A stretch of 64,000 bases of DNA, from contig CAZREA010000002.1 of the NCBI GenBank assembly GCA_964599455.1, positions 51,810-115,809 of the forward strand, read 5' to 3'. The notes beneath the pieces were generated by a model, which ran no database searches, was not told the DNA's origin, and saw only the letters and a list, made by a program, of their open reading frames with translations. This document shows positions 1-64,000 of this stretch, piece by piece. The position numbers and the translations under genes were made by a program. Numbering within the stretch: the stretch's first letter is position 1; each line of letters starts with the position of its first letter. The stretch is from an uncultured Gammaproteobacteria bacterium. GTDB taxonomy: Bacteria; Patescibacteriota; Patescibacteriia; UBA9934.

Positions 1-140
1 GCGATGAGAATTGAAAATCAAAATAGAAACCATCATCAATCGCCGGACCAATAGTACGCTTCGTATCTGGCCAAAGTTCCATAACCGCAGCAGCAAGAAG
101 ATGCGCGAGTGAGTGGCGACGATGTTCGAGTTGTTCGGAG
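1..140 (-). CDS. partial N-terminus of a threonyl-tRNA synthetase/AlaX-like protein (runs off the left edge)
   Basis: Minus-strand translation from an ATG at 138-140 gives [44 protein letters not shown]; the HxxxH plus TIGP..DGFY pattern resembles the ThrRS/AlaX editing-type second additional domain. Family call from memory of the motif only. Confidence 0.35.
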
Positions 141-460
141 GACATAGAGTAGGAGACAGACCCTGACGATAGGAAGGGTCTAACAGATTATGATAAAGAA
201 TTTTTCTTGATCCTTCCTCACGTCAGGATCTTCACGAACAAAAACCCGGCACACAGAATCACTCCTTGATTCCATGGCCGGGGTCCTGGGCAGGACGGTT
301 CCACCCGGTTTATTCAATCCGTTTTCTCTCGGACTCAATCACTTTTCTGTACGAATCCCTCGATTTAGAGGAAAAAACGCTCGCACGACACGATCTGCTC
401 GCGGGTTGGTAGTCCGGTCACTGCAGAATATTCCTATAATGGAAAAGAATTGTTTACTCG

Positions 461-1636
461 TCAAGTGCCACTCTCGGGGACCTCGATCACGACATCAATG
501 TGATCGGACAGAGTTGGCATACGCTTCAGCCAAAACGGCGTAAAGGTGATGGAGACGTTTTCGATAGCATCAGAGGATTGCAACAGTGTATAGACCTCAT
601 TCGGCGCCCGACCAAGAAAACGATCTTTTGCAAGAGTGGGTGCATCTTGGGAGATAATGGCCGTACCATCAAGATACACACTCACCACTGCTGTACCTTT
701 TTGCGTATCGATGCTTTCAACGGTCATTTGTGTACCATCGGTGTTTAATGCATGCAAGGCAAATCCTTCAGGCAAGCGTTTGCGCAAAAGGGTTTCAGCA
801 TACGCTTTGACCATGTTTTTATCGAAATAGACGGCAGAGATATCTCCCTTAAGCGTCAGCGCAAACGCACCGGTTTCAGTGCCTACCGCTACATCTGTTG
901 TCTTATTGATTACCTCGATAGCATACACGCCTTGCTCGGCTAAACTCGCATCGAGTCCTTGCGATAACGACGTCTTTGCACTTGCGAGCAAGTCAGCTTG
1001 CAACGTTGTCGTTGCGTCCGCAATATCCTGCTCGGTGAGTGTGCGAATATATTGCACGCCGCCAGTCATAGCATCGGTTGAGACGCCGTAAATTTTATCT
1101 TGGAGCGATGCTGCTAATCCAGGAATAGTGAATGAAGAAGCGCCAATATTACCCGAGGCTCCAACCACATCTGCCTGCGCATACACTTGGACCTGGCCCT
1201 GCGCTGGAACCGACGTGGTATCGCGAATACGGAATAAAGTCCCCTCCTTCGAAAGAAGGCGGGTAGTCGCCACAAGCGGCTGAGCGGCATTCGTATTATT
1301 AATAAGCGTTACATAGCCACCAGCCTTAGCTTCAACAGCGCGGGCACCTTCTTGCGGCAAGGTAAAGACTTTGCTTTTTTCCAACGTCGTTTCCCGGACC
1401 ATGCCCGCGATTTGTCCTTCGTCCAGCGGATCGGCTACGACATCGACACTTGCAGTGGCGGTGACGATTTTTGGATGAGCAGTCACGGTAATGGTGGCAC
1501 GAGAAACCGAAAGATACACCACCGCCAACAACATCAGAAACGTAATACCCACAAAACCCACGGCAATGCGCTGATAGACACGAAGTGAACGCGACAATGG
1601 CTGATGCGTTGCCGCTAAACGTTCTCCCTTGGTCAT
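461..1636 (-). CDS. hypothetical membrane-anchored protein
   Basis: 391-aa ORF with a single N-terminal TM segment (ITFLMLLAVVYLSV) followed by a long Thr/Ala/Gly-rich extracytoplasmic region; no recognisable catalytic motif. Confidence 0.5.
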   Translation of the reverse strand: MTKGERLAATHQPLSRSLRVYQRIAVGFVGITFLMLLAVVYLSVSRATITVTAHPKIVTATASVDVVADPLDEGQIAGMVRETTLEKSKVFTLPQEGARAVEAKAGGYVTLINNTNAAQPLVATTRLLSKEGTLFRIRDTTSVPAQGQVQVYAQADVVGASGNIGASSFTIPGLAASLQDKIYGVSTDAMTGGVQYIRTLTEQDIADATTTLQADLLASAKTSLSQGLDASLAEQGVYAIEVINKTTDVAVGTETGAFALTLKGDISAVYFDKNMVKAYAETLLRKRLPEGFALHALNTDGTQMTVESIDTQKGTAVVSVYLDGTAIISQDAPTLAKDRFLGRAPNEVYTLLQSSDAIENVSITFTPFWLKRMPTLSDHIDVVIEVPESGT

Positions 1637-1689
1637 AGATATGAGTAGTATAGCACTAAGAGGCGGGCTAGTGGGGCAAGGTGACCATA

Positions 1690-2868
1690 CTATTTATTAC
1701 TCTTTCGATCAGCCTCATATTGTTTATCAACTTTTTCTTGAATTTTCTTCATCCAGCCACTTCCGTATACTCTCGTCATTTCCTTATTTAACGCACGAAA
1801 CGCAGGAAGCTTTGAACCGTCGACAGGCTTTTCATTCATCTCTTCAAAATATGCATCCAAGAAAAGCTTAAAAGGGATGCCTTTACTTAAGGCGTCGTCC
1901 AGAACCGTCTGTTCATATTTATACGCATTAATCTCGTTTCCCCCTGATGTTAGTTGGGCGATTCTTTCAGTTATTGCCTCATCCAACCACAGACCTTTTG
2001 TAATACTCTTCTTTTTTGCTTCAAATCGAAGACCTAACTTTCTTCTCTCATAAAAAACTTTCTCATTATCCGAAATCTCCCCCTTCTGAATAATAGTTCC
2101 AGAAAGATAGTGGGAAATTTCATGAAAAACCGTTTCTTTAAGATCCTGATCTCCAATAGCATTTTCCAGATCTATGCCAATAGCGGATGATCCTTCATGA
2201 ATAATTCCTCTAGCCTCCACATCGTAAAGACGGTCCGCCGCAAAAAAAGATAAACGTTTTATACGCTCTTCCAGCTTAGGATTCCAATCCATTTTCTGTT
2301 CCTCAAAAAGTTTTTTGAGCCGATCACAAAATTCATCTCGATATTTTTCAATCTTTTCTCTATTTTCAAGAAAAAGTTTCTCTTGATATCGTTTCCGTTG
2401 ATCTAAAATGGCCCACAATGTAGCAGTAGGAACATTATTCTGTGAAAAGAGGATCCAAAATTTTTCTGGGCTATCAGGAAAAGGTTCTAAAGTACCAACC
2501 CATGTCTGCTGAACCATTTCATCTTTCAATGCGGTCTGTAGTGCGATAGCGGCTTGGAATTGCATGTCTAAAGATTCTTGTCTTTTCGCAAAAAGCTCCC
2601 CGAAAGGAAGACGTGCCATGACGGCATACTGTCTTCGCAGAGAAAGAAGCTCGCTCTTCACCTCATTTTGATTCTTTTCTCCGCTTAAAATCTTCTCTTC
2701 AAGTTCTTTTATTCTTTTGGATAATCTTTCCAAACTTATAAGATGACGAGCTTTCCAATTTCCATATGTTTCACGCACAAATTTTGTAGTCTTTTCTCCA
2801 TCCTGAAGATATTGCTCATTATCCTGAGAAACAAATTCCGGATGCTGGCCCATTCTTTCAAAAGACAT
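1690..2868 (-). CDS. hypothetical protein with an HExxH zinc-metallopeptidase-like motif
   Basis: 392-aa ORF, Lys/Glu-rich with coiled-coil character, containing HEISHYLSG (HExxH); no signal peptide. Family not recognised. Confidence 0.45.
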   Translation of the reverse strand: MSFERMGQHPEFVSQDNEQYLQDGEKTTKFVRETYGNWKARHLISLERLSKRIKELEEKILSGEKNQNEVKSELLSLRRQYAVMARLPFGELFAKRQESLDMQFQAAIALQTALKDEMVQQTWVGTLEPFPDSPEKFWILFSQNNVPTATLWAILDQRKRYQEKLFLENREKIEKYRDEFCDRLKKLFEEQKMDWNPKLEERIKRLSFFAADRLYDVEARGIIHEGSSAIGIDLENAIGDQDLKETVFHEISHYLSGTIIQKGEISDNEKVFYERRKLGLRFEAKKKSITKGLWLDEAITERIAQLTSGGNEINAYKYEQTVLDDALSKGIPFKLFLDAYFEEMNEKPVDGSKLPAFRALNKEMTRVYGSGWMKKIQEKVDKQYEADRKSNK

Positions 2869-2875
2869 ATGATAA

Positions 2876-5800
2876 CTATTTTACCTTCACATTCTCACCC
2901 CCCACTAACACTCCTAATGACTGCACCAACGTTTCCGATGGCTTTACTTGATATTCGGTCGCGATACGACGGATGCCGTTGTCAGTGCTAACTTCTAAAT
3001 AGACACGCGAAGAGCCAGGGTATTTACGCAATAATTCACGTACTTGTACGATAAATGCGTTTGGTGGCTTTGGTGGCAAGCAAAGGGTGATCTCTTGCAT
3101 CAGGACACGCATCTCGGGTGATGCCGAAGGTTTCGGCGTTCTCGTCGAGTTTTGTGGAATAACGCCTTCATCTCCCTCGGGCCAAGCACCGCCTCGTAAT
3201 GTTTCTTCAAGACGAGGAATATCCTTTTCTTCAAAAAATACCAAACTATCGCCCAGGAGTGATCGCTCTTCAATATCCTCCTCACCACTTTCATTTGTTA
3301 CAGTCCGCGTGCGCAACGAGACTTTTCCGCTTAGCAGCACACTGCCACCTTCTATCAGCATGGGGCGATATTTTGTATATACTTTGGGAAAAAGAACAAC
3401 TTCAATAGCACCCGTTGGATCTTCGATGCGTGTAAAAGCCATGGGTTCATTTTTTTTCTTGGTATAAATTTGCTTGACTGTTGCAAGTGTTCCCGCAATG
3501 CGTACCACCGTTCCATCCGCAATCTCGTTGAGTGCCTTAATGGAAAAAATGCCCGCGCGTACAAAGCCATCGTGAAAAATCACCGCCGGATGCGACGACA
3601 CATACAATCCCAATAACTCCTTTTCCCAACCTAAAATGACACTCTTCGTTGTCGGCGGAACAATAGCAAGTTCAAGCTTACGCTGCTGCATTTCCCCACC
3701 CAGATCAAACAATGAAGACTGATTTCTTTCCTTTTCTTGCTGAACTTGTTTATTGAATTGAACGAGTTGCTCCAAATTTCCAAACAATTGTCCTCGATCA
3801 CCAAAACGATCGAGCGCTCCACAACGAATTAAGGCTTCAACCGTTTTCTTATTGAACGCATGCGATTTAATGCGTCCCAAAAAATCAGCCAAATCAAGAA
3901 AAGCTCCGCCGCGTTTGCGTTCACGTACCAATTCTTCGGCGATTTCTTCTCCCACGTTTTTAATGGCCATGAGTCCCCAACGCACATTCTTTGTTCCCTT
4001 CACCACGGCAAACCCAGCAAAGGATTCGTTCACATCCGGCGGCAACACCGTCAAACCGATACGTGAACACTCTTCAACTTCAATGGTGATACGATCAATG
4101 TTTCCCGCGTCAGAGTTGAGAAGCGCTGCCATGAAACATTCGGGATAGTATGCTTTGAGATATGCCGTTTGATAGGCAATCATGGCATAACAGGCGGCGT
4201 GTGATTTATTAAATCCGTATGCGGCAAAATCTTCCAGCTTTTGAAAAATCTTCTCTCCTACCTCTTGCTTCACGCCGTTTTTTACCGCACCTTCCACAAA
4301 CTTTACTTTCATCTTCGCCATGAGTTCTGCAATTTTCTTACCCATGGCTTTGCGCAAACTATCCGCTTCACCAGCGGTAAAACCAGCCAGATCTTTGGAA
4401 ACTTGCATGACTTGCTCCTGATACACCGGAATACCGTACGTTTCTTTAAACGCATTTTCCATGAGCGGATGTTCGTACGAAACCCGCTCGATACCATGCT
4501 TGCGCCGAATAAAACTTTCAATAAACTGCATCGGGCCCGGTCGATACAACGACACCATGGCGATAATATCTTCAAACATACTCGGTTGAAGATCGCGGAT
4601 ATACCGTTTCATGCCATCAGATTCAAGCTGGAACACTCCCGTGGTATCACCTCGTCCTAAAAGTTCGAATGTTGCTTTGTCATCAAGCGGAATGGCCTTC
4701 ATGTCGATTTCGACGCCATGTACAGCCCGGATAATTTCGAGTGTATCTTCAATAATAGTTAGGTTGGATAAACCCAAAAAGTCCATCTTCACGAGTCCAG
4801 CTGCTTCAGCAGAATTCAGCGAGTACTGCGTTACAAGCGCCATGTCATCATGCTGACCCGCTTGTAATGGCACGCGCTCAACAAGCGGACGATCACCAAT
4901 CACAATGCCACACGCATGTTGCGATGCGTGACGAGGATTGCCCTCAATCTTCATGGCCAAATCAAGCACGCGGCGGGCCATGGGATTGCTGTCGTACATT
5001 ACCTTTAAATCAGGGGATTCTTCGACCGCAATTTTGAGTGGTGTATGTTTTCCTTGGTTAGGCGGGGGAACGCCCTTCGCGATTTCATCAGCTTCTTGAA
5101 AAGTAAGACCAAGCACGCGTGCTGCATCACGCACCGCAGCGCGCGGCATCATTGTTCCAAAGGTAATGATGCCCGCCACCCGATCGGTTCCATATTTATG
5201 TGTAATATATTCCAAAACCTTGCCACGACCACGATCAGCAAAGTCCGTATCAATATCCGGCATTGACACACGATCAGGATTTAAAAAACGCTCAAACAGC
5301 AAGCCGTAGCGCAATGGTTCAATATCCGTGATACGCAAGGCATAGGCAACGATCGACCCAGCCGCTGATCCACGTCCTGGTCCCACAAGTACGCCATGAT
5401 CTTTTGCCCAGGTGATGTAATCCTGCACGATCAAAAAGTACGAAGAAAATCCCATGCGCACAATCGTTCCATATTCAAACTCCAACCGCTCCATGACTTC
5501 GGTAGGAATCGGATCACCATACCGTTCTTTAAGTCCTGTAATACACAATTCTCGTAACACCTCATTATCCGTCTTCCCTTCTGGCAAAGGGAAAATAGGT
5601 AAAAAATTCTTTCCCAATTCCAATTCGAAATTAATACGATTAGCGATGCGTTTTGTGTTCTCTAACGCTTCAGGAACATCCGCAAACGCCTCCATAATTT
5701 CTTCAGCTGTACCAAATGACAAATCAACTTCGTCGGTACTGGTGCGACGGAATTCTTCAAGGGTACGTCCGCGCTGAATACAGAGCTGGGCATCATATCC

Positions 5801-6457
5801 TTCACGGTCTTCAGGATCGAGATAGAAAATATTCTTTGTTGCCACCAGCGGCACCTCAAGTTCTTTTGCAAATCGACGAAAGGCATCATTCACATCCACT
5901 TGTCGTGGCATGTCTGGGTGATGAATGAGTTCTAAGAAAAAATTCTCTTTACCAAAAATATCTTGATATTCAGCAATGAGTGTTTTTGCTTTTTCATTAT
6001 CACCATTCACAATCGCGGTCGGGATTTCGCCGCCCACACTTCCGGTCAGCGCAATCAAACCCTTAGCGTGTAATCGCAAAAATGCCTTATCGACACGCGG
6101 CTTGTAATAGAAACCTTCCAAAAATGCCGCCGTCACGATGCGCGACAAATTGCGATATCCCTCCTCATTTTCGATCAACAACATGAGGCGATACGGCCGA
6201 TCATCCACGCGCGCACGCTTGTCAGTCATGCCGTGTTGCGCGACATAAATATCGCAGCCAAGAATCGGCTTGATATCGTTTTCTTTACACGCTTTGAAAA
6301 ATTCAACCGCACCGTACATGTTGCCATTATCGGTAAGTGCAAGCGAACTCATGCCCAATTCTTTTGCACGTTTTACCAAAGCCTTTGGCTTTGGTAGCGC
6401 CTCAAGAAGCGAGTAGTGAGAGTGATTGTGCAAATACACGAAATCCTTGGGATCCAT
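2876..6457 (-). CDS. dnaE: DNA polymerase III alpha subunit
   Basis: 1193 aa; N-terminal PHP domain (LHNHSHYSLLEA..LALTDNGNMYGAVEF), polymerase core and OB-fold, and overall length typical of DnaE. Confidence 0.95.
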   Translation of the reverse strand: MDPKDFVYLHNHSHYSLLEALPKPKALVKRAKELGMSSLALTDNGNMYGAVEFFKACKENDIKPILGCDIYVAQHGMTDKRARVDDRPYRLMLLIENEEGYRNLSRIVTAAFLEGFYYKPRVDKAFLRLHAKGLIALTGSVGGEIPTAIVNGDNEKAKTLIAEYQDIFGKENFFLELIHHPDMPRQVDVNDAFRRFAKELEVPLVATKNIFYLDPEDREGYDAQLCIQRGRTLEEFRRTSTDEVDLSFGTAEEIMEAFADVPEALENTKRIANRINFELELGKNFLPIFPLPEGKTDNEVLRELCITGLKERYGDPIPTEVMERLEFEYGTIVRMGFSSYFLIVQDYITWAKDHGVLVGPGRGSAAGSIVAYALRITDIEPLRYGLLFERFLNPDRVSMPDIDTDFADRGRGKVLEYITHKYGTDRVAGIITFGTMMPRAAVRDAARVLGLTFQEADEIAKGVPPPNQGKHTPLKIAVEESPDLKVMYDSNPMARRVLDLAMKIEGNPRHASQHACGIVIGDRPLVERVPLQAGQHDDMALVTQYSLNSAEAAGLVKMDFLGLSNLTIIEDTLEIIRAVHGVEIDMKAIPLDDKATFELLGRGDTTGVFQLESDGMKRYIRDLQPSMFEDIIAMVSLYRPGPMQFIESFIRRKHGIERVSYEHPLMENAFKETYGIPVYQEQVMQVSKDLAGFTAGEADSLRKAMGKKIAELMAKMKVKFVEGAVKNGVKQEVGEKIFQKLEDFAAYGFNKSHAACYAMIAYQTAYLKAYYPECFMAALLNSDAGNIDRITIEVEECSRIGLTVLPPDVNESFAGFAVVKGTKNVRWGLMAIKNVGEEIAEELVRERKRGGAFLDLADFLGRIKSHAFNKKTVEALIRCGALDRFGDRGQLFGNLEQLVQFNKQVQQEKERNQSSLFDLGGEMQQRKLELAIVPPTTKSVILGWEKELLGLYVSSHPAVIFHDGFVRAGIFSIKALNEIADGTVVRIAGTLATVKQIYTKKKNEPMAFTRIEDPTGAIEVVLFPKVYTKYRPMLIEGGSVLLSGKVSLRTRTVTNESGEEDIEERSLLGDSLVFFEEKDIPRLEETLRGGAWPEGDEGVIPQNSTRTPKPSASPEMRVLMQEITLCLPPKPPNAFIVQVRELLRKYPGSSRVYLEVSTDNGIRRIATEYQVKPSETLVQSLGVLVGGENVKVK

Positions 6458-6669
6458 AGGCGAAAATCAAAAGAAGAGTAACAGAGATTACCGCTTCTTG
6501 CATCCACAGAAAGTCCACAACGCACGTTGACAATAAAAGGCAATTTTGATGGAATAGAAATAACCTCGCGAAGCTCCGCTTCCTGTGGGTGGTACAAAAT
6601 CAACTCCCCAACAGTTCCTCATCTTTTGAGGTATCTGGGGGGTTATTTTGTTATATATCCCGAGAGTAT

Positions 6670-6745
6670 GGGTCAGTAGAGGTAACGGCAGCCTCGGCGA
6701 GGTTACCACCCGCAGGTGCGAGTTCGATTCTCGTCTGATCCACCA
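6670..6745 (+). tRNA. tRNA with encoded CCA, anticodon probably UAC (Val)
   Basis: 7-bp acceptor stem gggtcag/ctgatcc, 4-bp D-stem gagg/cctc, canonical T-arm gcgag-TTCGATT-ctcgt, discriminator A and CCA at 6743-6745. The anticodon stem has one A-C mismatch and the loop is gTTACCa, so isotype is uncertain. Confidence 0.6.
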
Positions 6746-6774
6746 ACAAGTTAAAAGCTTGCTCTCAGGACCAA

Positions 6775-6815
6775 AAAATCCCCTCATCACATACCGTGAG
6801 GGGATTTTGTATTGT
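6775..6815 (+). terminator. rho-independent terminator after the tRNA
   Basis: Hairpin atcccctca...tgaggggat followed by TTTTGTATTG. Confidence 0.6.
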
Positions 6816-6889
6816 GCAAAAAATTTCTTTTCTGTTAGGGTGAGAAAGGCTGTATTCAAAATCTCCATCTTCAACACGAGGAGAGAAAG

Positions 6890-7495
6890 ATGAAATACAT
6901 CATCACCGCTTTGCTCCTCGTCGTTCTCGGCTGCGGCCGGAATAAAGAGGAGGAGCAGTGCTCCGAGGTGAACATTTCGGAGTTCCCCGAGGATGACGAT
7001 CCTCGCTGGAGTATGCAGGGAGTATGGCTCACCAAGGCCGATCCGTTTCGTCGTCGCGTAGAGTGCGCGGAGCTCCCAGCCTTCGGGGTATACGCGACCA
7101 AACCGGGAGATCACCAGATCGACGAAATCCAAGTCGTAATTGTAGATTATTACGATCAAACTTGGATCGAAAGTCTTCCTGATGCCGGTCTATCAATCAC
7201 CGTCAACGGCGAACGGATCGGAACGTTCGACCCAGCAGGATTCGGGTCGAATACGTACGGCCTCGGAGCCGAGTGGGATGTCGTCATTTCGGACCTCGAC
7301 ATCTTCGTCAGCCCCGAAAGCCCTGTCACGTTCCAGTTTGTCCTGGTGGCGTGGCAGAACGAAGAGATTCTCGCCGGAATCGAGGATCTCTGGGATAAAG
7401 AAAAAGACAAGCTACAGATTTCTGCGATCGCGGCCGGTTACGGCTGCTGTTACGGCGGGCAAAGTAGAGCAATGTATCTCATCCCGCCCGACTAG
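6890..7495 (+). CDS. GC-rich hypothetical lipoprotein
   Basis: 201 aa; Shine-Dalgarno AGGAGAG upstream; signal peptide with lipobox LLVVLGC-G; about 60% GC against an AT-richer flank; sits directly downstream of a tRNA. Confidence 0.6.
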   Translation: MKYIITALLLVVLGCGRNKEEEQCSEVNISEFPEDDDPRWSMQGVWLTKADPFRRRVECAELPAFGVYATKPGDHQIDEIQVVIVDYYDQTWIESLPDAGLSITVNGERIGTFDPAGFGSNTYGLGAEWDVVISDLDIFVSPESPVTFQFVLVAWQNEEILAGIEDLWDKEKDKLQISAIAAGYGCCYGGQSRAMYLIPPD

Positions 7496-7519
7496 AGGAA
7501 GCTCGCACCCATTTGCCAG

Positions 7520-7566
7520 AGACCCACCCGTGGTCCCCGGCTCCGGGTGCGTTTCTGTTTTTACAA
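7520..7566 (+). terminator. GC-rich hairpin plus T-run, terminator-like
   Basis: cacccg...cgggtg stem followed by cgTTTcTGTTTTT; a near-identical 3' half recurs at 25940-25988. Confidence 0.45.
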
Positions 7567-7587
7567 TGTGCTAACCTATCAAAATCT

Positions 7588-8142
7588 ATGCCAACCATCA
7601 CTCTTGTCAGCTCTAATCCGCAAAAAGTCATCGAAGCACAGAGCATCCTTATCGGAACTGATATCGTCGCTCAAGGACTTGATCTTCCCGAGATTCAATC
7701 ATTCAATCTTGAAGAAATTGTTCGCGCAAAAGCCGAGGCGGCGTATCAGCAATTACAGTCACCCGTTTTGGTAGATGATGTCGCTATGGACATTTCGGTA
7801 TTAAAAGGATTTCCCGGACCATTTGTAAAATTTTGGGAGAAAAATGTGGGATATGATTTAGCAGTCGATATTGGGGGAAAATTTGAAGATCATCGCGCAG
7901 TCGTCCGATGTGGAGTGGGGTATGCAGATGGATCGAACATACTTTATACCGAAGGAATAATTGCCGGACAGCTTGTTGCTCGTCGGAATGGAGAAGGGTT
8001 TGGCTTTGATTTTTATTTTATTCCCGATGGTTATAATCAAACATTCGGTGAAATGGGACGAGAAGCAAAGAACAAAATCTCGCATCGGTATCTTGCTTTT
8101 GCGGCAATGAAAACAAAACTAAAAGAAAACGGCATTGTGTAA
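7588..8142 (+). CDS. rdgB: non-canonical purine NTP pyrophosphatase (RdgB/Ham1 ITPase family)
   Basis: The ORF track starts at 7513, but the internal ATG at 7588 gives MPTITLVSSNPQKV (ITLATGNKGK-like N-terminus); FGFDFYFIPDGYNQTFGEM and KNKISHR motifs are typical of Ham1/RdgB. Confidence 0.85.
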   Translation: MPTITLVSSNPQKVIEAQSILIGTDIVAQGLDLPEIQSFNLEEIVRAKAEAAYQQLQSPVLVDDVAMDISVLKGFPGPFVKFWEKNVGYDLAVDIGGKFEDHRAVVRCGVGYADGSNILYTEGIIAGQLVARRNGEGFGFDFYFIPDGYNQTFGEMGREAKNKISHRYLAFAAMKTKLKENGIV

Positions 8143-8179
8143 TTATATTTTGAAAATATTTTCAATATAAGCGCGGCCA

Positions 8180-8803
8180 TTACTGGCCGCACGAAACGAA
8201 GACGCCTCGGCCCGAGAAGCAATCAAGAAATCGCTTCCAGGGAATATAGGCATGTGACTGGGTGTTGAGACTAGTGAAACCAGTTGAGTTGTGAAGAATG
8301 ACACCAGCCTCATCTTCATGCTCGTAATACCCGTAGACAAGGACAAGATGACCATTCCGGCTTTGTGGCGGATCACCATCGCGATAGCGAATCTGCGGTG
8401 ACACCGAAGCGATGAGAAATTCGTCGTTGTTCACGGCGGTTTGGATATCGCTCTGCACGATCTCTTTCGCAGTACGTGCTGGACGAGCGATTTGCGTTGA
8501 GACAAACTCGGCGAGCTCGTGATGATACGCACCGATAATGCGACCATCAGTCTTCCGATACACGTCCTTCTGGGTTGCACTTTCGTAGAGATCAGTGAGA
8601 GAAGGTGGTTGAAGTTCGAGGCTCAGTGCCATCATGCGCAGGCAACACATGCCGCACCAATTCCCTTCTGGCAATTGCCAATTTCCATCCTTCCAGTCAA
8701 AAATCCACTGCTCAATGTTTTCCTTTGGTTCGATTTGCGGAACGTAGTATTGGCGAGGATGCTGCCGCATCGGTGAGACGAGGATTTCCATGTTGTTCTC
8801 CAT
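8180..8803 (-). CDS. C39-like (papain-fold) cysteine peptidase domain protein
   Basis: NWCGMCCLRMMALSL (Cys motif) and GHLVLVYGY (His motif) resemble the Peptidase_C39_2 family. Start uncertain: ATG candidates overlap the upstream TrmB-like ORF, so a non-ATG start is possible. Confidence 0.45.
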   Translation of the reverse strand: MENNMEILVSPMRQHPRQYYVPQIEPKENIEQWIFDWKDGNWQLPEGNWCGMCCLRMMALSLELQPPSLTDLYESATQKDVYRKTDGRIIGAYHHELAEFVSTQIARPARTAKEIVQSDIQTAVNNDEFLIASVSPQIRYRDGDPPQSRNGHLVLVYGYYEHEDEAGVILHNSTGFTSLNTQSHAYIPWKRFLDCFSGRGVFVSCGQ

Positions 8804-9557
8804 GGGTATGCCAGAGTTGTTCGAAGAGCCACCGTTGGGTTTGTGCGAATGTTTTTGAAGAGACAACAAATCCCATTACTTCCCTATGAAAGTTGAGCAT
8901 CGCGACCCGATCTTCGTAGATATATGTCTCACTTTCAAAAGCATAACGATCGACGATACGAATTTGCCGCAGGTATCTCTCATCATTCTTTTGCATTTCC
9001 CGAGCACGCAGAGAATCGGTAGCAATCACGCGAATAGGAATATTCCTTCCTACGCGTTCGCGAATAAACTCGTCATGATGACGCTGATCAAAGACCCGAT
9101 CTTCTTCTTCAAAATTCGATAGCAAAAGAATTTCATCTTTGGCGTGCTCAAGAATATCCGCACTAATCCGTGCCAAACCTTCTTTTCCGGAAAAGAATTG
9201 CAAAACCGGCTTGTGCTCCTCCTGCGAATACTCCGCTAACAGATTCGGCATGACCTCTTCAATACTTTCGGCCTGGCGGCGCAAGCGACGAATATCAGTC
9301 CGCAAACGTGCAAGCACAGCCTTTGGTGGTTTCGCCCAAATCTTTTTTCGCGAACCAATCACCTCTTCCTCCATCAATCCCGCTTCTTTTAATTGCGCGA
9401 AAGCAAGGTAAGCCGACGATCGGTCCATCGCACATATTTGAGCAATTTTTCCAATCGATGCAGCTCCTATCCGGTAGCTTTCCAGATAAAAAACCGTTGC
9501 ATTAGGGCTAAGATTGAGGAGTTGTAACGCTTCTTTGAGCTCATGAAGCATGGCCAT
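8712..9557 (-). CDS. TrmB-family HTH transcriptional regulator
   Basis: N-terminal winged-helix region (NATVFYLESYRIGAASIGKIAQICAMDRSSAYLAFAQLKEAGLM) plus a C-terminal TrmB-like domain. Confidence 0.55.
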   Translation of the reverse strand: MAMLHELKEALQLLNLSPNATVFYLESYRIGAASIGKIAQICAMDRSSAYLAFAQLKEAGLMEEEVIGSRKKIWAKPPKAVLARLRTDIRRLRRQAESIEEVMPNLLAEYSQEEHKPVLQFFSGKEGLARISADILEHAKDEILLLSNFEEEDRVFDQRHHDEFIRERVGRNIPIRVIATDSLRAREMQKNDERYLRQIRIVDRYAFESETYIYEDRVAMLNFHREVMGFVVSSKTFAQTQRWLFEQLWHTHGEQHGNPRLTDAAASSPILRSANRTKGKH

Positions 9558-9680
9558 AATAAATGAGCATATCGTATAACCTAAATAAAATCCACATCTA
9601 TTGAACTAATATCGTATTTTCTTGCTTATATTAGCTATTTGTATATTTCTTCTTTTGTAGAATACTTATCTACAACATTC

Positions 9681-9695
9681 ATCCACAGTGTGGAT
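9681..9695. promoter_or_regulatory. 15-bp perfect palindrome ATCCACAGTGTGGAT in an AT-rich divergent promoter, putative operator
   Basis: Lies between the TrmB-like regulator (minus strand) and the MazG-like gene (plus strand); a TCCACA half-site also occurs about 95 bp upstream. Confidence 0.4.
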
Positions 9696-9737
9696 ATCTT
9701 CTTCCTCACTCATGTGCAAAACTAGAAAGAGCTCCTT

Positions 9738-10118
9738 ATGAAATCCTCCATCACCCACTACAACAAGCTCATCCGTGACAATATTCCTGCAAAGATGGAC
9801 AAAAAAGGTATTGGATATGAGGCACGAAAATTGTCGGCTAAAGAATATGAACAGGAACTTTTGAAAAAAGTCAGCGAAGAAGCAAGCGGTGTCGCACAGG
9901 CAAAAACGAAAAGCGAGATTATCGCTGAGCTCGCCGATCTTTTGGACGTCATCGACGAAGTGAAGCGCTTAAAAAATATTAAGCCGAGCGAGCTCAAGAA
10001 CGCACAAAAAGAAAATACCAAACGCAAAGGTGGATTCAAGAAGCGTCTTTTCTTACTCTGGTCATCCAATGCAGATGGCTATAAAACAAATAAGAAGACG
10101 AGTACAAAAAAGAAATAA
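9738..10118 (+). CDS. MazG-like all-alpha nucleoside triphosphate pyrophosphohydrolase
   Basis: HYNKLIRDNIP...EELLKKV...EIIAELADLLDVIDEV...KRKGGF matches the small house-cleaning NTP-PPase family (YNKLVRDKIP / EELADILEV / ERGGF). Confidence 0.7.
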   Translation: MKSSITHYNKLIRDNIPAKMDKKGIGYEARKLSAKEYEQELLKKVSEEASGVAQAKTKSEIIAELADLLDVIDEVKRLKNIKPSELKNAQKENTKRKGGFKKRLFLLWSSNADGYKTNKKTSTKKK

Positions 10119-10122
10119 GAAA

Positions 10123-10155
10123 AGACTCCTCGCATATCACGAGGAGTTTTTTTAT
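10123..10155. terminator. bidirectional rho-independent terminator
   Basis: actcctcg-catatca-cgaggagt stem with TTTTTTT on the plus strand and an A-run (T-run in reverse) on the other side; sits between convergent genes. Confidence 0.7.
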
Positions 10156-10421
10156 TCACGATCTCTTGTTCGAACAATTTCAATAACCTTTTTAATCCCG
10201 TCAGCAATACCGGATACCATGGCCAAATTACCATCAAATTTTCGTTTCATGGAAAGCACCGCATCCTCAAGTTCAAAAACCTTTTGCTTTACCTCATCAA
10301 CCAGTCCGTGCACATGACGAATAAGAACCGCGGCTTGATACATGAGCCAGCACAGGAATGCCGTAAACCACAGCGCGCAGAAAGCGAGGACGATGAATAA
10401 GATGTCGCGGGATTCGAGCAT
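10152..10421 (-). CDS. small membrane protein (DUF948-like)
   Basis: 89 aa; N-terminal TM (ILFIVLAFCALWFTAFLCWLMY) followed by a coiled-coil segment. Confidence 0.4.
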   Translation of the reverse strand: MLESRDILFIVLAFCALWFTAFLCWLMYQAAVLIRHVHGLVDEVKQKVFELEDAVLSMKRKFDGNLAMVSGIADGIKKVIEIVRTRDRE

Positions 10422-10575
10422 AGGGAAAAATGGATATTACGGATTGAGGCGGATAGAAACGGATGTGAGAAGGCTTCTAAGAAAATGATAACATGAAAAG
10501 AAAGGCTCAGCAGAACAGATGCCTCCTGACGCTTGCCCTGAGCAACTGCGAAGGGTCGGGATGACAAACGAATCT

Positions 10576-13038
10576 CTACCCCCTCACCTCAGCGTCAAAC
10601 TTCACTTTCATCGCTTCCAGGATACCGCGAATCGTTGTCTCTACTTCTTCTGAGGTAAGCGTTCGGTCAGATGTACCAAAAGTGAACGAGAAGGTCAGGC
10701 TCTTTTGTCCATCCGTAACTCCTTTTCCGCGATAGATTTCGATAAGATCAACATCTCGCACGAGTGGCTGTTTCTGCAAAAGCGTGATGATGTCGGCGTA
10801 CTCAATGCGTTCAGGCAAAGCAAATGAAAGGTCGCGTTGCACCGTTGGAAAGGCAGAAACAGGAGCATATGAACGCCGCTGTTTCATGAACGGAATACAA
10901 CGTTCGATATCCAACACACAGGCAAACACCGGGCGCACAATACCAAATGCATCTTGGTTGGCTAATGCAACTTGTCCGATGAAACCGATCTCCGTTTTTT
11001 CATTTCCTAATTGCGCAATGATTTTTGCCGATCGGCCTGGATGCCAAGGAAGTTGATCGGCTATGCGTTCAAGCGATATTCGCAAACCTGTCCTTTGCGC
11101 AACAACACTCAACGCTCCACGGATACGACGAAACGCTTGTTCAGGATCTTTAGCACCATACGTTGCAAACACAAGCTGCATGCGCTCGTCGGGAATATCG
11201 TTTTCGCGATAAAGATAGATACGAGAGAGCTCAAATACATCCGCAGCTGCTTCGACCATTTCATTCTTGACAATATCGCGCAACACAGACGGCATCAGGC
11301 TAGTACGCAAATAACCCAAATCTTCCGACAACGGGTTCCAAACTTTGATCGCTTCAACGGGAGATAAACCGTAGCGTTCAAGATCTTTCGCCTCAATAAA
11401 AGAGTATCCGAAAAATTCCGTGAATCCTTCTTCGGCAAGCATGCGCTTTATCCGCCCTTCCCATACGAGCGACACATCATCGACATATGCTGGCGGTGGT
11501 GCAGTCGGCAATTCACACGGCATGTGGTGATAGCCATACATGCGAGCGACCTCCTCAGTGAGATCTACCTCGTGTTCGATATCATGATCGCGCCAATACG
11601 GAACAGTAGCGGTCACACGAGATCCATTCACTGAAAGAATAAAACCAAGACGTTCAAGGATCTTCTTCATCTCATCATCTGAAATACTCACTCCAATACG
11701 ATCACAGATCTTTTTAAACAATACCGGGTACGATTGCGTTTTATATGCAGCTGCTCGAACATCAATCGGAGCACTTGCAAGCCTACCGCCCGCGATTTCG
11801 GTTGCGAGTTTGACCGCATACGCAAGCGCAGCCGGAAGCGCTTCGGTTGAGAGTCCTTTTTCAAATAATAACTGTGAATCAGAATAAAGATTCAGTTCAC
11901 GTGCGGTCTTGCGAACGGAAACCGGCTCGAATGTCGCCGCTTCAAACACCACGATGCTCGTCGCATCAGTCGTGCCGCTTTCCTGTCCGCCCATAACTCC
12001 AGCGACGGCAATGGGCTTGTCAGCATCGGCAATCACCAAATGCTTAGTTTGCAATTGATAGGTCTTGCCATCAAGTGCAACGAGAGATTCACCTTTTTGT
12101 GCTTTGCGCACAATAATTTGCTTGCCAGAGAGTTTCTCGCCATCAAAAGCGTGCAAAGGCTGACCGAATTCGTGCAAAACAAGATTCGTAATATCGACAA
12201 TATTGTTGATGGGTCGATGTCCGGCCATGAGGAGTTTTTTTTGCAGCCACCATGGAGATGGACCGACTTTAACCCCTTCAACCACAGCAGCCATGTAGCG
12301 TGGGCAGAGTTTGGGATCTTGGATGGTAACGGATAGTGACGGATTGGCAACGGATGGGACGGACCCTCCTACGCTCTCACCAGCACTTGAGCTTCGGAGG
12401 GCAGGTAAAACGGATTGCGGATCTTGTTGCAAAAGATGCGCCTGATATGTCCCCGATACCGCTGCAGCGCATTCTCGAGCAAGACCGGCGATGCCCATGC
12501 AGTCTGGACGATTCGTTGTTACTTCGATATCAAAAATGACATCATCAAGCTCAAGCGCTTGAGCAATTGGGGTTCCAGCCGCAGCATTGGTGAGCGTTGT
12601 CAGATCCCAAATTTCTCTTTCAGCGCACGCAAGTTTTTCAAATCCCACTTCAACGGAAGCACAAATCATACCTACGCTTTTCACGCCACGGATCTCAGTC
12701 TCGGCGAGTTCAACGAGATCGCCTTCGCCATGCCATTTCACTTTTGATCTGGGAAGTGCAACAAAAACTCTTTGTCCTTCGTATAAATTTGTTCCTCCAC
12801 ACACAATTTCAACCGTCTTCTCGCCAATATCAGTAACGGCAATACGCAACTTGTTTGCATTAGGATGTGCTTTCAGTTCCTTAATAACACCCACGACCAT
12901 GTGCGCAAATCGCTCAGCGACGTTGTCGATATGTTCTACCGACATCGACCGAAGACTGACTTCTTTGGCGAAGTCTTGCGGCGAGAGATCGGTTTGAAGG
13001 TATTCTTTTAACCAAGAGTAAGAAGCGAGGATGTTCAT
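10576..13038 (-). CDS. pheT: phenylalanine--tRNA ligase beta subunit
   Basis: 820 aa; tRNA-binding N-terminus, B3/4, B5 and FDX-ACB domains. Contains an in-frame ~95-bp insertion element encoding ALRSSSAGESVGGSVPSVANPSLSV. Confidence 0.95.
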   Translation of the reverse strand: MNILASYSWLKEYLQTDLSPQDFAKEVSLRSMSVEHIDNVAERFAHMVVGVIKELKAHPNANKLRIAVTDIGEKTVEIVCGGTNLYEGQRVFVALPRSKVKWHGEGDLVELAETEIRGVKSVGMICASVEVGFEKLACAEREIWDLTTLTNAAAGTPIAQALELDDVIFDIEVTTNRPDCMGIAGLARECAAAVSGTYQAHLLQQDPQSVLPALRSSSAGESVGGSVPSVANPSLSVTIQDPKLCPRYMAAVVEGVKVGPSPWWLQKKLLMAGHRPINNIVDITNLVLHEFGQPLHAFDGEKLSGKQIIVRKAQKGESLVALDGKTYQLQTKHLVIADADKPIAVAGVMGGQESGTTDATSIVVFEAATFEPVSVRKTARELNLYSDSQLLFEKGLSTEALPAALAYAVKLATEIAGGRLASAPIDVRAAAYKTQSYPVLFKKICDRIGVSISDDEMKKILERLGFILSVNGSRVTATVPYWRDHDIEHEVDLTEEVARMYGYHHMPCELPTAPPPAYVDDVSLVWEGRIKRMLAEEGFTEFFGYSFIEAKDLERYGLSPVEAIKVWNPLSEDLGYLRTSLMPSVLRDIVKNEMVEAAADVFELSRIYLYRENDIPDERMQLVFATYGAKDPEQAFRRIRGALSVVAQRTGLRISLERIADQLPWHPGRSAKIIAQLGNEKTEIGFIGQVALANQDAFGIVRPVFACVLDIERCIPFMKQRRSYAPVSAFPTVQRDLSFALPERIEYADIITLLQKQPLVRDVDLIEIYRGKGVTDGQKSLTFSFTFGTSDRTLTSEEVETTIRGILEAMKVKFDAEVRG
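12326..12420. repeat. RPE-like palindromic element, copy 1, in frame inside pheT
   Basis: aacggat direct repeats, then gaccctcc...ggagggca inverted arms; homologous copies at 20036-20125 and 56483-56576. Confidence 0.7.
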
Positions 13039-13039
13039 A

Positions 13040-14116
13040 CTAAAACTGTTTCAGGAACCGCAAATCATTGCGATACAAAATACGAATATCATCAACATTC
13101 ACACCACTCTTCATCATAAGTGTCCGTTCAACGCCCCAACCAAAGGCAAAGCCGTTGTACTTTTTAGGATCAAGTCCGCCCGCTTTGAGCACGTTGGGGT
13201 GGACCATACCGGCGCCGCCAAGTTCGAGCCAGCCACCTTTGCAAAGTTTACATTTCACACCTTTCACAAATCCTTCCCCTTTGCAAACATCGCAGGAAAT
13301 ATCGAGCTCGAAGCTTGGTTCGGTAAAGCGAAAATGATAGGGGCGTAAACGGGTTTTGGTTTTTTCTCCAAAAAACCGCTTCACAAAGAAATCGAAAACG
13401 CCACGTAATTGGGTAACCGTTACTTTCTCATCAATCATTAATCCCTCAAATTGATGAAACATAGGAAGATGACGAGCAGTTGCTTGCCGACGGTAACACT
13501 TTCCAATCGAAATCATACGAATGGGCATACGTTCTTTTTCCATTTCTCGAACCTGACCATTACTCGTGTGCGGCGTGAGAACAATCTTCCCCTTTGCACC
13601 GGTCATGACTTTTCCGTGATGATCATCGATAAAAAACGTTTCCCAATCATCGCGCGCCGGATGTTCTTTTGGCATGTTGAGTGACTCGAAGGCGTAGTAA
13701 TCCCAATCAACTTCCGGATGACGAGAACGAACAAATCCCAATTTATAAAAAATAGAAGAAATCTCTTCAATTGCTTGAGAGGTGAGGTGGAGATGGCCGT
13801 TTTGTGATGGTGCAGGTGGTAACGTCACATCAAGCCATTCGCTCGCAGCAAGATCGGGAGATTGACCGGCAAGTAAACGAGCTTTGGCCGCTTCATACGC
13901 ACCTTCGAGGCCAGCTTTGAGGGCATTTGCTTTTGGCCCCGCAATGCGCTTTTGCTCGGGAGTAAGTGCACCAAGAATACCCATCGCATCAGCAAGTTTA
14001 CCCTTGCGCCCCATGTAAGAAATACGAAGCTCCTCCAATGCTTCAGATGAGGTTACATCAGCAAATTGGGCAATTGCCTCTTTTTCAAGAAGCTCCCAGG
14101 TGTGCAAATAATCCAT
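13040..14116 (-). CDS. pheS: phenylalanine--tRNA ligase alpha subunit
   Basis: Class II aaRS motifs (FRFTEPSFE, GWLELGGAGMVHPNVL, GFAFGWGVERTLMM). Confidence 0.95.
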   Translation of the reverse strand: MDYLHTWELLEKEAIAQFADVTSSEALEELRISYMGRKGKLADAMGILGALTPEQKRIAGPKANALKAGLEGAYEAAKARLLAGQSPDLAASEWLDVTLPPAPSQNGHLHLTSQAIEEISSIFYKLGFVRSRHPEVDWDYYAFESLNMPKEHPARDDWETFFIDDHHGKVMTGAKGKIVLTPHTSNGQVREMEKERMPIRMISIGKCYRRQATARHLPMFHQFEGLMIDEKVTVTQLRGVFDFFVKRFFGEKTKTRLRPYHFRFTEPSFELDISCDVCKGEGFVKGVKCKLCKGGWLELGGAGMVHPNVLKAGGLDPKKYNGFAFGWGVERTLMMKSGVNVDDIRILYRNDLRFLKQF

Positions 14117-14117
14117 A

Positions 14118-15209
14118 CTACATGACTAAGCGAACGATATCGCGATAGGTTACCAATACCACAATCAGCAACAGCAAGGCAAAACCCGCAGCATGGACGG
14201 TATGTTCAATTTTGGCAGTGAGTGGTTTGCGGCGAATGGCTTCGATGAGAAGGAAGACCACGCGACCGCCATCAAGCGCCGGGAACGGCAAAATGTTCAA
14301 CACCGCCAAATTCACCGACAACATCGCCGCGAATTGCAACAAATGAATCCAGCCTAAATCGAGAATTTGTCCTGTCAGTGCTGCAATTCCAACCGGGCCA
14401 GAGAGTTGTGCGGCAACATCTTTCTTTTCTAACAATCCGGTGAGAAGTCCCCAAAAACCCGAAACGACACCTGCAGTCATGCCGATAGTCGTTTGCGCAC
14501 CCTTTACGGGAGCAAGATACCAGGGATAGCGAATACTTCCCGTTTCGACCAATGCCACGCCCACTCCTTCGTGCTGCAATTCTTCGAGCATGGCAGGCGT
14601 TACATTTATCGTCTTTGTATCTTCACCACGAAGAATGACAAATTCAATCGGCGAGCCGTCGATATTCGGTGAAAGCGCCGCACGCGCATCTTGTCCGGAC
14701 GTAAATTCCTGACCATCAATACGCACTACCTTATCGCCGGCCAATAATCCCTCGGTTGCTGCAGGAGAATTTTTCAGAACTTCAACGATATGAATGGCGC
14801 GATCACTCACGATGGCACCATCCTCTACCCCATCTTCCAATAACGATGGCAAACCGATACCAAATCCAACCGTAAACAATACCCAGGCCAAAATGAGGTT
14901 CATGACCACACCACCCACCAACACACCGAAACGCCATGGAATACTCTTGGTCGCAAACGATCCCGCCGAGAATCGATCTGTTTCATCAGGACCTTCTCCT
15001 TTAATACGCACAAAACCACCAAGCGGAATAGCATTTACCGACCACAACGTGCCATTTTTATCTTTTTTACCAAAAATCTTCGGCGGAAATCCGATCCCAA
15101 ACTCTTCAACCGTCATCCCGGCTTTGCGAGCCATGAAGTAATGGCCGAATTCGTGACCAACGACAAGAACGGAGAGGATAAAAAGAAAGACGAGGATGGT
15201 GAGCAACAT
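14118..15209 (-). CDS. rseP: RIP metalloprotease RseP (site-2 protease, M50)
   Basis: HEFGHYF motif in TM1, a PDZ domain, and LDGG in the last TM. Confidence 0.9.
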   Translation of the reverse strand: MLLTILVFLFILSVLVVGHEFGHYFMARKAGMTVEEFGIGFPPKIFGKKDKNGTLWSVNAIPLGGFVRIKGEGPDETDRFSAGSFATKSIPWRFGVLVGGVVMNLILAWVLFTVGFGIGLPSLLEDGVEDGAIVSDRAIHIVEVLKNSPAATEGLLAGDKVVRIDGQEFTSGQDARAALSPNIDGSPIEFVILRGEDTKTINVTPAMLEELQHEGVGVALVETGSIRYPWYLAPVKGAQTTIGMTAGVVSGFWGLLTGLLEKKDVAAQLSGPVGIAALTGQILDLGWIHLLQFAAMLSVNLAVLNILPFPALDGGRVVFLLIEAIRRKPLTAKIEHTVHAAGFALLLLIVVLVTYRDIVRLVM

Positions 15210-15250
15210 ATAGATAAAATAATATCAGGAAAACAGTAGCATTCACAAAT

Positions 15251-16243
15251 TCATAATCCTTTCGTAAGGTTCATACCGCTTGTGATATGACGAATGGTCG
15301 AGGTGAGCCTGTAGGCATTCGCATAAGTACAAAGACCTAAATAAGAGCTCACATTCTTTTTCGTCACTCGTCGAACCATCCTGTGCGCAGTATCAGGACG
15401 TATGATCGTTGCATAGGGGAGAAGAATATAACCAAGGAAGTCAAAACCCTGCGTCCAGGTACGAACATGTATTTTATCTGGATGTAATTCGATCTTGAGA
15501 TTCTTACGAAGAAAAGCATCGACCTGCCCTGCTAATGCAAATCCTTTCTTTCGAGAAGAGGTGAGCATAATAAAATCGTCACAATAACGAAGATACTGTT
15601 TTACTCTGAGCGTTTGTTTTACATACCAATCAAGCTCGTGAAGATATACATTGGCAAATAATTGACTCGTAAGGTTGCCAAGAGGAATTCCTGTTCCGGG
15701 CGACACGGAAAAACTTGTAACGATATTACGCAGTAATGTCATTACGCGCGGGTCCGATATCCGTTTGGAGAGAAGCTGGAGCAGAATGACATGATTGATT
15801 GACGCAAAAAATTTTCGTACGTCACACTTTATCGCATGTATGGTTTTTGTATTGTTCTTTGATGTTTGGTGAGCGAACTTTCGCAACCTTCGTACTGCAG
15901 CATGAGTACCCTTACCAACTCTACACGAATAGCTGTCATGAATAAACCGTTCCTCAAATAACGGTTCGATAACATTGACAATGGCCTGATGAACAACTCT
16001 ATCCTTTACCTCTGCTTTATGGATTATCCGCTCCTTTGGGTCGTGAATGGAAAAGGCTTGATAAGGGCGGTGGCGATAGCTACCCGAAATAAGCTCTTCT
16101 CGTATTGCAAAAAGGTTGTCCTCAAGCCTCCGTTCGAATACCATGACGTCTTCACGAGTCCGCTTACCTTTACGAAAACGTTCCCACGCCAAAAGCAGAT
16201 TCTCAATCGATGCCAAGTGCTCGAATACATCGTTATTCCCCAT
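15251..16243 (-). CDS. diversity-generating retroelement (DGR) reverse transcriptase
   Basis: RT motifs: SYSCRVGKGTHAAV (motif 2), KCDVRKFFASINH (motif A), LGNLTSQLFANVYL (the DGR-type IGxxxSQ motif B'), and RYCDDFIML (YxDD). At 330 aa it is the size of bRT. TR/VR repeats lie adjacent. Confidence 0.85.
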   Translation of the reverse strand: MGNNDVFEHLASIENLLLAWERFRKGKRTREDVMVFERRLEDNLFAIREELISGSYRHRPYQAFSIHDPKERIIHKAEVKDRVVHQAIVNVIEPLFEERFIHDSYSCRVGKGTHAAVRRLRKFAHQTSKNNTKTIHAIKCDVRKFFASINHVILLQLLSKRISDPRVMTLLRNIVTSFSVSPGTGIPLGNLTSQLFANVYLHELDWYVKQTLRVKQYLRYCDDFIMLTSSRKKGFALAGQVDAFLRKNLKIELHPDKIHVRTWTQGFDFLGYILLPYATIIRPDTAHRMVRRVTKKNVSSYLGLCTYANAYRLTSTIRHITSGMNLTKGL

Positions 16244-16265
16244 TCTATGAATGACACTATTTTCT

Positions 16266-16275
16266 CCCCCCCCCC
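16266..16275. repeat. C10 homopolymeric tract in the 56-bp RT/avd divergent intergenic region
   Basis: ctcccccccccccaggc; a slipped-strand-prone tract positioned where divergent promoters would lie. Confidence 0.6.
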
Positions 16276-16299
16276 AGGCTTAACCGAGAAGAGCGACAA

Positions 16300-16656
16300 T
16301 TGCTCCGCGGAGGTCCCGGCGATATTCCCATCGTTCATACGCTCTATGACACCTATGTTTTATGGAATGAAGTGTTAGAAAAGTTTCCTAAACTGCAACG
16401 TTACACGCTCGGTGAAAACTGTTCGCGATACTTACTCTGTACCCTCGAGCTTCTTCTCGCTGCCGCAACATTAGCAAGCCAAACAGAGAAATTGATAAAA
16501 CTGAAAGAAGCAAGCGCGAAGATTGATACCGTGAAACTCCTTGTACGACTCTGTAAAGATTGTAAATGCATAACCAATATCCACTATCTCAAAACCGAAT
16601 CCAAACTTATTGATATAGGAAAGATGTTGGGAGGATGGATAAAATCTGCAGGATAA
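16300..16656 (+). CDS. avd: Avd-like accessory protein (four-helix-bundle family), encoded opposite to RT and TR
   Basis: FPKLQRYTLGENCSRYLLCTLELLLAAATLA and a C-terminal IDIGKMLGGWIKS resemble the four-helix-bundle/Avd family (BPP-1 Avd ends VGRILGSWIARV). The minus strand has no ORF of 60 aa or more here. Start codon uncertain. Confidence 0.6.
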   Translation: MLRGGPGDIPIVHTLYDTYVLWNEVLEKFPKLQRYTLGENCSRYLLCTLELLLAAATLASQTEKLIKLKEASAKIDTVKLLVRLCKDCKCITNIHYLKTESKLIDIGKMLGGWIKSAG

Positions 16657-16658
16657 GA

Positions 16659-16690
16659 GAAGGAGCGCCTTTCGGCGCTCCTTTGCCTTG
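16659..16690. terminator. perfect hairpin between avd (+) and TR (-), putative bidirectional terminator
   Basis: aggagcgcc-tttc-ggcgctcct with T-rich flanks. Confidence 0.5.
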
Positions 16691-16696
16691 ATGAGA

Positions 16697-16832
16697 ACTC
16701 CCGAGGGGAGGGACGGAGTAACCGGGGTTGTCGTTGCTCCGCCAATTGGCGTTCAGCTTGACCTTACCGGAATCGGTGTTGCGGTTCACAACCACCACGT
16801 TCTGCCACTCCTCGTTATCATTCTCGGGGACG
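16697..16832 (-). repeat. DGR template repeat (TR)
   Basis: 136 bp, about 88% identical to 17280-17415. All 16 mismatches are T in this copy on the plus strand, i.e. A on the minus (sense) strand. The in-frame TR translation (NDNEEWQNVVVVNRNTDSGKVKLNANWRSNDNPGYSVPPLG) is rich in AAC/AAT Asn codons. Confidence 0.85.
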
Positions 16833-17279
16833 CCTCCCTTTACATCCCATTCTTCCAGGCCACCGGGTACAGACGCATCCAAGGCCAGCCGAATCTCCAG
16901 ACCCCTGGCTCGTACTGACCGTACCCTGAATTTTATGCGGAACCTGTCGCCGAATACAGGCTGGTTCCAAAATGGAATGCGGAGTGCTCGTCAATCCGCG
17001 CCGCACGCTCCGGCATTCAAGGGAAAACGGGATTCCGACGGCATATTGGGACTGCAAGAGATTTCGGCGATCCACCTTCGCCAAGGCTACGGTGGACGCA
17101 CTGGCCTACTTTCCGCTCACAGTTTACCAAAAAGTTGGACAAATAGAAGAGCGGCACCTGGGGAATACCGTCCTTCGTAGGAGGCAAAAACCAGATGCCG
17201 CGAGTCCGCTGCGCGGACGGACGGCCAAGGGACAAATCCCAAGGCCTCCGAGCGCCAAGCGTTCAAGTGCCGAGTATCA

Positions 17280-17415
17280 CTACCCGAGGGGAGGGACGGA
17301 GTAACCGGGGCGGTCGTCGCTCCGCCAACTGGCGAACAGCCTGACCTCACCGGAACCGGTGTGGCGGAGCACAACCACCACGCTCTGCCACTCCTCGCCA
17401 CCATTCTCGGGGACG
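17280..17415 (-). repeat. DGR variable repeat (VR) at the 3' end of the target gene
   Basis: Counterpart of the TR; VR carries C/G/A wherever TR has A (sense strand). It ends exactly at the target-gene stop codon (TAA, 17280-17282). The identical 28-nt GC-rich 3' segment cccgaggggagggacggagtaaccgggg is initiation-of-mutagenic-homing (IMH)-like. Confidence 0.85.
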
Positions 17416-18212
17416 TTAGCCTCATAGCCAGCGCAGTACCAGGCACAGGTCTTGTCGTAGTCGATGACGCCCACCCGCTTCGGGAACAACCACGCGAGCA
17501 CCAGGCCTTCGTCCGCGAGGGACTGGGCATTGCGCACCGACGTGACGTCTTTTCGCTTGCGGTTGGCCGAGAGGTCATTGATGATGACCCACTCGACGAC
17601 CGCGTGGTGTGTCTCATTGCCGTTGAGGAGCCGAAGGCGCTCCACGTCCTCGCCCTGATAAGGCATCGGCTTGGAGTGCAGCAGCTCCCAGCGCCAGTGC
17701 TTGGGGTGGACACGACGCATCGCTTCCCAGTGACGCTCGAAGGTAAGGTACACGCCCTCCGTGCCCTCGCCCCAGCGGATGCGGAGGCTGCGAAACGCAT
17801 CCTTGCCCTTGGGCCAGGCGGGAGCAGTATCGGCGAGCCGGAAGAACACGTCTTCAGTGATACCCCAGTTACCGGCCTCGTTCTGGGCACGAAGGGCGGC
17901 GAGCTGCTCGTCCACCGTCTGCTCGAATGGGTTGGCGTCGGCCTTCTGGTTCGCGGCCTCCACCACGAACTTCATCAGCTCGTCGTCGCCGAGAAGCTTG
18001 AGGAAGAGGGCCATGGAGCCGCCGAAGCGGAAGAAACGGCCGAAGAACTCATCGGCCTGACGGAGAAACACGTTCATCACGCACCTCGAAGCCATCTCTG
18101 ACCAGCCCACAGGAACGCGGCATGCGCCCCATGAACCCTGCCTCTGTTTATTGAGAATGGCGGTTTGGAGCCAAAAAAGCCACAAAACGCCATGCTCAAC
18201 TACGAGAAACAA
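17280..18212 (-). CDS. DGR target protein (variable C-terminus), GC-rich
   Basis: 310-aa ORF at about 60% GC whose last ~45 codons are the VR (…NGGEEWQSVVVVLRHTGSGEVRLFASWRSDDRPGYSVPPLG). N-terminal start uncertain; no obvious signal peptide; fold not recognised. Confidence 0.7.
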   Translation of the reverse strand: MFLVVEHGVLWLFWLQTAILNKQRQGSWGACRVPVGWSEMASRCVMNVFLRQADEFFGRFFRFGGSMALFLKLLGDDELMKFVVEAANQKADANPFEQTVDEQLAALRAQNEAGNWGITEDVFFRLADTAPAWPKGKDAFRSLRIRWGEGTEGVYLTFERHWEAMRRVHPKHWRWELLHSKPMPYQGEDVERLRLLNGNETHHAVVEWVIINDLSANRKRKDVTSVRNAQSLADEGLVLAWLFPKRVGVIDYDKTCAWYCAGYEANVPENGGEEWQSVVVVLRHTGSGEVRLFASWRSDDRPGYSVPPLG

Positions 18213-18263
18213 GGGGTAATAATAACAAAAAAAAGCAAAAAAGTCAACGAACGTGACTGAAAT

Positions 18264-19088
18264 CTACGAATTCTTTTCAAAAAGAAGCTCGATGTGATTC
18301 ATGAGCTTGGGAAGCCCTTGCGCAATGTCCGCACTCAACGGTCCCTCGTGATCATCCATCGCCTCAAGAGCAATCCGAATCATAGAATGAAACCGTGTGG
18401 GAAGATGCTCAAGGCACCATCGCGCTGCAGCTCTCTTGGAGATGGGCTTGTTTTCGTGAAGCGTATAGGCGATTCGGCACAACTGAATCGTAAAATACAT
18501 CTGGTTCCACAAATCGTGACTTCCCCACTCTTCAATGCCTCTTTTTACTTCCTTAAACTTTTCTTGCAACGCATCCTGCAAAAGATGCGGATCTATTTCT
18601 GAAATAAACATTTTTGGCTCCGGACCGTAGAGCACAAGACCGCAATCACGAATATTTTGTATATCCATACTCGCCCCTTCCATATGAGCATTGTCTCGCA
18701 TTTGACCGCCAGAAAAACCGATCGTTTCAAGATGATTTTGTATCTCGCTTGTAATCGACTCTTTATTGGCAATGTCTAACTCTAGACGACGAAACCACGA
18801 ACTTGTTGCAAGTGGACCATTTTCATACCATTGTTGCAGACGAGATTGCCCTTCTGCATCAAGTGTCCTCGTTGTTACTACAAACACATCAACATCACTT
18901 CGTTCTTCTTCAAAATCGCCATACGACAATGATCCGTAAATATAGATTCCATACAAAACATCTTCCAACACGCTTGGAAGTTCTTTTTGTAAAATTCGTA
19001 AACATTTTTTGAGATCTTCGGGAATATTTTCTGTTTCAAAGTTTCGTTGACGTTGATATTCCATATTGTTCAAAACTGTATGATCCAT
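18264..19088 (-). CDS. nucleotidyltransferase (ANT(3'')/AadA-like, with DUF4111-like C-terminus)
   Basis: GIYIYGSLSYGDFEEERSDVDVFVV is the Pol-beta-superfamily GS-x(n)-D-x-D motif; length and C-terminal domain resemble the aminoglycoside adenylyltransferase family. Confidence 0.65.
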   Translation of the reverse strand: MDHTVLNNMEYQRQRNFETENIPEDLKKCLRILQKELPSVLEDVLYGIYIYGSLSYGDFEEERSDVDVFVVTTRTLDAEGQSRLQQWYENGPLATSSWFRRLELDIANKESITSEIQNHLETIGFSGGQMRDNAHMEGASMDIQNIRDCGLVLYGPEPKMFISEIDPHLLQDALQEKFKEVKRGIEEWGSHDLWNQMYFTIQLCRIAYTLHENKPISKRAAARWCLEHLPTRFHSMIRIALEAMDDHEGPLSADIAQGLPKLMNHIELLFEKNS

Positions 19089-19116
19089 ACATCACTTCTT
19101 TATCGTTTTTGTAATC

Positions 19117-20517
19117 TCATGCAAAAGTCTGCAACAGCGACAGTATTTCCTCTTTCTTCTCTTGCAAAAGAGCTTCGTCTTTCGCTTCAATCGTCACCCG
19201 CAAAATAGGCTCCGTGTTTGACGCACGAATCAAAAACCACCAATCACGATCAAACTCGCAACGCACGCCATCGATCGTCATCACGGTTGTTGCTTGCGAG
19301 GCATATTTTTCTTTTAACGCATCAATAGCTTCTTGTTTTTGATGAATTTCCAGATTCATTTCTTCGCTTTGGGCATAACGGCGATACGGGCGAACAAGAT
19401 CGGCAAATGATTGTCCAGATTTCTTCCACGTTGTGGCTATGCGAACAAAGGCGTGCTCAGTTGCTTCCAAAAAATGAAATTCGGGAAAGAAAAAATGGCT
19501 CGAGAATTCTCCGGCAAGCACAGCGTTTTCTTTTTTCATCAGTGCACTAATTTTAGTACGACCAACCGGTGACCAAATTACCTCTCCACCATGCGTTTCA
19601 ATTGCATCATTTACTGCGCGACTTTGATTCACGCACACCAATACTTTTCCGGATCCATGTTGTCGCAGATATTCCGTAGCCATGACCGCCAATGCCATGT
19701 CGCCCGTCAACGGCACACCTTCGTTATCAACAAAACCAATACGATCGGCATCGCCATCGAAGGCGACACCGAAATCCGCATTTACTTCCAAGACTTTTGC
19801 TCGGAGCACATCAAGCGTCTCAGTCTTTGCAGGATTCGCTTCGTGGTTTGGGAAATGCGCATCAGGTTCGGCATACAGTTCAACGCATTTGATGCCCAGT
19901 TTTTCACACAAGGGCTTAAACGCAACCGCCCCCATACCATTGCCATAATCAACGACGATTTTGATCCCATGAAGCGATTCGATACCGGGCCATCGCATGC
20001 AGGCTTGGAGATAATCTTCGAGGACGGCGACGGATTTCACGGATCCTTGCACAGACCCTCCTATACTCTTCCCTTCGCTTTCGCTCAGGGTCGAGCTTCG
20101 GAGGGCAGGTGGAACGGATGGCACCGGACTCTCTTCGATGATCTTATACATGTCACTGCCAGTGATCGGCGAACCATCGCCCAACGTGATTTTGATTCCA
20201 TTATATTCAGCAGGATTATGCGAAGCAGTGATCATGATGCCCGCGTTAGCTCCATATAATCCGACGACTGCATAATAAAAAAGAGGTGTCGTGCACATGC
20301 CAATATCAAGCACGTTCACACCAAGACTTGTCAGAGCTTCAGTCGCCGCCAAAGCGAGTTGCGGACTCGTCTCACGCATATCACGTCCGACGACCACGGT
20401 TTTTGCGCCTGTTTTTGCGACCAAAGCCCGTGCTACTGCTTCGGCTAAGGTTGGCGTTATTTCTGCAATCAAACCGCGAATATCGTAGGCACGAAAAATG
20501 TGTTGAGGAAAAAGCAT
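19117..20517 (-). CDS. phosphoglucomutase/phosphomannomutase family protein
   Basis: Active-site GIMITASHNPAEYNGIK and a four-domain layout. Contains an in-frame RPE-like insertion encoding PPALRSSTLSESEGKSIGGSVQGSV. Confidence 0.9.
   Translation of the reverse strand: MLFPQHIFRAYDIRGLIAEITPTLAEAVARALVAKTGAKTVVVGRDMRETSPQLALAATEALTSLGVNVLDIGMCTTPLFYYAVVGLYGANAGIMITASHNPAEYNGIKITLGDGSPITGSDMYKIIEESPVPSVPPALRSSTLSESEGKSIGGSVQGSVKSVAVLEDYLQACMRWPGIESLHGIKIVVDYGNGMGAVAFKPLCEKLGIKCVELYAEPDAHFPNHEANPAKTETLDVLRAKVLEVNADFGVAFDGDADRIGFVDNEGVPLTGDMALAVMATEYLRQHGSGKVLVCVNQSRAVNDAIETHGGEVIWSPVGRTKISALMKKENAVLAGEFSSHFFFPEFHFLEATEHAFVRIATTWKKSGQSFADLVRPYRRYAQSEEMNLEIHQKQEAIDALKEKYASQATTVMTIDGVRCEFDRDWWFLIRASNTEPILRVTIEAKDEALLQEKKEEILSLLQTFA
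20036..20125. repeat. RPE-like palindromic element, copy 2, in frame inside the PGM/PMM gene
   Basis: gaccctcc...gagcttcggagggcaggt..aacggat core shared with copy 1; the loop sequence is diverged. Confidence 0.65.
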
Positions 20518-20598
20518 AAGAAAAAGGATTTTTCATTGACTTTTAGGTCTGCTGTGCGTACGCTTACGGTAACAGATTCTTCATCTTTTTTCTACGAT

Positions 20599-21153
20599 AT
20601 GGAACTTGTTTTCTTGGTTCTTTTGGGACTCATCATTGTTGTGGCTTTGTGGTTAATGTTTACATTCAACGGTTTGGTGACTTTAAAAAATCGCGTGCAG
20701 GAAGCACTTAGTGACATCGAGGTTCAATTGAAACGTCGCTACGATCTTATTCCCAACTTGGTCAATACCGTGAAGGGATATGCGCAGCATGAAGACAGCG
20801 TTTTTACCAAAGTGACCGAAGCTCGATCAAAAGCCATGCAAGCAGGAACACCCGCCGAACATGCGCAAGCGGAAAACATGCTCACGCAAACGTTAAAATC
20901 ACTTTTTTCGGTTGCTGAGGCCTATCCAGACTTGAAAGCATCGGAGAATTTCCGCCATTTGCAAACCGAGCTTGTTGATGCAGAAGATAAAATTCAAGCT
21001 TCGCGCCGCTTCTACAATAGCCAGGTTCGCGACTTCAACACCAAATTGCAAGTCTTTCCTACCAACATGATTGGCACCTTACTCGGATTCACTTCTTATC
21101 AATTCTACGATGCACCTGAAGGTGTTGAAGCTACGCCGGAAGTGAAGTTCTAA
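20599..21153 (+). CDS. lemA: LemA family protein
   Basis: N-terminal TM followed by the LemA signature (NGLVTLKNRVQEALSDIEVQLKRRYDLIPNLV...RRFYN); start taken at the internal ATG at 20599. Confidence 0.85.
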   Translation: MELVFLVLLGLIIVVALWLMFTFNGLVTLKNRVQEALSDIEVQLKRRYDLIPNLVNTVKGYAQHEDSVFTKVTEARSKAMQAGTPAEHAQAENMLTQTLKSLFSVAEAYPDLKASENFRHLQTELVDAEDKIQASRRFYNSQVRDFNTKLQVFPTNMIGTLLGFTSYQFYDAPEGVEATPEVKF

Positions 21154-21155
21154 CT

Positions 21156-22046
21156 ATGTACTCGGCCATAACCTCCAACAAACGCCGCACCTGGGTACTC
21201 ATGATTATCATGAGTGCTTTTGTCTTGAGCTTGAGTGCATTTTTAGGATGGTTCATGGGCGCAGATACGTACACCGCGATTATTGGGGCAACGCTATTCA
21301 CAACCGTGTACGCACTGATCAGTTACTACTTCTCCGATCAGATTGCATTAATGACCAGTGGAGCGAAGCCGATACAAAAACGTGATGCACCCGAGCTGTA
21401 CAATCTGGTAGAAAATCTGTGTATCGCCAGTGGCCAACCAACGCCCGCTATCTACATTATTCCCGACGAAAGCCCAAATGCCTTCGCGACCGGACGCGAC
21501 CCTCAGCACGCATCGATTGCTGTGACCAGTGGGCTTCTCCGTATTCTTGATAAACAGGAATTAGAAGGTGTGATCGCCCACGAGCTTTCTCATATCAACA
21601 ATTATGATATCCGTATCATGACGATTGTGGTCGTACTTGTTGGCGCCATCATGTTGCTTTCAGATTTACTTTTGCGCGGTCATCTGTTTAGTGGCAGCAA
21701 TCGTCGCGAAGGCAATGCGGCAGTCTTGCTGCTTATTGGCGTAGCACTTGCGATTCTCTCTCCGCTTTTAGCTGAAATCATCAAACTCGCCGTTTCTCGA
21801 CAGCGAGAATATCTGGCTGATGCGTCGGGAGCGTTACTTACTCGGTATCCCGAAGCACTAGCCACAGCACTGGAAAAAATCGCGCAAGGCAGTGCCATGA
21901 AGCCGATGCATAATCCTAATCACGCCACTGCGCATCTCTTTATTTCTAGTCCATTTCGCGGAACAAAATCTTGGCTCTCGCAACTCTTCTCTACACATCC
22001 GCCAACAGAGGAACGTGTGAAGCGTTTGAGGGGTATGGGTCAATAA
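21156..22046 (+). CDS. htpX: zinc metalloprotease HtpX (M48)
   Basis: HELSHINNYD HExxH motif, four TM segments, and the common lemA-htpX adjacency. Confidence 0.9.
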   Translation: MYSAITSNKRRTWVLMIIMSAFVLSLSAFLGWFMGADTYTAIIGATLFTTVYALISYYFSDQIALMTSGAKPIQKRDAPELYNLVENLCIASGQPTPAIYIIPDESPNAFATGRDPQHASIAVTSGLLRILDKQELEGVIAHELSHINNYDIRIMTIVVVLVGAIMLLSDLLLRGHLFSGSNRREGNAAVLLLIGVALAILSPLLAEIIKLAVSRQREYLADASGALLTRYPEALATALEKIAQGSAMKPMHNPNHATAHLFISSPFRGTKSWLSQLFSTHPPTEERVKRLRGMGQ

Positions 22047-22048
22047 GT

Positions 22049-24316
22049 ATGGCAGAACAGATGTTGGAAAAATTTAGCAATCCGTTGAAAAGCGTGCTCA
22101 CGCGAGCACTTGTTTTTGCTGCTGAACGCGGCGCAGAAACCATTACGCCGTCGCATCTTTTATGGGCACTAGCTACAGAACAAGAAGCCGTCAGTTCCGC
22201 GATTCTCCATAAAGCCCGTATCAATCTTGAAAGCATCATGACCGCAGCGCCTGGCGCTCGTGGTCCTGTTGCCGATTTCTCTCCCGAATCTGTTCCCAAT
22301 CTTGCCGAAGAAACGCGACGTATTTTAGAAAAAGCCATTCTCGCTGCCAATCTGCACGATCATCCCTTCGTTAGCACTCCGCATGTGCTGTTCGGATTTT
22401 TACAAGTACATCAACAAGAAGTAAGTGCGCTGTTGTTTACGACCGCAAACGTTGAACGACGCACATTTGAACACCACATTATTAAGGCACTCAAAGATGC
22501 GCGCGTACTGACCATCGATGAACAGAAAAAAGAAGAAGCAACAACGGAAACGTGTGAGCAGTGTGGCGAAAGTCATGATGGGGAGAGCGAAAAAAGTGCT
22601 TTGGAATATTTTGGCATTGAACTCACTGCCAAAGATCGACAGTCTGCCTTTTTACCACTGGTTGGTCGCGATGACGAGATTGAACGTCTTGCCCTTATTT
22701 TGACACGCAAAACCAAAAATAATCCTTTACTCCTGGGCGAGCCGGGCGTTGGCAAAACCGCTATTGTTGAGGGGCTGGCGCAACGCATTATTGCTGGCAC
22801 TGTTCCCGCAGCACTCAAGGAGGCGCGCATTTTTTCGCTTGATATGGCCGGACTTGTTGCAGGCGCCATGTATCGGGGTGATTTTGAAGCACGTTTGCTG
22901 GATATTTTGGAAGAAGTCGCCGAAATGAAACAGGCAATCTTATTTATCGATGAAGTTCATACCGTTGTGGGCGCCGGATCGGGTGGGAGTGCGCTTGATG
23001 CCAGTAATATCATGAAACCCGCACTTGCACGCGGCAATGTGCGCATTATTGGTGCAACCACATTTGAAGAATACAAAAAACATATCGAAATTGATGGCGC
23101 TCTGACGCGTCGTTTTATTCCGATTACCGTTTCTGAACCAAGTGCCAAAGATACGCTAAAAATTTTAGAAGGCATCCTACCCACCTTCACCAGCTTCCAT
23201 AAAGTTACCCTGAAAAAGCAGCTTCTCTCCACAATCGTCGAGCATGCCGAGCGGTATTTGCCCATCAAACGTTTCCCCGATAAAGCAATCGATATTCTTG
23301 ATGAACTTGGTGCACGTTGTGCAGGACGAGCAATCGAACACGCCGATATTCTCGCCACCGTCAGCCGCATTACCGGCATGCCGTTAGAACAATTGTCTGT
23401 TGATGAAAAACAAAAACTACGAAACGTAAAAGAGGAATTGCGCGAACATATTTTAGGACAAGATCAGGCCGTCGCCGCTATTGCTGATGCACTGCAAAAA
23501 GCAAAGCTCGGAATGTCCCCTCTTAATCGACCATTGGCATCATTTTTGTTTGCCGGACCATCGGGTGTAGGAAAAACCGAGCTCGGCAAAGCAGTTGCGC
23601 GCGTCATGTTTGGTGATGAAAAAGCACTCGTGCGCCTGGACATGACCGAATACAACGAAGGTCATAGTGTGAGCAAACTCACGGGCGCGCCTGCAGGCTA
23701 TGTTGGCTATCGCGATCGTGCTCGTCTTACTGATGCCGTGAAAGAACGTCCGCATTGTGTGGTGTTATGTGATGAACTGGAAAAAGCCCATCGTGATGTA
23801 CAAAACTTGTTGTTACATATTTTAGAAGAGGGGGAATTGCGTGATAGCGCCGGTACACTCATCAATTTCCGCAACGTGATTATCATCGCCACAACGAATG
23901 CGGGGCGAGAAAAATTTGAACGCGGTCAATTGGGATTTGCTGGCACCCACACGAATACCGAGCTTGATGCGCGATCATTGCTGGAGGATGCTTTTAAATC
24001 TGAGCTTCTCAACCGTTTTGATCGTATCTGCTTATTCCAGCCGCTTACAACCGAAACCTACGCCGGCATTGCACAAAAAGAATTGCGCGCACTCTCCCAA
24101 CGTCTCCAAAAACAACATCGTTCACTGACGGTTGATCGCCACGTCATCGAGCACATCGCGAACACCGTCAGCCACAAAAAAGGCGCGCGTGATATTCGTC
24201 ATCTTATCGCTCAACTCATCGAAAAACCCTTAACAGAAACGCTGCTTACGGAAAAAAGTATAAAGAAAGCATTGAAGGTAAAGAAGGATGCCAAAGGAAA
24301 GATTGTCATCGTATAA
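22049..24316 (+). CDS. clpC: ATP-dependent Clp protease ATP-binding subunit (ClpC/ClpB-like AAA+ chaperone)
   Basis: Two Clp_N repeats and two AAA+ modules (GEPGVGKTAIVEGLA; FAGPSGVGKTELGKAVA) with a sensor-2 region; start taken at the internal ATG at 22049. Confidence 0.9.
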   Translation: MAEQMLEKFSNPLKSVLTRALVFAAERGAETITPSHLLWALATEQEAVSSAILHKARINLESIMTAAPGARGPVADFSPESVPNLAEETRRILEKAILAANLHDHPFVSTPHVLFGFLQVHQQEVSALLFTTANVERRTFEHHIIKALKDARVLTIDEQKKEEATTETCEQCGESHDGESEKSALEYFGIELTAKDRQSAFLPLVGRDDEIERLALILTRKTKNNPLLLGEPGVGKTAIVEGLAQRIIAGTVPAALKEARIFSLDMAGLVAGAMYRGDFEARLLDILEEVAEMKQAILFIDEVHTVVGAGSGGSALDASNIMKPALARGNVRIIGATTFEEYKKHIEIDGALTRRFIPITVSEPSAKDTLKILEGILPTFTSFHKVTLKKQLLSTIVEHAERYLPIKRFPDKAIDILDELGARCAGRAIEHADILATVSRITGMPLEQLSVDEKQKLRNVKEELREHILGQDQAVAAIADALQKAKLGMSPLNRPLASFLFAGPSGVGKTELGKAVARVMFGDEKALVRLDMTEYNEGHSVSKLTGAPAGYVGYRDRARLTDAVKERPHCVVLCDELEKAHRDVQNLLLHILEEGELRDSAGTLINFRNVIIIATTNAGREKFERGQLGFAGTHTNTELDARSLLEDAFKSELLNRFDRICLFQPLTTETYAGIAQKELRALSQRLQKQHRSLTVDRHVIEHIANTVSHKKGARDIRHLIAQLIEKPLTETLLTEKSIKKALKVKKDAKGKIVIV

Positions 24317-24409
24317 AAAGATTTCAAAACAACAAGCCCCACGCCGAGAACGACGCGAGCCGCTCCCGGTGGCCGGGTGAGGCTTGTCGTTCGGCGCGGG
24401 GCCGAGGGT

Positions 24410-25027
24410 TCAGGGGACCGGGGTGAAGTTCGTCCAGCGATGCATCTCAGGATCGCCACCGGGGTTCTCGAAGTAGAAGACGAGATCCCCCGCCATCATG
24501 CACAGTCGGGCACCGTGCTTGATGGTGGCACCGTTGGGGTAGGTGTCGACGTTGGACGCGAGGATCGCGAGCGGCTTCTGCTTGTCCGGACAGGAGTCGA
24601 TGAGGCCGTCGGCGAGAGAGATGGGCGAGTCGCGCTGCGGGTTGTTGACCCACATGATGCCCTGGGTGCTGCCCGTCCCGGAGACGAGCTTGACCTCGAC
24701 CATCACGCCGTTCTCGGTCGCGTTGACCTCGCTGATGCCCTCCGGACTCAAACAGAGCACCTGGTCCACCCACGGCATCGGCGAACGATAGCCGAGGGTG
24801 TAGTAGCCGGCACCCGCGTCGGTGCAGAACTGGCTCAGGTTGATGTAGTCGTGGAAGTCCGGCACCTTCGGCTCATCGGCCGAGGTATCCGCACAGCCAC
24901 TGGCGATGAGGAGTCCCAAGAAAGCGATGCGCAAAGCGCACCTCCGAAGAAGGAGTACGACGTTAGCCTCGTCGCCAGGCTGTGCCGCAGAGACTTTGGC
25001 AACGTACAAAAATAGCAGAAAATCCAT
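24410..25027 (-). CDS. GC-rich hypothetical lipoprotein
   Basis: Signal peptide plus lipobox LLIASGCAD; about 62% GC; function unknown. Confidence 0.5.
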   Translation of the reverse strand: MDFLLFLYVAKVSAAQPGDEANVVLLLRRCALRIAFLGLLIASGCADTSADEPKVPDFHDYINLSQFCTDAGAGYYTLGYRSPMPWVDQVLCLSPEGISEVNATENGVMVEVKLVSGTGSTQGIMWVNNPQRDSPISLADGLIDSCPDKQKPLAILASNVDTYPNGATIKHGARLCMMAGDLVFYFENPGGDPEMHRWTNFTPVP

Positions 25028-25125
25028 TCCCTGTCCACCAAGAACCGCAAAAACTGGTCAAAAGGCCAGTTTTATGTTATCGTCTCGTGTCGACAATTTC
25101 CTACCACCTGTCGACCGAGGCAACC

Positions 25126-25473
25126 ATGAACATTCGCATGTTCACTATCGGTGCCACCATCCCGACAATCGCCGCGGTCATGATGGCCCTCACCTTCCCA
25201 TTTTCTGGCGCCATGAGCGGTGCCCTCAGCGTTGGGCTCGACAGCCTGTTCGGACCGGAGTGGGAGATGATCCCGTTGATGTCGCTCGCCCCGCTCCTCA
25301 TCGCCTACCTGTCGTACTGTCTGGCGGTGAGCATCATCATCTGGTTCTTCTTCCGACTCGCGGACGACAAGACGGTCTACCCGCCAGTCGACGAAGAGGG
25401 GCGACCGATGACCGCTTCGTTCAGCAGCCACGGCGGAGGCTTCCGCCTGTTGCGGCGGCATCATCGCCCGTGA
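25126..25473 (+). CDS. small hypothetical membrane protein (GC-rich island)
   Basis: Two or three predicted TM helices (TIPTIAAVMMALTF; LAPLLIAYLSYCLAVSIIIWFFF). Confidence 0.4.
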   Translation: MNIRMFTIGATIPTIAAVMMALTFPFSGAMSGALSVGLDSLFGPEWEMIPLMSLAPLLIAYLSYCLAVSIIIWFFFRLADDKTVYPPVDEEGRPMTASFSSHGGGFRLLRRHHRP

Positions 25474-25577
25474 ACGCAAGCAACCGCTTGGCCGGACGTC
25501 GTCGCTATGACGTCCGGAGCCCCTCAGTATTTGCAAAGATTTGTAGATACCGAGGGACTTCAACATCAGGAGACACC

Positions 25578-25910
25578 ATGCCCGTCATCATGACCGTCAC
25601 CGCACCCGCCAGCTCCGAGGACAAGACCTGGGCCGACCGGGATGCATTTTTCATCCTGCAAGGTCTGGGGGTGAAGCCACGGAACGCCCTCGCACGCTGG
25701 TTCCAAGGCCCTCGATTCATCCGCGTCATCGTCAAGACCCAAGACGCGGGGGACATCAAACTCCACATCAAGGTCATCCACGACAAGACCACCATCAGCT
25801 CGAGCGACGTCACCGTCGTGAACATCCACGTGCTCGACGAGCTCCTGCAGGCCATGCAGAACATCTCGCACGCCTGGCTGAGCAGAAATATCGCAGTTTG
25901 GAGACGCTGA
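25578..25910 (+). CDS. small hypothetical protein (GC-rich island)
   Basis: Shine-Dalgarno AGGAGACACC before the ATG at 25578; 110 aa. The 334-aa ORF 24906-25910 is treated as a read-through chimera. Confidence 0.4.
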   Translation: MPVIMTVTAPASSEDKTWADRDAFFILQGLGVKPRNALARWFQGPRFIRVIVKTQDAGDIKLHIKVIHDKTTISSSDVTVVNIHVLDELLQAMQNISHAWLSRNIAVWRR

Positions 25911-25939
25911 ACGACACCTTGTGCACTCACGTGCCAAAG

Positions 25940-25988
25940 ACGCCACCTCGGCGCCCGCGGCCGTGGGTGCGTTTTTGTTTTTACCTTC
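25940..25988 (+). terminator. GC-rich hairpin plus T-run, terminator-like; paralogous to 7520-7566
   Basis: …gccgtgggtgcgTTTTTGTTTTTac versus …ctccgggtgcgTTTcTGTTTTTac at 7540-7566. Confidence 0.45.
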
Positions 25989-26064
25989 GTTCTATGCGAA
26001 AGGGGTTTGGCATGCCAAACCCCCTCGGCCGTAGCACAGGGATACAGCGGCCCATGGGCGAGGC

Positions 26065-26559
26065 CTACATCTCAAAATACCTTTGCAAAATTGCCCGATA
26101 AATATCACCACGTCCTACTGACCCAACGATAACTCCCTCCTTTACAACGGGCACATGATGAATGCCACTTGCAACCATAAGCGCACCGACTTTTAAAATA
26201 GGTGTATCGGGTTCGGCGGTAATGAGACGCGTGGCCATGAGATCAGCCACCACTTTTCCTCCTACATGCTCAAGATCCTGTTCCATTTCTTGAAAATCTA
26301 AAAACGCGTGTGGTACTGCGGTCCATTCTTTATATCCGGGAAAGATGCCCCGAAATAAATCCTTTTCCGACACAATACCGACCAGCTTTCCCTGTTCATC
26401 AACCACATATGCGGTTGACACTCCCTCCTTCAACAACAATCCCGCAACCTCGCGCCAGCTGACATGTGGCAGTACAACCACACCGGGCGCAGACATGACA
26501 TCACGGACATGCATAGAATTTCTCGTGAAGAGTCTTTTGGGCGATGACAGGACTTTCAC
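26065..26559 (-). CDS. CBS domain pair protein
   Basis: Two CBS motifs (VRDVMSAPGVVVLPHVSWREV...; ...LMVASGIHHVPVVKEGVIVGSVGRGDIYRAI). Confidence 0.8.
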   Translation of the reverse strand: MKVLSSPKRLFTRNSMHVRDVMSAPGVVVLPHVSWREVAGLLLKEGVSTAYVVDEQGKLVGIVSEKDLFRGIFPGYKEWTAVPHAFLDFQEMEQDLEHVGGKVVADLMATRLITAEPDTPILKVGALMVASGIHHVPVVKEGVIVGSVGRGDIYRAILQRYFEM

Positions 26560-26609
26560 GCAAAAAAAATGCGAAGTGCTGTCTCAATTCGAGTATACTA
26601 TACACATCT

Positions 26610-27395
26610 ATGGCGTCACTGGGGGAACAACGAGCAATGGCCACGCAATTGCGTGCCGATCAGCATGCTGCCCGCTTTGGTGGATCGGCCTCTTTAGGAT
26701 TAAACAATAGTGATTTTCTTGGCCTTGCCCCTGAAGACGAAAACCTCACCACTCTCGAATCAGAAGACGATCTCGTAGACCGCTATCTGGACGGAGGAGA
26801 TGACGGCAATCCCTGGACCCTCCCCCCGTCAGCATTCAATGCCGAAACGCAACGCCTACGTGTTGCACAGGGGATTGGTGCGCCCGATACATTCGATGAA
26901 AGCACTGCCAATCTTCTTGATCCTGAAAGCGATGACGAAATGACATTCGGTGAAGAACTTGATGCCGCCGATGAAGCTGATGATGCCGAAGCTGCACAAG
27001 ATGTAGAGCGACGCGCAAATGCTGCCGCAGAAGCACAAGAAGAAGATGATTTTAAAAAAGAGAAACGCGAATTTATCATGAGGTTTACCGGCAACAGTGG
27101 GAATGCGGGTGACTCGATAGGAGCGGCAGGATTTACGGTTTTTCTTGTCACGGGCCTTTGGTATCTAGGAAGACTTGTCTGTACTATCTTCGTCTCTGAC
27201 TATAGACAAGATATTGTCTGGCAAAATTTTCCTCACTATACATTTAAAAAACCAGCAGACTGTGCATATGGACTTGCGTACTTCTTTGCTCTTCTTCTTT
27301 TAGGAAGTGCGGGATTAGCACTCTTTTTCGGTATAATTTCCATTATCTACATCCAAGTAACCAACGTCATTAGCATTATCGAATTTGTTTCTTAA
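26610..27395 (+). CDS. hypothetical acidic protein with a C-terminal membrane anchor
   Basis: A long Asp/Glu-rich low-complexity region followed by two C-terminal TM helices; start taken at the ATG at 26610 to avoid the convergent-overlap region. Confidence 0.45.
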   Translation: MASLGEQRAMATQLRADQHAARFGGSASLGLNNSDFLGLAPEDENLTTLESEDDLVDRYLDGGDDGNPWTLPPSAFNAETQRLRVAQGIGAPDTFDESTANLLDPESDDEMTFGEELDAADEADDAEAAQDVERRANAAAEAQEEDDFKKEKREFIMRFTGNSGNAGDSIGAAGFTVFLVTGLWYLGRLVCTIFVSDYRQDIVWQNFPHYTFKKPADCAYGLAYFFALLLLGSAGLALFFGIISIIYIQVTNVISIIEFVS

Positions 27396-27401
27396 AATAC
27401 T

Positions 27402-28631
27402 ATGGAACTCTCTGAACGCAGCAAAACCATTCTCAAACTCGTCGCCTTTCTTGGCGTCACGTTCGTTATTGGCTTTGCCCTCTATACCCTTTTCTTTTCT
27501 TCTTCGCCCTCGGTAAGCGGTCCGGGCAACACCACATCCGATAACACCAATCAAGGATCATTACCCAATGCCGGTGATTCAAACGGAACCCCCACAACAA
27601 GTCAACCGGGAACGGATGATGAACCCGGGCGACTGGAGCCTTCTCCCGTTGCTGATGGCGGCCTAACGTTTACCACCCAAATTACGAACACTGCCGTTTC
27701 TAGCCCCACCATCATGACCGATGGAAATATCGCCTATTACGATCCAGCTGATGGACGCTTTTATTCGATTAATGAAAAAGGAACGGTCGAAGCACTCAGC
27801 TTAGCGCAATTTCCGGAAGCAGAAAACGTCGTGTTTGATGCCGGAGCTACTGAGGCTGTTATCGAATTCCCTGATGGTAGTAATATCGTGTACAACTTTG
27901 AAACAGCCGAACAGGTCACACTTCCCGAACATTGGAGTGAATTCTCTTTCTCGGCAGATGGAACCGATATTGCGTCAAAAAGTTTGGGAAATGATGTCTC
28001 GAGTCGAGCACTCGTCATCACCTCGGCCGATGGTTCATCGACTGAAGTAGTGGCCAGCTTAGGAGACAATGCCGATAAAATCGATGTCGATTGGTCGCCA
28101 GCAGGAGATATTGTCGGATTCTCGGAAACAGGCGGAGGAGCATCGGCATTTGGGCAGAATAAAATTTATACGATCGGTACCGATGGTGAAGCATCGGGAA
28201 TTTTCACGGTAAACGGATCAAACTTTTTATCGGAATGGTCTCCGAGTGGAAAGTATCTTTTGTACTCAGTTGCTGATGCGAGTGATGACTATCGTGCCAG
28301 CTTGTGGTATGTCGATGCGCGCGGCGATCGCAAGGGTGATACGCGGGTTCGGCTTTCGGTAAAAACAACGGCAAATAAATGCGCGTTTGCTTCTGAAACC
28401 GTGGTGTACTGTGCCGTTCCCAATACCATGCCCACCGGTGGTGGTACCAGTGCATCGCTCATCACCTCCCCCGACACGCTGTATAAAATTACCGTTCCTT
28501 CGGGGAAAGCATCGGTTGCTGCTATTCCTGCTGCTGATACGCAAATGTTCAACCTTTCCCTTTCTGCCGACGGAGATATCCTCTATTTTACCGATGAAAG
28601 CGGCAAACTGAACGTCATTCGCTTACAATAA
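27402..28631 (+). CDS. TolB-like beta-propeller repeat protein, membrane anchored
   Basis: N-terminal TM, then repeated DWSPxG/EWSPSG motifs (DWSPAGDIVGF, EWSPSGKYLLY) typical of TolB/WD40-like propellers. Confidence 0.6.
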   Translation: MELSERSKTILKLVAFLGVTFVIGFALYTLFFSSSPSVSGPGNTTSDNTNQGSLPNAGDSNGTPTTSQPGTDDEPGRLEPSPVADGGLTFTTQITNTAVSSPTIMTDGNIAYYDPADGRFYSINEKGTVEALSLAQFPEAENVVFDAGATEAVIEFPDGSNIVYNFETAEQVTLPEHWSEFSFSADGTDIASKSLGNDVSSRALVITSADGSSTEVVASLGDNADKIDVDWSPAGDIVGFSETGGGASAFGQNKIYTIGTDGEASGIFTVNGSNFLSEWSPSGKYLLYSVADASDDYRASLWYVDARGDRKGDTRVRLSVKTTANKCAFASETVVYCAVPNTMPTGGGTSASLITSPDTLYKITVPSGKASVAAIPAADTQMFNLSLSADGDILYFTDESGKLNVIRLQ

Positions 28632-28636
28632 ACTCT

Positions 28637-29281
28637 ATGCGCGACTATTTTTGGCACATCATGATTTCTCTCGGCATTCTTGCCGTCATTGTGGTCGTTT
28701 TTCTCATTAGCTCGCTGCGCTTTTCTGACTCCATCACCTACACCGATGAAGAAACACTCACTACCCCCAGCGTCACCGTTGCCGACCCACAACGAGGCAA
28801 TACTGAGGCAAAAGTACGCATCGTAGTGTTTAGTGATTACGCCTGTCCGAGTTGCGCTACACTCGACACCACACTGCAAGCACTTTCAGAAAAATATCCC
28901 GATGATCTTTTGGTTGTTTGGAAAGATATGCCGAATGATACACGTTATCCGCAAGCCATCCCGGCAGCCATCGCTGCACGCTGCGCGGGCGAACAAAAAC
29001 AATTCTGGGCCTATCACGATCTCCTCTTACAAAATCAAGCTCAACTAGGAGACGAGCTGTACAGCGGCATTGCCACTTCTCTTAAACTCAACGAACAAAC
29101 CTTTAATCGTTGCCGCGAAACCGAAAGCACTAAACCCCTCGTTGAACGCACCTTCAATGAAGGTATCGCGCTCGGTATCACCGCCACGCCGACTGTATGG
29201 ATCAATGACGAACGATACACAGGATTAACGAGCACATCTGAACTTGAACGTGCTTTCAAAACTGCTCTAAATAAAAAATAA
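28637..29281 (+). CDS. DsbA-like thiol:disulfide oxidoreductase (thioredoxin fold)
   Basis: N-terminal TM and the CPSC active site (VFSDYACPSCATLD). Confidence 0.8.
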   Translation: MRDYFWHIMISLGILAVIVVVFLISSLRFSDSITYTDEETLTTPSVTVADPQRGNTEAKVRIVVFSDYACPSCATLDTTLQALSEKYPDDLLVVWKDMPNDTRYPQAIPAAIAARCAGEQKQFWAYHDLLLQNQAQLGDELYSGIATSLKLNEQTFNRCRETESTKPLVERTFNEGIALGITATPTVWINDERYTGLTSTSELERAFKTALNKK

Positions 29282-29285
29282 TTCT

Positions 29286-30680
29286 GTGTCTTTTTCTCGT
29301 ACTCTCTTCTCTTCCCTTTTGCTGTGCATACTGACAGCTCTTTTTCCTTTTTCTCAAGCTCAAGCTGCCATAAGTTGCTCGACCAATGTATCGTGCATCT
29401 GTTCGGGAAGCATGGACGATGGCACGGTTCCGGGAAGAGAGTTGAGTTATGATTACGCAAAAAGCAAGGAGTCTTGTTACGAACGGTGCGCAGCCTTTGG
29501 CAGCATATCGTACGAACTGCAGTGCAATGGAACTACGCTTGAACAGGGCAATATTCAGCAACTGGACTCAGTAAATACTTCCCGTGTTGATGAAAAAAAA
29601 ATTCCTAATCTCAATGTCGAAATTCCGGGATTAACAGAAGAAGAATTGGAAGCCTCCGTCACTACCGATGAGCAAGGCAATATTGAAACTAATCTTATTG
29701 GCGTCTATGTAAATGCCGTTTTCATGTACGGCATCGTGGTGGCTACCATCGTCGCCGTCGTAATATTGATGATTGCAGGTTTCCAATACATGACCGCGGG
29801 AGGGAATAAGAAAGGTGTCACCCAAGCCAAAGAGCGGATTCGTAATACGGTCATTGGCCTCATTCTCCTTTTAAGTTGTTACAGCATTGCCTTTTTAATC
29901 GATCCACGCACCACGCGTTTTAGTCCGCTATCGTTACAAAATATTGATGCCATTGAATACTTCCCCCCGGAAGGAGAGGATCTTGATCTCACACCCAATG
30001 ACAGCTTAACCGGTGCAACTGAAGCCATGTCCGGCAATTACTTAAACGCCCCCAGCGCATATATGCGCTACCCTGCCGGAGCACGACTTGATGGAGAAAC
30101 CTTGGAGGCGCTTCGAGAAGCTGCGAAGGATTTTTATACAACCTATAAAAAACGGATTGTCATTACCTCGGCCACGCGTGATTTAGAAAAACAAGCAAGA
30201 CTTTTTTATAATAATTGCCTCAAAACTGGCGGTGTTTGCTCGATACCAACTTGTAATCCGGCCAGTAGCAGCGTCATTTTGAAACAAGATGGTTTATACA
30301 AACTCACCGGTACCCTTCGGGGCGTCACCAATGGCACTACCATCATTACGGAGATGGTGGCCAATGCCAAATACGGCAACTGTCCCCACACCTCAGCCGT
30401 TGCCATTGATGCCTGGTGTGACGACGGTGGATCAAACTATCAACACAATCCTACTTGTCAGGCAAATCTCATTACCACCATGATTAAACATGGATTTTGT
30501 CGTCTCAAATCCGAAGTTTGGCATTTTGAATTGAATACCAAAAAAGTTTCCACCAATTGCTCAGCCAGTAATAGCTCGATCATTTATAGCACCGCCAATT
30601 CTGGCAATGTCGCCCCTCCTGCAAATTGCCAAAAATGGGATTTTAAAAAACATACGTGTATTGTAAAGGTGGTGGAGTGA
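29286..30680 (+). CDS. secreted Cys-rich protein with a VirB2/TrbC-like two-TM hairpin and a C-terminal M15 (VanY-like) peptidase domain
   Basis: Signal peptide ending FSQAQA; about 10 Cys in the first 80 residues; TM-KKG..AKERIRN-TM hairpin typical of T4SS pilins; then M15 motifs ITSATRDLEKQARLF, HTSAVAIDAW and EVWHFEL (compare SGYRS..Q, SxHxxGxAxD, EWWHFE). Confidence 0.55.
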   Translation: MSFSRTLFSSLLLCILTALFPFSQAQAAISCSTNVSCICSGSMDDGTVPGRELSYDYAKSKESCYERCAAFGSISYELQCNGTTLEQGNIQQLDSVNTSRVDEKKIPNLNVEIPGLTEEELEASVTTDEQGNIETNLIGVYVNAVFMYGIVVATIVAVVILMIAGFQYMTAGGNKKGVTQAKERIRNTVIGLILLLSCYSIAFLIDPRTTRFSPLSLQNIDAIEYFPPEGEDLDLTPNDSLTGATEAMSGNYLNAPSAYMRYPAGARLDGETLEALREAAKDFYTTYKKRIVITSATRDLEKQARLFYNNCLKTGGVCSIPTCNPASSSVILKQDGLYKLTGTLRGVTNGTTIITEMVANAKYGNCPHTSAVAIDAWCDDGGSNYQHNPTCQANLITTMIKHGFCRLKSEVWHFELNTKKVSTNCSASNSSIIYSTANSGNVAPPANCQKWDFKKHTCIVKVVE

Positions 30681-30762
30681 TGATATAGAAAGTGATCGGT
30701 TAAAGCGGTAAAAACGTTTAACCGGTTAACCAATTTGATCGCCTTAACCACTTTAACCGTTT

Positions 30763-32067
30763 ATGTTTACCTGCTCCCACTGCGACACCCAATACCCCAA
30801 ATGGACCGGGCGATGCACCGAATGCGGCAAATGGGGCACGATTATCGATGAAGATGAAACTGCGTCCAGCGCAATGACCACCGCACCCACAACCACCAAA
30901 AAAGGACAAAAGAAAACCAAGGCCGCACCCGTCATTTCTCTAGCACATGCCCAACATCTCACAGCGGTGCGCGAAGAGACCGGGATTGTCGAATTTGATC
31001 GTGTTCTCGGGGGTGGATTAGTTGCAGGATCAGTAACACTTCTTGCAGGCGAACCGGGCATCGGAAAATCGACACTCGTTGCGCAACTTGCAGGAGCACT
31101 GAGCACTCATAAGAAAACGGTATATTACGCCTCGGGCGAAGAATCGGAAGGGCAAGTGCAACTGCGCTGCAAACGCCTTGCGATTCCCACCAAACAGATC
31201 GTCTTCTCCAATACTGTTGACGTTGCCAGCATCATTGCCGCAGCACAAACACAATCATTGTCGCTTCTCATCATCGATTCGATTCAAACCATGTATGTAG
31301 AAGAAGTTGATGCGGTCCCCGGCTCTCCGAATGCAGTAAAGGCGGCGACTGCACAACTGGTTGGTTACGCCAAGGCAAAAAATGTGCCGGTGTTAATTAT
31401 TGGGCAAGTTACGAAAGAGGGGTCAGTTGCTGGTCCCAAAACACTCGAACATCTGGTTGATACAGTACTTACTCTTGAAGGTGATCCGGATGCACCCTAT
31501 CGCATGTTGCGCGTTGCCAAGCATCGTTTTGGCAGCACTGAAGAGATTGGCGTTTTTGAGATGACCGAACAAGGTTTGGCAACCGTTGAAAATCCTTCGG
31601 CACGTTTTTTGGCAGAGCGAGTGCCCGGTGCGGGATCGGTTGTTTGTGCCATCATGGATGGCAACCGACCGTTTCTGGTTGAAGTACAGGCACTTGTGGA
31701 AAAAAGCTTTTTTGCTAATCCGGTACGCCGCACATCAGGCTATGACAATGGGCGTTTACAAATGCTCCTTGCCATTATCAATAAACGTGCTGGCGTGCGA
31801 TTGTACGATCAAGATGTCTACGTCAATATTGTTGGTGGCGTAAAGGTCAATGAAAATGCTGCTGATTTAGCCGTTGCGGCAGCGATTATCTCTGCTGCGC
31901 AAAATAGAACCTTTGCCAAAGAGACGATCTTTTTTGGTGAAGTTGGACTTGGTGGAGAAATTCGCACCGTCCCCTTTCATGATCGTCGAGCAAAAGAAGC
32001 TGAGCGATACGGTTTTACTACGATCATGTCACCAAAAACGATGAAACAGGTAAAAGAACTTGTTTAA
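30763..32067 (+). CDS. radA: DNA repair protein RadA (Sms)
   Basis: C4 zinc finger (CSHCDTQYPKWTGRCTECGKWG), Walker A (GEPGIGKSTL), KNVPV and a Lon-protease-like C-terminus. Confidence 0.95.
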   Translation: MFTCSHCDTQYPKWTGRCTECGKWGTIIDEDETASSAMTTAPTTTKKGQKKTKAAPVISLAHAQHLTAVREETGIVEFDRVLGGGLVAGSVTLLAGEPGIGKSTLVAQLAGALSTHKKTVYYASGEESEGQVQLRCKRLAIPTKQIVFSNTVDVASIIAAAQTQSLSLLIIDSIQTMYVEEVDAVPGSPNAVKAATAQLVGYAKAKNVPVLIIGQVTKEGSVAGPKTLEHLVDTVLTLEGDPDAPYRMLRVAKHRFGSTEEIGVFEMTEQGLATVENPSARFLAERVPGAGSVVCAIMDGNRPFLVEVQALVEKSFFANPVRRTSGYDNGRLQMLLAIINKRAGVRLYDQDVYVNIVGGVKVNENAADLAVAAAIISAAQNRTFAKETIFFGEVGLGGEIRTVPFHDRRAKEAERYGFTTIMSPKTMKQVKELV

Positions 32068-32100
32068 GGGATTTTTCCATGCTATTTTCCTTACAGAAAT

Positions 32101-32493
32101 ATGCCTCCTCTCTCTCCCTTACAGTACCGTTGGTCCTTGGTAAAGAAAGCGCTTTTCGGAGATCATGAAATTATCTACGAAGTTTTGGTGCATCATAAAA
32201 ATAATCTGCCTGCAAAAAATGTAGAAGTTTCTTGGCAAAGAGATGGTGAATATATTGTCGGAACAATCATGACAGGCGGCGAAACCTACATGACCCAAGC
32301 GCGTTCAGCTCAGGAATTTGTAGAAATGGTTAATGACGCACTCTATGCGGCATATGAGGTTCCTCAAGAATACGCTCAGCAACTCGGAGGATATTATCGT
32401 CTCATGCCATCAGCGGATGAATTTAACAGATTGAATAATGTAGCGATCAAAAAGTCGTCGCTCAATTTTGATAGAACAGCTATAGCTGCATAA
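32101..32493 (+). CDS. hicB: HicB-like antitoxin (UPF0150/RNase H-like fold)
   Basis: DGEYIVGTIMTGGETYMTQARSAQEFVEMVNDALYAA resembles the HicB core (EGGY..F.DIPEA.TQGET..EA...A.DAL); it sits immediately upstream of a HicA-like ORF. Confidence 0.45.
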   Translation: MPPLSPLQYRWSLVKKALFGDHEIIYEVLVHHKNNLPAKNVEVSWQRDGEYIVGTIMTGGETYMTQARSAQEFVEMVNDALYAAYEVPQEYAQQLGGYYRLMPSADEFNRLNNVAIKKSSLNFDRTAIAA

Positions 32494-32499
32494 ATTCCT

Positions 32500-32751
32500 A
32501 TGGGGGAATATGCCGATGTCAAACGCAAAAGAATACTTAAGCTCCTGAAATGGTTGGATGCGCAATCAGGTTTCTCAATAGATCATGGCGGCAATCATCA
32601 GTGGAATGTAAAACATGTTTCGTGGCTAAGACCATTCCCCATTCCCTTCAAACATAATATTGTGAACAAACACATCATAAAAGCACTGATGGAAAAGGTG
32701 ATAGAAACAACTGTCTGTACGAAAGAGGAATTTGATCAACGATTAAAATAG
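32500..32751 (+). CDS. hicA: HicA-like mRNA interferase toxin
   Basis: GGNHQWNVKH...RPFPIPFKHNIVNKHIIKALMEKV matches the HicA pattern GSNH..L.H....P.H...I....I.K.L. Confidence 0.5.
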   Translation: MGEYADVKRKRILKLLKWLDAQSGFSIDHGGNHQWNVKHVSWLRPFPIPFKHNIVNKHIIKALMEKVIETTVCTKEEFDQRLK

Positions 32752-32847
32752 GGAAAGATGATTCAACGAGTCGTCTTTTTTTAAATTCTTGACCATAGAT
32801 TTTGAACTGCTACCCTGGTACCGCCTTTTGGTAGGAGGATATACTTC

Positions 32848-33732
32848 ATGAGAATCAGTCGAGAACTTTCACGACAAGATGCGGAAAGAGCCGCACAGTC
32901 GCTTCGGGAACTTTTGCCAAACGGGGAAATTCCCCGCGTGGCCGTCGTTCTCGGCAGCGGCTGGGGCGATGCTCTTCCTTTGCAGGTTGCTCATGAGCGG
33001 CCCCTGCACGGAGGAGTGTCAGGCTTCGAGGACCTCGAACCTCATCCAACCCACGCGCGCAGAGTGCGTGTCGGAACCGTCAACGGAATATTGGTGATTG
33101 CGCTCCAAGGGCGCATTCATCTCAACGATGCGCTTCCGGGAACGACGGAGGAAGGTCGAATCTACGCCATGACGCGTCTGCAGGTGGAGATGCTGTACGC
33201 CCTGGGCGTACGCACCTTCATCCTGACCTGTGCCGCGGGTAGGTTGAGACCGAAGGGAAAGCCGCTGATCCCGGTAGGCAGCCTGGTGGTCATGGACGGT
33301 TTCGTGACCGGTTTTGCTCCGGCTATGCCGGGATTCAGTGGTGAGTTCCGAACCGCTGAAGATCTCCTCATCCACGAAAAGGAGGTGCTCAACGCCATCA
33401 AGAAAGGCGCACGGAATAATCCAAAAGTTCGAGTCGGCGGCTACCTCATGGTTCGCGGCCCGTTCTTTGAGGGGCGGAGGTACGACAAGCGGGTATATGC
33501 CAATACCGGCGCAAGCGTCATTGGCATGAGCGTGCTGCCCGAGGCAGCAGCACTCGCCGCTGCTTCGATGGGACGCGAGTCGTGCCGCATCGTAGGACTC
33601 GCCTTCGTCAGCAACGACGAGAAAGAGGTACACAGCGACGAAGAGATCCGTCGTCGTGCAGGCGAGTCGAGCGTCAAGCTCGGCGGGGCGCTCGAGCGCC
33701 TTATCGCGTACCTCGACACGAATCCGCAGTGA
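32848..33732 (+). CDS. purine nucleoside phosphorylase family protein (PNP/MTAP family, PF01048-like), GC-rich
   Basis: VVLGSGWGD, ALQGRIH, LTCAAGRL and GMSVLPEAAALA motifs; about 60% GC. Confidence 0.75.
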   Translation: MRISRELSRQDAERAAQSLRELLPNGEIPRVAVVLGSGWGDALPLQVAHERPLHGGVSGFEDLEPHPTHARRVRVGTVNGILVIALQGRIHLNDALPGTTEEGRIYAMTRLQVEMLYALGVRTFILTCAAGRLRPKGKPLIPVGSLVVMDGFVTGFAPAMPGFSGEFRTAEDLLIHEKEVLNAIKKGARNNPKVRVGGYLMVRGPFFEGRRYDKRVYANTGASVIGMSVLPEAAALAAASMGRESCRIVGLAFVSNDEKEVHSDEEIRRRAGESSVKLGGALERLIAYLDTNPQ

Positions 33733-33776
33733 CCGTAGGCCCATGCTGCACTCACGTGCGGCATGGGCCTTCATGT

Positions 33777-35852
33777 TTATTCCAGATGCACCGCCTCGAC
33801 GTATTCTTGTAATTTATTTTTCAATGGTGGGAAAGCGGTGAGTTCGGGACTTTGGTCAAGCAGTTCTTTGGCAAAATCTTTGGCGTACGACATTAAATCA
33901 ATATCTTCACGCGTGCCAAGCGCAAATTGCTGGAAGCCTGATTGCTCGGTACCAAAAATATTCCCGCCACCGCGCAATTGCAAATCTTTTTCCGCCAAAT
34001 CAAAACCATCTTGATTGTCTTCAATCGCAAGCAAACGCTCACGAGCAACTTCTCCAAGCACGCCTGAAGGATGCAAAAAACAATAACTCTGATCATCACC
34101 ACGCCCGACACGACCACGCAACTGATGCAGCTGCGCTAAACCAAATCGCTCCGCACCTTCAACATACATCACGGTTGCATTTGGCACGTCCACTCCCACT
34201 TCAACAACGGTTGTAGAAATAAGCATATCGGCTTCACCTTGAGCGAAAGCACGCATGACATCGTCTTTTTCTTTGGTTTTCATGCGACCATGGAGCATGG
34301 CAATGCGATACTTTTTAAAAGGACCAGTCACAAATTCTTTCATAACTTCATGTACTGAATTTGCTCCCAAGGCATCCGATTCTTCAATGAGCGGACAAAC
34401 GACAAACACCTGACGACCCGCATCCATTTCGGTACGCATGCGCGAAAATGCTTCTTCTTCCCGACCAAGATCGGTAATTTTCGTTAAAATCGGCTTTCGG
34501 CCAGCAGGATATTCATCCAAAATCGAACGATCCAAGTCTCCATAGAGCACAAGCGCGAGCGAGCGAGGAATCGGTGTTGCCGTCATCGATAACAAATGCG
34601 GCACCACCTCTCCACCCCCATGCTTATCTTTTAATGCCTGGCGCTGACGCACACCAAAACGATGCTGCTCATCAACGACCACTAATCCCAGTCGATCAAA
34701 AAAGACATCTTGGGTTAACAAGGCGTGCGTACCAATGACAATATGCACGGCGCCATTTTTCAGTGCGGCGAGCAGTTGTGCTTTGGTGACCTCCTTATCA
34801 CCAATGCGACGCTTTGTGCGTGTATAGAGTGCGATGGAAAGTTTTTTGCCAAACAATTTTTGCAATGTTTGGGCGTGTTGTTCGGCAAGAATTTCCGTTG
34901 GGGCCAATAACGCAGTCTGCAATCCTTCCTGTGCGGCATTCAAGGCAACAAGTGCCGCTACAATCGTTTTTCCACTTCCCACATCACCCTCCAGTAACCG
35001 ATTCATGGGCTCAGGTCGATCCATGTCTTTAATAATTGCCCAGATGGCTTTTCGCTGCGCTCCAGTTAACTGAAAGGGTAAATCAGCAACCGCTTTCTTT
35101 ACGACATTTTCAACAAAAGGAACGCGAGGCGCGCGATGCTGACGTAAATCACGCCGACTTTTCGCATGCAATAATTGATATAAGAAAAATTCATCAAACT
35201 TCATGCGTCGTAACGCACGATTTTTGTCTTCCGAAGTAGGAGGAAAATGGAGTAAAGGCAACGCCTCATGCAAAGTAAGTAAATCAGCTTCTCTCATGAT
35301 GCGCTCAGGAATCCATTCTTCGACTTCTTTTAGCGCAGAAAGAGCTACCTCGACAACCTTGCGACGCATTTTCTGCGTCAAACCACCGGTCAATTTATAA
35401 ATCGGCATGATACGACCCGTTTCCTTTGCACCCTTTGCGGTACCTAATACTTCGTAGACGGGATTTACCAATGAAAGCCCATACCGATCATCAACTTTTC
35501 CCGCCAACGAAACAATCTGTCCCGGTTTCATGATTTTAGTAAGAAACCCCTGATGGAACCATATACCTTTGATTGAAGCGCTACCGTCGCTTACTAATAC
35601 TTCCGTAATCATCATGCGTCCATTTTTTGCACCTTTACGATTTTGAATCGCCATGACACTTCCTTGTACCGTTACTTTTTGTCCTGGCTTTACATCGGCA
35701 ATTGCAAGTGTATGGGAAAGATCATCGTAACGAAAGGGGAAATCAAAAAGCGCATCTTTTACTGTTTGTATACCAAGACGCGTAAAATCTTTAGCCTTTG
35801 CGGCACCAATGCCCACGATTAATGAAATATTGCTCGTTAACCGAAATGCCAT
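33777..35852 (-). CDS. recG: ATP-dependent DNA helicase RecG
   Basis: Wedge/OB N-domain and SF2 helicase motifs (GDVGSGKT, DEQHRFG, SMTATPIPRSL, QLRGRVGRG). Confidence 0.95.
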   Translation of the reverse strand: MAFRLTSNISLIVGIGAAKAKDFTRLGIQTVKDALFDFPFRYDDLSHTLAIADVKPGQKVTVQGSVMAIQNRKGAKNGRMMITEVLVSDGSASIKGIWFHQGFLTKIMKPGQIVSLAGKVDDRYGLSLVNPVYEVLGTAKGAKETGRIMPIYKLTGGLTQKMRRKVVEVALSALKEVEEWIPERIMREADLLTLHEALPLLHFPPTSEDKNRALRRMKFDEFFLYQLLHAKSRRDLRQHRAPRVPFVENVVKKAVADLPFQLTGAQRKAIWAIIKDMDRPEPMNRLLEGDVGSGKTIVAALVALNAAQEGLQTALLAPTEILAEQHAQTLQKLFGKKLSIALYTRTKRRIGDKEVTKAQLLAALKNGAVHIVIGTHALLTQDVFFDRLGLVVVDEQHRFGVRQRQALKDKHGGGEVVPHLLSMTATPIPRSLALVLYGDLDRSILDEYPAGRKPILTKITDLGREEEAFSRMRTEMDAGRQVFVVCPLIEESDALGANSVHEVMKEFVTGPFKKYRIAMLHGRMKTKEKDDVMRAFAQGEADMLISTTVVEVGVDVPNATVMYVEGAERFGLAQLHQLRGRVGRGDDQSYCFLHPSGVLGEVARERLLAIEDNQDGFDLAEKDLQLRGGGNIFGTEQSGFQQFALGTREDIDLMSYAKDFAKELLDQSPELTAFPPLKNKLQEYVEAVHLE

Positions 35853-35918
35853 AATCGCACATCACAAGAAAAAGATCTTGGCGATTATATCGCGTTTGTG
35901 AAAAAAGGCAAGCTCTCC

Positions 35919-36476
35919 CTACTTCCTCGCTACGTATACCGTCAGTGGCGGAATGTTCCACCAGATCATAAAATGTTTTACTCTTGAAAAAGATAAGGGG
36001 AGATATTTGGCAATAGTATGCGTAAATTGAAAAATCAAAAAAATGCCCTCTGGCTTCAGGACGTGGGCCGTGGCCCGTACAATGGTATTGGCAAGTTCGG
36101 GTGTAAAAAAAGAAAACGGAATGCTCGAAATCACCGCATCTACCCCCTCCACTTCATGTTCTTTCACGATATGTGCAACATTCTGCGCCAAACCACGCAC
36201 AATAACCACTCGTTCATCATGACTAAATTTTTCTTTCAGCTGCAACAAGAATGTTTCATTTTGTTCAATAAGAATAAGACGTGAGGTTGGACTCATACGT
36301 CGGGCAACCTCACCTGATACCGGACCAAGACCGGGGCCATATTCAACAACCACGACTGGCTTAGAAAAATCGAGTTGATCAACAATCTTTTTTGCTGCCG
36401 ATGGCACCGTTTGCACAATCGATGCAACATTTTTGAGATCCCGAAAAAACGTGGAGAGAAACTTTAATGCTTCCAT
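35919..36476 (-). CDS. class I SAM-dependent methyltransferase (rRNA adenine dimethylase/Erm-like fold)
   Basis: VVEYGPGLGPVS glycine-rich SAM motif; start taken at the internal ATG at 36476. Shorter than KsgA. Confidence 0.55.
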   Translation of the reverse strand: MEALKFLSTFFRDLKNVASIVQTVPSAAKKIVDQLDFSKPVVVVEYGPGLGPVSGEVARRMSPTSRLILIEQNETFLLQLKEKFSHDERVVIVRGLAQNVAHIVKEHEVEGVDAVISSIPFSFFTPELANTIVRATAHVLKPEGIFLIFQFTHTIAKYLPLSFSRVKHFMIWWNIPPLTVYVARK

Positions 36477-36489
36477 AGCGCCCAGCAGT

Positions 36490-37350
36490 TTACTTGCTTG
36501 GTGGTATTTCTTCAACATCGGGCCTGGTCGGCATAGCAAAAATAGGAGGCGGAGGTAAAGATACGTACTCATTATCGTCGTTATCATCCTGATTACTATC
36601 CCCTTTCCCAGAAGAACTATGGTCTTGAGCATCACTTAACGCATGCTTCATCGCACCTCGTACCTCATCTTCATCAGGCACCTCCTCTAAATCAGGTCCG
36701 GAAACGGGAGTAATAGCGGCATCATCACTGATATTCTCCTCGTTCAAACCTTGCAACGTTTGATCAAACTCTTCGGCTAAAGCATCAAAAAAAGCTCGGA
36801 GGAGCTCCGTATCACCCGACTGTTCACGTACATATCGCCCAATGCCATTAAAGTCTAACTGTTGAAAAACCATCAGTGCGTCAGGATCAGTATCATCTCC
36901 TTCATGAATACGAAATGCTGACTGCTGACAAATTTCCAGAATATCTTTCATTACTTGCCTTCTTTCAGAAAATGGGAGTGCTTCAAGAATTTCTCTTGCT
37001 TTTGTAGTGAGGTGGTAATGAAATTGCGACAAAAGAACGCCATCAAGTGCCTGCATCGCTTGCTCAAGATCGGCAGTATACACGTCTCGTTCCGAAAGGA
37101 TGCCCAGCAACATGCGCTCAGCGGCCTTCATGGTTTGCTCATCCCATCCATTTTTTAAAAGGGTGAGGAGCAAATGGTCTAGTCGAGCTTCGATACGCAT
37201 ATACGCTTCACGCTCGCTTCCTGACGCTTTTGCGGCAAGTTCACGAGTCTTGGCACATTCGACGGTAACTTTTGCAGAAAAGGTATCAAATTCCCTTGAT
37301 TCTTTCTGGCGCATCGACTCTGATCTGCCTGTTTCTTGAAATGGAGGCAT
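36490..37350 (-). CDS. hypothetical acidic protein
   Basis: 286 aa; Asp/Glu-rich C-terminus; no recognised domain. Confidence 0.4.
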   Translation of the reverse strand: MPPFQETGRSESMRQKESREFDTFSAKVTVECAKTRELAAKASGSEREAYMRIEARLDHLLLTLLKNGWDEQTMKAAERMLLGILSERDVYTADLEQAMQALDGVLLSQFHYHLTTKAREILEALPFSERRQVMKDILEICQQSAFRIHEGDDTDPDALMVFQQLDFNGIGRYVREQSGDTELLRAFFDALAEEFDQTLQGLNEENISDDAAITPVSGPDLEEVPDEDEVRGAMKHALSDAQDHSSSGKGDSNQDDNDDNEYVSLPPPPIFAMPTRPDVEEIPPSK

Positions 37351-37461
37351 AAAAATGATTTTTTATAGCATAACAGAGAGCTGTTCAAAGAAAAATGATG
37401 CCCCTTGAAAACTCAGAGATTCACAAAATTCTTCTTTTCTGGCAGACTATGTTCGCATCCT

Positions 37462-37549
37462 GGTGGGGTGCTCGAGTGGTTTAAGAGGACAGTCTTGAAA
37501 ACTGTTGTGCTGAAAGGTACCGCGAGTTCGAATCTCGCCCCCACCGCCA
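37462..37549 (+). tRNA. tRNA-Ser (anticodon UGA), class II with long variable arm, CCA encoded
   Basis: Acceptor ggtgggg/ccccacc; anticodon stem acagt/actgt with loop cTTGAAa; long variable arm; T-arm gcgag-TTCGAAT-ctcgc. Confidence 0.8.
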
Positions 37550-37554
37550 AGAAA

Positions 37555-37590
37555 AAGTCTCGGTTTGTGCCGAGGCTTTTTCTTATTCGC
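37555..37590 (+). terminator. rho-independent terminator after tRNA-Ser
   Basis: agtctcgg...ccgaggct hairpin followed by TTTTTCTT. Confidence 0.65.
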
Positions 37591-37622
37591 AAGCTTTGCT
37601 ACAGTCCGCTGCGGAGGTGAAC

Positions 37623-38174
37623 ATGGACGATATTCTCGTCGTTGGTGTCCTGCAAGATCTTCCGGGCGCGGTGAAGATCCTGGAAGAGGGTCTCAATCGC
37701 GACGGCCCAGCGGCAAAGCGTGGTCCGCTGCGGCAGTCCGCCATCAACTCGGCGTTTCGTGGCAACGGTCGCGTAATTGCTGTGTTCCACAATGAGGTGA
37801 TCGTCGCCTGGGCACAGCTCGCAAACATCGACTTGCTCTATGGCCCGTCGTTCGTCGAGCTGTGTCGATATTGGGGCGACGATCACTACATCGCTTCGAA
37901 CATGTTCAAAGTGCTCCTGACCGAAGCCTGTCATGTAGCGCTCGATGAATGGGACGCGATCCAACTCAACTGCACGGTGTGGCAGGAAACAATCCTTCCA
38001 AGCTTCATGCACATGGGGTCGCGTATCCTCAGAGATGAAGAAGGAAAGGTGTGGTACATATGGACGGCGACTGTCGGATCGTCGCCCGTCGATGAGCAAC
38101 TCGTCTTCGACGATGAACCCAAGCTCCCCCACATCCTCGATCGCGCTCGGTGCTTCCGCTTCGTTCGCTCCTAA
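37623..38174 (+). CDS. GC-rich hypothetical protein directly downstream of tRNA-Ser
   Basis: Shine-Dalgarno GGAGGTGAAC then ATG at 37623; 183 aa; about 58% GC; followed by hairpin gcagaccc-ttca-cggggtctgc at 38184-38215. The antisense ORF 37599-38132 is judged spurious. Confidence 0.45.
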   Translation: MDDILVVGVLQDLPGAVKILEEGLNRDGPAAKRGPLRQSAINSAFRGNGRVIAVFHNEVIVAWAQLANIDLLYGPSFVELCRYWGDDHYIASNMFKVLLTEACHVALDEWDAIQLNCTVWQETILPSFMHMGSRILRDEEGKVWYIWTATVGSSPVDEQLVFDDEPKLPHILDRARCFRFVRS

Positions 38175-38270
38175 AACCCTCTTCGCAGACCCTTCACGGG
38201 GTCTGCTTTCGTGTCTATTTCGTATTTCACTTCGAATTGAACAAACGATCTATTTTCGACCTTTCAAATG

Positions 38271-38639
38271 TCATTCTCGTTCATTTCTTTTATAATCTTC
38301 GATATATACATTCCTTAATACAGATGCAAGTTCGTCGGAATCTGTATCAACGAATGCTTTTGCTAATAATTTCATTCTTCGCTCGTGTCCTTCATCTTTC
38401 AGCGCTCGAATTCTTGTATCGAGAACCATCCGACCCTCATCAAGCTGATAAGCAGCACTTTCGCTACGCTGCATATCAGCTAGAAGAACGCGAAGTCGAC
38501 TTTTCAGATCTGCCAGGGTTCGTTTCTCTTCTTCTGAATAAACCCCGTCTAGCTCTGGTAAAACCCTGCGAATATCGTCAATGGTCAGCATAAGATAGGT
38601 TAATTTTTCTTTCCATAGAAAGAATAGAATATCTTGCAT
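38271..38639 (-). CDS. hypothetical protein
   Basis: 122-aa charged, helical ORF. Confidence 0.35.
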   Translation of the reverse strand: MQDILFFLWKEKLTYLMLTIDDIRRVLPELDGVYSEEEKRTLADLKSRLRVLLADMQRSESAAYQLDEGRMVLDTRIRALKDEGHERRMKLLAKAFVDTDSDELASVLRNVYIEDYKRNERE

Positions 38640-38807
38640 CTTCTAACAACCACCTCCTATCCATTCACCTCAAATTGCCATCCTCTCCCGATAACGTCTT
38701 CGGTGGAATTGATCTCTAGCGAGTGTCATAAAACCAATATGAACGGCTCGTGCAGTCGTTTTTATGTTACAGTACTTTTGAAAATCTGATCATAACATGC
38801 ATCAATC

Positions 38808-39287
38808 TTGAACCCCTCTATGTCACCACGCGTACTATCTGCCGCAGTCAAAAACATGTTCGTACTTCTGGAAGAATTGAACGATCTTGACCGCACGCTA
38901 GGTGATCGCGAAATCTTTCTTGAAGACTTACAAGATCCAACCTTGGAACAAGAAAATCTTGAAAAGGCACGTCAAGAAAAGCTCCGAACAATTCAGGAGC
39001 TAAGCGAACTTGTGAAGGGTGAGAGACTCGAAGTACTGAATCGTATGAAAGACGTGCAGCAAGCGCTTCTTGCGCATTGGGATGCTCTCTCTCCCGAAGA
39101 ACGCGGCGAATTTCATCATGAACTTACCCGACAACACGAGGTGGGTAAGTTCGCTTTTCTTGGAGAGAATCCTCTTTCCAGTTTTGCGAGTAAAATTGAG
39201 TTATGGCGCTTTCGTCAACGACGTGAAGCTGAGGAGGAATTAAAACGAGAACCTCCTCTGCGTGGCGCAAGGGAATATGTAAACTAA
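38808..39287 (+). CDS. hypothetical coiled-coil protein
   Basis: 159-aa Glu/Leu-rich ORF. Confidence 0.35.
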   Translation: MNPSMSPRVLSAAVKNMFVLLEELNDLDRTLGDREIFLEDLQDPTLEQENLEKARQEKLRTIQELSELVKGERLEVLNRMKDVQQALLAHWDALSPEERGEFHHELTRQHEVGKFAFLGENPLSSFASKIELWRFRQRREAEEELKREPPLRGAREYVN

Positions 39288-39304
39288 AAATATCTATCGC
39301 AATT

Positions 39305-40603
39305 ATGCCTTCCCTCGCTACGGCTCCCAATCCTTGGCCTTTGCTCATTTGTATCGTCGGTCTTCTGTTCATTGCCGGTATCGCCTTTACGGCCGTATGT
39401 CTTTTGCAATTTATCAAGAGAAATCCTCATCTGAAAAAAATCGTCACCGTCATAACCCTCATCATTGCAATTGGTTTTGTGATCATGTTCGGATTGTCAC
39501 GTATCACAAAGACGAGTCAGGTTGTGGTTGTTGATGCAACCTGCAATATTCCCGGAGCAGATACGTTTACCAGGATTTTTCCAGGAAAGGTATGGATGAA
39601 AGATGTAACGAGTGGTGATATTTTTCCCTTGCGCTTCCCTACTGCAGGACCGGAAGGGAGTCGCATGAAAATTTTTGATCACGATGGAAAGCAAGTTAAT
39701 ACGTGGCACAGCTATACGTTTTGCGATCCCGATGCGCCATTTCCCGAGCAAGTCAAAGATATTTTTGATGCATCGCAACCGATCACCGTTACCTATAATC
39801 GTCTCGGCATTATCCGCTCTTGGCAACTAATCGAAGTAGTATCTCCCGATGCACTCGATGGAGAGATGAGCAATGGTCTTCCGGATTGGGTTGAAGGAAG
39901 TATGTCATTCAATGAATACACCGATCTCACCATCGATCTGAATGGCGATGATCGCAAGGAAAAGGTGACGCTTACTCTACACCCTGCAACGTCCGATGAT
40001 GAAGAATCGACCACTCTGACGATTGATAATCAAACGGTAAAAATTCCTGGAAGAAATCCCCAAGGCTATTTTGGTGTTGTCGATTTTGATACCAACGATC
40101 TCACGAAAGAAATCGCGGTGAGTGATCCTGGTCCAAGCGGCGACTATACGACGACATTTTATCGCTACGATGGTCAACGAATCATCGCGCTCGGAACAAT
40201 TTCTGGACTCTACGAAGCGATGCGTTTTGATGGAGAAGGCAAACTCACCACAAGCACCCGAGCACACATCTTGGATACTTGGTTCTATGACGACGAATAC
40301 GTACTCTCAAACAATGTTCTCGTGCGGCAAGAAAAAGAATTTTATGCACGCGTCAATCATCAGAATCCAGTAACGGTTTTATCATCCATAACCTTGCGTC
40401 TTTCGCCACTTGAAGATCAGACTATTTTCACCGTTGAGCCGGGAGAAGTCGTGATCATCACGGGATGCGATGACATCGAGTGGTGCGCACTCATAAACGA
40501 TAAAGGCATGCAGGGATGGTTTTCACTCAAACAATATGGACTCGTAGGAGAAGATGCGGTTTCAGCAGATACGCTTTTTAATGGCTTGTCGTGGGCGGAT
40601 TAA
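39305..40603 (+). CDS. hypothetical membrane protein with a C-terminal SH3b-like segment
   Basis: Two N-terminal TM helices; the C-terminal CDDIEWCALINDKGMQGWFSLKQYGL is SH3b-like. Confidence 0.4.
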   Translation: MPSLATAPNPWPLLICIVGLLFIAGIAFTAVCLLQFIKRNPHLKKIVTVITLIIAIGFVIMFGLSRITKTSQVVVVDATCNIPGADTFTRIFPGKVWMKDVTSGDIFPLRFPTAGPEGSRMKIFDHDGKQVNTWHSYTFCDPDAPFPEQVKDIFDASQPITVTYNRLGIIRSWQLIEVVSPDALDGEMSNGLPDWVEGSMSFNEYTDLTIDLNGDDRKEKVTLTLHPATSDDEESTTLTIDNQTVKIPGRNPQGYFGVVDFDTNDLTKEIAVSDPGPSGDYTTTFYRYDGQRIIALGTISGLYEAMRFDGEGKLTTSTRAHILDTWFYDDEYVLSNNVLVRQEKEFYARVNHQNPVTVLSSITLRLSPLEDQTIFTVEPGEVVIITGCDDIEWCALINDKGMQGWFSLKQYGLVGEDAVSADTLFNGLSWAD

Positions 40604-41514
40604 CTATGGAGCTTCCCTCTCAGATAAAAAATCTCTATTGCCATTGGGATCATCATACCGGAGGTGTGCATGAGACTCGAGAGAAGAGCTCTATACTCAT
40701 TCCCGACGAGCTCAAATGGTTCATTCATGAACGACTCGACATCTGGAAAAAGAAAACAGATAGCGAAGCGCCGCCGTATACAACCGATCCAATTTTATCC
40801 AAGTATCGTTTTTGTAATATCTTTCGCGAGTTTGATCGACAGACCATTGAGTTTCATACGCTTCTCAATCCTATTCGAGATAACTTTCCGCTCTGGCTTT
40901 TGAACATGTTTTATTGTCGGATGGTGGCACGAACTTCAACCATTAAACAGGTGGGGTTGTTGTCATTTGATGAAAAGATAAACGCGATTCGGTTGCAAAA
41001 ACTGCTCAACTCACCACGACCACGGTTCGGGACCCCGTACGTTTTCCCTATCAGTGTCATTCAAAAGAGTTCAACACCAACACGCGAGCTTTTTATTACT
41101 TCGTACTTGCCAAAAATCATATCTGCAATTGCTAACGAGATTCAAACCTGGAAAAAGATGTCGGTATACGATGGCGTTGCTCGCATCTTGCCCTTATTCG
41201 GATTCAATCTGCATTTCTTGTGGACCGAAGTGCTTATCGACGTCGCTTACCAATATCCGGAACACATTGATCTCTTTGCGCGTTTCCCGGTCGGACCTGG
41301 AGCACTGCCAACATTCCGTAGACTTGCTCCGCATCAAGATCCGAGTCTGCTTGCATCCGAACTCGCTTGCATACCCCTCGACACCAACATTACTATCAAT
41401 GGCAAACCCTTACGATTATCCGCAGAAAATTGGGAAGGTATCGGCTGCGAGTTTCGGAAATATACGAATCTCAAGCAAGGGAAAGGAAGAAAGAGGGTTT
41501 ATCAAAAAGAATAA
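40591..41514 (+). CDS. hypothetical protein
   Basis: 307-aa ORF; family not recognised. Confidence 0.35.
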   Translation: MGGLTMELPSQIKNLYCHWDHHTGGVHETREKSSILIPDELKWFIHERLDIWKKKTDSEAPPYTTDPILSKYRFCNIFREFDRQTIEFHTLLNPIRDNFPLWLLNMFYCRMVARTSTIKQVGLLSFDEKINAIRLQKLLNSPRPRFGTPYVFPISVIQKSSTPTRELFITSYLPKIISAIANEIQTWKKMSVYDGVARILPLFGFNLHFLWTEVLIDVAYQYPEHIDLFARFPVGPGALPTFRRLAPHQDPSLLASELACIPLDTNITINGKPLRLSAENWEGIGCEFRKYTNLKQGKGRKRVYQKE

Positions 41515-41517
41515 TGT

Positions 41518-42195
41518 ATGTCTATAAAAACAAGAAAGATCGGCTTAATCATCTTTGACTGTGATGGGGTGTTGGTAGATAGCGAAAGAATTACCAACGA
41601 AGTGTTTTGTGAAATGCTCAACGAATTAGGCGCATCAGTGGATATACACTATATGTTCGATCATTTTGTTGGGAATTCCATGTCGCAATGTTTGGAAAAG
41701 ATTGAAGCCCTATTAGGCCGCCCTCCTTCCGATAACTTCGTTAATGAATATAAAGAAAGAACGCAAATCGCTCTTTCGGAAAAATTACAGCCCGTGCCTG
41801 GAATCAAATCTGTATTAGAAAGATTATCTATTCCCTTTTGTATTGCTTCAAGTGGAGATCATGAAAAAATTAAATATACACTCAGTCATACGGGACTTTA
41901 TGAAAAATTTATCGGTCATATTTTTAGCGTAACTGATATTGAGAGAAGCAAACCTTATCCGGATGTTTATCTTTTCGCCGCAAAACAAATGGGCTATGCA
42001 CCGGAAGAATGCCTGGTCGTTGAAGATACTCCGCTTGGCGTACAGGCGGGTGTTGCAGCAGGAATGACGGTTTTTGGTTTTTCGAAAGATATGGCTGAGA
42101 ATAAATTGCTGGAGGCGGGAGCGCATCATACATTTCATACGATGAACGATTTCATAAGCGAGATGTGTGACTTTTTTGAAGAAAAAGTCTCCTAA
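41518..42195 (+). CDS. HAD-IA family hydrolase (beta-phosphoglucomutase-like)
   Basis: DxDGV motif (IIFDCDGVLVDSE), S/T motif, K and DD motifs (VVEDTPLGVQAG). Confidence 0.85.
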   Translation: MSIKTRKIGLIIFDCDGVLVDSERITNEVFCEMLNELGASVDIHYMFDHFVGNSMSQCLEKIEALLGRPPSDNFVNEYKERTQIALSEKLQPVPGIKSVLERLSIPFCIASSGDHEKIKYTLSHTGLYEKFIGHIFSVTDIERSKPYPDVYLFAAKQMGYAPEECLVVEDTPLGVQAGVAAGMTVFGFSKDMAENKLLEAGAHHTFHTMNDFISEMCDFFEEKVS

Positions 42196-42255
42196 TGCTA
42201 CAGTGATGTGTGCATATACTTTTCCTCATACTTTTCATGATTTAAACCAACATTT

Positions 42256-43089
42256 ATGCGAATCTCTTCCCTTTTCGCGCTTGGCGCCTTGTTACTCTCG
42301 TTCGCACCAATGCATACAGTCCACGCAGCGGGTTCGGTCGGTGCTGGTGATCTTATTCGTGGTGAAACTTTTTCAGCCGTGTACTACATGGGTGAAGATG
42401 GATTCCGTTACGTATTTCCAAATGAGAAAACCTACAAAACCTGGTACGCTGATGAAGACGGAAATGCGGACTTTTCGAGCGTTACAACCATCTCAGATGC
42501 CGAGCTTGCCAAAATCCAAATCGGCGGCAACGTCACCTATCGTCCTCAATCAAGAATGGTAAAAATTAACACCGATCCAAAAGTCTACACCGTTGCCGAA
42601 GGTGGAGTTTTACGCTGGATAAGTACAGAGATGATCGCTGAAGAGGTGTATGGCTCATCGTGGAATATGAAAATTGATGATGTTCCAGACGGCTTTTTCG
42701 CGAATTACTCAATTGGAGAACCGATTGAAGAAGCGGAAGATATTGGAGAAAAGATTTGTTTCGACAATACTGAGCCATGCGAATATACGATTAGCGATGA
42801 CAAGGGATTAACTGCATACCTCAGCATCTGGATAGATACAGAAGGATATGCGCTGGGTGGTACAAGTTATGACGGTGATACCACGTTTACCATTGATGCC
42901 GGTGAAACTGTTCGATTCTGGAACGTTGATGACGACATGAACCACACGGCTACCGCAGATGATAGCTCATGGGGAACCGGGACACTGGAGTTCGATGAAA
43001 AATTCGTCAAACGCTTCAACGAACCGGGTACTTACGAATTCTATTGCAGCTATCACCCCGAAATGACCGGAACGATCATTGTGGAGTAA
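42256..43089 (+). CDS. secreted protein with a C-terminal cupredoxin (plastocyanin-like blue copper) domain
   Basis: Signal peptide; C-terminal YEFYCSYHPEMTGTIIVE type-1 copper ligand pattern (C..H..M). Confidence 0.7.
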   Translation: MRISSLFALGALLLSFAPMHTVHAAGSVGAGDLIRGETFSAVYYMGEDGFRYVFPNEKTYKTWYADEDGNADFSSVTTISDAELAKIQIGGNVTYRPQSRMVKINTDPKVYTVAEGGVLRWISTEMIAEEVYGSSWNMKIDDVPDGFFANYSIGEPIEEAEDIGEKICFDNTEPCEYTISDDKGLTAYLSIWIDTEGYALGGTSYDGDTTFTIDAGETVRFWNVDDDMNHTATADDSSWGTGTLEFDEKFVKRFNEPGTYEFYCSYHPEMTGTIIVE

Positions 43090-43175
43090 AAAATGCAAAA
43101 GCGATCCTTCGATGGATCGCTTTTGCGTTCATTGACAATTAACTCCTTTTTTCATTACCATACCTGAGCAATTTT

Positions 43176-43265
43176 GGAGAGGTGGCCGAGTGGTCGAAGG
43201 CACCACATTGCTAACGTGGCAAGGGGTAAAACCCTTCGGAGGTTCGAATCCTCTCCTCTCCGCCA
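43176..43265 (+). tRNA. tRNA-Ser (anticodon GCU), class II, CCA encoded
   Basis: Acceptor ggagagg/cctctcc; anticodon loop tTGCTAa; long variable arm; T-arm ggagg-TTCGAAT-cctct. Confidence 0.8.
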
Positions 43266-43312
43266 TCCCCGGTCGCCCTTCCTCACGTCAGGGCTATGGG
43301 GGATGTCTTTCT

Positions 43313-43687
43313 ATGAACCACCAAGAAGCAGAACAACTTATTCGCATATATGGCGAAGCGTGGATGGAACGTGATGTAGAAAAAATTCTCCACGTTTTTA
43401 CTTCAGACGCCACGTATTTTGATCCGCGCGAAGGTACGCAGGTTGGCCATGAGGGCATTCGCAACTACTGGAATTTTAAAGTTCTAAATAATCAGAAAGA
43501 TATACATTTCACCCTTCTTCATATTTGGATTGATGGCGATACCGTTATCGCGGAATGGAATGCCACTTTTATCGACATTTCCCGCTCGCTGCATATCGAC
43601 ATGACTGAAGTTGCCATTTTTGGCGTGCGTGATAATAAATTCTCTTCCCTTCGCGAATACTATACAAATATAAAAACACCTCTTTAA
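43313..43687 (+). CDS. SnoaL/NTF2-like domain protein
   Basis: The ATG at 43313 lies downstream of the tRNA (the ORF track start at 43190 overlaps the tRNA); EAWMERDVEKILHVFTSDATYFDP pattern typical of SnoaL-like proteins. Confidence 0.5.
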   Translation: MNHQEAEQLIRIYGEAWMERDVEKILHVFTSDATYFDPREGTQVGHEGIRNYWNFKVLNNQKDIHFTLLHIWIDGDTVIAEWNATFIDISRSLHIDMTEVAIFGVRDNKFSSLREYYTNIKTPL

Positions 43688-43764
43688 ACAGAAGTCGAGC
43701 TAAGAAAAAATAAGACCAAAAAACGGCCCTGAAAGAGGACCGTTTTTTTGACTGTGTGGTAAGG

Positions 43765-44784
43765 TTATCGTTTTGGTTCCGCGTAGATAATCATATATGT
43801 TCCGTCTTCCGTAACCGTAATTCCTGGATCGCCTCCGCCTTGAATATTCGTGGCAACGGGATCGGTCCATACTTTACCATCCGTCGTACTGCTGTAGCCG
43901 ATATAGCCATTATAGCTTCCATAAAAACGAATGGTACCGTCATCATTGACCATATTTCCTACCCAATACATTTCTGATGATCGGTTACTTGTCACCTCGG
44001 TAAAGTTTTTTCCGTCGGTGGAGATCGCGTCGAACGCCTTGCCGTTTTCTTTGGCACGAGCCGCAAGCATATACCAAGTATCACCTACCCGTACTTCTGA
44101 TCCATCAACCACACTTGATTGTGTAGAGATGAAACGTTTTCCTTCTTCATAAACATAATTGATACCATCATCAGAAATGGCGGAGCCGTAGTAAAACGTT
44201 TTCCCCATACCCAACTCGTGTGTCGTAAAGAAGAGACGATATTTTCCATCGGCCGTGGTGGTGATTGTGGGATCGTAGGGAGATTGAATGCTGGGAAAAT
44301 CTTTAATGTGGATAGGTTCGATTGCCGATGCGACTCCGTCTTTGATAATCCGCGCCGCAACCTGTCCATAACATTCACCGCTGTCTTCACCAAACCACTG
44401 AAAAACAGCAACTGTCGTTCCATCTGCTGCAGTTGTGACGCTCGGAACACCTCCACCTTCAACAAAAACCTCAGGAGAACCGAATGTTTTTCCATCGGCA
44501 CTCGTTGCTTTATAGAGCGTTATTTCTGACCATGTAAGATCTTCACCTTGTGGTTTAAATGTTTGGAGATTTTGGTTACATGTTGGCCATTCGTCAGAAG
44601 TATCTTTTGTATCCTTTTCATCATCTGGAGTTTTTGCCACTTTTTGTGCATCATCGGTTGTCGCATTGATACTTGCAACCTCTGATTCTTGGTCGCTAAA
44701 GTATTTATATCCTTGCACGGACGCTACGCTTGCTGTTCCTGCAAAAGCAAGAATAAGCAGAGGGGTAAGATACTTTGTATTCAT
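43765..44784 (-). CDS. secreted beta-propeller protein (GH43/GH32/BNR-like fold)
   Basis: Signal peptide; repeated Asp-Gly-Thr/Trp beta-propeller blades; precise family uncertain. Confidence 0.45.
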   Translation of the reverse strand: MNTKYLTPLLILAFAGTASVASVQGYKYFSDQESEVASINATTDDAQKVAKTPDDEKDTKDTSDEWPTCNQNLQTFKPQGEDLTWSEITLYKATSADGKTFGSPEVFVEGGGVPSVTTAADGTTVAVFQWFGEDSGECYGQVAARIIKDGVASAIEPIHIKDFPSIQSPYDPTITTTADGKYRLFFTTHELGMGKTFYYGSAISDDGINYVYEEGKRFISTQSSVVDGSEVRVGDTWYMLAARAKENGKAFDAISTDGKNFTEVTSNRSSEMYWVGNMVNDDGTIRFYGSYNGYIGYSSTTDGKVWTDPVATNIQGGGDPGITVTEDGTYMIIYAEPKR

Positions 44785-44831
44785 AGAATACATCCAGTAT
44801 AACATTATTTTCATCATCCATACCATCGGGA

Positions 44832-45380
44832 TTGAAACATGTTATACTTTCTTCAGCTATGGAGGCAGTTGATCAACAAGGAATTCCTCAGGATCCCGAT
44901 GCCATTGATGCGGGTGATATTTTGTTATGGTGGAAAAGCTGGGAATATCCGCCCGTTGAACGGCCGACCAAGTGGTATGCCGTTGCTGCGGGTATTGGCT
45001 TGGGGTGTTTACTTTATGCCATGATGACGGCGAATTTTGTATTTGCACTCATTGTTATTATGTTTGCCGCCATTGTCATGGTTCGCGACATGCGTAAACC
45101 TCAAAAAACCACAACCTATATTACAAGTGAGGGAGTCGTCTTTAATGAGCAACTCTATCGATTTAAAGATATTCAGGATTTTTCCATTGTCTACGAACCA
45201 CCGGAAGTAAAAAATCTCTATCTTTCTTTTAACCGCGCCTTTCGTCCTGTGCTTTCCATTCCCTTAGAAGAAGCCAATCCTAACATCGTTCGCGCTTCCC
45301 TTTTACCGTTTATCTACGAGAATCTTGCACGCGAAAGCGAAAGCTTGACGGATACCCTCCGCCGCGTGTATAAATTGTAG
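44832..45380 (+). CDS. hypothetical membrane protein
   Basis: 182 aa; two central TM helices. Confidence 0.4.
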   Translation: MKHVILSSAMEAVDQQGIPQDPDAIDAGDILLWWKSWEYPPVERPTKWYAVAAGIGLGCLLYAMMTANFVFALIVIMFAAIVMVRDMRKPQKTTTYITSEGVVFNEQLYRFKDIQDFSIVYEPPEVKNLYLSFNRAFRPVLSIPLEEANPNIVRASLLPFIYENLARESESLTDTLRRVYKL

Positions 45381-45438
45381 CGTTGTTTGGCCATTTTCTT
45401 CGTTTTTAGAGAAAGAAAATGGCGAGCGAAACGTTGTC

Positions 45439-45538
45439 ATTTGGAGATAGTTTTTGTCCGAAGAGCGAGGACCGGCGAGGCGTACTACCCATGTACGGTG
45501 AGCCGGCCGCAGCGATGAGGGCAAAAAATAGCCCAAAT
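45439..45538 (+). ncRNA. candidate structured small RNA/leader element, copy A (paralog at 62255-62356)
   Basis: About 100 nt, ~90% identical to copy B. Differences fall in hairpin loops or as compensatory pairs (ccgGc/gCcgg versus ccgAc/gTcgg). Hairpins gtcc-loop-ggac, cgtac-loop-gtacg and gggc-aaaaaata-gccc. Lies 17 nt upstream of tRNA-Arg. Strand assumed. Confidence 0.45.
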
Positions 45539-45555
45539 GCCGACGTTTCGATAAT

Positions 45556-45632
45556 GCGCTCGTAGCTCAGTTGGATAGAGCATCAGCTTGCGGAGCTGAG
45601 GGTCGCACGTTCGAGTCGTGCCGAGCGCACCA
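45556..45632 (+). tRNA. tRNA-Arg, anticodon read as GCG, CCA encoded
   Basis: Acceptor gcgctcg/cgagcgc; D-loop with A20; anticodon stem tcagc/gctga with loop tTGCGGa; T-arm gcacg-TTCGAGT-cgtgc; discriminator A. Confidence 0.75.
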
Positions 45633-45719
45633 GCTCTCTTGATTGTACATAGGTAGAATCCAGGGAAAGAAAAAAGACTCCTGTTCGGGGGTCTTTTTGT
45701 TTGTCGCCACTTTCAGAGA

Positions 45720-46223
45720 TCAAATCATCTCGGTCATTTTAATCTTTTCGACGAGTGCTTCAGCTTCGAGGCGTACCTTAAAAGCATCCCTTATCCCAGC
45801 ATCATAAGTGGTGTGATGCGGGCGAACGACTTTTTCGAAAGAGACGCCTTGTTTCTCCAAGGTGCCAGCAAGTTCCTCTACCGACGTCTGGGTGGGATAG
45901 ATTTCAATATGGTCAAATCCGGAAATCTGACTCCCATCAGGTTTTTGATCGGCAAGTTCAAGATGCGTGATGTCTCCGAGTACAGTTGCTAAGACATGAG
46001 GAAAACGAATAATCGCAATTCGACGTGCCGAGATAATGGATTGATAGACAAAAACGCTCTCTTTCTCAAATAGCGCACGAATGTGCTCGAATTCTGCCGC
46101 ATCGCCACATTTATAACACAGATGATCGGCGTGGGCAGCGGGATGATGCGTCGTGGCCCAGGCATTGAATGCTGCGAGAAAGGGTTCAGCGTCGCGGAAA
46201 AATGTTTGCAAATTGGGATACAT
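45720..46223 (-). CDS. hypothetical protein (possibly a VOC/YecM-like metalloprotein fold)
   Basis: 167-aa ORF; weak resemblance only. Confidence 0.35.
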   Translation of the reverse strand: MYPNLQTFFRDAEPFLAAFNAWATTHHPAAHADHLCYKCGDAAEFEHIRALFEKESVFVYQSIISARRIAIIRFPHVLATVLGDITHLELADQKPDGSQISGFDHIEIYPTQTSVEELAGTLEKQGVSFEKVVRPHHTTYDAGIRDAFKVRLEAEALVEKIKMTEMI

Positions 46224-46289
46224 ATTGATGCGATATTTTATGTATGTTCGTTTCGGGCGAGAATGGGGTTTGGCAACGCCAAACCTCTA

Positions 46290-46979
46290 CTAGAACGCGT
46301 CACCGGTTTCGATGCTATCCCAGGTTTTTCCATCAACGGGTGCGGTCTTTTTGCCGCTAAATAACGGGTGTAGGGCAGCAGTTCCATGCCGACTGACCGC
46401 GATGAGATGCTTTTTACTACCATAAACCGCGGCAAAAGAGCCTGATTGCGGGAGATCTTTTTCCGCTAACCAAATGACAGTGTTTTCATAGGTTGCATCC
46501 ATATATTTTTGCAGTTCTCCAGAAAGCTTGTCGATGATGGGATAGGATTCAGCTTTACTGTTGCTTTGCCAATTCCAATGTCCGCCATCCCAAGCAACAT
46601 AGCCTGTTTTTTTGGCATCAGCCGTGGCTACAATTTTACTGCCTTGATATTTCGCATAGGCAAGATCATTAAACAAGCCGTATTTGTTCATCGTCGATTT
46701 TATGCGATTAATGTAGTCCCAATCTGCGGCGCAATCAACCGCCGTGCCACGTCGATGATTGGAATAGAGTGTTTTCGACGAACCTTTCGCAACAAGTTCT
46801 TTTTGCAACGTCAACGATCGCCAACTACCCGCTTTCTCCGTCGACAGCACAAAGCCAAAAAGTCCTTCGTACGAAATATTTTGAGCAACAAGATCTTCAT
46901 GTGCCTTAATGAGTGCTTCAAGCACAGCTGGCAAGGCAATAATTTTACGTTCGTTGAGAACGATATATTGAAGAGACAT
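46290..46979 (-). CDS. M15 family peptidase (VanY / D-Ala-D-Ala carboxypeptidase-like)
   Basis: SWRSLTLQKELVAKG, SNHRRGTAVDC and GHWNWQ correspond to the M15 zinc-ligand motifs. Confidence 0.65.
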   Translation of the reverse strand: MSLQYIVLNERKIIALPAVLEALIKAHEDLVAQNISYEGLFGFVLSTEKAGSWRSLTLQKELVAKGSSKTLYSNHRRGTAVDCAADWDYINRIKSTMNKYGLFNDLAYAKYQGSKIVATADAKKTGYVAWDGGHWNWQSNSKAESYPIIDKLSGELQKYMDATYENTVIWLAEKDLPQSGSFAAVYGSKKHLIAVSRHGTAALHPLFSGKKTAPVDGKTWDSIETGDAF

Positions 46980-46985
46980 ATATCT

Positions 46986-47798
46986 TTACCGAGACTTTTT
47001 TGCGAAAGAAAAAAGCACACTTCCTATATACAATCCCAACGCAACTAACACAATGGTCGCTCCTGCCGCCAAATCAGCCACAAACGATAACCACAGCCCC
47101 ACCATAATCGCAATCACCGCATTGATAACTGCAATACCTAATGTCGCTACAAATCCTTTTCCCCAGCGCTCGGCAGCTAATACGGGAATAACCATGAGCG
47201 CACTTACCAAAAGTGCACCAACGACACGCATGCCCACAGCTACAACAACCGCAGCGAGAGCCGCAAAAAGCATCTCGTAGATAACCACCGGAATACCCTG
47301 CGCTTTTGCCAAACGATCATCAAAAGTAATAAGAAAGAATTCTTTATAAAAGAGAAAAATGATCAGGAGTGCAACAAAACCAATGCCATACATCACCGCG
47401 ACATCCATCCACGTTACTGCAGTGATACTGCCAAAAAGATACGAGAGAAGCTGCGTATTAAATTTCTTCACGAGCCCCATAACCACCACCGCAATCGCCA
47501 AACTTCCCGATAACACCAATGCCAGGGCTGCATCACCGGACAATTGACCCTTGCTGCGCAAACGCTCCATCACAAGCGCCGCCATCACGGCACTCATCAT
47601 CGCTGCCCACAACGACGACATGCCAAAGACAAATCCCAAGGCTACTCCGGCCAATGAGGCGTGCGCCAAGGTGTCGGCGAAAAACGATTGCCGTCGCGCC
47701 ACAAAAAAAGTGCCGACCGTGGGCGCCAACAAACCCACCGCCAGCCCTGCCAACAACGCACGCTGCAAAAAGGCAAAAGTAAATAAAGCTTCAACCAT
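46986..47798 (-). CDS. znuB: metal ABC transporter permease (ZnuB/TroC-like)
   Basis: 8-TM ABC-3 family pattern; conserved FxxD and VGxxL motifs. Confidence 0.8.
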   Translation of the reverse strand: MVEALFTFAFLQRALLAGLAVGLLAPTVGTFFVARRQSFFADTLAHASLAGVALGFVFGMSSLWAAMMSAVMAALVMERLRSKGQLSGDAALALVLSGSLAIAVVVMGLVKKFNTQLLSYLFGSITAVTWMDVAVMYGIGFVALLIIFLFYKEFFLITFDDRLAKAQGIPVVIYEMLFAALAAVVVAVGMRVVGALLVSALMVIPVLAAERWGKGFVATLGIAVINAVIAIMVGLWLSFVADLAAGATIVLVALGLYIGSVLFSFAKKSR

Positions 47799-47802
47799 AG
47801 AA

Positions 47803-48978
47803 TTAATGACGATGAAGAACGCGCACGGAGCTATCAAGCCAACGCTTTTCACAAGCCCAAGCGGCCAGGAGGGTGGATAACGGTACCGCCAGAATCAAGG
47901 CTGTGCCACCAACAAGTGCCCGCAATATTTCTTCTACAATCGTCTCGGTATTTAACAGCACCCACAAGGGTGGATTATCGGGCATCGAAAACAACAAAAA
48001 GAGCGGAAATGATGCCCCAACATAAGCCAATGCAAGCGTGTTAATGAGTGCAGCGATGTGCTCACGCCCAACAGAAAGTCCGCGTTTATACAATTCATAA
48101 AAATCAAGATTGGGGTTGGCATGATGAATTTCTTCAACGGCCGCCACTTGAGCAGTAGTCACATCATCAAGCACACCGAGTACACCAATAACAATTCCTC
48201 CTAACAACAGTCCACGCAAATCAAGTCCTGACAAATATCCTAATTGCAAATACACCGCCTCTTCGGTACTTGCACCTGTTAACATCGCAAAGGTTACTGA
48301 GAGATACGCTAAACCAAAAGCAACCGTCAGTGTCAACAATGTTGCCACCAAAGCGACATAACTGCGACGATGGAAGCCGTGAGAAAGCACAATTGAAACG
48401 ACAGCAATAACCACCGACCCAATAGCGCTTACCAAAAAGGGATTATCTCCGGCCACGATACGCGGCACCACATATGCAAGCAATACGACAAAAGAGATTC
48501 CCAAGCCAAATAACGACATGAACCCACGTTTTCGCCCTAATGCGATGGCAAGAGCAAAAAAGAATAGTGCAAAAACCGCAACAATTGGAAGGCGAAATTG
48601 ATCAATAACCACATACAGAGCTCCAGTGTTATTGGGAGATTTCATCATCAAAACTGGATCTCCTTCGCGCAAAAGCGTATGCGCCGATCCTGCCTTGGTA
48701 GTTGTATATTCGATTGTCTGTACAGAACCTTTCTCGTTTCCGGAAACGATTTCGACGAGCACAACTTGTGTAATATCACCAAAACCGGCGATCTCAGTTT
48801 CCTTTTGTTCAATAATGCTCAGCACGTTACCAAGCATATATGAGGGAAAGGTATCGTGAAGAACGGCTTGAGTTGAGGAAGGAATACCCGTGTCTTCCTG
48901 TGCAAGAAGCGAAAAAGGGGGAAATATCAAAAAGATACTGCAGATGACGCCGACAATGAGTAAAAAAATGTTTTTCAT
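47803..48978 (-). CDS. YibE/F-like polytopic membrane protein
   Basis: Signal peptide/TM, an extracytoplasmic domain, then 7-8 TM helices; resembles the YibE/F family. Confidence 0.55.
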   Translation of the reverse strand: MKNIFLLIVGVICSIFLIFPPFSLLAQEDTGIPSSTQAVLHDTFPSYMLGNVLSIIEQKETEIAGFGDITQVVLVEIVSGNEKGSVQTIEYTTTKAGSAHTLLREGDPVLMMKSPNNTGALYVVIDQFRLPIVAVFALFFFALAIALGRKRGFMSLFGLGISFVVLLAYVVPRIVAGDNPFLVSAIGSVVIAVVSIVLSHGFHRRSYVALVATLLTLTVAFGLAYLSVTFAMLTGASTEEAVYLQLGYLSGLDLRGLLLGGIVIGVLGVLDDVTTAQVAAVEEIHHANPNLDFYELYKRGLSVGREHIAALINTLALAYVGASFPLFLLFSMPDNPPLWVLLNTETIVEEILRALVGGTALILAVPLSTLLAAWACEKRWLDSSVRVLHRH

Positions 48979-49076
48979 ATATTTCTATGCACGGAAGATT
49001 GATCATTCTTCATCAGGGCAAAACGACCCTTTTTCTATACTAAACGTCCATCATCCACCATATCCCATCCCTATCC

Positions 49077-49781
49077 TTAGTGATACCACCCATGATCCCT
49101 TCCCTGTTCATGCGGCACCAAATGACGATTAAGACAAAAAATACGAGACGCTTCACGTTCAACAGCTGAGATATCGTGCGACACCATAATAATAGTCATA
49201 TGAGAAGACCGATGCAGTTGTCGCAAGACATCATAAAGTGTTTTTTGTTGTATTTCGTCCACTGCGGCCATGGGCTCATCGAGCACTAACACGCGTGGCT
49301 CGCCCGCAAGCGCACGGGCCAAAAAAGCGCGTTGACGCTCACCACCGGAAACATTCCCAATACGACGCTGCGCCAGATGTTCAATACCACACACGCGCAA
49401 GGCTTTTTGCACACGCGCTTTATCGTGCGTGGTTAAGCGGCGCAAAGGACCGCGCAGTGCGGTTCGACCACTCATGACGATTTCAGCAACCGTGGCCGGA
49501 AAAGCATGATGAAACGAAGCAGCATGTTGCGGTACAAAACCAACTTGCGCTCGCGACGCTGCAATCGCAGATTTACCAAACCAGGTGACGCTTCCCTCTT
49601 GAACTGGCAATAAACCCAGTAATAACTCTAGCAATGTAGTTTTTCCCCCACCATTTGGACCGATTATACCAACATATTCTCCTTCACGAATTTCAAAATC
49701 GATATGATCTAAAACAAGCGTTTCTCCACGGGAGAAACGGAGATCTTGAACTTTTACAATGGGACGACGTAATGAAGGCAT
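49077..49781 (-). CDS. znuC: metal ABC transporter ATP-binding protein (ZnuC-like)
   Basis: Walker A GPNGGGKTTLL, signature LSGGERQRAFLARAL, Walker B LVLDEP. Confidence 0.85.
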   Translation of the reverse strand: MPSLRRPIVKVQDLRFSRGETLVLDHIDFEIREGEYVGIIGPNGGGKTTLLELLLGLLPVQEGSVTWFGKSAIAASRAQVGFVPQHAASFHHAFPATVAEIVMSGRTALRGPLRRLTTHDKARVQKALRVCGIEHLAQRRIGNVSGGERQRAFLARALAGEPRVLVLDEPMAAVDEIQQKTLYDVLRQLHRSSHMTIIMVSHDISAVEREASRIFCLNRHLVPHEQGRDHGWYH

Positions 49782-49785
49782 GATT

Positions 49786-50742
49786 TTATTGGCAATTCAG
49801 TGCTGATTGTAACGCGTGAAGATTTTCCTGCATCAGTGAGAGATAGGCTTTCCCTTGGCTTCGTTGTTCATCGGTAAGGGTTTCGATAGGATGAAGAACG
49901 GCCGTCGTTCCATCAATCTCTTCGGCAATAGTTTGGGCTAATGCAGGATTTGTTGCTTCTTCAAAAAAGATGGTGTGCACACCTAAAGCGCGAGCTTGGG
50001 TAACAATATCTGCAATATCCTGAGCAGACGGCTCTTCATCATGATGCACGCCAATTACTCCATGCATAGTGACATCATACCGCATTTGCCAATACTGAAA
50101 GGCATCGTGCGCGACCACGACGTCATGTAATTTGCAGGTGCTGAGTTCTCTCTGGAAATCAGTATCAAGTTGCTGGAGCCGTTCTTGATACCGTGTCGCA
50201 TTCTGTGCAAAAAGCTGGGCATGTACAGGGTCTGCTACGCTGAGTTCTTGAGCGATGAGCGCGACTATCTGTTTCGCAAGATCAGGTGACAACCAAAAAT
50301 GAGGATCGGGAAAATTCTCCTGATATTCATATATCCACTCATCCTCATGTCCATCTTTTTCTGCTTGTAACAATAAACCAGTCATGCGTTCAGCGATAAC
50401 AAATCCACGTTGCACGGAAGATAAATTGTGTTCAATCATTTCTTCCATCCACGGATCAATGCCTGCACCATGTGCAAACAGCAGATCAGCGTTACTGAGC
50501 TTTGCCAAATCCTGCACCGAAGGCTCGTAATCATGAGGTTCAGCACCATCAGGAACGACTTGGATGACCAACACCGCTTCGCCGCCAACTATTTCAATAA
50601 AATGCGCCAATGGATAAAAAGAGGTCGCAACCGTCAAGCGATTGTCTGATGAAACGCTTTGCGTCTGTGGCCGGGTCATGAAAAAGATACCGACTACGAC
50701 AATACCCAAAAGAACACATCCAATCCTTACGAGGTTTTTCAT
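49786..50742 (-). CDS. znuA: metal (Zn/Mn) ABC transporter substrate-binding protein (ZnuA/TroA-like)
   Basis: TroA-like fold (two lobes with His/Asp-rich metal-binding regions); start taken at the internal ATG at 50742 (MKNLVRIG...). Confidence 0.75.
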   Translation of the reverse strand: MKNLVRIGCVLLGIVVVGIFFMTRPQTQSVSSDNRLTVATSFYPLAHFIEIVGGEAVLVIQVVPDGAEPHDYEPSVQDLAKLSNADLLFAHGAGIDPWMEEMIEHNLSSVQRGFVIAERMTGLLLQAEKDGHEDEWIYEYQENFPDPHFWLSPDLAKQIVALIAQELSVADPVHAQLFAQNATRYQERLQQLDTDFQRELSTCKLHDVVVAHDAFQYWQMRYDVTMHGVIGVHHDEEPSAQDIADIVTQARALGVHTIFFEEATNPALAQTIAEEIDGTTAVLHPIETLTDEQRSQGKAYLSLMQENLHALQSALNCQ

Positions 50743-50756
50743 AATAAGAAAACGTA

Positions 50757-51449
50757 TCACGTGGCACTGCCGTAAGCAAGGGTGAGAACTTCGATTCGCT
50801 TTGCACCTGCTGCTTGTAATGCCAAAGCTGCTGCGGTGGCCGTTGAGCCGGTTGTCCACACATCATCCACAAGCAGAATCGTTTTTTCTCGAACCATATC
50901 AGGCTTTACACAAAGAAAAGGTTGTTCGGTGATAATCGCGACTCGTTCCTGTTTGTCCTTTTGCGCCTGCGCCTTGCCCGGAGTCCGTGTCAGGACATCA
51001 CAAACAGGTTTTTGCAGAAAATCCCCTACCCCATCCGCTATGGTTCTCGCTTGATTAAAACCTCGCTCGGCCTGTTTTTGTGGAGCTAACGGAACAGGAC
51101 AGATGCAATCACTATCGCCAAATAGTGACCCAACCTGTTCTCTTTCTAAATGTTCTTTCGTTAAAAACCATAACAGTTCAATACCCTGTTTATCTCCACT
51201 ATATTTATAAGCTTGCAACAATTGACGTACGGTTGGTGATCCATACGGAAAAAATGCCTGTACTCGGGCAATTGGCTCGGGAATCTCGGTTGGATGCCAG
51301 ATATTTTTCGGTCTTTCAAAGACATCAGTACATGATCGACAGAGCAAATCTCCTTCCGTCCCACAGGTAACACACTGCCGCGGGAAACAGGCATCAAGAA
51401 GCAAGGTCCACCAACGACCTATTCCCAACGATATTGCGCGACCTTCCAT
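50757..51449 (-). CDS. comF: ComF family protein (phosphoribosyltransferase-like competence protein)
   Basis: N-terminal C4 zinc finger (CVTCGTEGDLLCRSC) and a C-terminal PRTase motif ILLVDDVWTTGST. Confidence 0.75.
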   Translation of the reverse strand: MEGRAISLGIGRWWTLLLDACFPRQCVTCGTEGDLLCRSCTDVFERPKNIWHPTEIPEPIARVQAFFPYGSPTVRQLLQAYKYSGDKQGIELLWFLTKEHLEREQVGSLFGDSDCICPVPLAPQKQAERGFNQARTIADGVGDFLQKPVCDVLTRTPGKAQAQKDKQERVAIITEQPFLCVKPDMVREKTILLVDDVWTTGSTATAAALALQAAGAKRIEVLTLAYGSAT

Positions 51450-52003
51450 GTGGTATCGGCTTTGACAAGCACAAGAACAATTTCTTGATAACGAACTTCG
51501 GCATTCCCCGGATTGCCTCGCGCTTCATTGCGTTGCGTTTGGATACGCAGAGTCATTTCTGTATCGGTTTGGGAAACGGTTTTGGTACTCATAACCGTCG
51601 TTGAGATGCCATAATATCCGCCTTCAAGACTCTCTTCACTCTTACGGGAATCTTCGGCATTGCGTTCAAGCTCGGCACCAAGCTGATCGGTCACCAAACT
51701 CAAGACATCATGAATATTTTCGTAATTACTTTCTGATGAATAGCTGCCGAGACGCTCGACAAACGTGCGCGCCACAGTGGCCGGAGCCGTGACCTTGGGT
51801 GTGCTGGAAACGGTTGCGGGCGTGGTGGTATCGGTGGAAGTTGTCGGTTGGTCTTCGTTTGTTGGCAGAGTCTGTGTATTATCTGTTTCTGTGGTCTCAA
51901 CCTTAGCTTGTGGAGAGAATAAGAAAAGCCATAGCAATAAACCGATAAGGCCAAGTAGCAAAATAAGTGCCAAAACAATTTCGATAATGCGTTTGCGTTC
52001 CAT
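51419..52003 (-). CDS. hypothetical membrane-anchored protein (possible VirB8-like T4SS component)
   Basis: N-terminal TM, a Thr/Pro-rich linker and a ~100-aa globular C-terminus; lies at the edge of the T4SS-like cluster. Confidence 0.35.
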   Translation of the reverse strand: MERKRIIEIVLALILLLGLIGLLLWLFLFSPQAKVETTETDNTQTLPTNEDQPTTSTDTTTPATVSSTPKVTAPATVARTFVERLGSYSSESNYENIHDVLSLVTDQLGAELERNAEDSRKSEESLEGGYYGISTTVMSTKTVSQTDTEMTLRIQTQRNEARGNPGNAEVRYQEIVLVLVKADTTWKVAQYRWE

Positions 52004-52006
52004 AGA

Positions 52007-53938
52007 TTATACGTTGGATGGCGAAGATTCGCTTTGTTGCGATTGACGGAATTCTTCACGGGCACGTTCTTGTTGCAGAAGTTGCTCAGGATTTGTGGTG
52101 ATGAGTTGATCTTCCGTATACGAGGCTACCACCTTAATCGCTGCATGCTTTTGGCCGGCAAAGAAAATGCCCTCTCCAACGGCCGCTTCAAGCAACAAAT
52201 ACTTTTCATTTTGCGTAAGATTGAACGTACGCGCTACTAAATCAACGGCGGCCGGGGCTTGTTTGAGAAGAATCTGCAGCGATGAGTTTGTCACGATCGC
52301 TTGACCGTATTGTGAAGTAAGAAAATCGTTAACGTCTTGGGTAATGGTGGTGACGCCAAGATAGTATTTACGCGCGCGTTTGGCGAGCGCAAAAATAAAC
52401 TTGGCCGAATCTTCATTTTGCATGAGCCACCATGCTTCATCAATCACGAGAATACGCTTCTTTCGTTCAGAACGCACCACATTCCAAATGTAATTCACGA
52501 TAGTGTAGATGGCCATCGGTCGCAATTCATCTTCCAAATCACGCACAGAAAAAACCACCAGTTGATTGCGCATCTGTACGGTTGTAGGAGAATTCAGCAA
52601 GCCTGAAAATGTTCCGGTAGCATACTTTTCAATACGCGCCACCAAATTTTCTCCACCTTGCATACCCTGTAAAATATCCATGAGATCTCCCAAAACCGGA
52701 TAGTTCTCTACATTTACAAGCGATGGTAAATCGGGCGTAATATCTTTTTTGGCATATGCCTCCAACAAGGCACGATCGAGCATACTATCTTCCTCTGGTG
52801 TAAATCCCAACACCCCTCGCTCCCCCATCGGTTTACCAATCATGATACGCAAAAGACCCTTAAGCGTAATAACGGCACTGCGCAAAATATCATCAACAGA
52901 TGTTTCTTCACCTTTAGGACGAGGAAGATCAAAGGGATTCACTTTGGCTTCTGAAGCCAAGGAAACATTAATAAACGTACCCCCAACCGCATCGGACAAT
53001 TGGCGATATTCCATTTCCGGATCAATGACAATAACATCGGTTCCCATCATGAGTGAACGTAAGATTTCGAGTTTTACCGTATAGCTTTTACCGGCACCGG
53101 AACTGGCAAAGACGACGGTGTTCGCATTTTGTAACGAAAAACGATCAAATAAAATGAGCGAGTTATTGTGACGATTGATGCCGTATAAAATACCATTGTC
53201 ACTGGTAACATCAGACGAGGTGAACGGAAATGACGACGCAATCGGCGACGTGTTCATGTTAAAACTAATCATGAGTTCGTCGTTGCACAGCGGCAGCGTG
53301 GAATTAAAACCTTGTTCGGATTGATAAAACCCGCGCTTACTGTACATGAGCTTGGTGCCGAAAATCGATTCGATCTCTTCAGTTCGTTTATCCAGTTCTT
53401 CTTTACTTTTGGCGTACACGGTCACGTAAAACGCAAATTGGAAAAAATGTTCGATGCCTTGGGTTAAATCATCACGAAGCTGTTCGACATCGCGCAAGGC
53501 CGTTTCTTGAATAGGATCACGAGGCTTTCCCGTGTCGTGATCGGAGACGATTTGCGACTCGATGATACCGACTTTATCGCGCAGCTGCTTGAGAATAACT
53601 TCGGGTGGAATGGGATAAAAATACATCCCCATATCAATCGTTCCTTTGTAATTGATAATGGGTCCTCCCCATCCAATTCCCACATAACGAGGGTAAGCGG
53701 TCACAAAAAGCGTACGTACGTACCGATCGCCTAGGATAAGAAAATTTGGCTGCACGTCAAACGATGATGGTGCAATCAAATCACGAATAGAAACGGTACC
53801 GCGTCGATAAGTGCGCTCTTCTTCGAGCGTGGTTTTTTCTTCAACGCTGCGCAGCTCTTTATCGGATAATACGCGCTGCGTGCCGGCTTTGGCTGCAGCT
53901 GCCTGCTGCCGTTTGAGATCTTCAATGTTAAACGACAT
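52007..53938 (-). CDS. virB4: VirB4/TraE-like conjugal-transfer ATPase, C-terminal (ATPase) part
   Basis: Walker A ASSGAGKSYT, IDPEMEY and DEAW (Walker B); AAA_10/DUF87-like architecture. Confidence 0.8.
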   Translation of the reverse strand: MSFNIEDLKRQQAAAAKAGTQRVLSDKELRSVEEKTTLEEERTYRRGTVSIRDLIAPSSFDVQPNFLILGDRYVRTLFVTAYPRYVGIGWGGPIINYKGTIDMGMYFYPIPPEVILKQLRDKVGIIESQIVSDHDTGKPRDPIQETALRDVEQLRDDLTQGIEHFFQFAFYVTVYAKSKEELDKRTEEIESIFGTKLMYSKRGFYQSEQGFNSTLPLCNDELMISFNMNTSPIASSFPFTSSDVTSDNGILYGINRHNNSLILFDRFSLQNANTVVFASSGAGKSYTVKLEILRSLMMGTDVIVIDPEMEYRQLSDAVGGTFINVSLASEAKVNPFDLPRPKGEETSVDDILRSAVITLKGLLRIMIGKPMGERGVLGFTPEEDSMLDRALLEAYAKKDITPDLPSLVNVENYPVLGDLMDILQGMQGGENLVARIEKYATGTFSGLLNSPTTVQMRNQLVVFSVRDLEDELRPMAIYTIVNYIWNVVRSERKKRILVIDEAWWLMQNEDSAKFIFALAKRARKYYLGVTTITQDVNDFLTSQYGQAIVTNSSLQILLKQAPAAVDLVARTFNLTQNEKYLLLEAAVGEGIFFAGQKHAAIKVVASYTEDQLITTNPEQLLQQERAREEFRQSQQSESSPSNV

Positions 53939-53941
53939 AGG

Positions 53942-54643
53942 TTAAGACAGTTTGGTTTCAAGTTGCAGCTTCGCAATCTCTTCGAGTGGTTGCGTATCGG
54001 CAACTTCAGGATTATAGGTGTTGTAATACAACTCAATAAGGCCCTGCGTATCAAGGAGCGCCACCGCAAGTCCCATACTTTCCAAGCCACCTCCAATCAT
54101 CTCTGCTCTACGCATGAGTCGTTCGTGGCGTTCGGCAAATTGCTTGGCATTGAGCTTTACTACTGAAGCCGGTGAGATGGCTGTTTGGACCTTAGCGAAA
54201 AAACCTTTGCCTTTTTCGCCCGATTCCGAAGGATCGTAGGGAATAATCACAAAAAAACGCTTTTGCATGATTTCTCCCAAATCGACCAGTTCTTTAATAA
54301 ACGAAACGTAATCGCGAATTTGTGTTTTTAACAGCTCGTTGGCAATGGTTTCTTCTTGTGATTTTAACTTTGCAAGATAGCCATCAATATTCATTTTGCG
54401 CGATTGAATGCAAATCTGAATTGGATGTTCGAGCGTATTTAAAAACTGCATGTAGCCTTGAATAACCGCTTGTTGTTCGTCGTCACTTTTGAGGGCAAAA
54501 TTGATACTGGAAACCATGAGCACACTGCGCATGGTGCCGTCTTTCATGACCACGGCATTTTCACGAATTTCGGCAATATCCAAAAAACGTTGCGTGGGAG
54601 GAGCGAATTTTGGCTTGGTCATGGTAGTGCTCGTTTTTGCCAT
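53942..54643 (-). CDS. VirB4-like N-terminal domain encoded as a separate ORF (split gene or pseudogene)
   Basis: FLDIAEIRENAVVMKDGTMRSVLMVSSINFALKSDDEQQAVIQGYMQFLNTL resembles the VirB4/PrgJ N-terminal region. Its stop TAA is separated by 3 nt (CCT) from the ATG of the ATPase ORF. Confidence 0.5.
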   Translation of the reverse strand: MAKTSTTMTKPKFAPPTQRFLDIAEIRENAVVMKDGTMRSVLMVSSINFALKSDDEQQAVIQGYMQFLNTLEHPIQICIQSRKMNIDGYLAKLKSQEETIANELLKTQIRDYVSFIKELVDLGEIMQKRFFVIIPYDPSESGEKGKGFFAKVQTAISPASVVKLNAKQFAERHERLMRRAEMIGGGLESMGLAVALLDTQGLIELYYNTYNPEVADTQPLEEIAKLQLETKLS

Positions 54644-54652
54644 ACAAAAATA

Positions 54653-55099
54653 TTATCTTCCCTCTTCTTCATCACTGCGATAAACGCCACCCGTATTCAC
54701 AACGAGCGTTAACTCAGACAAACGCGACGTTTCCAATGGACTTTTGACCGGACGTTTTTCCACAGCGGCGGCAATATCCTTTTTTAAATAGACGCGTAAA
54801 TCAGCATCAGACAGCGTTTTATCCCAAATACGACGAGCAGGTTTTTTGATCGTCTGAAAAACATTTAACACAATAAAATGCAACGGTTGCCCATTCACTT
54901 TACCAAAGGCAAAAGCTGCACCAAGCCCAGCAACGGGCAATCCAACGGCAAGCATGGCCACGACATTTAAAAAGATGCGATAAATAATAAATTCAGTCAC
55001 GATCACGCCGACCATGATAATAAATTGTCGCAAGGTAATCGGACCAAGAATTTTTGGCTCGACATCAAGAAATTGTGGCACGACAAATTGCTGAGGCAT
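54653..55099 (-). CDS. PrgI/VirB3-like small T4SS membrane protein
   Basis: Start taken at the internal ATG at 55099 (MPQQFVVPQFLDVEPKILGPITLRQF...) followed by two TM helices, matching the PrgI family layout. Confidence 0.5.
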   Translation of the reverse strand: MPQQFVVPQFLDVEPKILGPITLRQFIIMVGVIVTEFIIYRIFLNVVAMLAVGLPVAGLGAAFAFGKVNGQPLHFIVLNVFQTIKKPARRIWDKTLSDADLRVYLKKDIAAAVEKRPVKSPLETSRLSELTLVVNTGGVYRSDEEEGR

Positions 55100-55221
55100 G
55101 AGGGAAGTATAGCAGAAGGGAGAGAGGGGATTGAGGGAAAAGGATAAGGAATGTTTTTGAGGAGGTTTTAAGGAGGAATCAGGTGATAAAACATCACAAA
55201 TCATCCACATCTTCTCTCCCC

Positions 55222-57171
55222 TCAAAACCGCAGTCGCTCGTTTAACCCCGACAACGCCTTTACTTCGGCGGGGCCCAGGCTTTCGTCGCCCTTGGCGCGC
55301 AAACGCGCAGCAATCTCGGCGATAGCAACTGCATTTTGTAACGATTCGGTCATCATGCGCACGTATACTGTTTGCAGCGGGCTTTTGCGCCAAGCTAAAA
55401 TACCACGAACCCGTTCTTGATAATCACTTTTTTCCAGCGTTTCCAACAATGATTCAATTTTTCGCACCGCTTCTTCGGGTTGTGGCGATAAACGACGAAA
55501 ATCTGCCAGATTCATGGAGGCAAGTTGCTCAATAGGCCCCATGAGCTTGTTGCCCGGAACGACATCAGCAACTTTCTTTTGCTGCGCAGGCTCTGTCACC
55601 GGTGGCACACTGCCTTTGGTTAGCATTACTTTTGCGGGTGCGGGTTTTACCTCTTGTGCACGCGCCGTTGCCGCCGTTGCCTGTGCCGCTCGTTCAGCAT
55701 GGGCGTCGCGTGCACCCGAAACTTGCGCGCCAGGAAGAATGGGCGCGATGGAATCCGTAGGCAGCGAACCGGTAAGCGCGGCAAATTTCTTATCAAGCAT
55801 TTCCGCTTCTTGCAGTTCGATGCGATCAGCATCACGCTCGGCTATTTCTTCATCTTTCCCATCAACCGCAGAAACGGCTTCACCCGCCAAGCGATACATT
55901 TCTAATCCCGCCTTTATAGCCTCTAGAAGAAGAGGCAAGTGTGCGCCTTTCACTCGATAATCTCTCTCTAAAATATCGTGTGTTTGATACAGATCACGAA
56001 TACCTCGCAACGTTTTTCCTGCGATATCAGCAAAAGCTGCACGCGGTAATTGTACTTCATCAAGTGTGGCCCCGGCTTTTTCTAAAATATTATCGATCGC
56101 CTTGGCGAAAGCACCTTGCAACGCTTCGGCATGAGTTTTGTAGAGCTTCTTTGCAAGCTTCACATCAGCGATATCGGGCTGCGCGATTGCGTCATCCTGA
56201 CTCTTCTTTGTAGCGGGGCGAGTGCGCGAGGGATCTATCGTGCCCTTCCCAACGCTCTGTTTCTTCGGTTGTTCATGCAAAATCTCACCGCTAATTACGG
56301 GAACCTGGGCTGCAACGGCATGCGTGGGCATGATTTCGAGAGCGTGGTCGGGGGGGGTGATGATGGGCGCTGGTTCGGCCGCATCTGATGCCTTTTCCCC
56401 TGCGGCAAGGGAGACGGGTCGGCTTGCCCTGAGCGACGGCGAAGGGCGACCCGTCTGTACGTCGACAGAAGGCGCATCATGTCCGCTATCCGTTTTACTT
56501 GCCCTCCGAAGCTCGAGTGTCGGTGAGAGCGTAGGAGGGTCCGTTTTTGATCCGTCCTTATCCGTTCCTACTTCCCCCAACTCCACGCCATTAATCTCCT
56601 CCCCCAATATCTTCATTACTGCGTCATTCTGCTCTTTCGATAATCCCAATCCACCAATATTCAACGATCGACCAAAAAAGGTTCGTAAACTGTCATCAGT
56701 TTTTTGACCCGCGAGGCGTTGTTCGAGCAAAAAAGCCAAACGTTTTATGAGCACATCCGAAAATTGCACATTTGCTTTTTGAGCAATACGCTCGGCAAAT
56801 TTCTCAGACGTAATCCGTTCTTTTTCAACACGAAGCGCGGGATACGCTTTCACATCTCCACCCCAGGCAACAATTTGCTTTTCAACACCAGGAAGATATT
56901 TCTCCAAGGGCAGCAATCGATATCCCGCCACATCAGCAGCAATCTGTTTGGCTTTTTCTTCATCAATCGCAAACGCTTCTGCAATCATGGTAGGCATGTC
57001 GGCTAAAGGAAGTTGGTCGTCGAGAATAGCATCAGCGAGATCGAGAAACTCATTCGTCCGATCTTCGGGGAGTTGATATTTTTGAACGAGTTCATCCAAG
57101 ACATCATAAATTTGCCCATCCTGAAGAAAAGCACGAGTCGATGAAATATTCAGCAGTTTTGCTAAAACCAT
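55222..57171 (-). CDS. hypothetical protein in the T4SS-like cluster
   Basis: 649 aa with no recognised motif; contains RPE-like copy 3 in the opposite orientation (encoding GTDKDGSKTDPPTLSPTLELRRASKTDSG). Confidence 0.5.
   Translation of the reverse strand: MVLAKLLNISSTRAFLQDGQIYDVLDELVQKYQLPEDRTNEFLDLADAILDDQLPLADMPTMIAEAFAIDEEKAKQIAADVAGYRLLPLEKYLPGVEKQIVAWGGDVKAYPALRVEKERITSEKFAERIAQKANVQFSDVLIKRLAFLLEQRLAGQKTDDSLRTFFGRSLNIGGLGLSKEQNDAVMKILGEEINGVELGEVGTDKDGSKTDPPTLSPTLELRRASKTDSGHDAPSVDVQTGRPSPSLRASRPVSLAAGEKASDAAEPAPIITPPDHALEIMPTHAVAAQVPVISGEILHEQPKKQSVGKGTIDPSRTRPATKKSQDDAIAQPDIADVKLAKKLYKTHAEALQGAFAKAIDNILEKAGATLDEVQLPRAAFADIAGKTLRGIRDLYQTHDILERDYRVKGAHLPLLLEAIKAGLEMYRLAGEAVSAVDGKDEEIAERDADRIELQEAEMLDKKFAALTGSLPTDSIAPILPGAQVSGARDAHAERAAQATAATARAQEVKPAPAKVMLTKGSVPPVTEPAQQKKVADVVPGNKLMGPIEQLASMNLADFRRLSPQPEEAVRKIESLLETLEKSDYQERVRGILAWRKSPLQTVYVRMMTESLQNAVAIAEIAARLRAKGDESLGPAEVKALSGLNERLRF
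56483..56576. repeat. RPE-like palindromic element, copy 3, in frame inside the 55222-57171 gene, inverted orientation
   Basis: The plus strand reads ccgctatccgttttacttgccctccgaagctcgagtgtcggtgagagcgtaggagggtccgtttttgatccgtccttatccgttcc, the reverse complement of the copy 1 form. Confidence 0.7.
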
Positions 57172-57177
57172 ACCTCC

Positions 57178-60100
57178 TTAGGTCATGTAGCGGTCAGCAG
57201 CACGATAGGCATTACGAAGATCATTCAGACGTTTCATTTCAGCTTTACCTGCACCACCTGGATCTATAACCGTTGCACGATGGGTACGCAACGTTTGATC
57301 GATAACCGACATCGCTTCTTTAATAGCTGTCTTTCTTCCCACATCCGTTTCAGCACGCATCATATCTCCGAGCTTCTGGATCTCCTGAGGAGTCAACCCT
57401 CGTATTACCGTATTTGTTACATCATTTCTAGTTGTTGCTGCAAAAGCACTTGATACCGCAGGTGCAAGTTGTCTTACCGCGGAAGGATCAGCCTGAATAA
57501 CCTGTTGCACTCGTAACTGTGCGTCGCGAGGAACAGCAAATGCAGGATTTGAAGCTGCATTCAAATCAAGACGAGGGATGAGATCACCAAGATTTTTACC
57601 TGCGAGCAATAATTTCTTACGAATAGCATTAGCGTCATCCATACTAATAGCCGATCTCGTCTCCATATCTTCAAGCTGTGCTTGAATTTCATCGTGTACC
57701 GCGCTACTTGTTTTTCGAAGATCAACATCAGCTTTAGCCATTGCCAAGACTGCATTATCGGCATTTGGGCCCATAAAATGATAATCTCGCAAATCAGATT
57801 CGTCGACCTGTTTATTTTTATATGCCTCAACAAGATTATCAGATTCTTGAGTAGCAAAAGCCTGCGTAACAAAGGTGTTTCTTACATCGGCAGTCGTAAT
57901 GCTCGGCGACATTCCCGGAGGCGCCACTCTCGCCGCTTCTGCTACTTCTTCAGCCGCCATGTCCTCAGATCGAGTTCCGGCCTTAATCAAGGCTTGGACA
58001 ACGCTTACATTAATAGGCGGCCCCACGACACCAGGCGCGGGAGTTGAAGAAGTGGTATTTCCAAGATCTGCTAACGTTACCGATCGAGCACCTCCACGCT
58101 TGTACAGATCAGTCAGACGATCTGTATCGCCAGCATTCCTTGCACTTGGTAATGCAGGAGCGATTTTTGAAGAACCATATGCACCACGAGCCAATTCATC
58201 CCATTTAGAAATATTCTTTCCGCTTTCGGTTTTGGCGTAAGAAGCCTTAAGTGCCGCGATCACCGCTGGATCTCCTACGGCTTCATCACGCATGACGCGA
58301 GGATCAAAATCTGGAGAATCGATAAAGGCTTGTGCCTTAGCTGCATCAACCTCCATGTATTTATCGATAAATTGAGAGCGTGCCTTCTTCCAATCGCCAT
58401 CATCAAGTAAACGATGATCTTTATCGTGGTCGTATTCCGCAAGAATACCTTTCGCAAAATTCTCTGCATGCTGTTTGCCATTTCTATCTCGTTTCTCACT
58501 AGCATCTCTAAACTTCTTGAATAATTTGGCATCTTTGAGCATTTCTGCCTGCAAATTTCTTGCAATCGCATAATCTTCTTGGGTTTTTGGCTGTACACCT
58601 CTACTTATCTGATGCAAACGCTCAAGCTTGACATCTTCTGTCATGCCCGCAATAGCTTCCTTTGCCTTTTTATTTTCAGGCTCATCTAAATGATGAAGAG
58701 CTCCGTAGGCCGCAGTACCTGCATTCATGATAGTGGTTGAGCCCAGGAAGGCACCGGCACCGGTCAATTTCTTTGCAGACCATGCACCTGCAGTTCTTGC
58801 GCCGCGAACAGTACTATCAAACGGATGCTCGGCAACAGAAGCACTTTTCGCAACGAAACGAGCAGTTTTAGATAAACCTCCCGTTCCCACAGTTCGTTCA
58901 AGACCTGCCGCAGTAAGATTTCCACCAACACGCGTAAGTGTTGCTGGAACCGCCAAACCCGCCCGTGCCACCCGTCCGCCAATACGAGCACTCGTACTCA
59001 TCACGCGCCTGCCCATTTTTTCGTTGATAACCTTCCCTGCCAAACCGCCCAATTTGCTCGACCACTGAGCCGATTCTTTCATGCCCACTAACAAGAAGAC
59101 AACGCCCAGCAGTAAGCCCGTGAGATTGCTTGATTCAAAAATTTCCAAATACAACTGACCATAGGTCGTGCGCTTTTCTGGTTCGGGGAAACTTTCGGTT
59201 TGAGCAAGGTTGCCATTTGAGGCTGCGGCTAAGGACAACCACAAGAAAAAGGCGAGCATCGGGCCCAGAACCAAGGCCGCAGTAAATTGCCCCATCCATT
59301 GACCCCAAAAACTTCCCAAAAAGCCAATAACTTCTTTTGATCCCCAGGCAAAAAATGCCAAAGGTGACATGATGACGGCAATCCACAACACAATAATGCG
59401 CCAAATAAAGGCAACGGCGAGGAGCACAATCACTACCATGACCGCACCTTGCACAATAAGTTTTCCGTAGGCATTGGCGATGTTGGAGGCAACAGAAATT
59501 GCGACGTCACCCGCTTCCGAAGCAGCTTCGAGCGTTGAAGCAGAATATTGCGAGGCTTGCGGCATGACGAGGAGCTGGGCAAAGTTTCCTGCCGCGATAT
59601 CGAGGAGTGCGTTTACGAACGTCATCATGACGATTTGACTTGCATCAATCGCCAAGCCACACACGGTACGACTGAAGTTCACAAGCACAACCGCGCCAAA
59701 CAACCGAGGCAATTGTTGATCCCAGCCACTACCTGTCTTAAAACCCACCATGGTTTTGACGGCGATGACCAATAACACGATAACCACACCCATGTTGACG
59801 ACATCACGGGTAAGCGTCCAGCCAAGAGTAACGATGTTGGAATTGGCAAAGTTGTTGTAGTTAAGCACCTGAATGACCACGACTTCTAACAACGTAATGG
59901 TGATGGAACCCAATCCGTTTGCCACCCAGTTCATGACCTGAGCAATGTAGCCACCAATCCAAATTCCCACTCCATCGGCAGTAGTCCAGGCAAGATTGGC
60001 CGAACCACCGGTATTTGAAGAAGCAGCATCTGCAGCTGCAGACGAAGAAACCGTCGTATCTTCTTGAGCAAAGGCGACAGTAGGTTGAGCAAGAAGAACA

Positions 60101-60249
60101 TTTCCTGCAAAAACAAAAGTGACTACGCTAAAACATGCGAGTGCAAGCATTCTCAACCTTGTCCTAAGCAACATAGATATCAGTAGTATAGCAGAGATGA
60201 AAGAACGAATGCGTGAAAAATGAAGTGAAGATGTGGACGCGCCTTTCAC
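57178..60249 (-). CDS. VirB6/TrbL-like polytopic membrane protein with a long C-terminal domain
   Basis: 1023 aa; signal peptide, about 8 TM helices, then a ~600-aa Ala/Lys/Asp-rich soluble tail; positioned within the VirB4/PrgI cluster. Confidence 0.45.
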   Translation of the reverse strand: MKGASTSSLHFSRIRSFISAILLISMLLRTRLRMLALACFSVVTFVFAGNVLLAQPTVAFAQEDTTVSSSAAADAASSNTGGSANLAWTTADGVGIWIGGYIAQVMNWVANGLGSITITLLEVVVIQVLNYNNFANSNIVTLGWTLTRDVVNMGVVIVLLVIAVKTMVGFKTGSGWDQQLPRLFGAVVLVNFSRTVCGLAIDASQIVMMTFVNALLDIAAGNFAQLLVMPQASQYSASTLEAASEAGDVAISVASNIANAYGKLIVQGAVMVVIVLLAVAFIWRIIVLWIAVIMSPLAFFAWGSKEVIGFLGSFWGQWMGQFTAALVLGPMLAFFLWLSLAAASNGNLAQTESFPEPEKRTTYGQLYLEIFESSNLTGLLLGVVFLLVGMKESAQWSSKLGGLAGKVINEKMGRRVMSTSARIGGRVARAGLAVPATLTRVGGNLTAAGLERTVGTGGLSKTARFVAKSASVAEHPFDSTVRGARTAGAWSAKKLTGAGAFLGSTTIMNAGTAAYGALHHLDEPENKKAKEAIAGMTEDVKLERLHQISRGVQPKTQEDYAIARNLQAEMLKDAKLFKKFRDASEKRDRNGKQHAENFAKGILAEYDHDKDHRLLDDGDWKKARSQFIDKYMEVDAAKAQAFIDSPDFDPRVMRDEAVGDPAVIAALKASYAKTESGKNISKWDELARGAYGSSKIAPALPSARNAGDTDRLTDLYKRGGARSVTLADLGNTTSSTPAPGVVGPPINVSVVQALIKAGTRSEDMAAEEVAEAARVAPPGMSPSITTADVRNTFVTQAFATQESDNLVEAYKNKQVDESDLRDYHFMGPNADNAVLAMAKADVDLRKTSSAVHDEIQAQLEDMETRSAISMDDANAIRKKLLLAGKNLGDLIPRLDLNAASNPAFAVPRDAQLRVQQVIQADPSAVRQLAPAVSSAFAATTRNDVTNTVIRGLTPQEIQKLGDMMRAETDVGRKTAIKEAMSVIDQTLRTHRATVIDPGGAGKAEMKRLNDLRNAYRAADRYMT

Positions 60250-60298
60250 AGTAAACAGAAAAACGGCTCGAGTACATGAAGTACCCGAGCCGCACGAT

Positions 60299-62191
60299 TC
60301 ATTCCGCGGTCACCGTCAGACCACAGCCATCCGACGTGGGATCGTCGGTGGGCGTGACGCCCATGTCGCAGCCGTCCCAGTAGGCGGTTGCCTCGCCCTG
60401 GACGGTGCCAGACGGAAAAGGCGCGAGGCACGACCAGCTCGTCGCGCCATCGATCACGAATTCGACCGAGAAGCGCAGGCTGTCGCCCGAGCTCATCGAA
60501 CGGGTATAGGTGATCGAGGTCGCATCCTCGACCTCGGCGAGTTCGCTGGTCCAACCCGAGCTGTCGCCCGAGGCATCGGTGAACTCGCCCGACAGGGTGA
60601 TGCGATCAGCACGCTCGGCGTCGGGCGTCGTCCAGGTGAGGACGAGCACGTCGCCGGTCGAGCCACAGGTGTCGGATTCGTCGCCTTCCTCGACATCGGA
60701 CGTACCGGATTCGTCAGCATCTTCCCCATCCGATTCGTCGTCCTCGTCTTGAGTGGGATCGGGCGTGCCCGACCCCTGCGACTCTTCCTCTTCCTCTTCC
60801 TCTTCCTCTTCCTCGAGCTCTCCCGCCGTTGTGTAGGTCAAGTCCTCTTCATCTGCCGCACATTCCGTAATTACTTCCGGACTCAGACAGTACAGATCCG
60901 TACTACAGCTGCCGGTGGTGCTCACGGCGTCCTCGAAGTCATCTTCGTCGACCTCGATGACGGTGCGGTTGCTGAAGCCGAGCATGAGGTACGTGTCCCA
61001 CGAGACAATCGGCATGGCGATACCATCACTCATGAGGTACACGTCGCTCTTGCCGATAGGCGACACCAGGCTGCCATCGCGATAGCTGGCCGTTCCCGCC
61101 TTCGGATAGTCGGCGATGATGCCGCCCTCGAAGTCGGTGTCGTACAACAGATCATCATAGGTCGAGGCGGTGATGCCCCAGCTTTTGAGGATGCCCTGCC
61201 AGCCCGAGGTCGGCACTTTCAGACGATAGCGCTCGCCGTCGTCGGTGGTGCCGAACAGCAGCCAGACGCTCGTCGACGAGCTTTCGCTCACGACGGCGAA
61301 AATCTGCGTGTCGTCGGCGATGCCCTCGCCTTCGCCCAGACAGGTGAGTTCATCGGTGGTGATCAGGGCGACGTTGTCGAAGTCATAGTTGCGGGTGAGA
61401 AACGAGGTCTCGGTGATGAAGGGGCGAGCACTGTCGCCGTCGATGAGGTAGACGGCCGCATCGTCCGGCGTCTTCACGAGCGTGCCGTTGGGGTGCATGC
61501 GCACCACCGGCAGTTGCGACTGGTACAGGTGTCCACGGGTGAGGTCGCAGGTCAGGTCCGTGACCGCAATCTCGTCGCTGTCGCCATCGGTTGTCATATC
61601 GGCAGTCACGAACGAAAGCCCCTTGATGGAAGCACCTTTTATGCCGTCCTTCGAGGCCGTGCCGCTGTGGCGACCGATATGGATGTGATCGCCGCTGGCA
61701 TTGCCAGTCTCGCCCTCGTAGGCAAGGAACTGCCCGGCGGCCACCTCGCTGCCGCTGTCGATGAAGATCTCGGACAGATGCCCCAGGATGATATAGGTGC
61801 CGTCGCCGAGATCGATGTTGATGTGGTAGCCGAAGTTGACGTCGGCATCGGTGTCGTGCACGTATGCCGTACCCGACACCGGCGCGAACACCGGTACATC
61901 GATATCGTTGGGCGTGTCAAAATCCGCGTCGTAGCGGGTGCTCGTGCCCGTATGCGAGTAGCTACCACCCGCACCTTGCGTGCACAGGTACTCCTCGCCG
62001 GCCGCGAAGGGCAGGTTGATGGTGATACTGTCTTCGCCACCGCCAGTAATGCCCGTATCCTGCGTGTCCGTAGGAATACTCACGACCGTCGGCGTACAGG
62101 AAACAATGAACAGACCGAGAAACGAAGGAATGGAACGTGTCATGGGAAGAACCCTCTTGAGGATGCGATCATCAGCGATCACCTTCCCCAC
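60299..62191 (-). CDS. M23 (LytM-type) metallopeptidase lipoprotein with a poly-Glu tract, GC-rich
   Basis: Lipobox LGLFIVSCT; M23 motifs HTGTSTRYDADFD and GETGNASGDHIHIG; (GAG/GAA)n at about 60783-60815 encodes nine Glu; about 60% GC. The start appears to be GTG. The antisense 658-aa ORF is judged spurious. Confidence 0.7.
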   Translation of the reverse strand: MGKVIADDRILKRVLPMTRSIPSFLGLFIVSCTPTVVSIPTDTQDTGITGGGEDSITINLPFAAGEEYLCTQGAGGSYSHTGTSTRYDADFDTPNDIDVPVFAPVSGTAYVHDTDADVNFGYHINIDLGDGTYIILGHLSEIFIDSGSEVAAGQFLAYEGETGNASGDHIHIGRHSGTASKDGIKGASIKGLSFVTADMTTDGDSDEIAVTDLTCDLTRGHLYQSQLPVVRMHPNGTLVKTPDDAAVYLIDGDSARPFITETSFLTRNYDFDNVALITTDELTCLGEGEGIADDTQIFAVVSESSSTSVWLLFGTTDDGERYRLKVPTSGWQGILKSWGITASTYDDLLYDTDFEGGIIADYPKAGTASYRDGSLVSPIGKSDVYLMSDGIAMPIVSWDTYLMLGFSNRTVIEVDEDDFEDAVSTTGSCSTDLYCLSPEVITECAADEEDLTYTTAGELEEEEEEEEEEESQGSGTPDPTQDEDDESDGEDADESGTSDVEEGDESDTCGSTGDVLVLTWTTPDAERADRITLSGEFTDASGDSSGWTSELAEVEDATSITYTRSMSSGDSLRFSVEFVIDGATSWSCLAPFPSGTVQGEATAYWDGCDMGVTPTDDPTSDGCGLTVTAE

Positions 62192-62254
62192 TCGTTGGAA
62201 GTCTTATGAAAGACGAGTGGGAAAAACGATTGCATTGCGTTACAAAACGATTTT

Positions 62255-62356
62255 ATTTGGAGATAGTTTCTGTCCTGAAAAGCGAGGACCGACGAGGCGT
62301 ACTGACGAAAGTACGGTGAGTCGGCCGCAGCGATGAAGGCAGAAAATAGCCCAAAT
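62255..62356 (+). ncRNA. candidate structured small RNA/leader element, copy B
   Basis: Paralog of 45439-45538; followed by a strong hairpin ggggcttgg...ccaagcccc and about 500 bp without a credible ORF. Confidence 0.45.
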
Positions 62357-62870
62357 AAAATCGTTTTGCATGGTTGCCCGGGGGCTTGGACTCCCCATTT
62401 CCAAGCCCCATTACAGGAATAATGTTTCGCCAATGCTGTCCCTATTGCCGTTATCTGCCGTTTTCAACGACCGCTCGACAGACTGACGCACACGAGAGAT
62501 GCATGAAGCGAAATGCAGTGTTGTGGTTATTGCGGTAACACGAACGTTCCTCCAAAGCGTCGCGACAGGCTTGTCGGCGCGTTCTGTTTCCATTTCAAAA
62601 TGAAACAGCGATCTCAACAAGAGATCGCCAGCAAAAAATGTGCGGCTTTTTCACGGTGTCGTCCGCACACGGGACAAAGATCTGTTTTTTCGCACCGACA
62701 CCCGGACAAAAACACCTCCAACCTTCCCATCGTTTCTTTCCACTGTCCGTGAACACCTGACACGAAAAGTGCCGCTGTCAGCCGGCACTGAACGGTGGAT
62801 AAGTTTTAGGGACAAAAAAATACAATCTTATGATTGCATTTTTTGTCTCATTATTTTTGTCTTCACTTCA

Positions 62871-63275
62871 TCACGCCATGCCTACATATTTTTTGACGGT
62901 TTGAATTTCTTCATGCAATTCATGATCAGCAGTATCAACATACGACATGACGTGGTCGGTAATCGCTTCGTTCACTTCGCTGACGATATCTTTTCTCAAT
63001 GAAACAAATTTTTCATCCATACGAGCCATGAGACGATTCTCTTGTGCAATAAATCGTCCATCCATCTCATCTCGAATATCACGTTTCAAATCTCGTCCGT
63101 GTTGTTCAAGAGCATCGTGAAGATCGATACGTAATCGCTTACCTTGATCAAGAAGTCGATTACTAAACCGTTCATCCATAATCCGAAACTGATCCATCAT
63201 CACTTTTTGGAAGCGATGAAGATCTTTAATCGTAACGTAAGCGTCTTGTCGTGCCTGTTTTCTTGTACCTGCCAT
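62871..63275 (-). CDS. hypothetical coiled-coil protein
   Basis: 134-aa Arg/Asp/Glu-rich helical ORF. Confidence 0.35.
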   Translation of the reverse strand: MAGTRKQARQDAYVTIKDLHRFQKVMMDQFRIMDERFSNRLLDQGKRLRIDLHDALEQHGRDLKRDIRDEMDGRFIAQENRLMARMDEKFVSLRKDIVSEVNEAITDHVMSYVDTADHELHEEIQTVKKYVGMA

Positions 63276-63448
63276 AAAGATTATTCAGGGGAGAATAATG
63301 ACGGCAATGGGTCTGCGAAAAGAGTATAGCAAATAAACACCCCCCTTGATTTTTAGCCAAATTTTTGTTATATTCACTATGCCGAATCGTCGCTACATAT
63401 GGCGATGACGAGACAAAACCTTTTTTTCCGCTAGGAGGCTCGAAAGAG

Positions 63449-63919
63449 TTGAGAACCCTCATCAATGTTCTCCTCGGCTTGGGCCTCATGGCCTGTGCCG
63501 GCGGAGACGACGGACGTGGCTGCTCCTGTAGGGGCGACCACGACGAAACGGGCCGGGAAACCGCCCCGCCGGACACGAACGAGACCGGTCCTCTCCCCGA
63601 TGACTCGGGTGAGGAGACCGGCGAAGAGCTCTTCGTCCCCGAGCTCGGAGAGTGGAGCTGCGGAGATGAAGGCACGCCATTGGCGCATAATGGCGATGGT
63701 AGCTACGAGATCTTCCCCGTCTTCGGAAGAATCATCGTGGAAGACGGCGCGGGAAACTTCTACTGTGGAAATTGCGTTGATCCCTATCGGGGAGAAGGCG
63801 TTTTCACTGCCAAGAATACCGCCGAGATTATCCGCGAAAAGTACGAGGTCAACGAAGACGGTGAAATGACCGAGAAAATCATCGAAGAGATTCCGTATGA
63901 TTGCTTCTTGGTCGACTGA
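63449..63919 (+). CDS. small GC-rich acidic lipoprotein (putative)
   Basis: Shine-Dalgarno AGGAGGCT, then a TTG start giving LRTLINVLLGLGLMACAGG (lipobox LMAC); Asp/Glu/Gly-rich; about 60% GC. Confidence 0.35.
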   Translation: MRTLINVLLGLGLMACAGGDDGRGCSCRGDHDETGRETAPPDTNETGPLPDDSGEETGEELFVPELGEWSCGDEGTPLAHNGDGSYEIFPVFGRIIVEDGAGNFYCGNCVDPYRGEGVFTAKNTAEIIREKYEVNEDGEMTEKIIEEIPYDCFLVD

Positions 63920-63924
63920 GTCCG

Positions 63925-63995
63925 TTCGGTGAGCCAACGCGTTGGCTCACCGAAACAAAAAAATTCGCAACTTGAATGAGTTGCGAATTTTTTAT
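63925..63995 (+). terminator. tandem hairpins: a perfect 26-bp palindrome, then a hairpin plus T-run terminator
   Basis: cggtgagccaacgcgttggctcaccg, then aattcgcaact-tgaatga-gttgcgaatt followed by TTTTTATT. Confidence 0.6.
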
Positions 63996-64000
63996 TAACT

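Follow-up and report, generated by a model that had tools for sequence, protein, structure and literature searches.

GC-rich genes in a Candidatus Uhrbacteria contig: lipoproteins, a secretion-associated peptidase and lineage-specific insertions with a possibly long-standing excess of synonymous GC

The window, i.e. the whole stretch of 64,000 nucleotides that was analysed, comes from a genome of Candidatus Uhrbacteria (Patescibacteria); its RadA is 59–67% identical to those of Uhrbacteria MAGs. The overall GC content of the window is 47.7%. GC3 values of 0.64–0.86 were obtained for nine ORFs, which make up 10% of the window (~6.7 kb): A (6890–7495; GC 0.55, GC3 0.65), B (17280–18212; GC 0.62, GC3 0.80), C1 (24410–24955; GC3 0.86), C2 (25126–25473; GC3 0.83), C3 (25578–25910; GC3 0.83), D (32848–33732; GC 0.60, GC3 0.66), E (37596–38174; GC 0.57, GC3 0.69), F (60299–62191; GC 0.61, GC3 0.78) and G (63365–63919; GC 0.56, GC3 0.64). 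GC3 in the 50 other genes of the window is 0.423 ± 0.050 and peaks at 0.538; relative to these genes the nine ORFs reach z-scores of 4.3–8.7, and the distribution is bimodal. The compositional atypicality claimed in a preliminary description of this DNA was thus borne out by GC3, codon usage and dinucleotides, and the GC content is not uniform. The value of ~60% GC given there is overstated for A, E and G (55–57%).

The codon dialect of the nine-gene set is that of a ~60%-GC genome (TTC 0.85 vs. 0.26, GAC 0.63 vs. 0.19). The shift is generally GC-ward, and since CGT and GGT fall too, the pattern does not correspond to tRNA-style optimisation. The dinucleotide signature of the set differs from that of the rest of the genome by a delta* of 163, whereas size-matched control samples give 37 ± 12. 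Third-position T is depleted in the GC-rich genes as strongly as A, and long antisense ORFs span F, B, C1, E and G because the codons TTA, CTA and TCA are absent. The borders of the GC-rich stretches coincide with gene and terminator borders; a flanking GC gradient was sought, and the mostly sharp borders give no clear word for or against biased gene conversion. The nine proteins have no mutual similarity, and paralogy was rejected on this ground. Pfam, PHROG and NCBIfam naming of the nine genes gave nothing beyond PNP_UDP_1 for D and Peptidase_M23 for F.

Gene A (plus strand) lies 144 nt downstream of tRNA-Val(TAC) (6670..6745, plus strand, predicted by ARAGORN). It encodes a predicted lipoprotein of 201 aa, which starts with MKYIITALLLVVLGC and carries a lipobox. 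Its AlphaFold model (pLDDT 81) is all-beta and presents a confident beta-sandwich, for which the PDB offered no specific match, only generic ones with a TM of 0.5 or less. Among 5.8 billion clusters the gene A product matches itself alone, and a HMMER search returned five remote lipoprotein homologues with 28–33% identity. In this family, the homologue in L087 is also a GC3 outlier (0.80 vs. 0.44–0.62), and neither L086 nor L088, a contig with 60% GC, shows a GC3 excess.

Predicted intrinsic-terminator hairpins follow A (7517..7564, plus strand; −24 kcal/mol, z = −3.9) and C3 (25935..25984, plus strand; −24 kcal/mol). Their 3′ halves share the 20-mer GGGTGCGTTTYTGTTTTTAC, located at 7545–7564 and 25965–25984, where 0 matches are expected by chance. 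Both hairpins have the same overall shape, measure ~41–43 nt, stand just past the stop codons and run into U-runs (UUUUU tails); one stem pair differs on both sides (G-C vs. A-U). A stable GC-rich hairpin with a U-run marks both as putative rho-independent terminators, and all Rfam matches to the two elements were below threshold. The 20-nt half common to both elements, already reported in the preliminary description, was confirmed, and the common origin proposed there for the two terminators is probable. An integron attC site was rejected for the shared element, whose fold is that of an ordinary terminator and which lacks GTTRRRY/RYYYAAC cores. The 20-mer is also present in two IMG/VR phage contigs, there terminating an unrelated gene; a phage origin was rejected, as these contigs have no protein similarity to the window.

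A chimeric metagenome assembly or mis-binned high-GC fragments might be blamed for such patches, given that the sequence is a metagenome assembly and the exact proteins were seen in just two runs and one NCBI contig. Such an artefact is scarcely credible. The same junctions surround A in two independent run assemblies, single genes equipped with host-like promoters and ribosome-binding sites delimit the GC-rich stretches, and the same pattern recurs across many unrelated assemblies.

Gene E encodes a protein of 183 aa without a signal peptide (37623..38174, plus strand) and starts ~70 nt after tRNA-Ser(TGA) (37462..37549, plus strand, ARAGORN), which is directly upstream; no match was found for it in Pfam, PHROG, NCBIfam or PDB. 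Hence two GC-rich genes do directly follow tRNA genes, as had been stated, and none of B, C, D, F and G adjoins one. The earlier interpretation was a recent acquisition from a high-GC donor outside the CPR, e.g. an actinobacterial host, with integration beside tRNA genes. The position of A and E and the strong compositional atypicality would fit it, as would an envelope bias suited to host interaction; host-to-epibiont transfer has been discussed for Saccharibacteria. At odds with it, direct repeats of at least 12 nt involving the tRNA genes were absent from 6500–8300 and 37300–38800, a repeat of the tRNA-Val 3′ end was not found downstream of A, and no direct repeats (att sites) were detected at the island borders, where a search for tRNA fragments had been proposed. 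No integrase, transposase or recombinase turned up when the GC-rich genes and the genes around them were scanned with Pfam. Integration at tRNA loci is therefore not upheld. In addition, GC3 values of 0.64–0.86 together with a GC1 of 0.61 point to a source of ~55–64% GC, not ~70%.

Gene B (minus strand) is the target of a diversity-generating retroelement (DGR). The reverse transcriptase (15251..16243, minus strand; Pfam RVT_1; GC 0.43) and the accessory protein Avd (16300..16656, plus strand; Pfam bAvd; GC 0.42) are accompanied by a 133-nt template repeat (16700..16832, minus strand), which is 88% identical to the variable repeat at the 3′ end of B (17283–17415). All 16 of the 16 mismatches between the two repeats fall on template adenines. 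The true start of B is likely internal, near 18014. DGR adenine mutagenesis was considered as the cause of the A-depletion and rejected in view of the equal depletion of third-position T. Gene B had no match among viral contigs or PDB sequences, and the relatives of the reverse transcriptase have 37–45% identity only. In L012 and L018, the whole cassette (15251–19088) is missing from the interval that separates the RseP and phosphoglucomutase genes. Since the reverse transcriptase and Avd are low-GC inside the same inserted cassette, GC-richness is no simple mark of foreign DNA.

The C island comprises C1, a predicted lipoprotein with a lipobox (…LGLLIASGC…; minus strand), C2, a small membrane protein (plus strand), and C3, an ORF of 110 aa without a signal peptide (plus strand). 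No homologue of C1 was found in related loci, nor a match among PDB sequences, and the DNA of the island had no match in plasmid or phage collections, which also tells against a recent arrival from outside the CPR. Gene D (plus strand) encodes a divergent protein of the purine nucleoside phosphorylase family, with NCBIfam matches below the curated cut-offs. Its named homologues (40–46% identity) all belong to Candidatus Uhrbacteria/Patescibacteria; the nearest homologue overall shows 47% identity, and the best phosphorylase match is in L083 (61% GC). Homologues of D have a GC3 excess of +0.10 to +0.15 in three of four CPR loci. D was inserted jointly with a HicAB-like pair (32101–32751) between RadA and RecG, which are separated by 21–600 bp in 11 relatives.

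Three patches are lineage-specific insertions at otherwise conserved junctions, as judged from 11–13 related Uhrbacteria loci: the C island, the DGR cassette including B, and D together with the HicAB-like pair. It should be noted that absence at the same site in relatives was shown for these sites, none of which lies beside a tRNA gene. The inserted genes B, C1–C3 and D show the same compositional dialect as the other GC-rich genes and probably came from the Patescibacteria gene pool.

An alternative is recurrent gene flow within Patescibacteria, in which the genes would circulate among Uhrbacteria-like lineages and keep arriving from members with ~60% GC. The M23 gene discussed below would then be replaced like for like at a conserved site, and low-GC recipients would always look recently supplied. 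High-GC contigs bearing homologues do exist: L092 (61%, M23 and type IV secretion genes), L083 (phosphorylase) and L088 (family of A). In codon dialect and dinucleotides the set resembles these contigs (delta* 89–119) more than the other genes of the window (163). It has exactly the appearance of genes from a Patescibacteria genome with 60% GC, so transfer from such lineages fits the composition equally well. The insertions at conserved junctions, the nearly orphan status of A and the probable common origin of the two terminators agree with this as well. The low GC of the two other DGR genes in the inserted cassette does not, and the best identities found among the 5.8 billion clusters were 57% (F), 47% (D) and 33% (A), so that every supposed donor would be unsampled. 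The same low identities speak against a recent non-CPR source.

Gene F (minus strand) encodes a predicted M23 peptidoglycan-peptidase lipoprotein and heads a Patescibacteria type IV secretion (T4SS) cluster of background GC (50757..60249, minus strand). The cluster contains genes for a ComF-like protein, a protein of 194 aa, a VirB4-like ATPase (52007–53938, minus strand), a TraC-like protein, PrgI, and proteins of 649 aa and 1023 aa; the Pfam domains are P-loop_TraG/AAA_10/DUF87, PrgI and Pribosyltran. The VirB4-type ATPase, PrgI and conserved chromosomal neighbours place it among the Patescibacteria MPF-FATA-like T4SS clusters. It is collinear with L092, L094, L102, L107, L108 and L109, with a VirB4 identity of 70–85%. 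In 14 of 21 loci the M23 gene is followed by a homologue of the gene for the 1023-aa protein, and in 6 by the whole VirB4 cluster. F has more than 100 full-length homologues, of which the named ones belong to Uhrbacteria/Patescibacteria. Its identity to the L092 orthologue (48%) is within the 31–81% range of the syntenic neighbours. Between VirB4 and M23, the correlation of the identities to the window is only weak (rho 0.43, n = 6, not significant), so co-inheritance rests on synteny.

The GC3 of the M23 gene exceeds that of the rest of the cluster in the window (0.78 vs. 0.38–0.46), L092 (0.96 vs. 0.74–0.86), L094 (0.78 vs. 0.42–0.59), L108 (0.47 vs. 0.26–0.42) and L109 (0.70 vs. 0.54–0.64). 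It lies above the median of the neighbours in 16 of 18 genomes, and the mean excess over 17 related loci is +0.20 (Wilcoxon p = 4e-4), these loci not being phylogenetically independent and their neighbour ORFs being called crudely. No excess was present in L102, L105 and L107. M23 GC3 covaries with the GC3 of the host (Spearman 0.69; logit slope 1.5 ± 0.36, offset ~+1 logit), and the excess recurs over backgrounds with a GC3 from 0.31 to 0.72. In L092, the highest-GC host (61% GC), the M23 gene is still the most GC-rich (GC3 0.95–0.96 vs. 0.72–0.86), and this single host anchors the persistence of the offset at high background GC. M23 GC4 is 0.75–0.97 in all loci except L095 (0.51 vs. a background GC3 of 0.36). 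At conserved fourfold sites of M23 orthologues, all pairs have a third-base identity equal or close to that expected at saturation: L094 (0.345 observed vs. 0.357 expected) and L095 match it, and L091 and L092 are ~2 sd above. The M23 tree shows the excess dispersed over a deep clade; the window and L091 genes are sisters from hosts of equal GC.

Judging from gene order and synonymous divergence, F is an ancestral, vertically inherited and syntenic gene. Recent acquisition fails for F: the gene is syntenic with the T4SS cluster in relatives, shares the GC excess there, and has synonymous sites near saturation. Relatives with the same skew at syntenic positions were what the preliminary description itself had named as refuting transfer. 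For the horizontal acquisition proposed there, the lineage-specific B, C and D patches stand in its favour and F against it; the high-GC (actinobacterial) donor does not agree with the named homologues of D and F, and the transfer interpretation as a whole is mostly not supported. A recent haul from a non-CPR donor, contradicted for F and D, is therefore highly improbable. Gene flow within Patescibacteria is also weakened by the M23 data. A shared pool should lower the M23 value in the highest-GC host, where the gene is still the most GC-rich; gene GC3 climbs with host GC3 at a slope of 1 or more; the sister M23 genes of the window and L091 sit in hosts of the same GC; and synteny is kept in two thirds of the loci. 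As the main explanation we regard such flow as possible but rather unlikely.

Lipobox motifs after a hydrophobic run were recognised in A (VVLGC), C1 (IASGC), F (IVSC) and G (LMAC), and in alignments the lipobox Cys is invariant in the families of A and F. Gene G (63449..63919, plus strand, divergent from F) encodes a small acidic predicted lipoprotein (…LGLGLMAC…). All four lipobox proteins of the window are encoded by GC-rich genes (Fisher p = 3e-4). In relatives, a dGC3 above 0.15 was obtained for five of six non-M23 lipoprotein genes and 2 of 115 other ORFs (p = 6e-7); a stricter caller was used for this test, as longest-ORF calling can take the wrong strand in GC-rich stretches. Further, unrelated lipoprotein genes of high GC occur a few kb upstream of M23 in L091, L094, L095, L102 and L108. 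Two of the non-M23 lipoprotein genes, L091_6993 and L095_5696, are homologues with 32% identity, and both are GC3 outliers. The products had been described as predominantly cell-surface proteins, which applies to A, C1, F and G (lipoboxes) and C2 (membrane) and does not apply to B, C3, D and E, which have no signal peptide. As the latter are not envelope proteins, a lipoprotein class falls short of the whole set.

Based on the above results, we suggest, as somewhat the more probable reading, that the GC-rich genes represent a class of Uhrbacteria genes with lasting, heritable high synonymous GC rather than a recent haul from a high-GC host. On the same reading, and with the same reserve, the class is centred on lipoproteins and takes in the M23 cell-wall peptidase of the T4SS cluster. 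A standing GC-favouring process would act on these genes. The mechanism we prefer is gene-level selection on GC-rich synonymous sites, since the property goes with the gene rather than with its locus and ends at gene borders; such selection would act through the level or stability of the mRNAs for envelope proteins that are made in abundance. A close second would be GC-biased gene conversion, taking place at surface-protein loci prone to recombination. Some intra-CPR gene flow was probably added. More generally, and only tentatively, envelope and host-interface genes of Uhrbacteria, perhaps of Patescibacteria (lipoproteins, the T4SS peptidase, DGR targets), may be held far above the synonymous GC of the genome by a gene-specific, long-lasting force. 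In a bolder version, the GC dialect might be tuned to something beyond the cell's average translation or mRNA economy, e.g. to conditions of host attachment.

Atypical composition is routinely taken as a sign of recent horizontal transfer; here this is wrong for at least one gene and probably for an entire class. If our reading is true, GC3 excess marks genes through deep divergence and is no sign of recent transfer. The surface and host-interaction proteins of CPR bacteria are mostly unannotated, and if the pattern is genome-wide, GC3 excess would be a cheap pointer to such genes in uncultured members. The pattern would also be an exceptionally large and clean example, among bacteria, for telling selection on synonymous GC apart from biased gene conversion. 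Caution is also advised in another respect, as the composition of "islands" in epibionts is poor ground for inferring the identity of the host.

The locus can be compared with several known systems. Together with the TR/VR pair, the reverse transcriptase and Avd, gene B forms a canonical DGR with nothing unusual mechanistically; its oddity is compositional, a 62%-GC target standing beside the 42–43% reverse transcriptase and Avd. Gene F may be likened, by its sequence, to the VirB1/PrgK/TraG cell-wall hydrolases of monoderm T4SS, being an M23 peptidase at the edge of a VirB4/PrgI cluster. Unlike these analogues, it has no lytic transglycosylase or CHAP domain and possesses a long C-terminal region of unknown fold and an acidic linker. 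Passages of PMC12102498 describe the Patescibacteria T4SS cluster, report Peptidase_M23 and LysM domains in VirB1-like proteins, and state that in Ca. Southlakia peptidase and lysozyme genes beside virB4 are essential for epibiotic growth; those passages make no remark on a compositional oddity of the M23 peptidase gene.

With tRNA-integrated genomic islands, the window shares the atypical composition, two genes just after tRNAs and some patches missing in relatives. Unlike them, it lacks an integrase, a duplicated tRNA 3′ fragment and, at the tRNA sites, an island of several genes. Bacterial orphan genes and genes acquired by horizontal transfer are mostly AT-rich relative to the host, whereas the window genes are GC-rich and one member (F) is ancestral.

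A further parallel lies in within-genome differences in synonymous GC. Lassalle et al. (2015) reportedly attributed within-genome GC3 differences to GC-biased gene conversion, and Raghavan, Kelkar and Ochman (2012) are said to have found selection for higher genic G+C. Common to those cases and ours is a lasting GC-favouring shift at synonymous sites, which varies among the genes of a genome. Reported GC3 differences between recombining and non-recombining genes are far smaller than the shift in the window. Unlike in those cases, the shift here amounts to +0.2 to +0.45 GC3, is bimodal and gene-bounded, and is tied to lipoproteins and the T4SS peptidase.

Nine ORFs, together spanning about 10% of the window, were GC-rich: A (6890-7495, lipoprotein), B (17280-18212, DGR target), C1-C3 (24410-24955, 25126-25473 and 25578-25910), D (32848-33732, phosphorylase), E (37623-38174), F (60299-62191, M23 peptidase lipoprotein) and G (63449-63919, lipoprotein). 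Their GC3 was 0.64-0.86, compared with 0.423 ± 0.050 (maximum 0.538) in the 50 other genes (z-scores of 4.3-8.7), and the GC of the whole window was 47.7%. Thus, the scattering of GC-rich genes in a lower-GC genome, as stated in the preliminary description, was confirmed, and this observation itself is solid. At third positions, C and G were both raised and A and T both lowered. Codon usage in these ORFs, unlike that in the rest of the window, was the dialect of a roughly 60%-GC genome, with Lys halved, and the shift was a general GC-ward move rather than tRNA-style optimisation. The dinucleotide delta* between the GC-rich set and the rest of the genome was 163 (37 ± 12 for equal-size controls). 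The GC-rich stretches begin at the start codon and finish past a GC-rich terminator hairpin, and the promoter regions stay AT-rich. Since F, B, C1, E and G lack TTA, CTA and TCA codons, long antisense ORFs run across these genes, namely F (60233-62209, plus strand), B (17361-18101, plus), C1 (24377-25015, plus), E (37599-38132, minus) and G (63431-63937, minus); these by-products mislead longest-ORF gene calling. A strong AT skew (+0.30 to +0.37) was observed at 47001-48500 over two minus-strand genes; by sequence, one product resembles a membrane protein and the other a secreted protein.

The RadA of the window shared 59-67% identity with its counterparts in MAGs bearing the label Candidatus Uhrbacteria or Patescibacteria group, and 13 loci of RadA-matched MAGs, some of which carry the wrong record label Gammaproteobacteria, were collinear with the window around this gene. 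Exact matches to the window's proteins were confined to one NCBI contig of 148 kb and two run assemblies in Logan. For D, 110 homologues were obtained; the best (47% identity) is encoded on a contig of 61% GC whose gene set is CPR-like, and the named ones (40-46%) belong to Uhrbacteria or Patescibacteria. F had more than 100 full-length homologues (45-57% identity), with the same affiliation where named. For A, a word-indexed protein search gave no match besides itself, and an exhaustive HMMER search revealed five remote relatives (28-33% identity), all lipoproteins. Judging from these searches, which covered A, D and F, donor taxonomy does not point to the Actinobacteria, and the proposed actinobacterial donor was not upheld.

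As described, tRNA-Val precedes A and tRNA-Ser precedes E. However, integration at tRNA loci was not supported: the border repeat search found no direct repeats involving tRNA 3′ ends beyond A or E, and Pfam scans of the GC-rich genes and their neighbours found no integrase, transposase or other mobility genes. None of the related loci recovered spanned either tRNA site. A further tRNA gene, tRNA-Arg with the anticodon GCG, which is uncommon in bacteria, was detected by ARAGORN at 45556-45632. The near-identical 20-nt motif reported after A and C3 is real (two matches, zero expected); in each case, it forms the 3′ half of a hairpin of about 41-43 nt followed by a U-tail, and the two hairpins differ in one stem pair altered on both sides. 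In addition, a 23-nt GGGTGCGTTTTTGTTTTTACCTT and a 15-nt AGACCCACCCGTGGT, in the same order, are common to the window (7520-7564, 25965-25987) and two phage contigs of a single IMG/VR sample (L089, 5518-5623; L090, 4439-4544), where they cover the terminator of a 182-aa ORF along with the end of the ORF; no protein similarity between these contigs and the window was found. A 12-mer, GCACTCACGTGC, occurs downstream of C3 (25923-25934) and in the terminator loop after D (33748-33759), and this two-match count was reached in 1 of 100 dinucleotide-preserving shuffles.

F heads the conserved Patescibacteria type IV secretion (T4SS) cluster (PMC12102498), here chromosomal (50757-62191 with F) and encoding a ComF-like protein, a VirB4-like ATPase, a TraC-like protein, PrgI and two large proteins. 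In 14 of 21 related loci, a homologue of the 1023-aa protein encoded beside F comes next after the M23 gene, and the whole cluster is collinear with the window in six. The GC3 of M23 exceeded that of the rest of the cluster in the window (0.78 vs. 0.38-0.46) and in L094 (0.78 vs. 0.42-0.59), L108 (0.47 vs. 0.26-0.42) and L109 (0.70 vs. 0.54-0.64). The M23 value was above the neighbours' median in 16 of 18 genomes, with neighbour ORFs called heuristically and loci not independent; the mean excess over 17 related, likewise non-independent, loci was +0.20 (Wilcoxon p = 4e-4). The higher the GC3 of the host, the higher that of M23 (Spearman 0.69; logit slope 1.5 ± 0.36; offset of about one logit; loci again non-independent). 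GC4 was 0.75-0.97 in every locus except L095 (0.51 vs. a background GC3 of 0.36). In the M23 tree, the excess spans a deep clade; the M23 genes of the window and L091 group as sisters, in equal-GC hosts. The excess also stays with the gene despite lost synteny, L091 being an example. The identity of F to its orthologue from the 61%-GC genome L092 (48%) lies inside the range of its syntenic neighbours (31-81%). Between M23 orthologues, the identity of third bases at conserved fourfold sites was at or near the saturation expectation (L094, 0.345 observed vs. 0.357 expected; L095 also matches; L091 and L092, about 2 sd above). These data show a conserved GC excess that is tied to F itself and outlasts synonymous-site turnover. 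For F, recent acquisition was not supported, the gene being syntenic and GC-rich in relatives, which is what the preliminary description had itself named as refuting its idea; a single old transfer would long since have drifted back to host composition. Either each lineage received a recent copy from an unsampled donor, always at the one position, or the high GC is maintained by a standing force. The adjacent 1023-aa gene (57178-60249) is itself a compositional mosaic, with GC3 of 0.53-0.62 at codons ~80-440 and 0.20-0.47 elsewhere. In a low-GC relative, an ORF of repeated KRKRKMLKRKRK units directly follows the M23 gene (L105, 7261-8031).

The pattern reaches beyond F to other lipoproteins. 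The window encodes four lipobox proteins (A, C1, F and G), all of them GC-rich, whereas secreted proteins with ordinary signal peptides are not (Fisher p = 3e-4), and in related loci dGC3 exceeded 0.15 in 5/6 non-M23 lipoprotein genes vs. 2/115 other ORFs. Two of the five outlier lipoprotein genes are mutual homologues (32% identity); like G in the window, they lie upstream of M23 at a distance of a few kb. Among A's remote relatives, one is a GC3 outlier in its contig (0.80 vs. 0.44-0.62) and one is not; the contig of a third has a uniform GC of 60%. Phosphorylase homologues of the D family showed a modest +0.10 to +0.15 in three of four CPR loci. GC3-outlier genes of related Uhrbacteria are mostly small acidic lipoproteins (L091, 6993-7820 and 12870-13937; L108, 2940-3647; L102, 362-1021; L095, 5696-6520), often lying among low-GC toxin-antitoxin genes (PemK, HicAB).

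Some GC-rich patches are insertions relative to relatives. The distance from the ClpC-like gene to the next conserved gene is about 1.0 kb in 11 relatives and 3.1 kb in the window, where it contains C1-C3 and a CBS-domain gene. The RadA-RecG spacing (21-600 bp in 11 relatives) is 1.7 kb in the window and holds D and a low-GC HicAB-like pair (32101-32751; no Pfam match, the second gene read as HicA-like by eye), so this site carries genes of opposite composition. The RseP and phosphoglucomutase genes directly adjoin in L012 and L018; therefore, 15251-19088 (3.9 kb), comprising the DGR cassette and an AadA-like nucleotidyltransferase gene, is an insertion. The DGR is canonical and complete, with RT, Avd, and a 133-nt TR (16700-16832) and VR (17283-17415) whose 16 differences all fall at template adenines. 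In this one insertion, GC is 42-43% in the RT and Avd genes and 62% in the target gene B; thus, GC-richness is not simply a marker of foreignness. Recurrent transfer from roughly 60%-GC Patescibacteria is a serious rival, especially for B, C and D, as the GC-rich set cannot be told apart from the genes of those genomes in codon dialect and dinucleotides. However, no close homologue was found (best F 57%, D 47%, A 33%), and M23 shows an extra excess even in L092, the sole high-GC host compared (0.96 vs. 0.74-0.86 in the cluster).

We infer that this class of genes is under a process that favours GC. The preferred candidate is selection on synonymous GC at the level of the gene, possibly through the amount or stability of mRNA for envelope proteins made in abundance, because the shift is generally GC-ward, its borders are gene ends and the property follows the gene despite broken synteny; biased gene conversion at recombination-prone surface loci would come next. 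Reading these genes as a recent, tRNA-targeted acquisition from an actinobacterial host is largely wrong, and the finding, a compositional dialect that is conserved and specific to a class of CPR envelope genes, is in one respect more interesting than recent transfer.

What the first reader, a model, noticed from the sequence alone, without database searches (positions are those of the whole stretch)
12326..12420. A ~95-bp palindromic element inserted in frame into three unrelated genes (pheT, phosphoglucomutase, a T4SS-cluster gene), resembling Rickettsia palindromic elements (RPEs)
Three homologous copies (12326-12420, 20036-20125, 56483-56576) share the core gaccctcc..(loop)..gagcttcggagggca(g/a)gt(a/g)aaacggat with ccctcc/ggaggg inverted arms and flanking aacggat direct repeats. 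All three lie inside ORFs and preserve the reading frame without stop codons. Two are in one orientation (encoding ALRSS(S/T)..ES.G.S(I)GGSV..) and one is inverted (encoding GTDKDGSKTDPPTLSPTLELRRASKTD). PheT and PGM are conserved housekeeping proteins that do not normally carry this segment, so these are insertions of a selfish repeat that is tolerated as an extra surface loop. This is the hallmark of Rickettsia RPEs and is rarely reported elsewhere. The loop region differs between copies while the stems are retained, consistent with an RNA or DNA hairpin driving mobility.
Basis: seen in the sequence. Interest (0 to 1): 0.8.

Follow-up and report, generated by a model that had tools for sequence, protein, structure and literature searches.

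The report
Hairpin repeat inserted in-frame in genes
A short hairpin-centred DNA repeat sits in frame inside three unrelated genes of an uncultured ultra-small (Patescibacteria) bacterium, adding a floppy loop to each protein; this copies what Rickettsia palindromic elements do, but it is an unrelated family whose hairpin core turns up in at least a dozen bacterial phyla.

Summary
Three homologous copies of about 85-100 nt lie inside pheT, a phosphomannomutase/phosphoglucomutase gene and a 649-aa gene of a type IV secretion cluster. Two are in one orientation and one is inverted, and all keep the reading frame. Orthologues, including syntenic relatives, lack the segment, and the insert in the mutase is the only low-confidence coil in an otherwise confident AlphaFold model.

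The host is a Patescibacteria (CPR) bacterium, not Rickettsia. The element is a mosaic. Only the central 38-50 nt is a hairpin: CCCTCC-TACGC-variable stem-loop-GCTTC-GGAGGG. The flanks are direct ACGGAT units about 10 nt apart.

That hairpin core matched 107 stretches of species-representative genomes from about 12 phyla. Its inner stem covaries, no Rfam family matches it, and it lies in frame in FtsK, PBP2 and AsnB-like genes of other CPR lineages.

It behaves like RPEs and intragenic REPs. It fails the defining features of GTAG and CGTC REPs and of MITEs, and no transposase was found.

The best reading is a non-autonomous, hairpin-based selfish repeat tolerated in protein loops. How it moves is inferred, not shown. 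I rate it a new variant of a known kind, of moderate to high interest.

The parts
12326..12425 (+). Copy 1 of the composite element, inside pheT (codons about 205-238). It has four ACGGA[T/C] units on the left and two on the right.
   Evidence: E = 4e-30. It encodes QSVLPALRSSSAGESVGGSVPSVANPSLSV.
12364..12401 (+). Core hairpin of copy 1: CCCTCC-TAC-GCTC-(12-nt loop)-GAGC-TTC-GGAGGG.
   Evidence: The same fold is predicted on both strands.
20023..20123 (+). Copy 2 of the composite element, inside the phosphomannomutase/phosphoglucomutase gene (codons about 133-160).
   Evidence: E = 1e-21. It encodes SVPPALRSSTLSESEGKSIGGSV.
20056..20105 (+). Core hairpin of copy 2. Its loop is 12 nt longer than in copies 1 and 3.
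   Evidence: z = -2.1 on the + strand and -3.9 on the - strand.
20071..20090 (+). Type-B mini-hairpin (CCC-TTCGC-TTTC-GCTCA-GGG) nested in the loop of copy 2.
   Evidence: The same nested form is seen in locus L085.
56479..56567 (-). Copy 3 of the composite element, inverted, inside the 649-aa gene of the type IV secretion cluster (codons about 202-231).
   Evidence: E = 3e-25. It encodes GTDKDGSKTDPPTLSPTLELRRASKTDSG.
56502..56539 (-). Core hairpin of copy 3.
56422..56446 (-). Type-B mini-hairpin about 35 nt from copy 3, in the same ORF. It encodes part of RPSPSLRASRP.
   Evidence: (family D18, 92% identical to 10531-10555).
10531..10555 (-). Type-B mini-hairpin in the spacer just downstream of the pheT stop codon.
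   Evidence: Gene calls for the same DNA place it between genes.
10440..10464 (+). Array of three CGGAT units exactly 10 nt apart, with no type-A hairpin, in the spacer downstream of pheT.
   Evidence: Such arrays match four times at three sites in the window, against 0.045 matches expected from shuffles.
10576..13038 (-). Host gene pheT (phenylalanyl-tRNA synthetase beta chain, 820 aa). The insert lies between the tRNA_bind and B3_4 domains.
19117..20517 (-). Host gene for phosphomannomutase/phosphoglucomutase (466 aa). The insert lies between domains I and II.
55222..57171 (-). Host gene for a 649-aa protein of a CPR-wide family. It lies next to PrgI-like, TraC-like and VirB4-like genes.

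Best explanation
The three segments are copies of a small, non-autonomous mosaic repeat of the REP/RPE kind, carried by a Patescibacteria genome.

Each copy has a central imperfect hairpin, CCCTCC-TACGC-(variable stem-loop)-GCTTC-GGAGGG-CA(G/A)GT. On either side are direct ACGGAT units about one helical turn apart.

The copies entered, or were copied into, three unrelated genes at positions that encode variable surface loops or inter-domain linkers. They persist there for three reasons:
- the added length is a multiple of three;
- the element has one stop-free frame on each strand;
- the encoded Ser/Gly/Pro/Thr/Asp-rich peptide is a disordered loop that leaves the fold intact.

The unit that propagates is the nucleic-acid hairpin, not the peptide.

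Shown here: homology of the copies, insertion relative to orthologues, loop location, both orientations, hairpin covariation, and cross-phylum presence of the core.

Inferred only: that spread happens by a hairpin-directed process acting in trans on single-stranded DNA, as in REP/RAYT or IS200/IS605 systems, which also lack terminal inverted repeats and target duplications. I give the selfish-insert reading about 0.7 and this particular mechanism no more than about 0.25.
For: - Homologous copies: 92% over 63 nt between copies 1 and 3, and profile E-values of 1e-21 to 4e-30.
- PheT insertion: 820 aa against 793-809 aa in almost all of the 59 closest homologues. The extra residues sit in one linker.
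- Mutase insertion: 466 aa against mostly 443-456 aa in 119 homologues. About 20 extra residues sit in one loop.
- Third protein: the closest homologue (54% identity, 560 aa) lacks residues about 199-263.
- Syntenic relatives: L112 carries both pheT and the mutase gene, and L114 carries the secretion cluster. Neither has the element.
- Structure: the AlphaFold2 model of the mutase has mean pLDDT 93.3. Its only low-confidence stretch is residues about 131-160, which is coil and coincides with the insert.
- Opposite orientations give unrelated peptides, and exactly two frames are open per copy.
- All three units fold into the same hairpin on both strands.
- The core pattern matched 107 stretches of genome contigs (about 8-28 expected by chance, my own estimate). 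Of 108 hits, 103 carry the unspecified TACGC and a complementary stem.
- Inner-stem pairs covary: U-A 7, C-G 6, G-C 1 at one pair, and 0 of 500 shuffles reach the observed score.
- The same core lies in frame in FtsK (L070), PBP2 (L074) and an AsnB-like gene (L021) of other CPR lineages.
- No terminal inverted repeats and no consistent target duplication were found, which suits a mechanism not based on a DDE transposase.
Against: - No empty-site allele from the same species was available. The nearest orthologues are only about 60% identical, so the time and boundaries of insertion are not fixed.
- No transposase of any kind is in the 64-kb window (Pfam). No RAYT-like gene is in the window or in 107 other loci (tblastn).
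- Hairpin stability is only modestly better than shuffles.
- Strict conservation of the core across phyla, with covariation, could equally mean a selected function rather than selfish spread.
- In copy 2 the two left ACGGAT units encode the GSV motif that is conserved in orthologues. Part of the 'element' there may therefore be native sequence.
- Only 64 kb of the genome was seen, so copy number and the intergenic-to-genic ratio are unknown.
Confidence: 0.68

Rival explanations
1. The hairpin is a selected functional motif, for example an RNA or single-stranded DNA structure bound by a widely conserved host factor. It might act on transcript stability, termination, translation pausing or DNA topology. 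The genic copies would then be kept because they are useful, not because they are selfish.
For: - The core sequence is invariant across about 12 phyla, with compensatory changes in the inner stem.
- Most copies in other genomes are intergenic. In 36% of hits the longest stop-free stretch containing the hit is at least 250 codons, against 66% for random positions.
- The mismatched positions are conserved (T.C / A-T / C.T, which read G.A / A-U / A.G on the other strand), as expected for a recognition surface.
- The stems are a Shine-Dalgarno-like GGAGG and its complement.
Against: - No Rfam family matches.
- In the window the element is transcribed in both orientations relative to the host genes, so no single RNA form is conserved.
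- Syntenic relatives do well without it at all three sites.
- The distribution is patchy: 107 exact-pattern stretches among 185,579 species genomes.
- This reading does not exclude mobility.
Confidence: 0.18
2. The copies were not transposed. They spread by ectopic gene conversion or microhomology-mediated template switching between sites that already held ACGGAT-like sequence (Ser-Val or Thr-Asp codons).
For: - Every copy is bounded by ACGGA(T) direct repeats. Copy 3 has AAAACGGA twice, 51 nt apart.
- In copy 2 the flanking ACGGAT units coincide with the native conserved GSV motif of the mutase.
- A hairpin-less ACGGAT array exists at 10440-10464.
- No transposase was found.
Against: - Copies 1 and 3 share about 20 of 22 nt of left flank in two unrelated genes, so the flank travels with the hairpin.
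- AACGGAT is not otherwise enriched in the window: about 12 occurrences outside the elements against 10.8 expected.
- Across phyla there is no significant flanking direct repeat.
Confidence: 0.1
3. The segments are a shared peptide module, or ancestral low-complexity linkers that look alike by chance or composition.
For: - All three lie in linkers that vary in length among homologues.
- Other CPR mutases have other short inserts in the same loop.
Against: - The similarity is in the nucleotides (92% over 63 nt) and spans opposite orientations that give unrelated peptides.
- None of about 180 homologues of PheT and the mutase has the segment.
Confidence: 0.02
4. The segments are an assembly or binning artefact, such as a chimeric repeat collapse.
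For: The window comes from metagenome-derived sequence.
Against: - An identical PheT protein, with the identical element DNA, is found in two separate Logan assemblies (SRR16481182 and SRR16481183) and is also listed from NCBI.
- The frames are intact in all three genes.
Confidence: 0.02

Closest known systems
Rickettsia palindromic elements (RPE-1 to RPE-10)
   Same: - Short repeats with a palindromic part, inserted in frame into unrelated housekeeping genes, including translation genes.
- They add a tolerated peptide loop.
- They also occur between genes.
- No transposase is encoded in the element (PMC10969869, PMC3733652).
   Different: - The host is Patescibacteria, not Rickettsia.
- The element is G+C-rich, whereas RPEs come from A+T-rich genomes (own knowledge).
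- RPEs are described as each encoding a conserved peptide. Here the copies are read in both orientations and give unrelated peptides.
- RPE-4 and RPE-6 are CGTC-tagged REPs, and this element does not fit that pattern.
- Here the core is shared across phyla and the flanks are direct ACGGAT arrays.
- I ran no sequence comparison with RPE consensus sequences.
REP / BIME / REPIN elements, including intragenic GTAG and CGTC REPs (Di Nocera et al. 2013, PMC3733652)
   Same: - A G+C-rich imperfect hairpin of 20-40 nt with conserved mismatches and a GC-flanked inner stem-loop.
- A mosaic association with other short motifs.
- Mostly intergenic, with a minority inside ORFs, including tRNA synthetase genes.
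- Some families are shared by distant taxa.
- No terminal inverted repeats or target duplications.
   Different: - There is no unpaired GTAG or CGTC tag at one end. A GTAG exists on the reverse strand, but it lies 3' of the inner hairpin and is enclosed by the outer stem.
- No RAYT gene was found nearby.
- The flanks are direct oligomer arrays that differ between lineages.
Bacterial MITEs found inside genes (Correia/NEMIS, ERIC and others; review PMC10969869)
   Same: Small non-autonomous repeats that can create in-frame fusions with host ORFs.
   Different: MITEs are defined by terminal inverted repeats and target-site duplications left by a DDE transposase. Neither is present here.
IS200/IS605-type single-strand transposition (own knowledge)
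   Same: It depends on imperfect hairpins with conserved mismatches and leaves no terminal inverted repeats or target duplications. This is a possible model for how the element moves.
   Different: No TnpA (Y1 HUH) gene was found, no conserved cleavage tetranucleotide was identified, and the element is far smaller.

Membership tests
Rickettsia palindromic elements (RPE) | Resident in Rickettsia or Rickettsiales genomes. | tested here: not met
   The best named relatives of PheT and the mutase are Patescibacteria and Candidatus Uhrbacteria, at 50-58% identity. The window has 44-54% G+C.
Rickettsia palindromic elements (RPE) | Nucleotide similarity to an RPE family consensus. | not tested
A distant BLASTN search against 72,556 plasmids found no match to the element.
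Rickettsia palindromic elements (RPE) | In-frame insertion of a palindromic repeat into unrelated protein-coding genes, tolerated as an extra peptide. | tested here: met
GTAG-tagged REP | An unpaired GTAG (or close variant) at one end of a 6-13 bp stem-loop. | tested here: not met
   GTAG occurs on the reverse strand (GCGTAGGAGGG). It spans the internal mismatch and the outer stem and lies 3' of the inner hairpin, so it is not a terminal unpaired tag (definition from PMC3733652).
CGTC-tagged REP (includes RPE-4 and RPE-6) | A terminal CGTC, an 8-9 bp stem beginning with A-T pairs, a 4-5 nt loop and a CCA-like tail. | tested here: not met
   The stem is CCCTCC/GGAGGG (6 bp, with no leading A-T pairs), the loops are 12 nt or more in the window, and the tail is CA(G/A)G (definition from PMC3733652).
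REPIN/RAYT system | A cognate RAYT (Y1 HUH transposase) gene in the genome, usually flanked by the repeats. | tested here: inconclusive
   - No such domain is in the ORFs of the window that I scanned.
- tblastn with four RAYT sequences against the window and 109 loci gave only hits with E >= 0.016.
- The best hit is not a Y1_Tnp domain by Pfam.
- Only 64 kb of the source genome was available.
MITE | Terminal inverted repeats. | tested here: not met
   The ends are direct ACGGAT units. The only inverted repeat is the central hairpin.
MITE | Target-site duplication of fixed length. | tested here: not met
   - There is no common flanking duplication.
- The 8-nt GGATCTTG repeat is seen at copy 1 only.
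- The 7-nt repeat at copy 2 lies in conserved native codons.
- Copy 3 has none outside the element.
- Across 107 other hits there is no significant excess.
Any curated RNA family (Rfam 15) | A match to a covariance model. | tested here: not met
   - Whole window at gathering thresholds: tRNAs only.
- Copy 1 at E <= 10: nothing.
- Nine other loci at E <= 1: nothing over the hairpin.

The most novel reading that the evidence does not exclude
The invariant hairpin CCCTCC-TACGC...GCTTC-GGAGGG-CA is the active core of a previously undescribed, pan-bacterial superfamily of mosaic repeats. It is present in at least 12 phyla and in one cultured species, Niastella soli. It either moves between phyla or is recognised by a universal host factor. 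It recruits lineage-specific oligomer arrays as arms, and in genome-reduced Patescibacteria it repeatedly colonises loops of essential proteins (PheT, PMM, FtsK, PBP2, AsnB-like). That would make it a general source of protein-loop innovation in that radiation.
Probability: 0.3. Interest if true: 0.7.

Novelty: new variant of a known kind. Interest (0 to 1): 0.55.

Why it matters
In-frame colonisation of essential genes by palindromic repeats is best known from Rickettsia. Finding the same behaviour in Patescibacteria, with an unrelated element, suggests that it goes with reduced, host-dependent genomes in general.

Two further points would interest people who study repeats:
- The hairpin core is conserved to the nucleotide across about 12 phyla and shows covariation, yet it matches no Rfam family and neither REP superfamily as described in PMC3733652.
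- The same loop of the mutase carries other short inserts in other CPR lineages. This hints at loops that tolerate, or attract, such inserts.

There are practical consequences too:
- Such inserts inflate protein lengths and spawn spurious 'hypothetical' ORFs in metagenome annotation.
- They can mislead alignments of marker genes such as pheT.
- One cultured carrier, Niastella soli, makes experiments possible.

Tried and rejected
- Rfam: nothing at the elements, in the whole window or in nine other loci.
- Protein search with the concatenated insert peptides: 74 candidates, none scored E <= 10.
- Metagenome scan for the core plus the ACGGA flank (CTTCGGAGGGCARGTNNAACGGA): 0 hits. The composite is therefore not in the JGI metagenome contigs.
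- Other collections: one hit for the core in 2.9 million viral contigs and none for copy 1 in plasmids, so there is no sign of a phage or plasmid vector.
- Walking out of the window by exact-protein look-ups: I gained only about 3 kb on the left (L110). Three look-ups failed, probably because the genes were called with different starts.
- RAYT or Y1 transposase: not found.
- Target duplication: the 8-nt repeat at copy 1 is not matched at the other copies. The 7-nt repeat at copy 2 lies in native conserved codons, so I rejected it.
- Generalised hairpin with any stem sequence around TACGC...GCTTC: 103 of 106 hits use the CCTCC stem, so the stem itself is conserved and not only the internal loop.
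- ACGGAT as a CsrA-type RNA site: rejected. In copies 1 and 2 and in the spacer array the transcript carries the complement.
- The DGR reverse transcriptase next door as the mobilising enzyme: no evidence links it to the element.
Full report

Yes.
- A repeat search pairs 12359-12421 with 56482-56544 at 92% complementarity over 63 nt. It pairs 12368-12418 with 20072-20122 at 75% identity.
- The 15-mer GAGCTTCGGAGGGCA occurs exactly three times.
- A profile built from the three copies recovers only them in 64 kb. The E-values are 4e-30, 3e-25 and 1e-21, and the next hit has E = 9.3.
- The copies lie in ORFs 10576-13038, 19117-20517 and 55222-57171, all on the minus strand.
- Each copy has exactly two stop-free frames, one on each strand, and the host gene uses one of them.

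**2. Anatomy**

The element is a mosaic, not a 95-bp palindrome.
- The centre is an imperfect hairpin. It has a 6-bp outer stem (CCCTCC/GGAGGG), then a T.C mismatch, an A-T pair and a C.T mismatch (TAC against TTC). A 4-bp inner stem (GCTC/GAGC) follows, closed by a 12-nt loop.
- All three units are predicted to fold this way on both strands, with z-scores of -1.3 to -2.3 against shuffles. The full 90-95 nt is not unusually stable for copies 1 and 3.
- The flanks are direct repeats of ACGGA(T/C), 9-12 nt apart. There are four on the left of copy 1, three on the left of copy 3, and one or two on the right of each.
- Counted as the ACGGA unit that abuts the hairpin, the hairpin itself, and the 8-nt tail CA(G/A)GT(A/G)(A/G)A that runs up to the next ACGGA, the unit is 51 nt in copies 1 and 3 and 63 nt in copy 2. 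Both lengths are multiples of three.
- Copy 2 has a second, smaller hairpin in its loop: CCC-TTCGC-NNNN-GCTCA-GGG, which I call type B. Type B also occurs alone at 56422-56446, in the same ORF as copy 3. It occurs again at 10531-10555, in the spacer after pheT. These two copies are 92% identical.
- The same spacer holds a hairpin-less array of CGGAT units exactly 10 nt apart, at 10440-10464. Arrays of this kind are expected 0.045 times in shuffled sequence.

**3. Are they insertions?**

The host is a member of the Patescibacteria (CPR). The best named relatives of both enzymes are 'Patescibacteria group' and 'Candidatus Uhrbacteria', at 50-58% identity. The closest unnamed relatives are about 61% identical.

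*PheT*
- It is 820 aa, against 793-809 aa for almost all of the 59 closest homologues.
- The excess sits in one linker between the tRNA_bind and B3_4 domains. The E. coli structure sequence is also shorter in this region.

*The mutase*
- It is 466 aa, against mostly 443-456 aa in 119 homologues. About 20 extra residues sit in the loop between domains I and II.
- An AlphaFold2 model built on 82 sequences has mean pLDDT 93.3 and pTM 0.92. Its only weak stretch is residues about 131-160, which is coil and coincides with the insert.

*The 649-aa protein*
- It belongs to a large family: 2,119 cluster representatives match at E <= 0.001.
- The family has conserved N- and C-terminal parts and a variable middle. 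The closest member (54% identity, 560 aa) lacks residues about 199-263, which hold copy 3 and the type-B hairpin.

*Syntenic relatives*
- L112 (NCBI GCA_964414795.1) has ClpB, M48 peptidase, LemA, PMM, M50 peptidase, PheS, PheT, DnaE and ThrRS genes in the same arrangement as the window. Its PheT is 803 aa and its PMM is 450 aa.
- L114 has the 560-aa homologue followed by PrgI-like, TraC-like and VirB4-like genes, then ZnuA and ABC transporter genes, as in the window.
- Neither locus contains the element.

*Caveat*
- No relative closer than about 60% identity is available, so exact boundaries and age cannot be fixed.
- In copy 2 the two left ACGGAT units encode the GSV motif that orthologues conserve. 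Either part of that flank is native, or the element landed beside a look-alike site.

**4. What travels is nucleic acid**

Copies 1 and 2 are read as ...PALRSS..GES.GGSV..., while the inverted copy 3 is read as ...TDPPTLSPTLELRRASKTD.... No common peptide exists, so a protein-module explanation fails. An identical PheT protein and identical element DNA appear in two independent assemblies. This rules out an assembly artefact.

**5. The core is not private to this genome**

I scanned one genome per species (185,579 species) for CCCTCCTA-N10-40-GCTTCGGAGGGCA. The scan found 107 stretches. By my own estimate, about 8 are expected for uniform base composition and at most about 28 for G+C-rich DNA.

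- Of 108 hits, 103 also carry the unspecified CGC after TA and a fully complementary 5-nt stem.
- In the 17 distinct 31-nt versions, the two free inner-stem pairs covary (U-A 7, C-G 6, G-C 1 at one pair; C-G 10, U-A 2, G-C 1, G-U 1 at the other). None of 500 shuffles reaches the observed covariation score.
- By record title, the hosts include the following groups:
  - Patescibacteria: Saccharibacteria, Parcubacteria, Uhrbacteria, Shapirobacteria, Wirthbacteria and Peribacteria.
  - Alphaproteobacteria: Rhizomicrobium, Caulobacteraceae, Reyranella, Dongia and a Rickettsiales MAG.
  - Other phyla and groups: Omnitrophota, Planctomycetota, Verrucomicrobiota, Acidobacteriota, Bacteroidota, Balneolaceae, Melioribacter, Margulisiibacteriota, Cloacimonadota and Neomarinimicrobiota.
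  - One carrier is a cultured isolate, the Bacteroidota species Niastella soli MAH-29.
- A few hits (Streptomyces, Porphyromonas) look like chance.
- The profile of the window's element matches these loci only over the hairpin, not over the ACGGAT flanks. A metagenome scan for the core plus the ACGGA flank found nothing. The flanks are therefore lineage-specific.
- Other lineages flank the same core with other short oligomer arrays, sometimes in inverted orientation.
- The syntenic relative L112 has two inverted type-B-like hairpins between inverted oligomer arms in an intergenic spacer.
- Most hits elsewhere are intergenic. In 36% of hits the longest stop-free stretch containing the hit is at least 250 codons, against 66% for random positions.
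- In other CPR genomes the core sits in frame in recognisable FtsK, PBP2 and AsnB-like proteins.
- The invariant part of the core is stop-free in five of the six frames, as the sequence shows directly.
- Other CPR mutases carry different short inserts in the very same loop, for example LLTKEGQGEVSV and SPLQGEGRGG. I did not examine their DNA.

**6. How it most likely works**

*Shown:*
- a multi-copy, hairpin-centred repeat;
- insertion relative to orthologues, in both orientations;
- tolerance in disordered loops;
- a structure maintained by compensatory change.

*Inferred:*
- That it is a non-autonomous selfish element mobilised in trans.
- It has no terminal inverted repeats and no consistent target duplication, and its hairpin carries conserved mismatches. 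These features fit single-strand, hairpin-directed systems (REP/RAYT, IS200/IS605) better than MITEs moved by DDE transposases.
- No enzyme was found. The window's ORFs include no transposase, and four RAYT queries gave nothing convincing in the window or in 109 loci.

*Rival readings:*
- A selected structural motif recognised by a common host factor remains open, because conservation and covariation argue for it. However, both orientations relative to transcription occur in the window, and syntenic relatives lack the element.
- Spread by gene conversion or template switching at ACGGAT microhomology is a lesser rival.

**7. Comparison with what is known**

- Functionally the element matches RPEs and the intragenic REPs catalogued by Di Nocera et al. 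That catalogue includes REPs inside tRNA synthetase genes and equates RPE-4 and RPE-6 with CGTC-tagged REPs (PMC3733652). The MITE review also covers in-frame RPE fusions (PMC10969869).
- As a family member it fails the defining features:
  - It has no terminal GTAG or CGTC tag.
  - It has no terminal inverted repeats and no target duplication.
  - The host is not Rickettsia.
- No Rfam family matches it. Searches of the paper library for the core sequence strings returned only papers unrelated to bacterial repeats. A search combining REP or REPIN terms with CPR names showed no paper among the 15 listed that linked the two. That library is incomplete, so prior description elsewhere cannot be excluded.

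**8. Verdict**

It is imprecise on four points:
- family membership;
- how much of the element is palindromic;
- how rare such inserts are;
- whether the mobility mechanism has been shown.

I class it as a new variant of a known kind. The cross-phylum core is the more novel lead. Interest: 0.55.

Noticed in passing
window 15251-18212: A complete diversity-generating retroelement. It has a reverse transcriptase (15251-16243, -), a bAvd-like accessory gene (16300-16656, +), a template repeat at 16700-16832 and a variable repeat at 17283-17415, at the 3' end of ORF 17280-18212 (-). All 16 mismatches between the repeats are at T on the + strand, which is A on the coding strand. This is the adenine-specific signature of such elements.
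   Followed up: partly
window 45429-45546 and 62245-62363: A repeat of about 115 nt, about 90% identical. The first copy lies directly upstream of a tRNA gene (45556-45629) and the second has no tRNA after it. The two copies bracket the 16.8-kb block that holds the type IV secretion cluster and the Zn/ABC transporter genes. It could be a duplicated promoter or leader, a small RNA, or an att-like boundary.
   Followed up: partly
proteins P0142, P0150, P0160, P0186, P0188, P0193, P0199, P0202, P0220, P0237; P0015, P0033, P0036: Other CPR phosphomannomutases carry different short inserts at exactly the loop that copy 2 occupies, for example LLTKEGQGEVSV, PPLQEGESGSLLPSREAPPAKE and SPLQGEGRGG. Some PheT orthologues have inserts in the same linker as copy 1. 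This suggests that these loops are hit repeatedly by other repeat families. I did not examine their DNA.
   Followed up: no
L093 7400-8000 (Niastella soli MAH-29, cultured): One intergenic stretch holds a type-A hairpin, a type-A variant, a type-B hairpin and arrays of GGCAAT(A/G)G units. The same mosaic system therefore exists in a cultivable Bacteroidota species.
   Followed up: partly
L112 3236-3549: The spacer between the M48 peptidase and LemA genes in the syntenic relative holds two inverted type-B-like hairpins (GATCC-TGAGC-TCG-GCGAA-GGATC and GGTCC-TTCGC-TGTC-GCTCA-GGATCC). They sit inside long inverted arms made of AGTTTGA-type oligomers, in a REPIN- or BIME-like layout.
   Followed up: partly
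window 46986-62191 and 29286-30680: A Patescibacteria-type type IV secretion cluster. It has a PrgI-like gene (54653-55393), a VirB4-like ATPase (52007-53938), an M23 peptidase (60299-62191) and large ORFs with no Pfam match (57178-60249, 1023 aa). A separate gene at 29286-30680 has a T4SS_pilin domain. The gene order matches L114.
   Followed up: partly
window 40591-41514: This ORF matches the helical domain of 5-hydroxymethyl-dU DNA kinase (PF18723, E = 8e-14). That domain is usually tied to phage DNA hypermodification (own knowledge), so it is unexpected in this chromosomal setting.
   Followed up: no
L100 (Rickettsiales bacterium MAG-70): A 58-nt nested form of the same hairpin core occurs in a Rickettsiales MAG. 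It may be worth checking against RPE families.
   Followed up: no

Follow-up and report, generated by a model that had tools for sequence, protein, structure and literature searches.

To our knowledge, no natural system other than the diversity-generating retroelements (DGRs) brings about targeted hypermutation of proteins in prokaryotes, and we know of one phage element alone for which the mechanism of the template RNA has been described. DGRs are abundant in the ultra-small Patescibacteria and are under development as tools for in vivo evolution. The RNA of the BPP-1 DGR carries, on one strand, a primer strand, 2 nt and a stop strand; the former forms a duplex at the 3' end of the template repeat (TR) and the latter one immediately upstream of the TR, and 207 of 278 DGRs were reported to have tetraloop-capped Avd-binding stem-loops shortly past the TR (Handa et al., bioRxiv 10.1101/2023.10.23.563531). 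A hairpin following the variable repeat (VR) is a known requirement of DGRs (Guo, 2011), and in phage DGRs this hairpin has a stem of 7–10 bp and a GRNA loop. For the DGRs of the candidate phyla radiation (CPR) the published architecture is B3, with the order TR-(avd)-RT, in which RT denotes the reverse transcriptase (Wu et al., 2018, NAR, PMC5758913). These B3 DGRs and DGR clade 2 of Roux et al. (2021; PMC8144416) are the closest known systems to the locus described here, which lies within a window of 64 kb, i.e., the whole stretch of DNA that was analysed. Judged from its sequence, the locus is a complete chromosomal DGR of the Patescibacteria type, and its genes and repeats are the following:

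15251–16243, minus strand: DGR reverse transcriptase, 330 aa (RVT_1, 1.7e-21; PHROG 1423, 3e-104)
16300–16656, plus strand: Avd, 118 aa (Pfam bAvd PF22296, 51.8 bits at a cut-off of 40)
16700–16832, minus strand: TR, 133 nt with 32 adenines, 88% identical to the VR and differing from it solely at adenines
17283–17415, minus strand: VR, 133 bp, encoding the final 44 residues of the target
17280–18077, minus strand: target gene, 265 aa; the N-terminal part is helical, and the alpha/beta domain behind it has the VR at its end
18219–18247, minus strand: promoter-like site upstream of the target gene, TTGACT-17-TATTAT with a TG extension, by consensus match alone

The preliminary description had classified the RT as DGR type, and this is borne out as both LGNLTSQ and YCDD are present, i.e., the [I/L]GxxxSQ of motif 4 and the YxDD box by which the DGR clade is recognised. 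The closest solved relative is the bRT of the Bordetella phage, which is the best PDB match (8ub7_A, E 5.7e-44, residues 5–294, with the segment GIPLGNLTSQLFANVY aligned to GIPIGSLTSQLFANVY), whereas RTs of group II introns match at 1e-24 only. An Avd-like ORF had been seen between RT and TR, and its identity is supported by Pfam and by PHROG (phrog_3206, "Avd protein of DGR", 3.2e-16); the NCBIfam model DivGenRetAVD reaches 69 bits, which is under its cut-off of 80. The avd gene lies on the plus strand, opposite to RT, TR and target, so that it is divergent from the RT gene and convergent with the TR RNA, and avd is inverted in all related loci that carry it. On this gene layout, TR-(avd)-RT with avd on the opposite strand, the locus is of the B3 architecture of CPR DGRs.

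TR and VR form a direct repeat on the same strand with a spacing of 583 bp. The pair had been described as two 136-bp copies (16697–16832 and 17280–17415); the pair itself stands, while its length has to be corrected to 133 bp each (16700–16832 and 17283–17415), as the three outer nucleotides (16697–16699 and 17280–17282) are non-homologous and read, on the minus strand, AGT past the TR and the stop codon TAG past the VR. The count of 16 mismatches was right, as was the observation that all 16 show a T on the plus strand of the first copy, i.e., an A in the minus-strand (sense) TR. Tabulated by TR base, 16 of 16 mismatches fall on TR adenines and none elsewhere in the 133 nt, for which the chance is 3.4e-12 if 16 positions are drawn at random (32 A in 133 nt). 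All 32 TR adenines are found at codon position 1 or 2 and none at position 3, and the mismatches likewise affect codon positions 1 or 2 only. Three further claims hold: the TR is rich in Asn codons (AAY accounts for 9 of its 44 codons), the VR terminates at the stop codon of the minus-strand target ORF, and an identical GC-rich segment of 28 nt is located at the 3' end of both copies (16700–16727 and 17283–17310), which is initiation-of-mutagenic-homing (IMH)-like. The 64-kb window contains a single VR and a single target. RT, Avd, TR, adenine-restricted VR, identical 3' segment and post-VR hairpin are thus all present, in agreement with the earlier reading of a complete DGR; as a DGR the locus is another case of an already known kind and its detection is ordinary.

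The target had been reported to lack a recognisable C-type lectin or formylglycine-generating enzyme motif, and searches of the 265-aa protein against Pfam, NCBIfam, PHROGs and PADLOC gave no match; its family comprises at least 186 homologues. The start is most likely at ATG 18077 and not at TTG 18212, given that the 265-aa form is present in the public protein collection and that homologues start there. Structure prediction resulted in a confident model with only weak C-type-lectin-like similarity. The suggestion of a surface protein is not supported: the maximal Kyte-Doolittle hydropathy over 19 residues is 1.09, so no stretch resembles a membrane segment, and the N-terminus, judged by eye rather than by a dedicated predictor, does not look like a signal peptide. 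From its sequence, the target is probably a soluble and cytoplasmic protein. That the target gene is GC-rich is correct, with a GC3 of 0.83 compared to 0.39–0.49 in its neighbours, and the high GC3 (~0.83) recurs across the target family.

The 447 bp between VR and TR received no interpretation in the first reading, and they carry most of the novelty. On the minus strand, a long hairpin, a terminator-like site, an extended -10 box and a 282-nt leader follow each other in this order; together with the pairing partners of the leader and the region following the TR, these features are:

17207–17261, minus strand: long post-VR hairpin, 19 nt past the target stop codon (RNAfold, -34.9 kcal/mol)
17152–17170, minus strand: terminator-like hairpin with T run, with comparable hairpin-plus-T-run sites in related loci
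17121–17129, minus strand: extended -10-like box TGGTAAACT, 6 nt upstream of the conserved leader start
16833–17114, minus strand: structured 5' leader of the TR RNA, 282 nt, starting with GGAAAGUAGGC
16969–16993, minus strand: clamping leader strand, composed of the helix-6 strand UGACGAG (16987–16993), CACUCCG (16980–16986) and the helix-7 strand (16969–16980)
16842–16853, minus strand: 3' strand of helix 7, upstream of the TR and separated from it by 9 nt; partner 16969–16980 (12 nt)
16689–16695, minus strand: 3' strand of helix 6, CUCAUCA, beginning 5 nt past the end of the TR/VR homology; partner 16987–16993
16662–16681, minus strand: post-TR stem-loop GGAGCGCC-GAAA-GGCGCUCC, 19 nt past the TR

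The post-VR hairpin is built from a lower stem, a symmetric UU/UU internal loop, an upper stem of 4 bp and a tetraloop, and the same design with differing stem sequences was observed in about 27 of 30 folded loci; it is a candidate for the target-recognition hairpin of the DGR. CTYGG repeats (CT[CT]GG) are enriched around it, with 5.6 occurrences per 105 nt compared to 0.46 expected. The terminator-like site probably marks the end of the target transcript. A TGnTAnAAT-like box with equal spacing (6–7 nt before the leader start) is present in most of 18 loci examined, and the extended -10 box of the window is the putative promoter of the TR RNA; a simple sigma-70 scan did not call this promoter because there is no -35 element.

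The leader is conserved in 41 loci (nhmmer E ≤ 1e-35), and RNAalifold applied to 17 leaders yielded 55 pairs, 36 of them with compensatory changes. Covariation was assessed in a plain MAFFT alignment of 32 full RNAs with slid partners and 500 shuffles as nulls. Across these 32 loci, the 60 pairs in 10 helices are paired in 94.6% of cells (36–53% for slid partners), 46 of the 60 pairs change on both sides (15–25 for slid partners) and the covariation score is 0.593 compared to ≤0.176 for the controls; none of the 500 shuffles reached the observed values. Two of the helices clamp the TR. Helix 6, which spans the TR and was detected by an unbiased scan over all column pairs, shows both-side changes in 6 of 7 pairs and is paired in 94.2% of cells, with one C-A mismatch in the window itself, and helix 7 shows compensatory changes in 9 of 11 counted pairs and is paired in 99.1% of cells. 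A single continuous leader strand (16993–16969) pairs past the TR 3' end and then before the TR 5' end, and ACUCCG within it is invariant in 32 of 32 loci. The post-TR site forms a hairpin of 9–13 bp in 31 of 32 loci, with stems that differ in sequence and, in most cases, with a U run behind them, which in the window is weak (UUCUCUU). This stem-loop is a candidate Avd-binding stem-loop and/or intrinsic terminator of the TR RNA, and it may be shared with the convergent avd gene.

The order target-VR-spacer-TR was found in 17 genome loci and in 21 of 22 metagenome loci, wherever the related contig is long enough the TR is succeeded by the inverted avd and, behind it, the RT, and the TR/VR mismatches of related loci are nearly all located at TR adenines. 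Near-identical homologous targets, which form two clusters at 90% identity, are the same outside the VR save one residue, and the seven assemblies in these clusters contain four distinct VRs, so that the target family is being diversified in nature. In a second clade (6 loci), whose RT family is 45% identical to that of the window, the TR-(avd)-RT order with avd on the opposite strand is kept and the clamp has the same topology: AUGAAGA in the leader is followed by UACUUGG and by a covarying helix of 11–12 bp abutting the TR 5' end, and the tail UCUUCAU is found just beyond the TR.

Quite probably, the whole is best explained by a Patescibacteria-type B3 DGR, for which we propose a permuted RNA scaffold. 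The TR would be transcribed from its own promoter into an RNA of ~450–470 nt (~17114 to ~16650, minus strand), the ends of which are placed by sequence motifs only, and this RNA would bind RT and Avd supplied in trans. Helix 6 would act as the template:primer duplex of BPP-1 and helix 7 as its cPRT Stop duplex, halting cDNA synthesis; this equivalence is an analogy drawn from topology. If the two helices take these primer and stop roles, the 3' scaffold of BPP-1 (Sp) would therefore sit 5' of the TR here, i.e., it would be permuted. The shared GC-rich 3' segment and the post-VR hairpin would then direct the adenine-mutagenised cDNA to the VR, which it would replace, and the outcome would be, as far as the structure model allows to judge, the diversification of a binding surface of divergent C-type-lectin-like form on a protein that is soluble and probably cytoplasmic. 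The generalisation that patescibacterial B3 DGRs use a circularly permuted RNA, with the RT/Avd-binding and start/stop scaffold 5' of the template and with its own promoter and terminator, is tentative and we place it slightly below an even chance.

The cassette might instead be a relic, in which the TR/VR pattern stems from past mutagenic homing and the element no longer works at this locus. Of 49 genome loci with a target homologue, about 27 have no nearby cassette and in three more, L013, L038 and L046, only a truncated leader remains, so with over half of the related genome loci affected element loss is common; in addition, P0006, a close homologue, is identical on all 9 contigs that carry it, which hints at possibly infrequent diversification, and the target of the window, the single member of its own cluster, is known from one sequence. 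Still, we consider a relic unlikely, as none of the RT, Avd and target ORFs is disrupted, the RT keeps its catalytic and its DGR-specific motifs, the window locus preserves every leader helix as well as the post-VR hairpin, the TR adenines are still confined to codon positions 1 or 2, and drift following inactivation would have added mismatches outside the adenines, of which there are none. The GC-rich island at 16650–18150 (57–65% GC compared to 42–50% in the flanks) could raise the suspicion that the assembly is chimeric or that a horizontal insertion took place very recently. However, the contrast recurs in independent loci, with targets of 61–69% GC in 18 loci irrespective of a flank GC of about 38–67% while the RT/avd side follows the flanks, and in weaker form in the second RT clade, and the edges of the island match functional parts (target, spacer and TR) rather than contig joins, which makes this explanation extremely unlikely.

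Two further alternatives concern the role of the leader. Its own promoter-like box and its position 5' of the TR, like that of a cis-regulatory leader, would also suit a separate regulatory RNA, either riboswitch-like, an attenuator or an sRNA for TR/avd expression, rather than an RT scaffold. But the covarying helix 6 joins the leader to the far side of the TR and helix 7 abuts the TR 5' end, and therefore the fold encloses the template and not a terminator or a ribosome-binding site. The leader is moreover always found near avd and/or RT of the same clade, across targets down to ~26% identity, and no riboswitch or leader family of Rfam matches: at gathering score the whole window contains three tRNAs and no leader family, and at E up to 10 the region 16600–17300 has three weak matches, all at 16603–16744 on or near the 3' hairpin and none on the leader. 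A regulatory RNA is accordingly rather improbable. Very improbable is a BPP-1-like arrangement in which the functional scaffold lies 3' of the TR, antisense to avd, and the leader helices are accessory elements. Handa et al. did predict upstream-downstream TR duplexes and downstream stem-loops in CPR DGRs, on the basis of 40 nt on the upstream and 100 nt on the downstream side of the TR (10.1101/2023.10.23.563531), but in most loci a hairpin with U run closes the tail about 20–55 nt past the TR, the scan over all column pairs, including 95 nt downstream, detected no further covarying helix there, and the avd coding sequence explains the conservation downstream.

The permuted-scaffold reading is accompanied by a covariation-backed RNA model with named helices, an invariant linker and predicted transcript ends for a DGR lineage confined to Patescibacteria. 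If it is true, the minimal RNA requirements of BPP-1 are not directly transferable to a large cellular DGR lineage, and the family-wide target GC3 of ~0.83, a synonymous-site GC bias common to these targets, would point to a further nucleic-acid-level requirement at the target. The analysis also delimits a large family of DGR targets, at least 186 in number and so far unannotated, which are seemingly soluble and intracellular and many copies of which have no cassette nearby.

Compared to the B3 DGRs of CPR/Patescibacteria (PMC5758913), the locus shares gene order and inverted avd and shows no architectural difference; those DGRs are also cellular and chromosomal, lie amid housekeeping genes of a patescibacterial host, a host which for the present locus is deduced from the homologues, and have, as here, a motif-less target with a C-terminal VR. 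The structured leader, the TR-clamping pairing, the CTYGG hairpin region and the target GC3 bias are unmentioned in PMC5758913 and PMC8144416, although the leader may already be described elsewhere, e.g., in Paul et al. (2017) or in the final version of Handa et al. Among the closest known counterparts to the target are the DGR variable proteins of C-type-lectin fold (Mtd, TvpA 2y3c and TaqVP 5vf4). With the BPP-1 DGR (mtd-avd-TR-Sp-brt) the locus has in common a homologous RT (E 5.7e-44), Avd, adenine-specific mismatches, a C-terminal VR followed by a hairpin, a stem-loop after the TR and two TR-flanking duplexes formed by one continuous strand, here helices 6 and 7, both of which covary. It differs in that the duplex-forming strand and the main structure lie 5' of the TR, whereas in BPP-1 they lie 3' of it (Sp), in the inverted avd, in a TR RNA that is seemingly its own transcription unit and in a target which is not a phage tail fibre. 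The 3' duplex is located just outside the TR/VR homology rather than inside the final 17 TR nucleotides, where BPP-1 has it, the helix-6 and helix-7 strands are joined by 6 invariant nt compared to 2 nt in BPP-1, and the post-VR hairpin is longer, contains the UU/UU internal loop and does not have the GRNA loop of phage DGRs. From this comparison it would seem that what is conserved at the core is the two-duplex clamp around the template, while its position relative to the template is changeable.

The template repeat (TR, 16700-16832, minus strand) and the variable repeat (VR, 17283-17415, minus strand, encoding the last 44 residues of the target protein) of the diversity-generating retroelement (DGR) span 133 bp each and lie 583 bp apart, as shown by repeat comparison within the window. 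Their alignment contains 16 mismatches, and at 16 of 16 TR reads T on the plus strand, i.e., A on the minus (sense) strand. The adenine-only mismatches of the preliminary description hold on recount. With 32 adenines among the 133 bases of TR, 16 differences placed at random would all hit adenines with a probability of 3.4e-12. In the frame common to TR and VR, all 32 TR adenines occupy codon positions 1 or 2, and 9 of the 44 TR codons are AAY, in agreement with the Asn-codon-rich character ascribed to the invariant copy; the identical 3′ segment, comprising the final 28 nt, is likewise present in both repeats. While the two repeats exist as described, the ends claimed for them were 3 nt too long on one side, the surplus being the target stop codon TAG beside VR and an unrelated AGT beside TR. 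Comparing TR with the whole window revealed no further TR copies, and comparing the target protein with the window revealed no second target or paralogue.

The reverse transcriptase (RT) ORF (15251-16243, minus strand) matches RVT_1 with 1.7e-21, and its closest solved relative is bRT of the Bordetella phage DGR BPP-1 (8ub7_A, E 5.7e-44, residues 5-294), followed by group II intron RTs (1e-24). Its GIPLGNLTSQLFANVY aligns with GIPIGSLTSQLFANVY of bRT and its catalytic box is YCDD, which supports the assignment to the DGR type. The ORF at 16300-16656, proposed to be Avd-like and located between RT and TR, is Avd according to Pfam bAvd (51.8 bits, cut-off 40) and the PHROG "Avd protein of DGR" (3.2e-16); its 69 bits against the NCBIfam Avd model stay under the cut-off of 80, and phmmer returned no match among PDB sequences. 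The avd gene lies on the plus strand, opposite to the rest of the element. [quoted passage not shown] 2018, PMC5758913), and the DGRs of Patescibacteria form their own cellular clade (Roux et al. 2021, PMC8144416). The element is therefore chromosomal as judged from its neighbours, which are pheS/pheT and genes for an RseP-like protease, a nucleotidyltransferase, a phosphoglucomutase, LemA and HtpX. The nucleotidyltransferase gene, immediately upstream of the target (18264-19088, minus strand), is AadA/ANT-like (AadA_C 2.8e-15, NTP_transf_2 4.7e-6) and weakly matches PDC-S09, a candidate defence family of PADLOC (6.6e-7); it is not kept beside the cassette in other loci with inspected gene lists. 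Thus, the initial observation is confirmed and its interpretation as a DGR is supported. As a DGR the element is a further example of a known and abundant kind, and the added value of the analysis lies in the RNA anatomy, the definition of an unannotated target family, and an anomaly in GC at codon position 3 (GC3).

The target product most likely comprises 265 aa starting at ATG 18077; the start codon is not certain because the reading frame extends without a stop back to TTG 18212. The sole sigma-70-like site upstream of the target, at 18247-18219 (minus strand), implies a 5′ UTR of ~130-140 nt before ATG 18077. The protein has no match in Pfam, NCBIfam, PADLOC or PHROGs. At least 186 homologues were found, the named ones being hypothetical proteins chiefly from Patescibacteria and Uhrbacteria. 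In an alignment of 74 of these, the body is well conserved, and variation in the C-terminal stretch falls on fixed columns. A confident AlphaFold model from this alignment (pLDDT 95.8, pTM 0.87) predicts an N-terminal helical part followed by an alpha/beta domain. We treat this predicted fold as a divergent C-type-lectin-like domain, without firm membership because Foldseek of the model against the PDB found nothing significant; the profile of the 74 homologues reached a best E >= 0.1 against PDB sequences. The suggestion of a surface protein found no support: as the maximal 19-residue hydropathy is 1.09, the target has no membrane-segment-like stretch, and by inspection its N-terminus is unlike a signal peptide. 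Judged from sequence, the target family is apparently intracellular and so far unannotated.

The target gene has a GC3 of 0.83 vs 0.39-0.49 in all other window genes examined, including RT and avd, and its GC at codon position 2 is ordinary. A chimeric assembly was considered as the source of this contrast. In 18 loci, the target has 61-69% GC independent of the GC of the flanks (~38-67%), the RT/avd side tracking the flanks, and a similar but weaker trend is present in a second RT clade (clade 2). The repetition of the contrast across these loci therefore rules out chimeric assembly, and it also argues against recent transfer. The GC bias at synonymous sites is common to the family (window 17280-18077, minus strand; L001-L043 and L073-L078 among the related loci).

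A genome scan yielded 48 loci with target homologues, 17 of which are non-redundant loci with the full window-type cassette (in addition to L004, a repeat of L001), and in these 17 nearly all TR/VR mismatches are on TR adenines. In ~27 of 49 genome loci, neither a leader nor a TR, avd or RT lies within 4 kb of the target homologue (including L002, L003, L007, L009, L012, L014-L015, L018-L022, L024-L025 and L027-L028), and of the cassette L013, L038 and L046 retain just the initial 120-140 nt of the leader, L046 together with an RT fragment. Such cassette-less targets are either served in trans, or cassettes are often lost. In two target clusters at 90% identity, the proteins of different assemblies are identical outside VR but for one residue, and one cluster contains four different VRs among its seven members. 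These VR differences are the pattern that would be expected of active diversification in the family. This pattern is drawn from homologous targets and applies at the family level; P0006, a close target homologue, is identical on nine contigs. Many contigs with the Patescibacteria-type target and cassette (L005, L007, L008, L011, L012 and others) are titled "uncultured Gammaproteobacteria bacterium", single related contigs are titled Lentisphaerae, Ignavibacteriae or Bacteroidetes, and a close RT homologue is labelled as Nitrosomonadaceae "group II intron-encoded protein LtrA". These off-lineage titles are probably labelling or binning errors in public records.

Between the VR homology and the start of TR lies a gap of 450 nt (16833-17282), which includes the 3-nt stop codon. 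Aligned across loci, it consists of conserved blocks in constant order and is not a neutral spacer. The features of this gap and of the region beyond TR are as follows.

17261-17207, minus strand: post-VR hairpin, 19 nt past the stop codon, -34.9 kcal/mol
17170-17152, minus strand: terminator-like site
17129-17121, minus strand: extended -10-like box, 6 nt before the leader start
16681-16662, minus strand: stem-loop of 8 bp with a GAAA loop, after the 3′ strand of the leader pairing that spans TR (helix 6)

In the post-VR hairpin, a symmetric UU/UU internal loop separates the lower stem from an upper stem of 4 bp that is capped by a tetraloop, a design that is kept with differing stem sequences in ~27 of 30 folded loci. 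A hairpin at this place is a known requirement for DGR homing, its phage form having a 7-10 bp stem and a GRNA loop 4-34 bp past VR (Guo 2011), and compared with this stem and loop the hairpin of the window is a distinct variant. The motif CT[CT]GG occurs 5.6 times per 105 nt in the post-VR region vs 0.46 expected from shuffles. Its copies are spaced by 7-15 nt between the target stop codon and the post-VR hairpin (17207-17279, minus strand), at the same place in 30 loci, and are partly the hairpin stems with U-U mismatches; they may also be a protein-binding array.

The leader (16833-17114, minus strand) starts with GGARAGUAGG in nearly all loci and reaches TR with a length of 230-300 nt. For 17 leaders, RNAalifold predicted 55 pairs, of which 36 have compensatory changes. 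A pattern built from two invariant stretches and searched in metagenome contigs, used along with nhmmer, gave 22 more leaders, all 22 of which are true (nhmmer E <= 1e-37). An inverted avd comes after the leader in 22 of 22 copies, and contigs of sufficient length continue with an RT of 58-72% identity to that of the window. VR lies 450-620 nt upstream of TR in 21 of the 22 loci, none being detected in L070, and some of the targets are remote relatives of the window target (profile E 1e-13 to 1e-32). The leader pattern had no match in viral contigs, and there is therefore no sign of a phage origin. To test the structure, which has 60 pairs in 10 helices, 32 full RNAs were aligned with plain MAFFT and without fitting to any structure.

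Structure test of the leader RNA, with the observed pairing compared with partners slid by 1-3 columns.
Measure; observed; slid 1-3 columns
Cells in standard pair; 94.6%; 36-53%
Pairs changed on both sides; 46/60; 15-25
Covariation score; 0.593; <= 0.176

In 500 shuffles, no measure attained its observed value, and the leader is a structured RNA. Rfam gave no match on the leader, either at the gathering score in a search of the whole window or at E up to 10 in 16600-17300. Three further pairings were rejected. The RNAalifold pairing of the leader 5′ GGA with UCU or UCC of ACUCCG is invariant at all positions and thus without support; the CCGAG/CUCGG pairing between the two TR ends, from RNAalifold on the long alignment, is inconsistent and both of its strands are coding-constrained; and the invariant ACUCCG does not covary with GGGAGU after TR, as loci with GGGACU retain ACUCCG. 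A 40-nt insertion starting CGGUCAGUACGAGCCAGGGG in the loop of helix 10 (~16879-16924, minus strand), otherwise present only in L040, L052 and L067, resembles an additional, optional stem.

An unbiased scan over every pair of alignment columns identified helix 6, in which leader positions 122-128 (16993-16987) pair with 420-426 (16695-16689) across TR. Its 3′ strand begins 5 nt beyond the end of TR/VR homology, and 6 of its 7 pairs are changed on both sides. On the same leader strand, following the invariant CACUCCG (16986-16980), helix 7 is formed by 16980-16969 with a partner at 16853-16842 that ends 9 nt before TR, and 9 of the 11 pairs counted are compensatory. Of 32 loci, 31 have a hairpin comparable to the stem-loop after TR, in most cases with a U run behind it, and the all-column-pair scan found no covarying helix within 95 nt beyond TR.

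The RT of L026, 45% identical to that of the window, opened clade 2 as a second large clade in Parcubacteria, of which six loci were sampled. They have the B3 layout, TR/VR mismatches almost all at adenines, and unannotated targets of 207-242 aa in the five loci with a called target. Upstream of TR, ~240 nt are conserved, starting with GGCAGUAGGUGAAUA after a TATACT box and containing, in the order also seen in the clade of the window (clade 1), a strand AUGAAGA, UACUUGG (UACUCCG in clade 1), and an 11-12 bp helix that abuts the 5′ end of TR and covaries among the six loci. Just beyond TR lies a tail UCUUCAU, and in five of six loci it matches the complement of the AUGAAGA strand at 6-8 of 8 positions; because the tail is invariant (n=6), helix 6 of clade 2 is without covariation support. 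The nhmmer profile of clade 1 leaders did not detect those of clade 2, and only common motifs and topology suggest a relationship between them. The Uhrbacteria contig of L026 also contains a 211-nt direct repeat of 94% identity (L026:1883-2093 and L026:4967-5177), with copies downstream of the clade 2 RT and of a clade-1-type target.

In BPP-1, the primer strand Sp47-56 of the Sp RNA, which lies 3′ of TR, pairs with TR117-129, and 2 nt further Sp59-70 pairs with an avd segment just upstream of TR, forming the "cPRT Stop" duplex at which cDNA synthesis stops; TR is immediately followed by an Avd-binding stem-loop, and bRT is bound by a long stem and the long single-stranded "Thumb Ring" (Handa et al., bioRxiv 10.1101/2023.10.23.563531). 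Candidate protein contacts in the leader are two long single-stranded stretches of invariant sequence, CCGCAUAAAAUUCAGG at 16940-16925 and AUCGCCGAAAUCUCU at 17071-17057. The survey of DGRs including CPR in the same work covered 40 nt before TR and 100 nt after it (Handa et al., bioRxiv 10.1101/2023.10.23.563531), a span that leaves the clamp strand of the leader outside its reach. As in BPP-1, a single strand is predicted to pair at both ends of the template; unlike in BPP-1, where this strand is 3′ of TR, the clamp strand and almost all conserved structure of the window are 5′ of TR. The leader may have an earlier description, and its RNA anatomy seems to be that of the sole characterised DGR RNA in permuted form.
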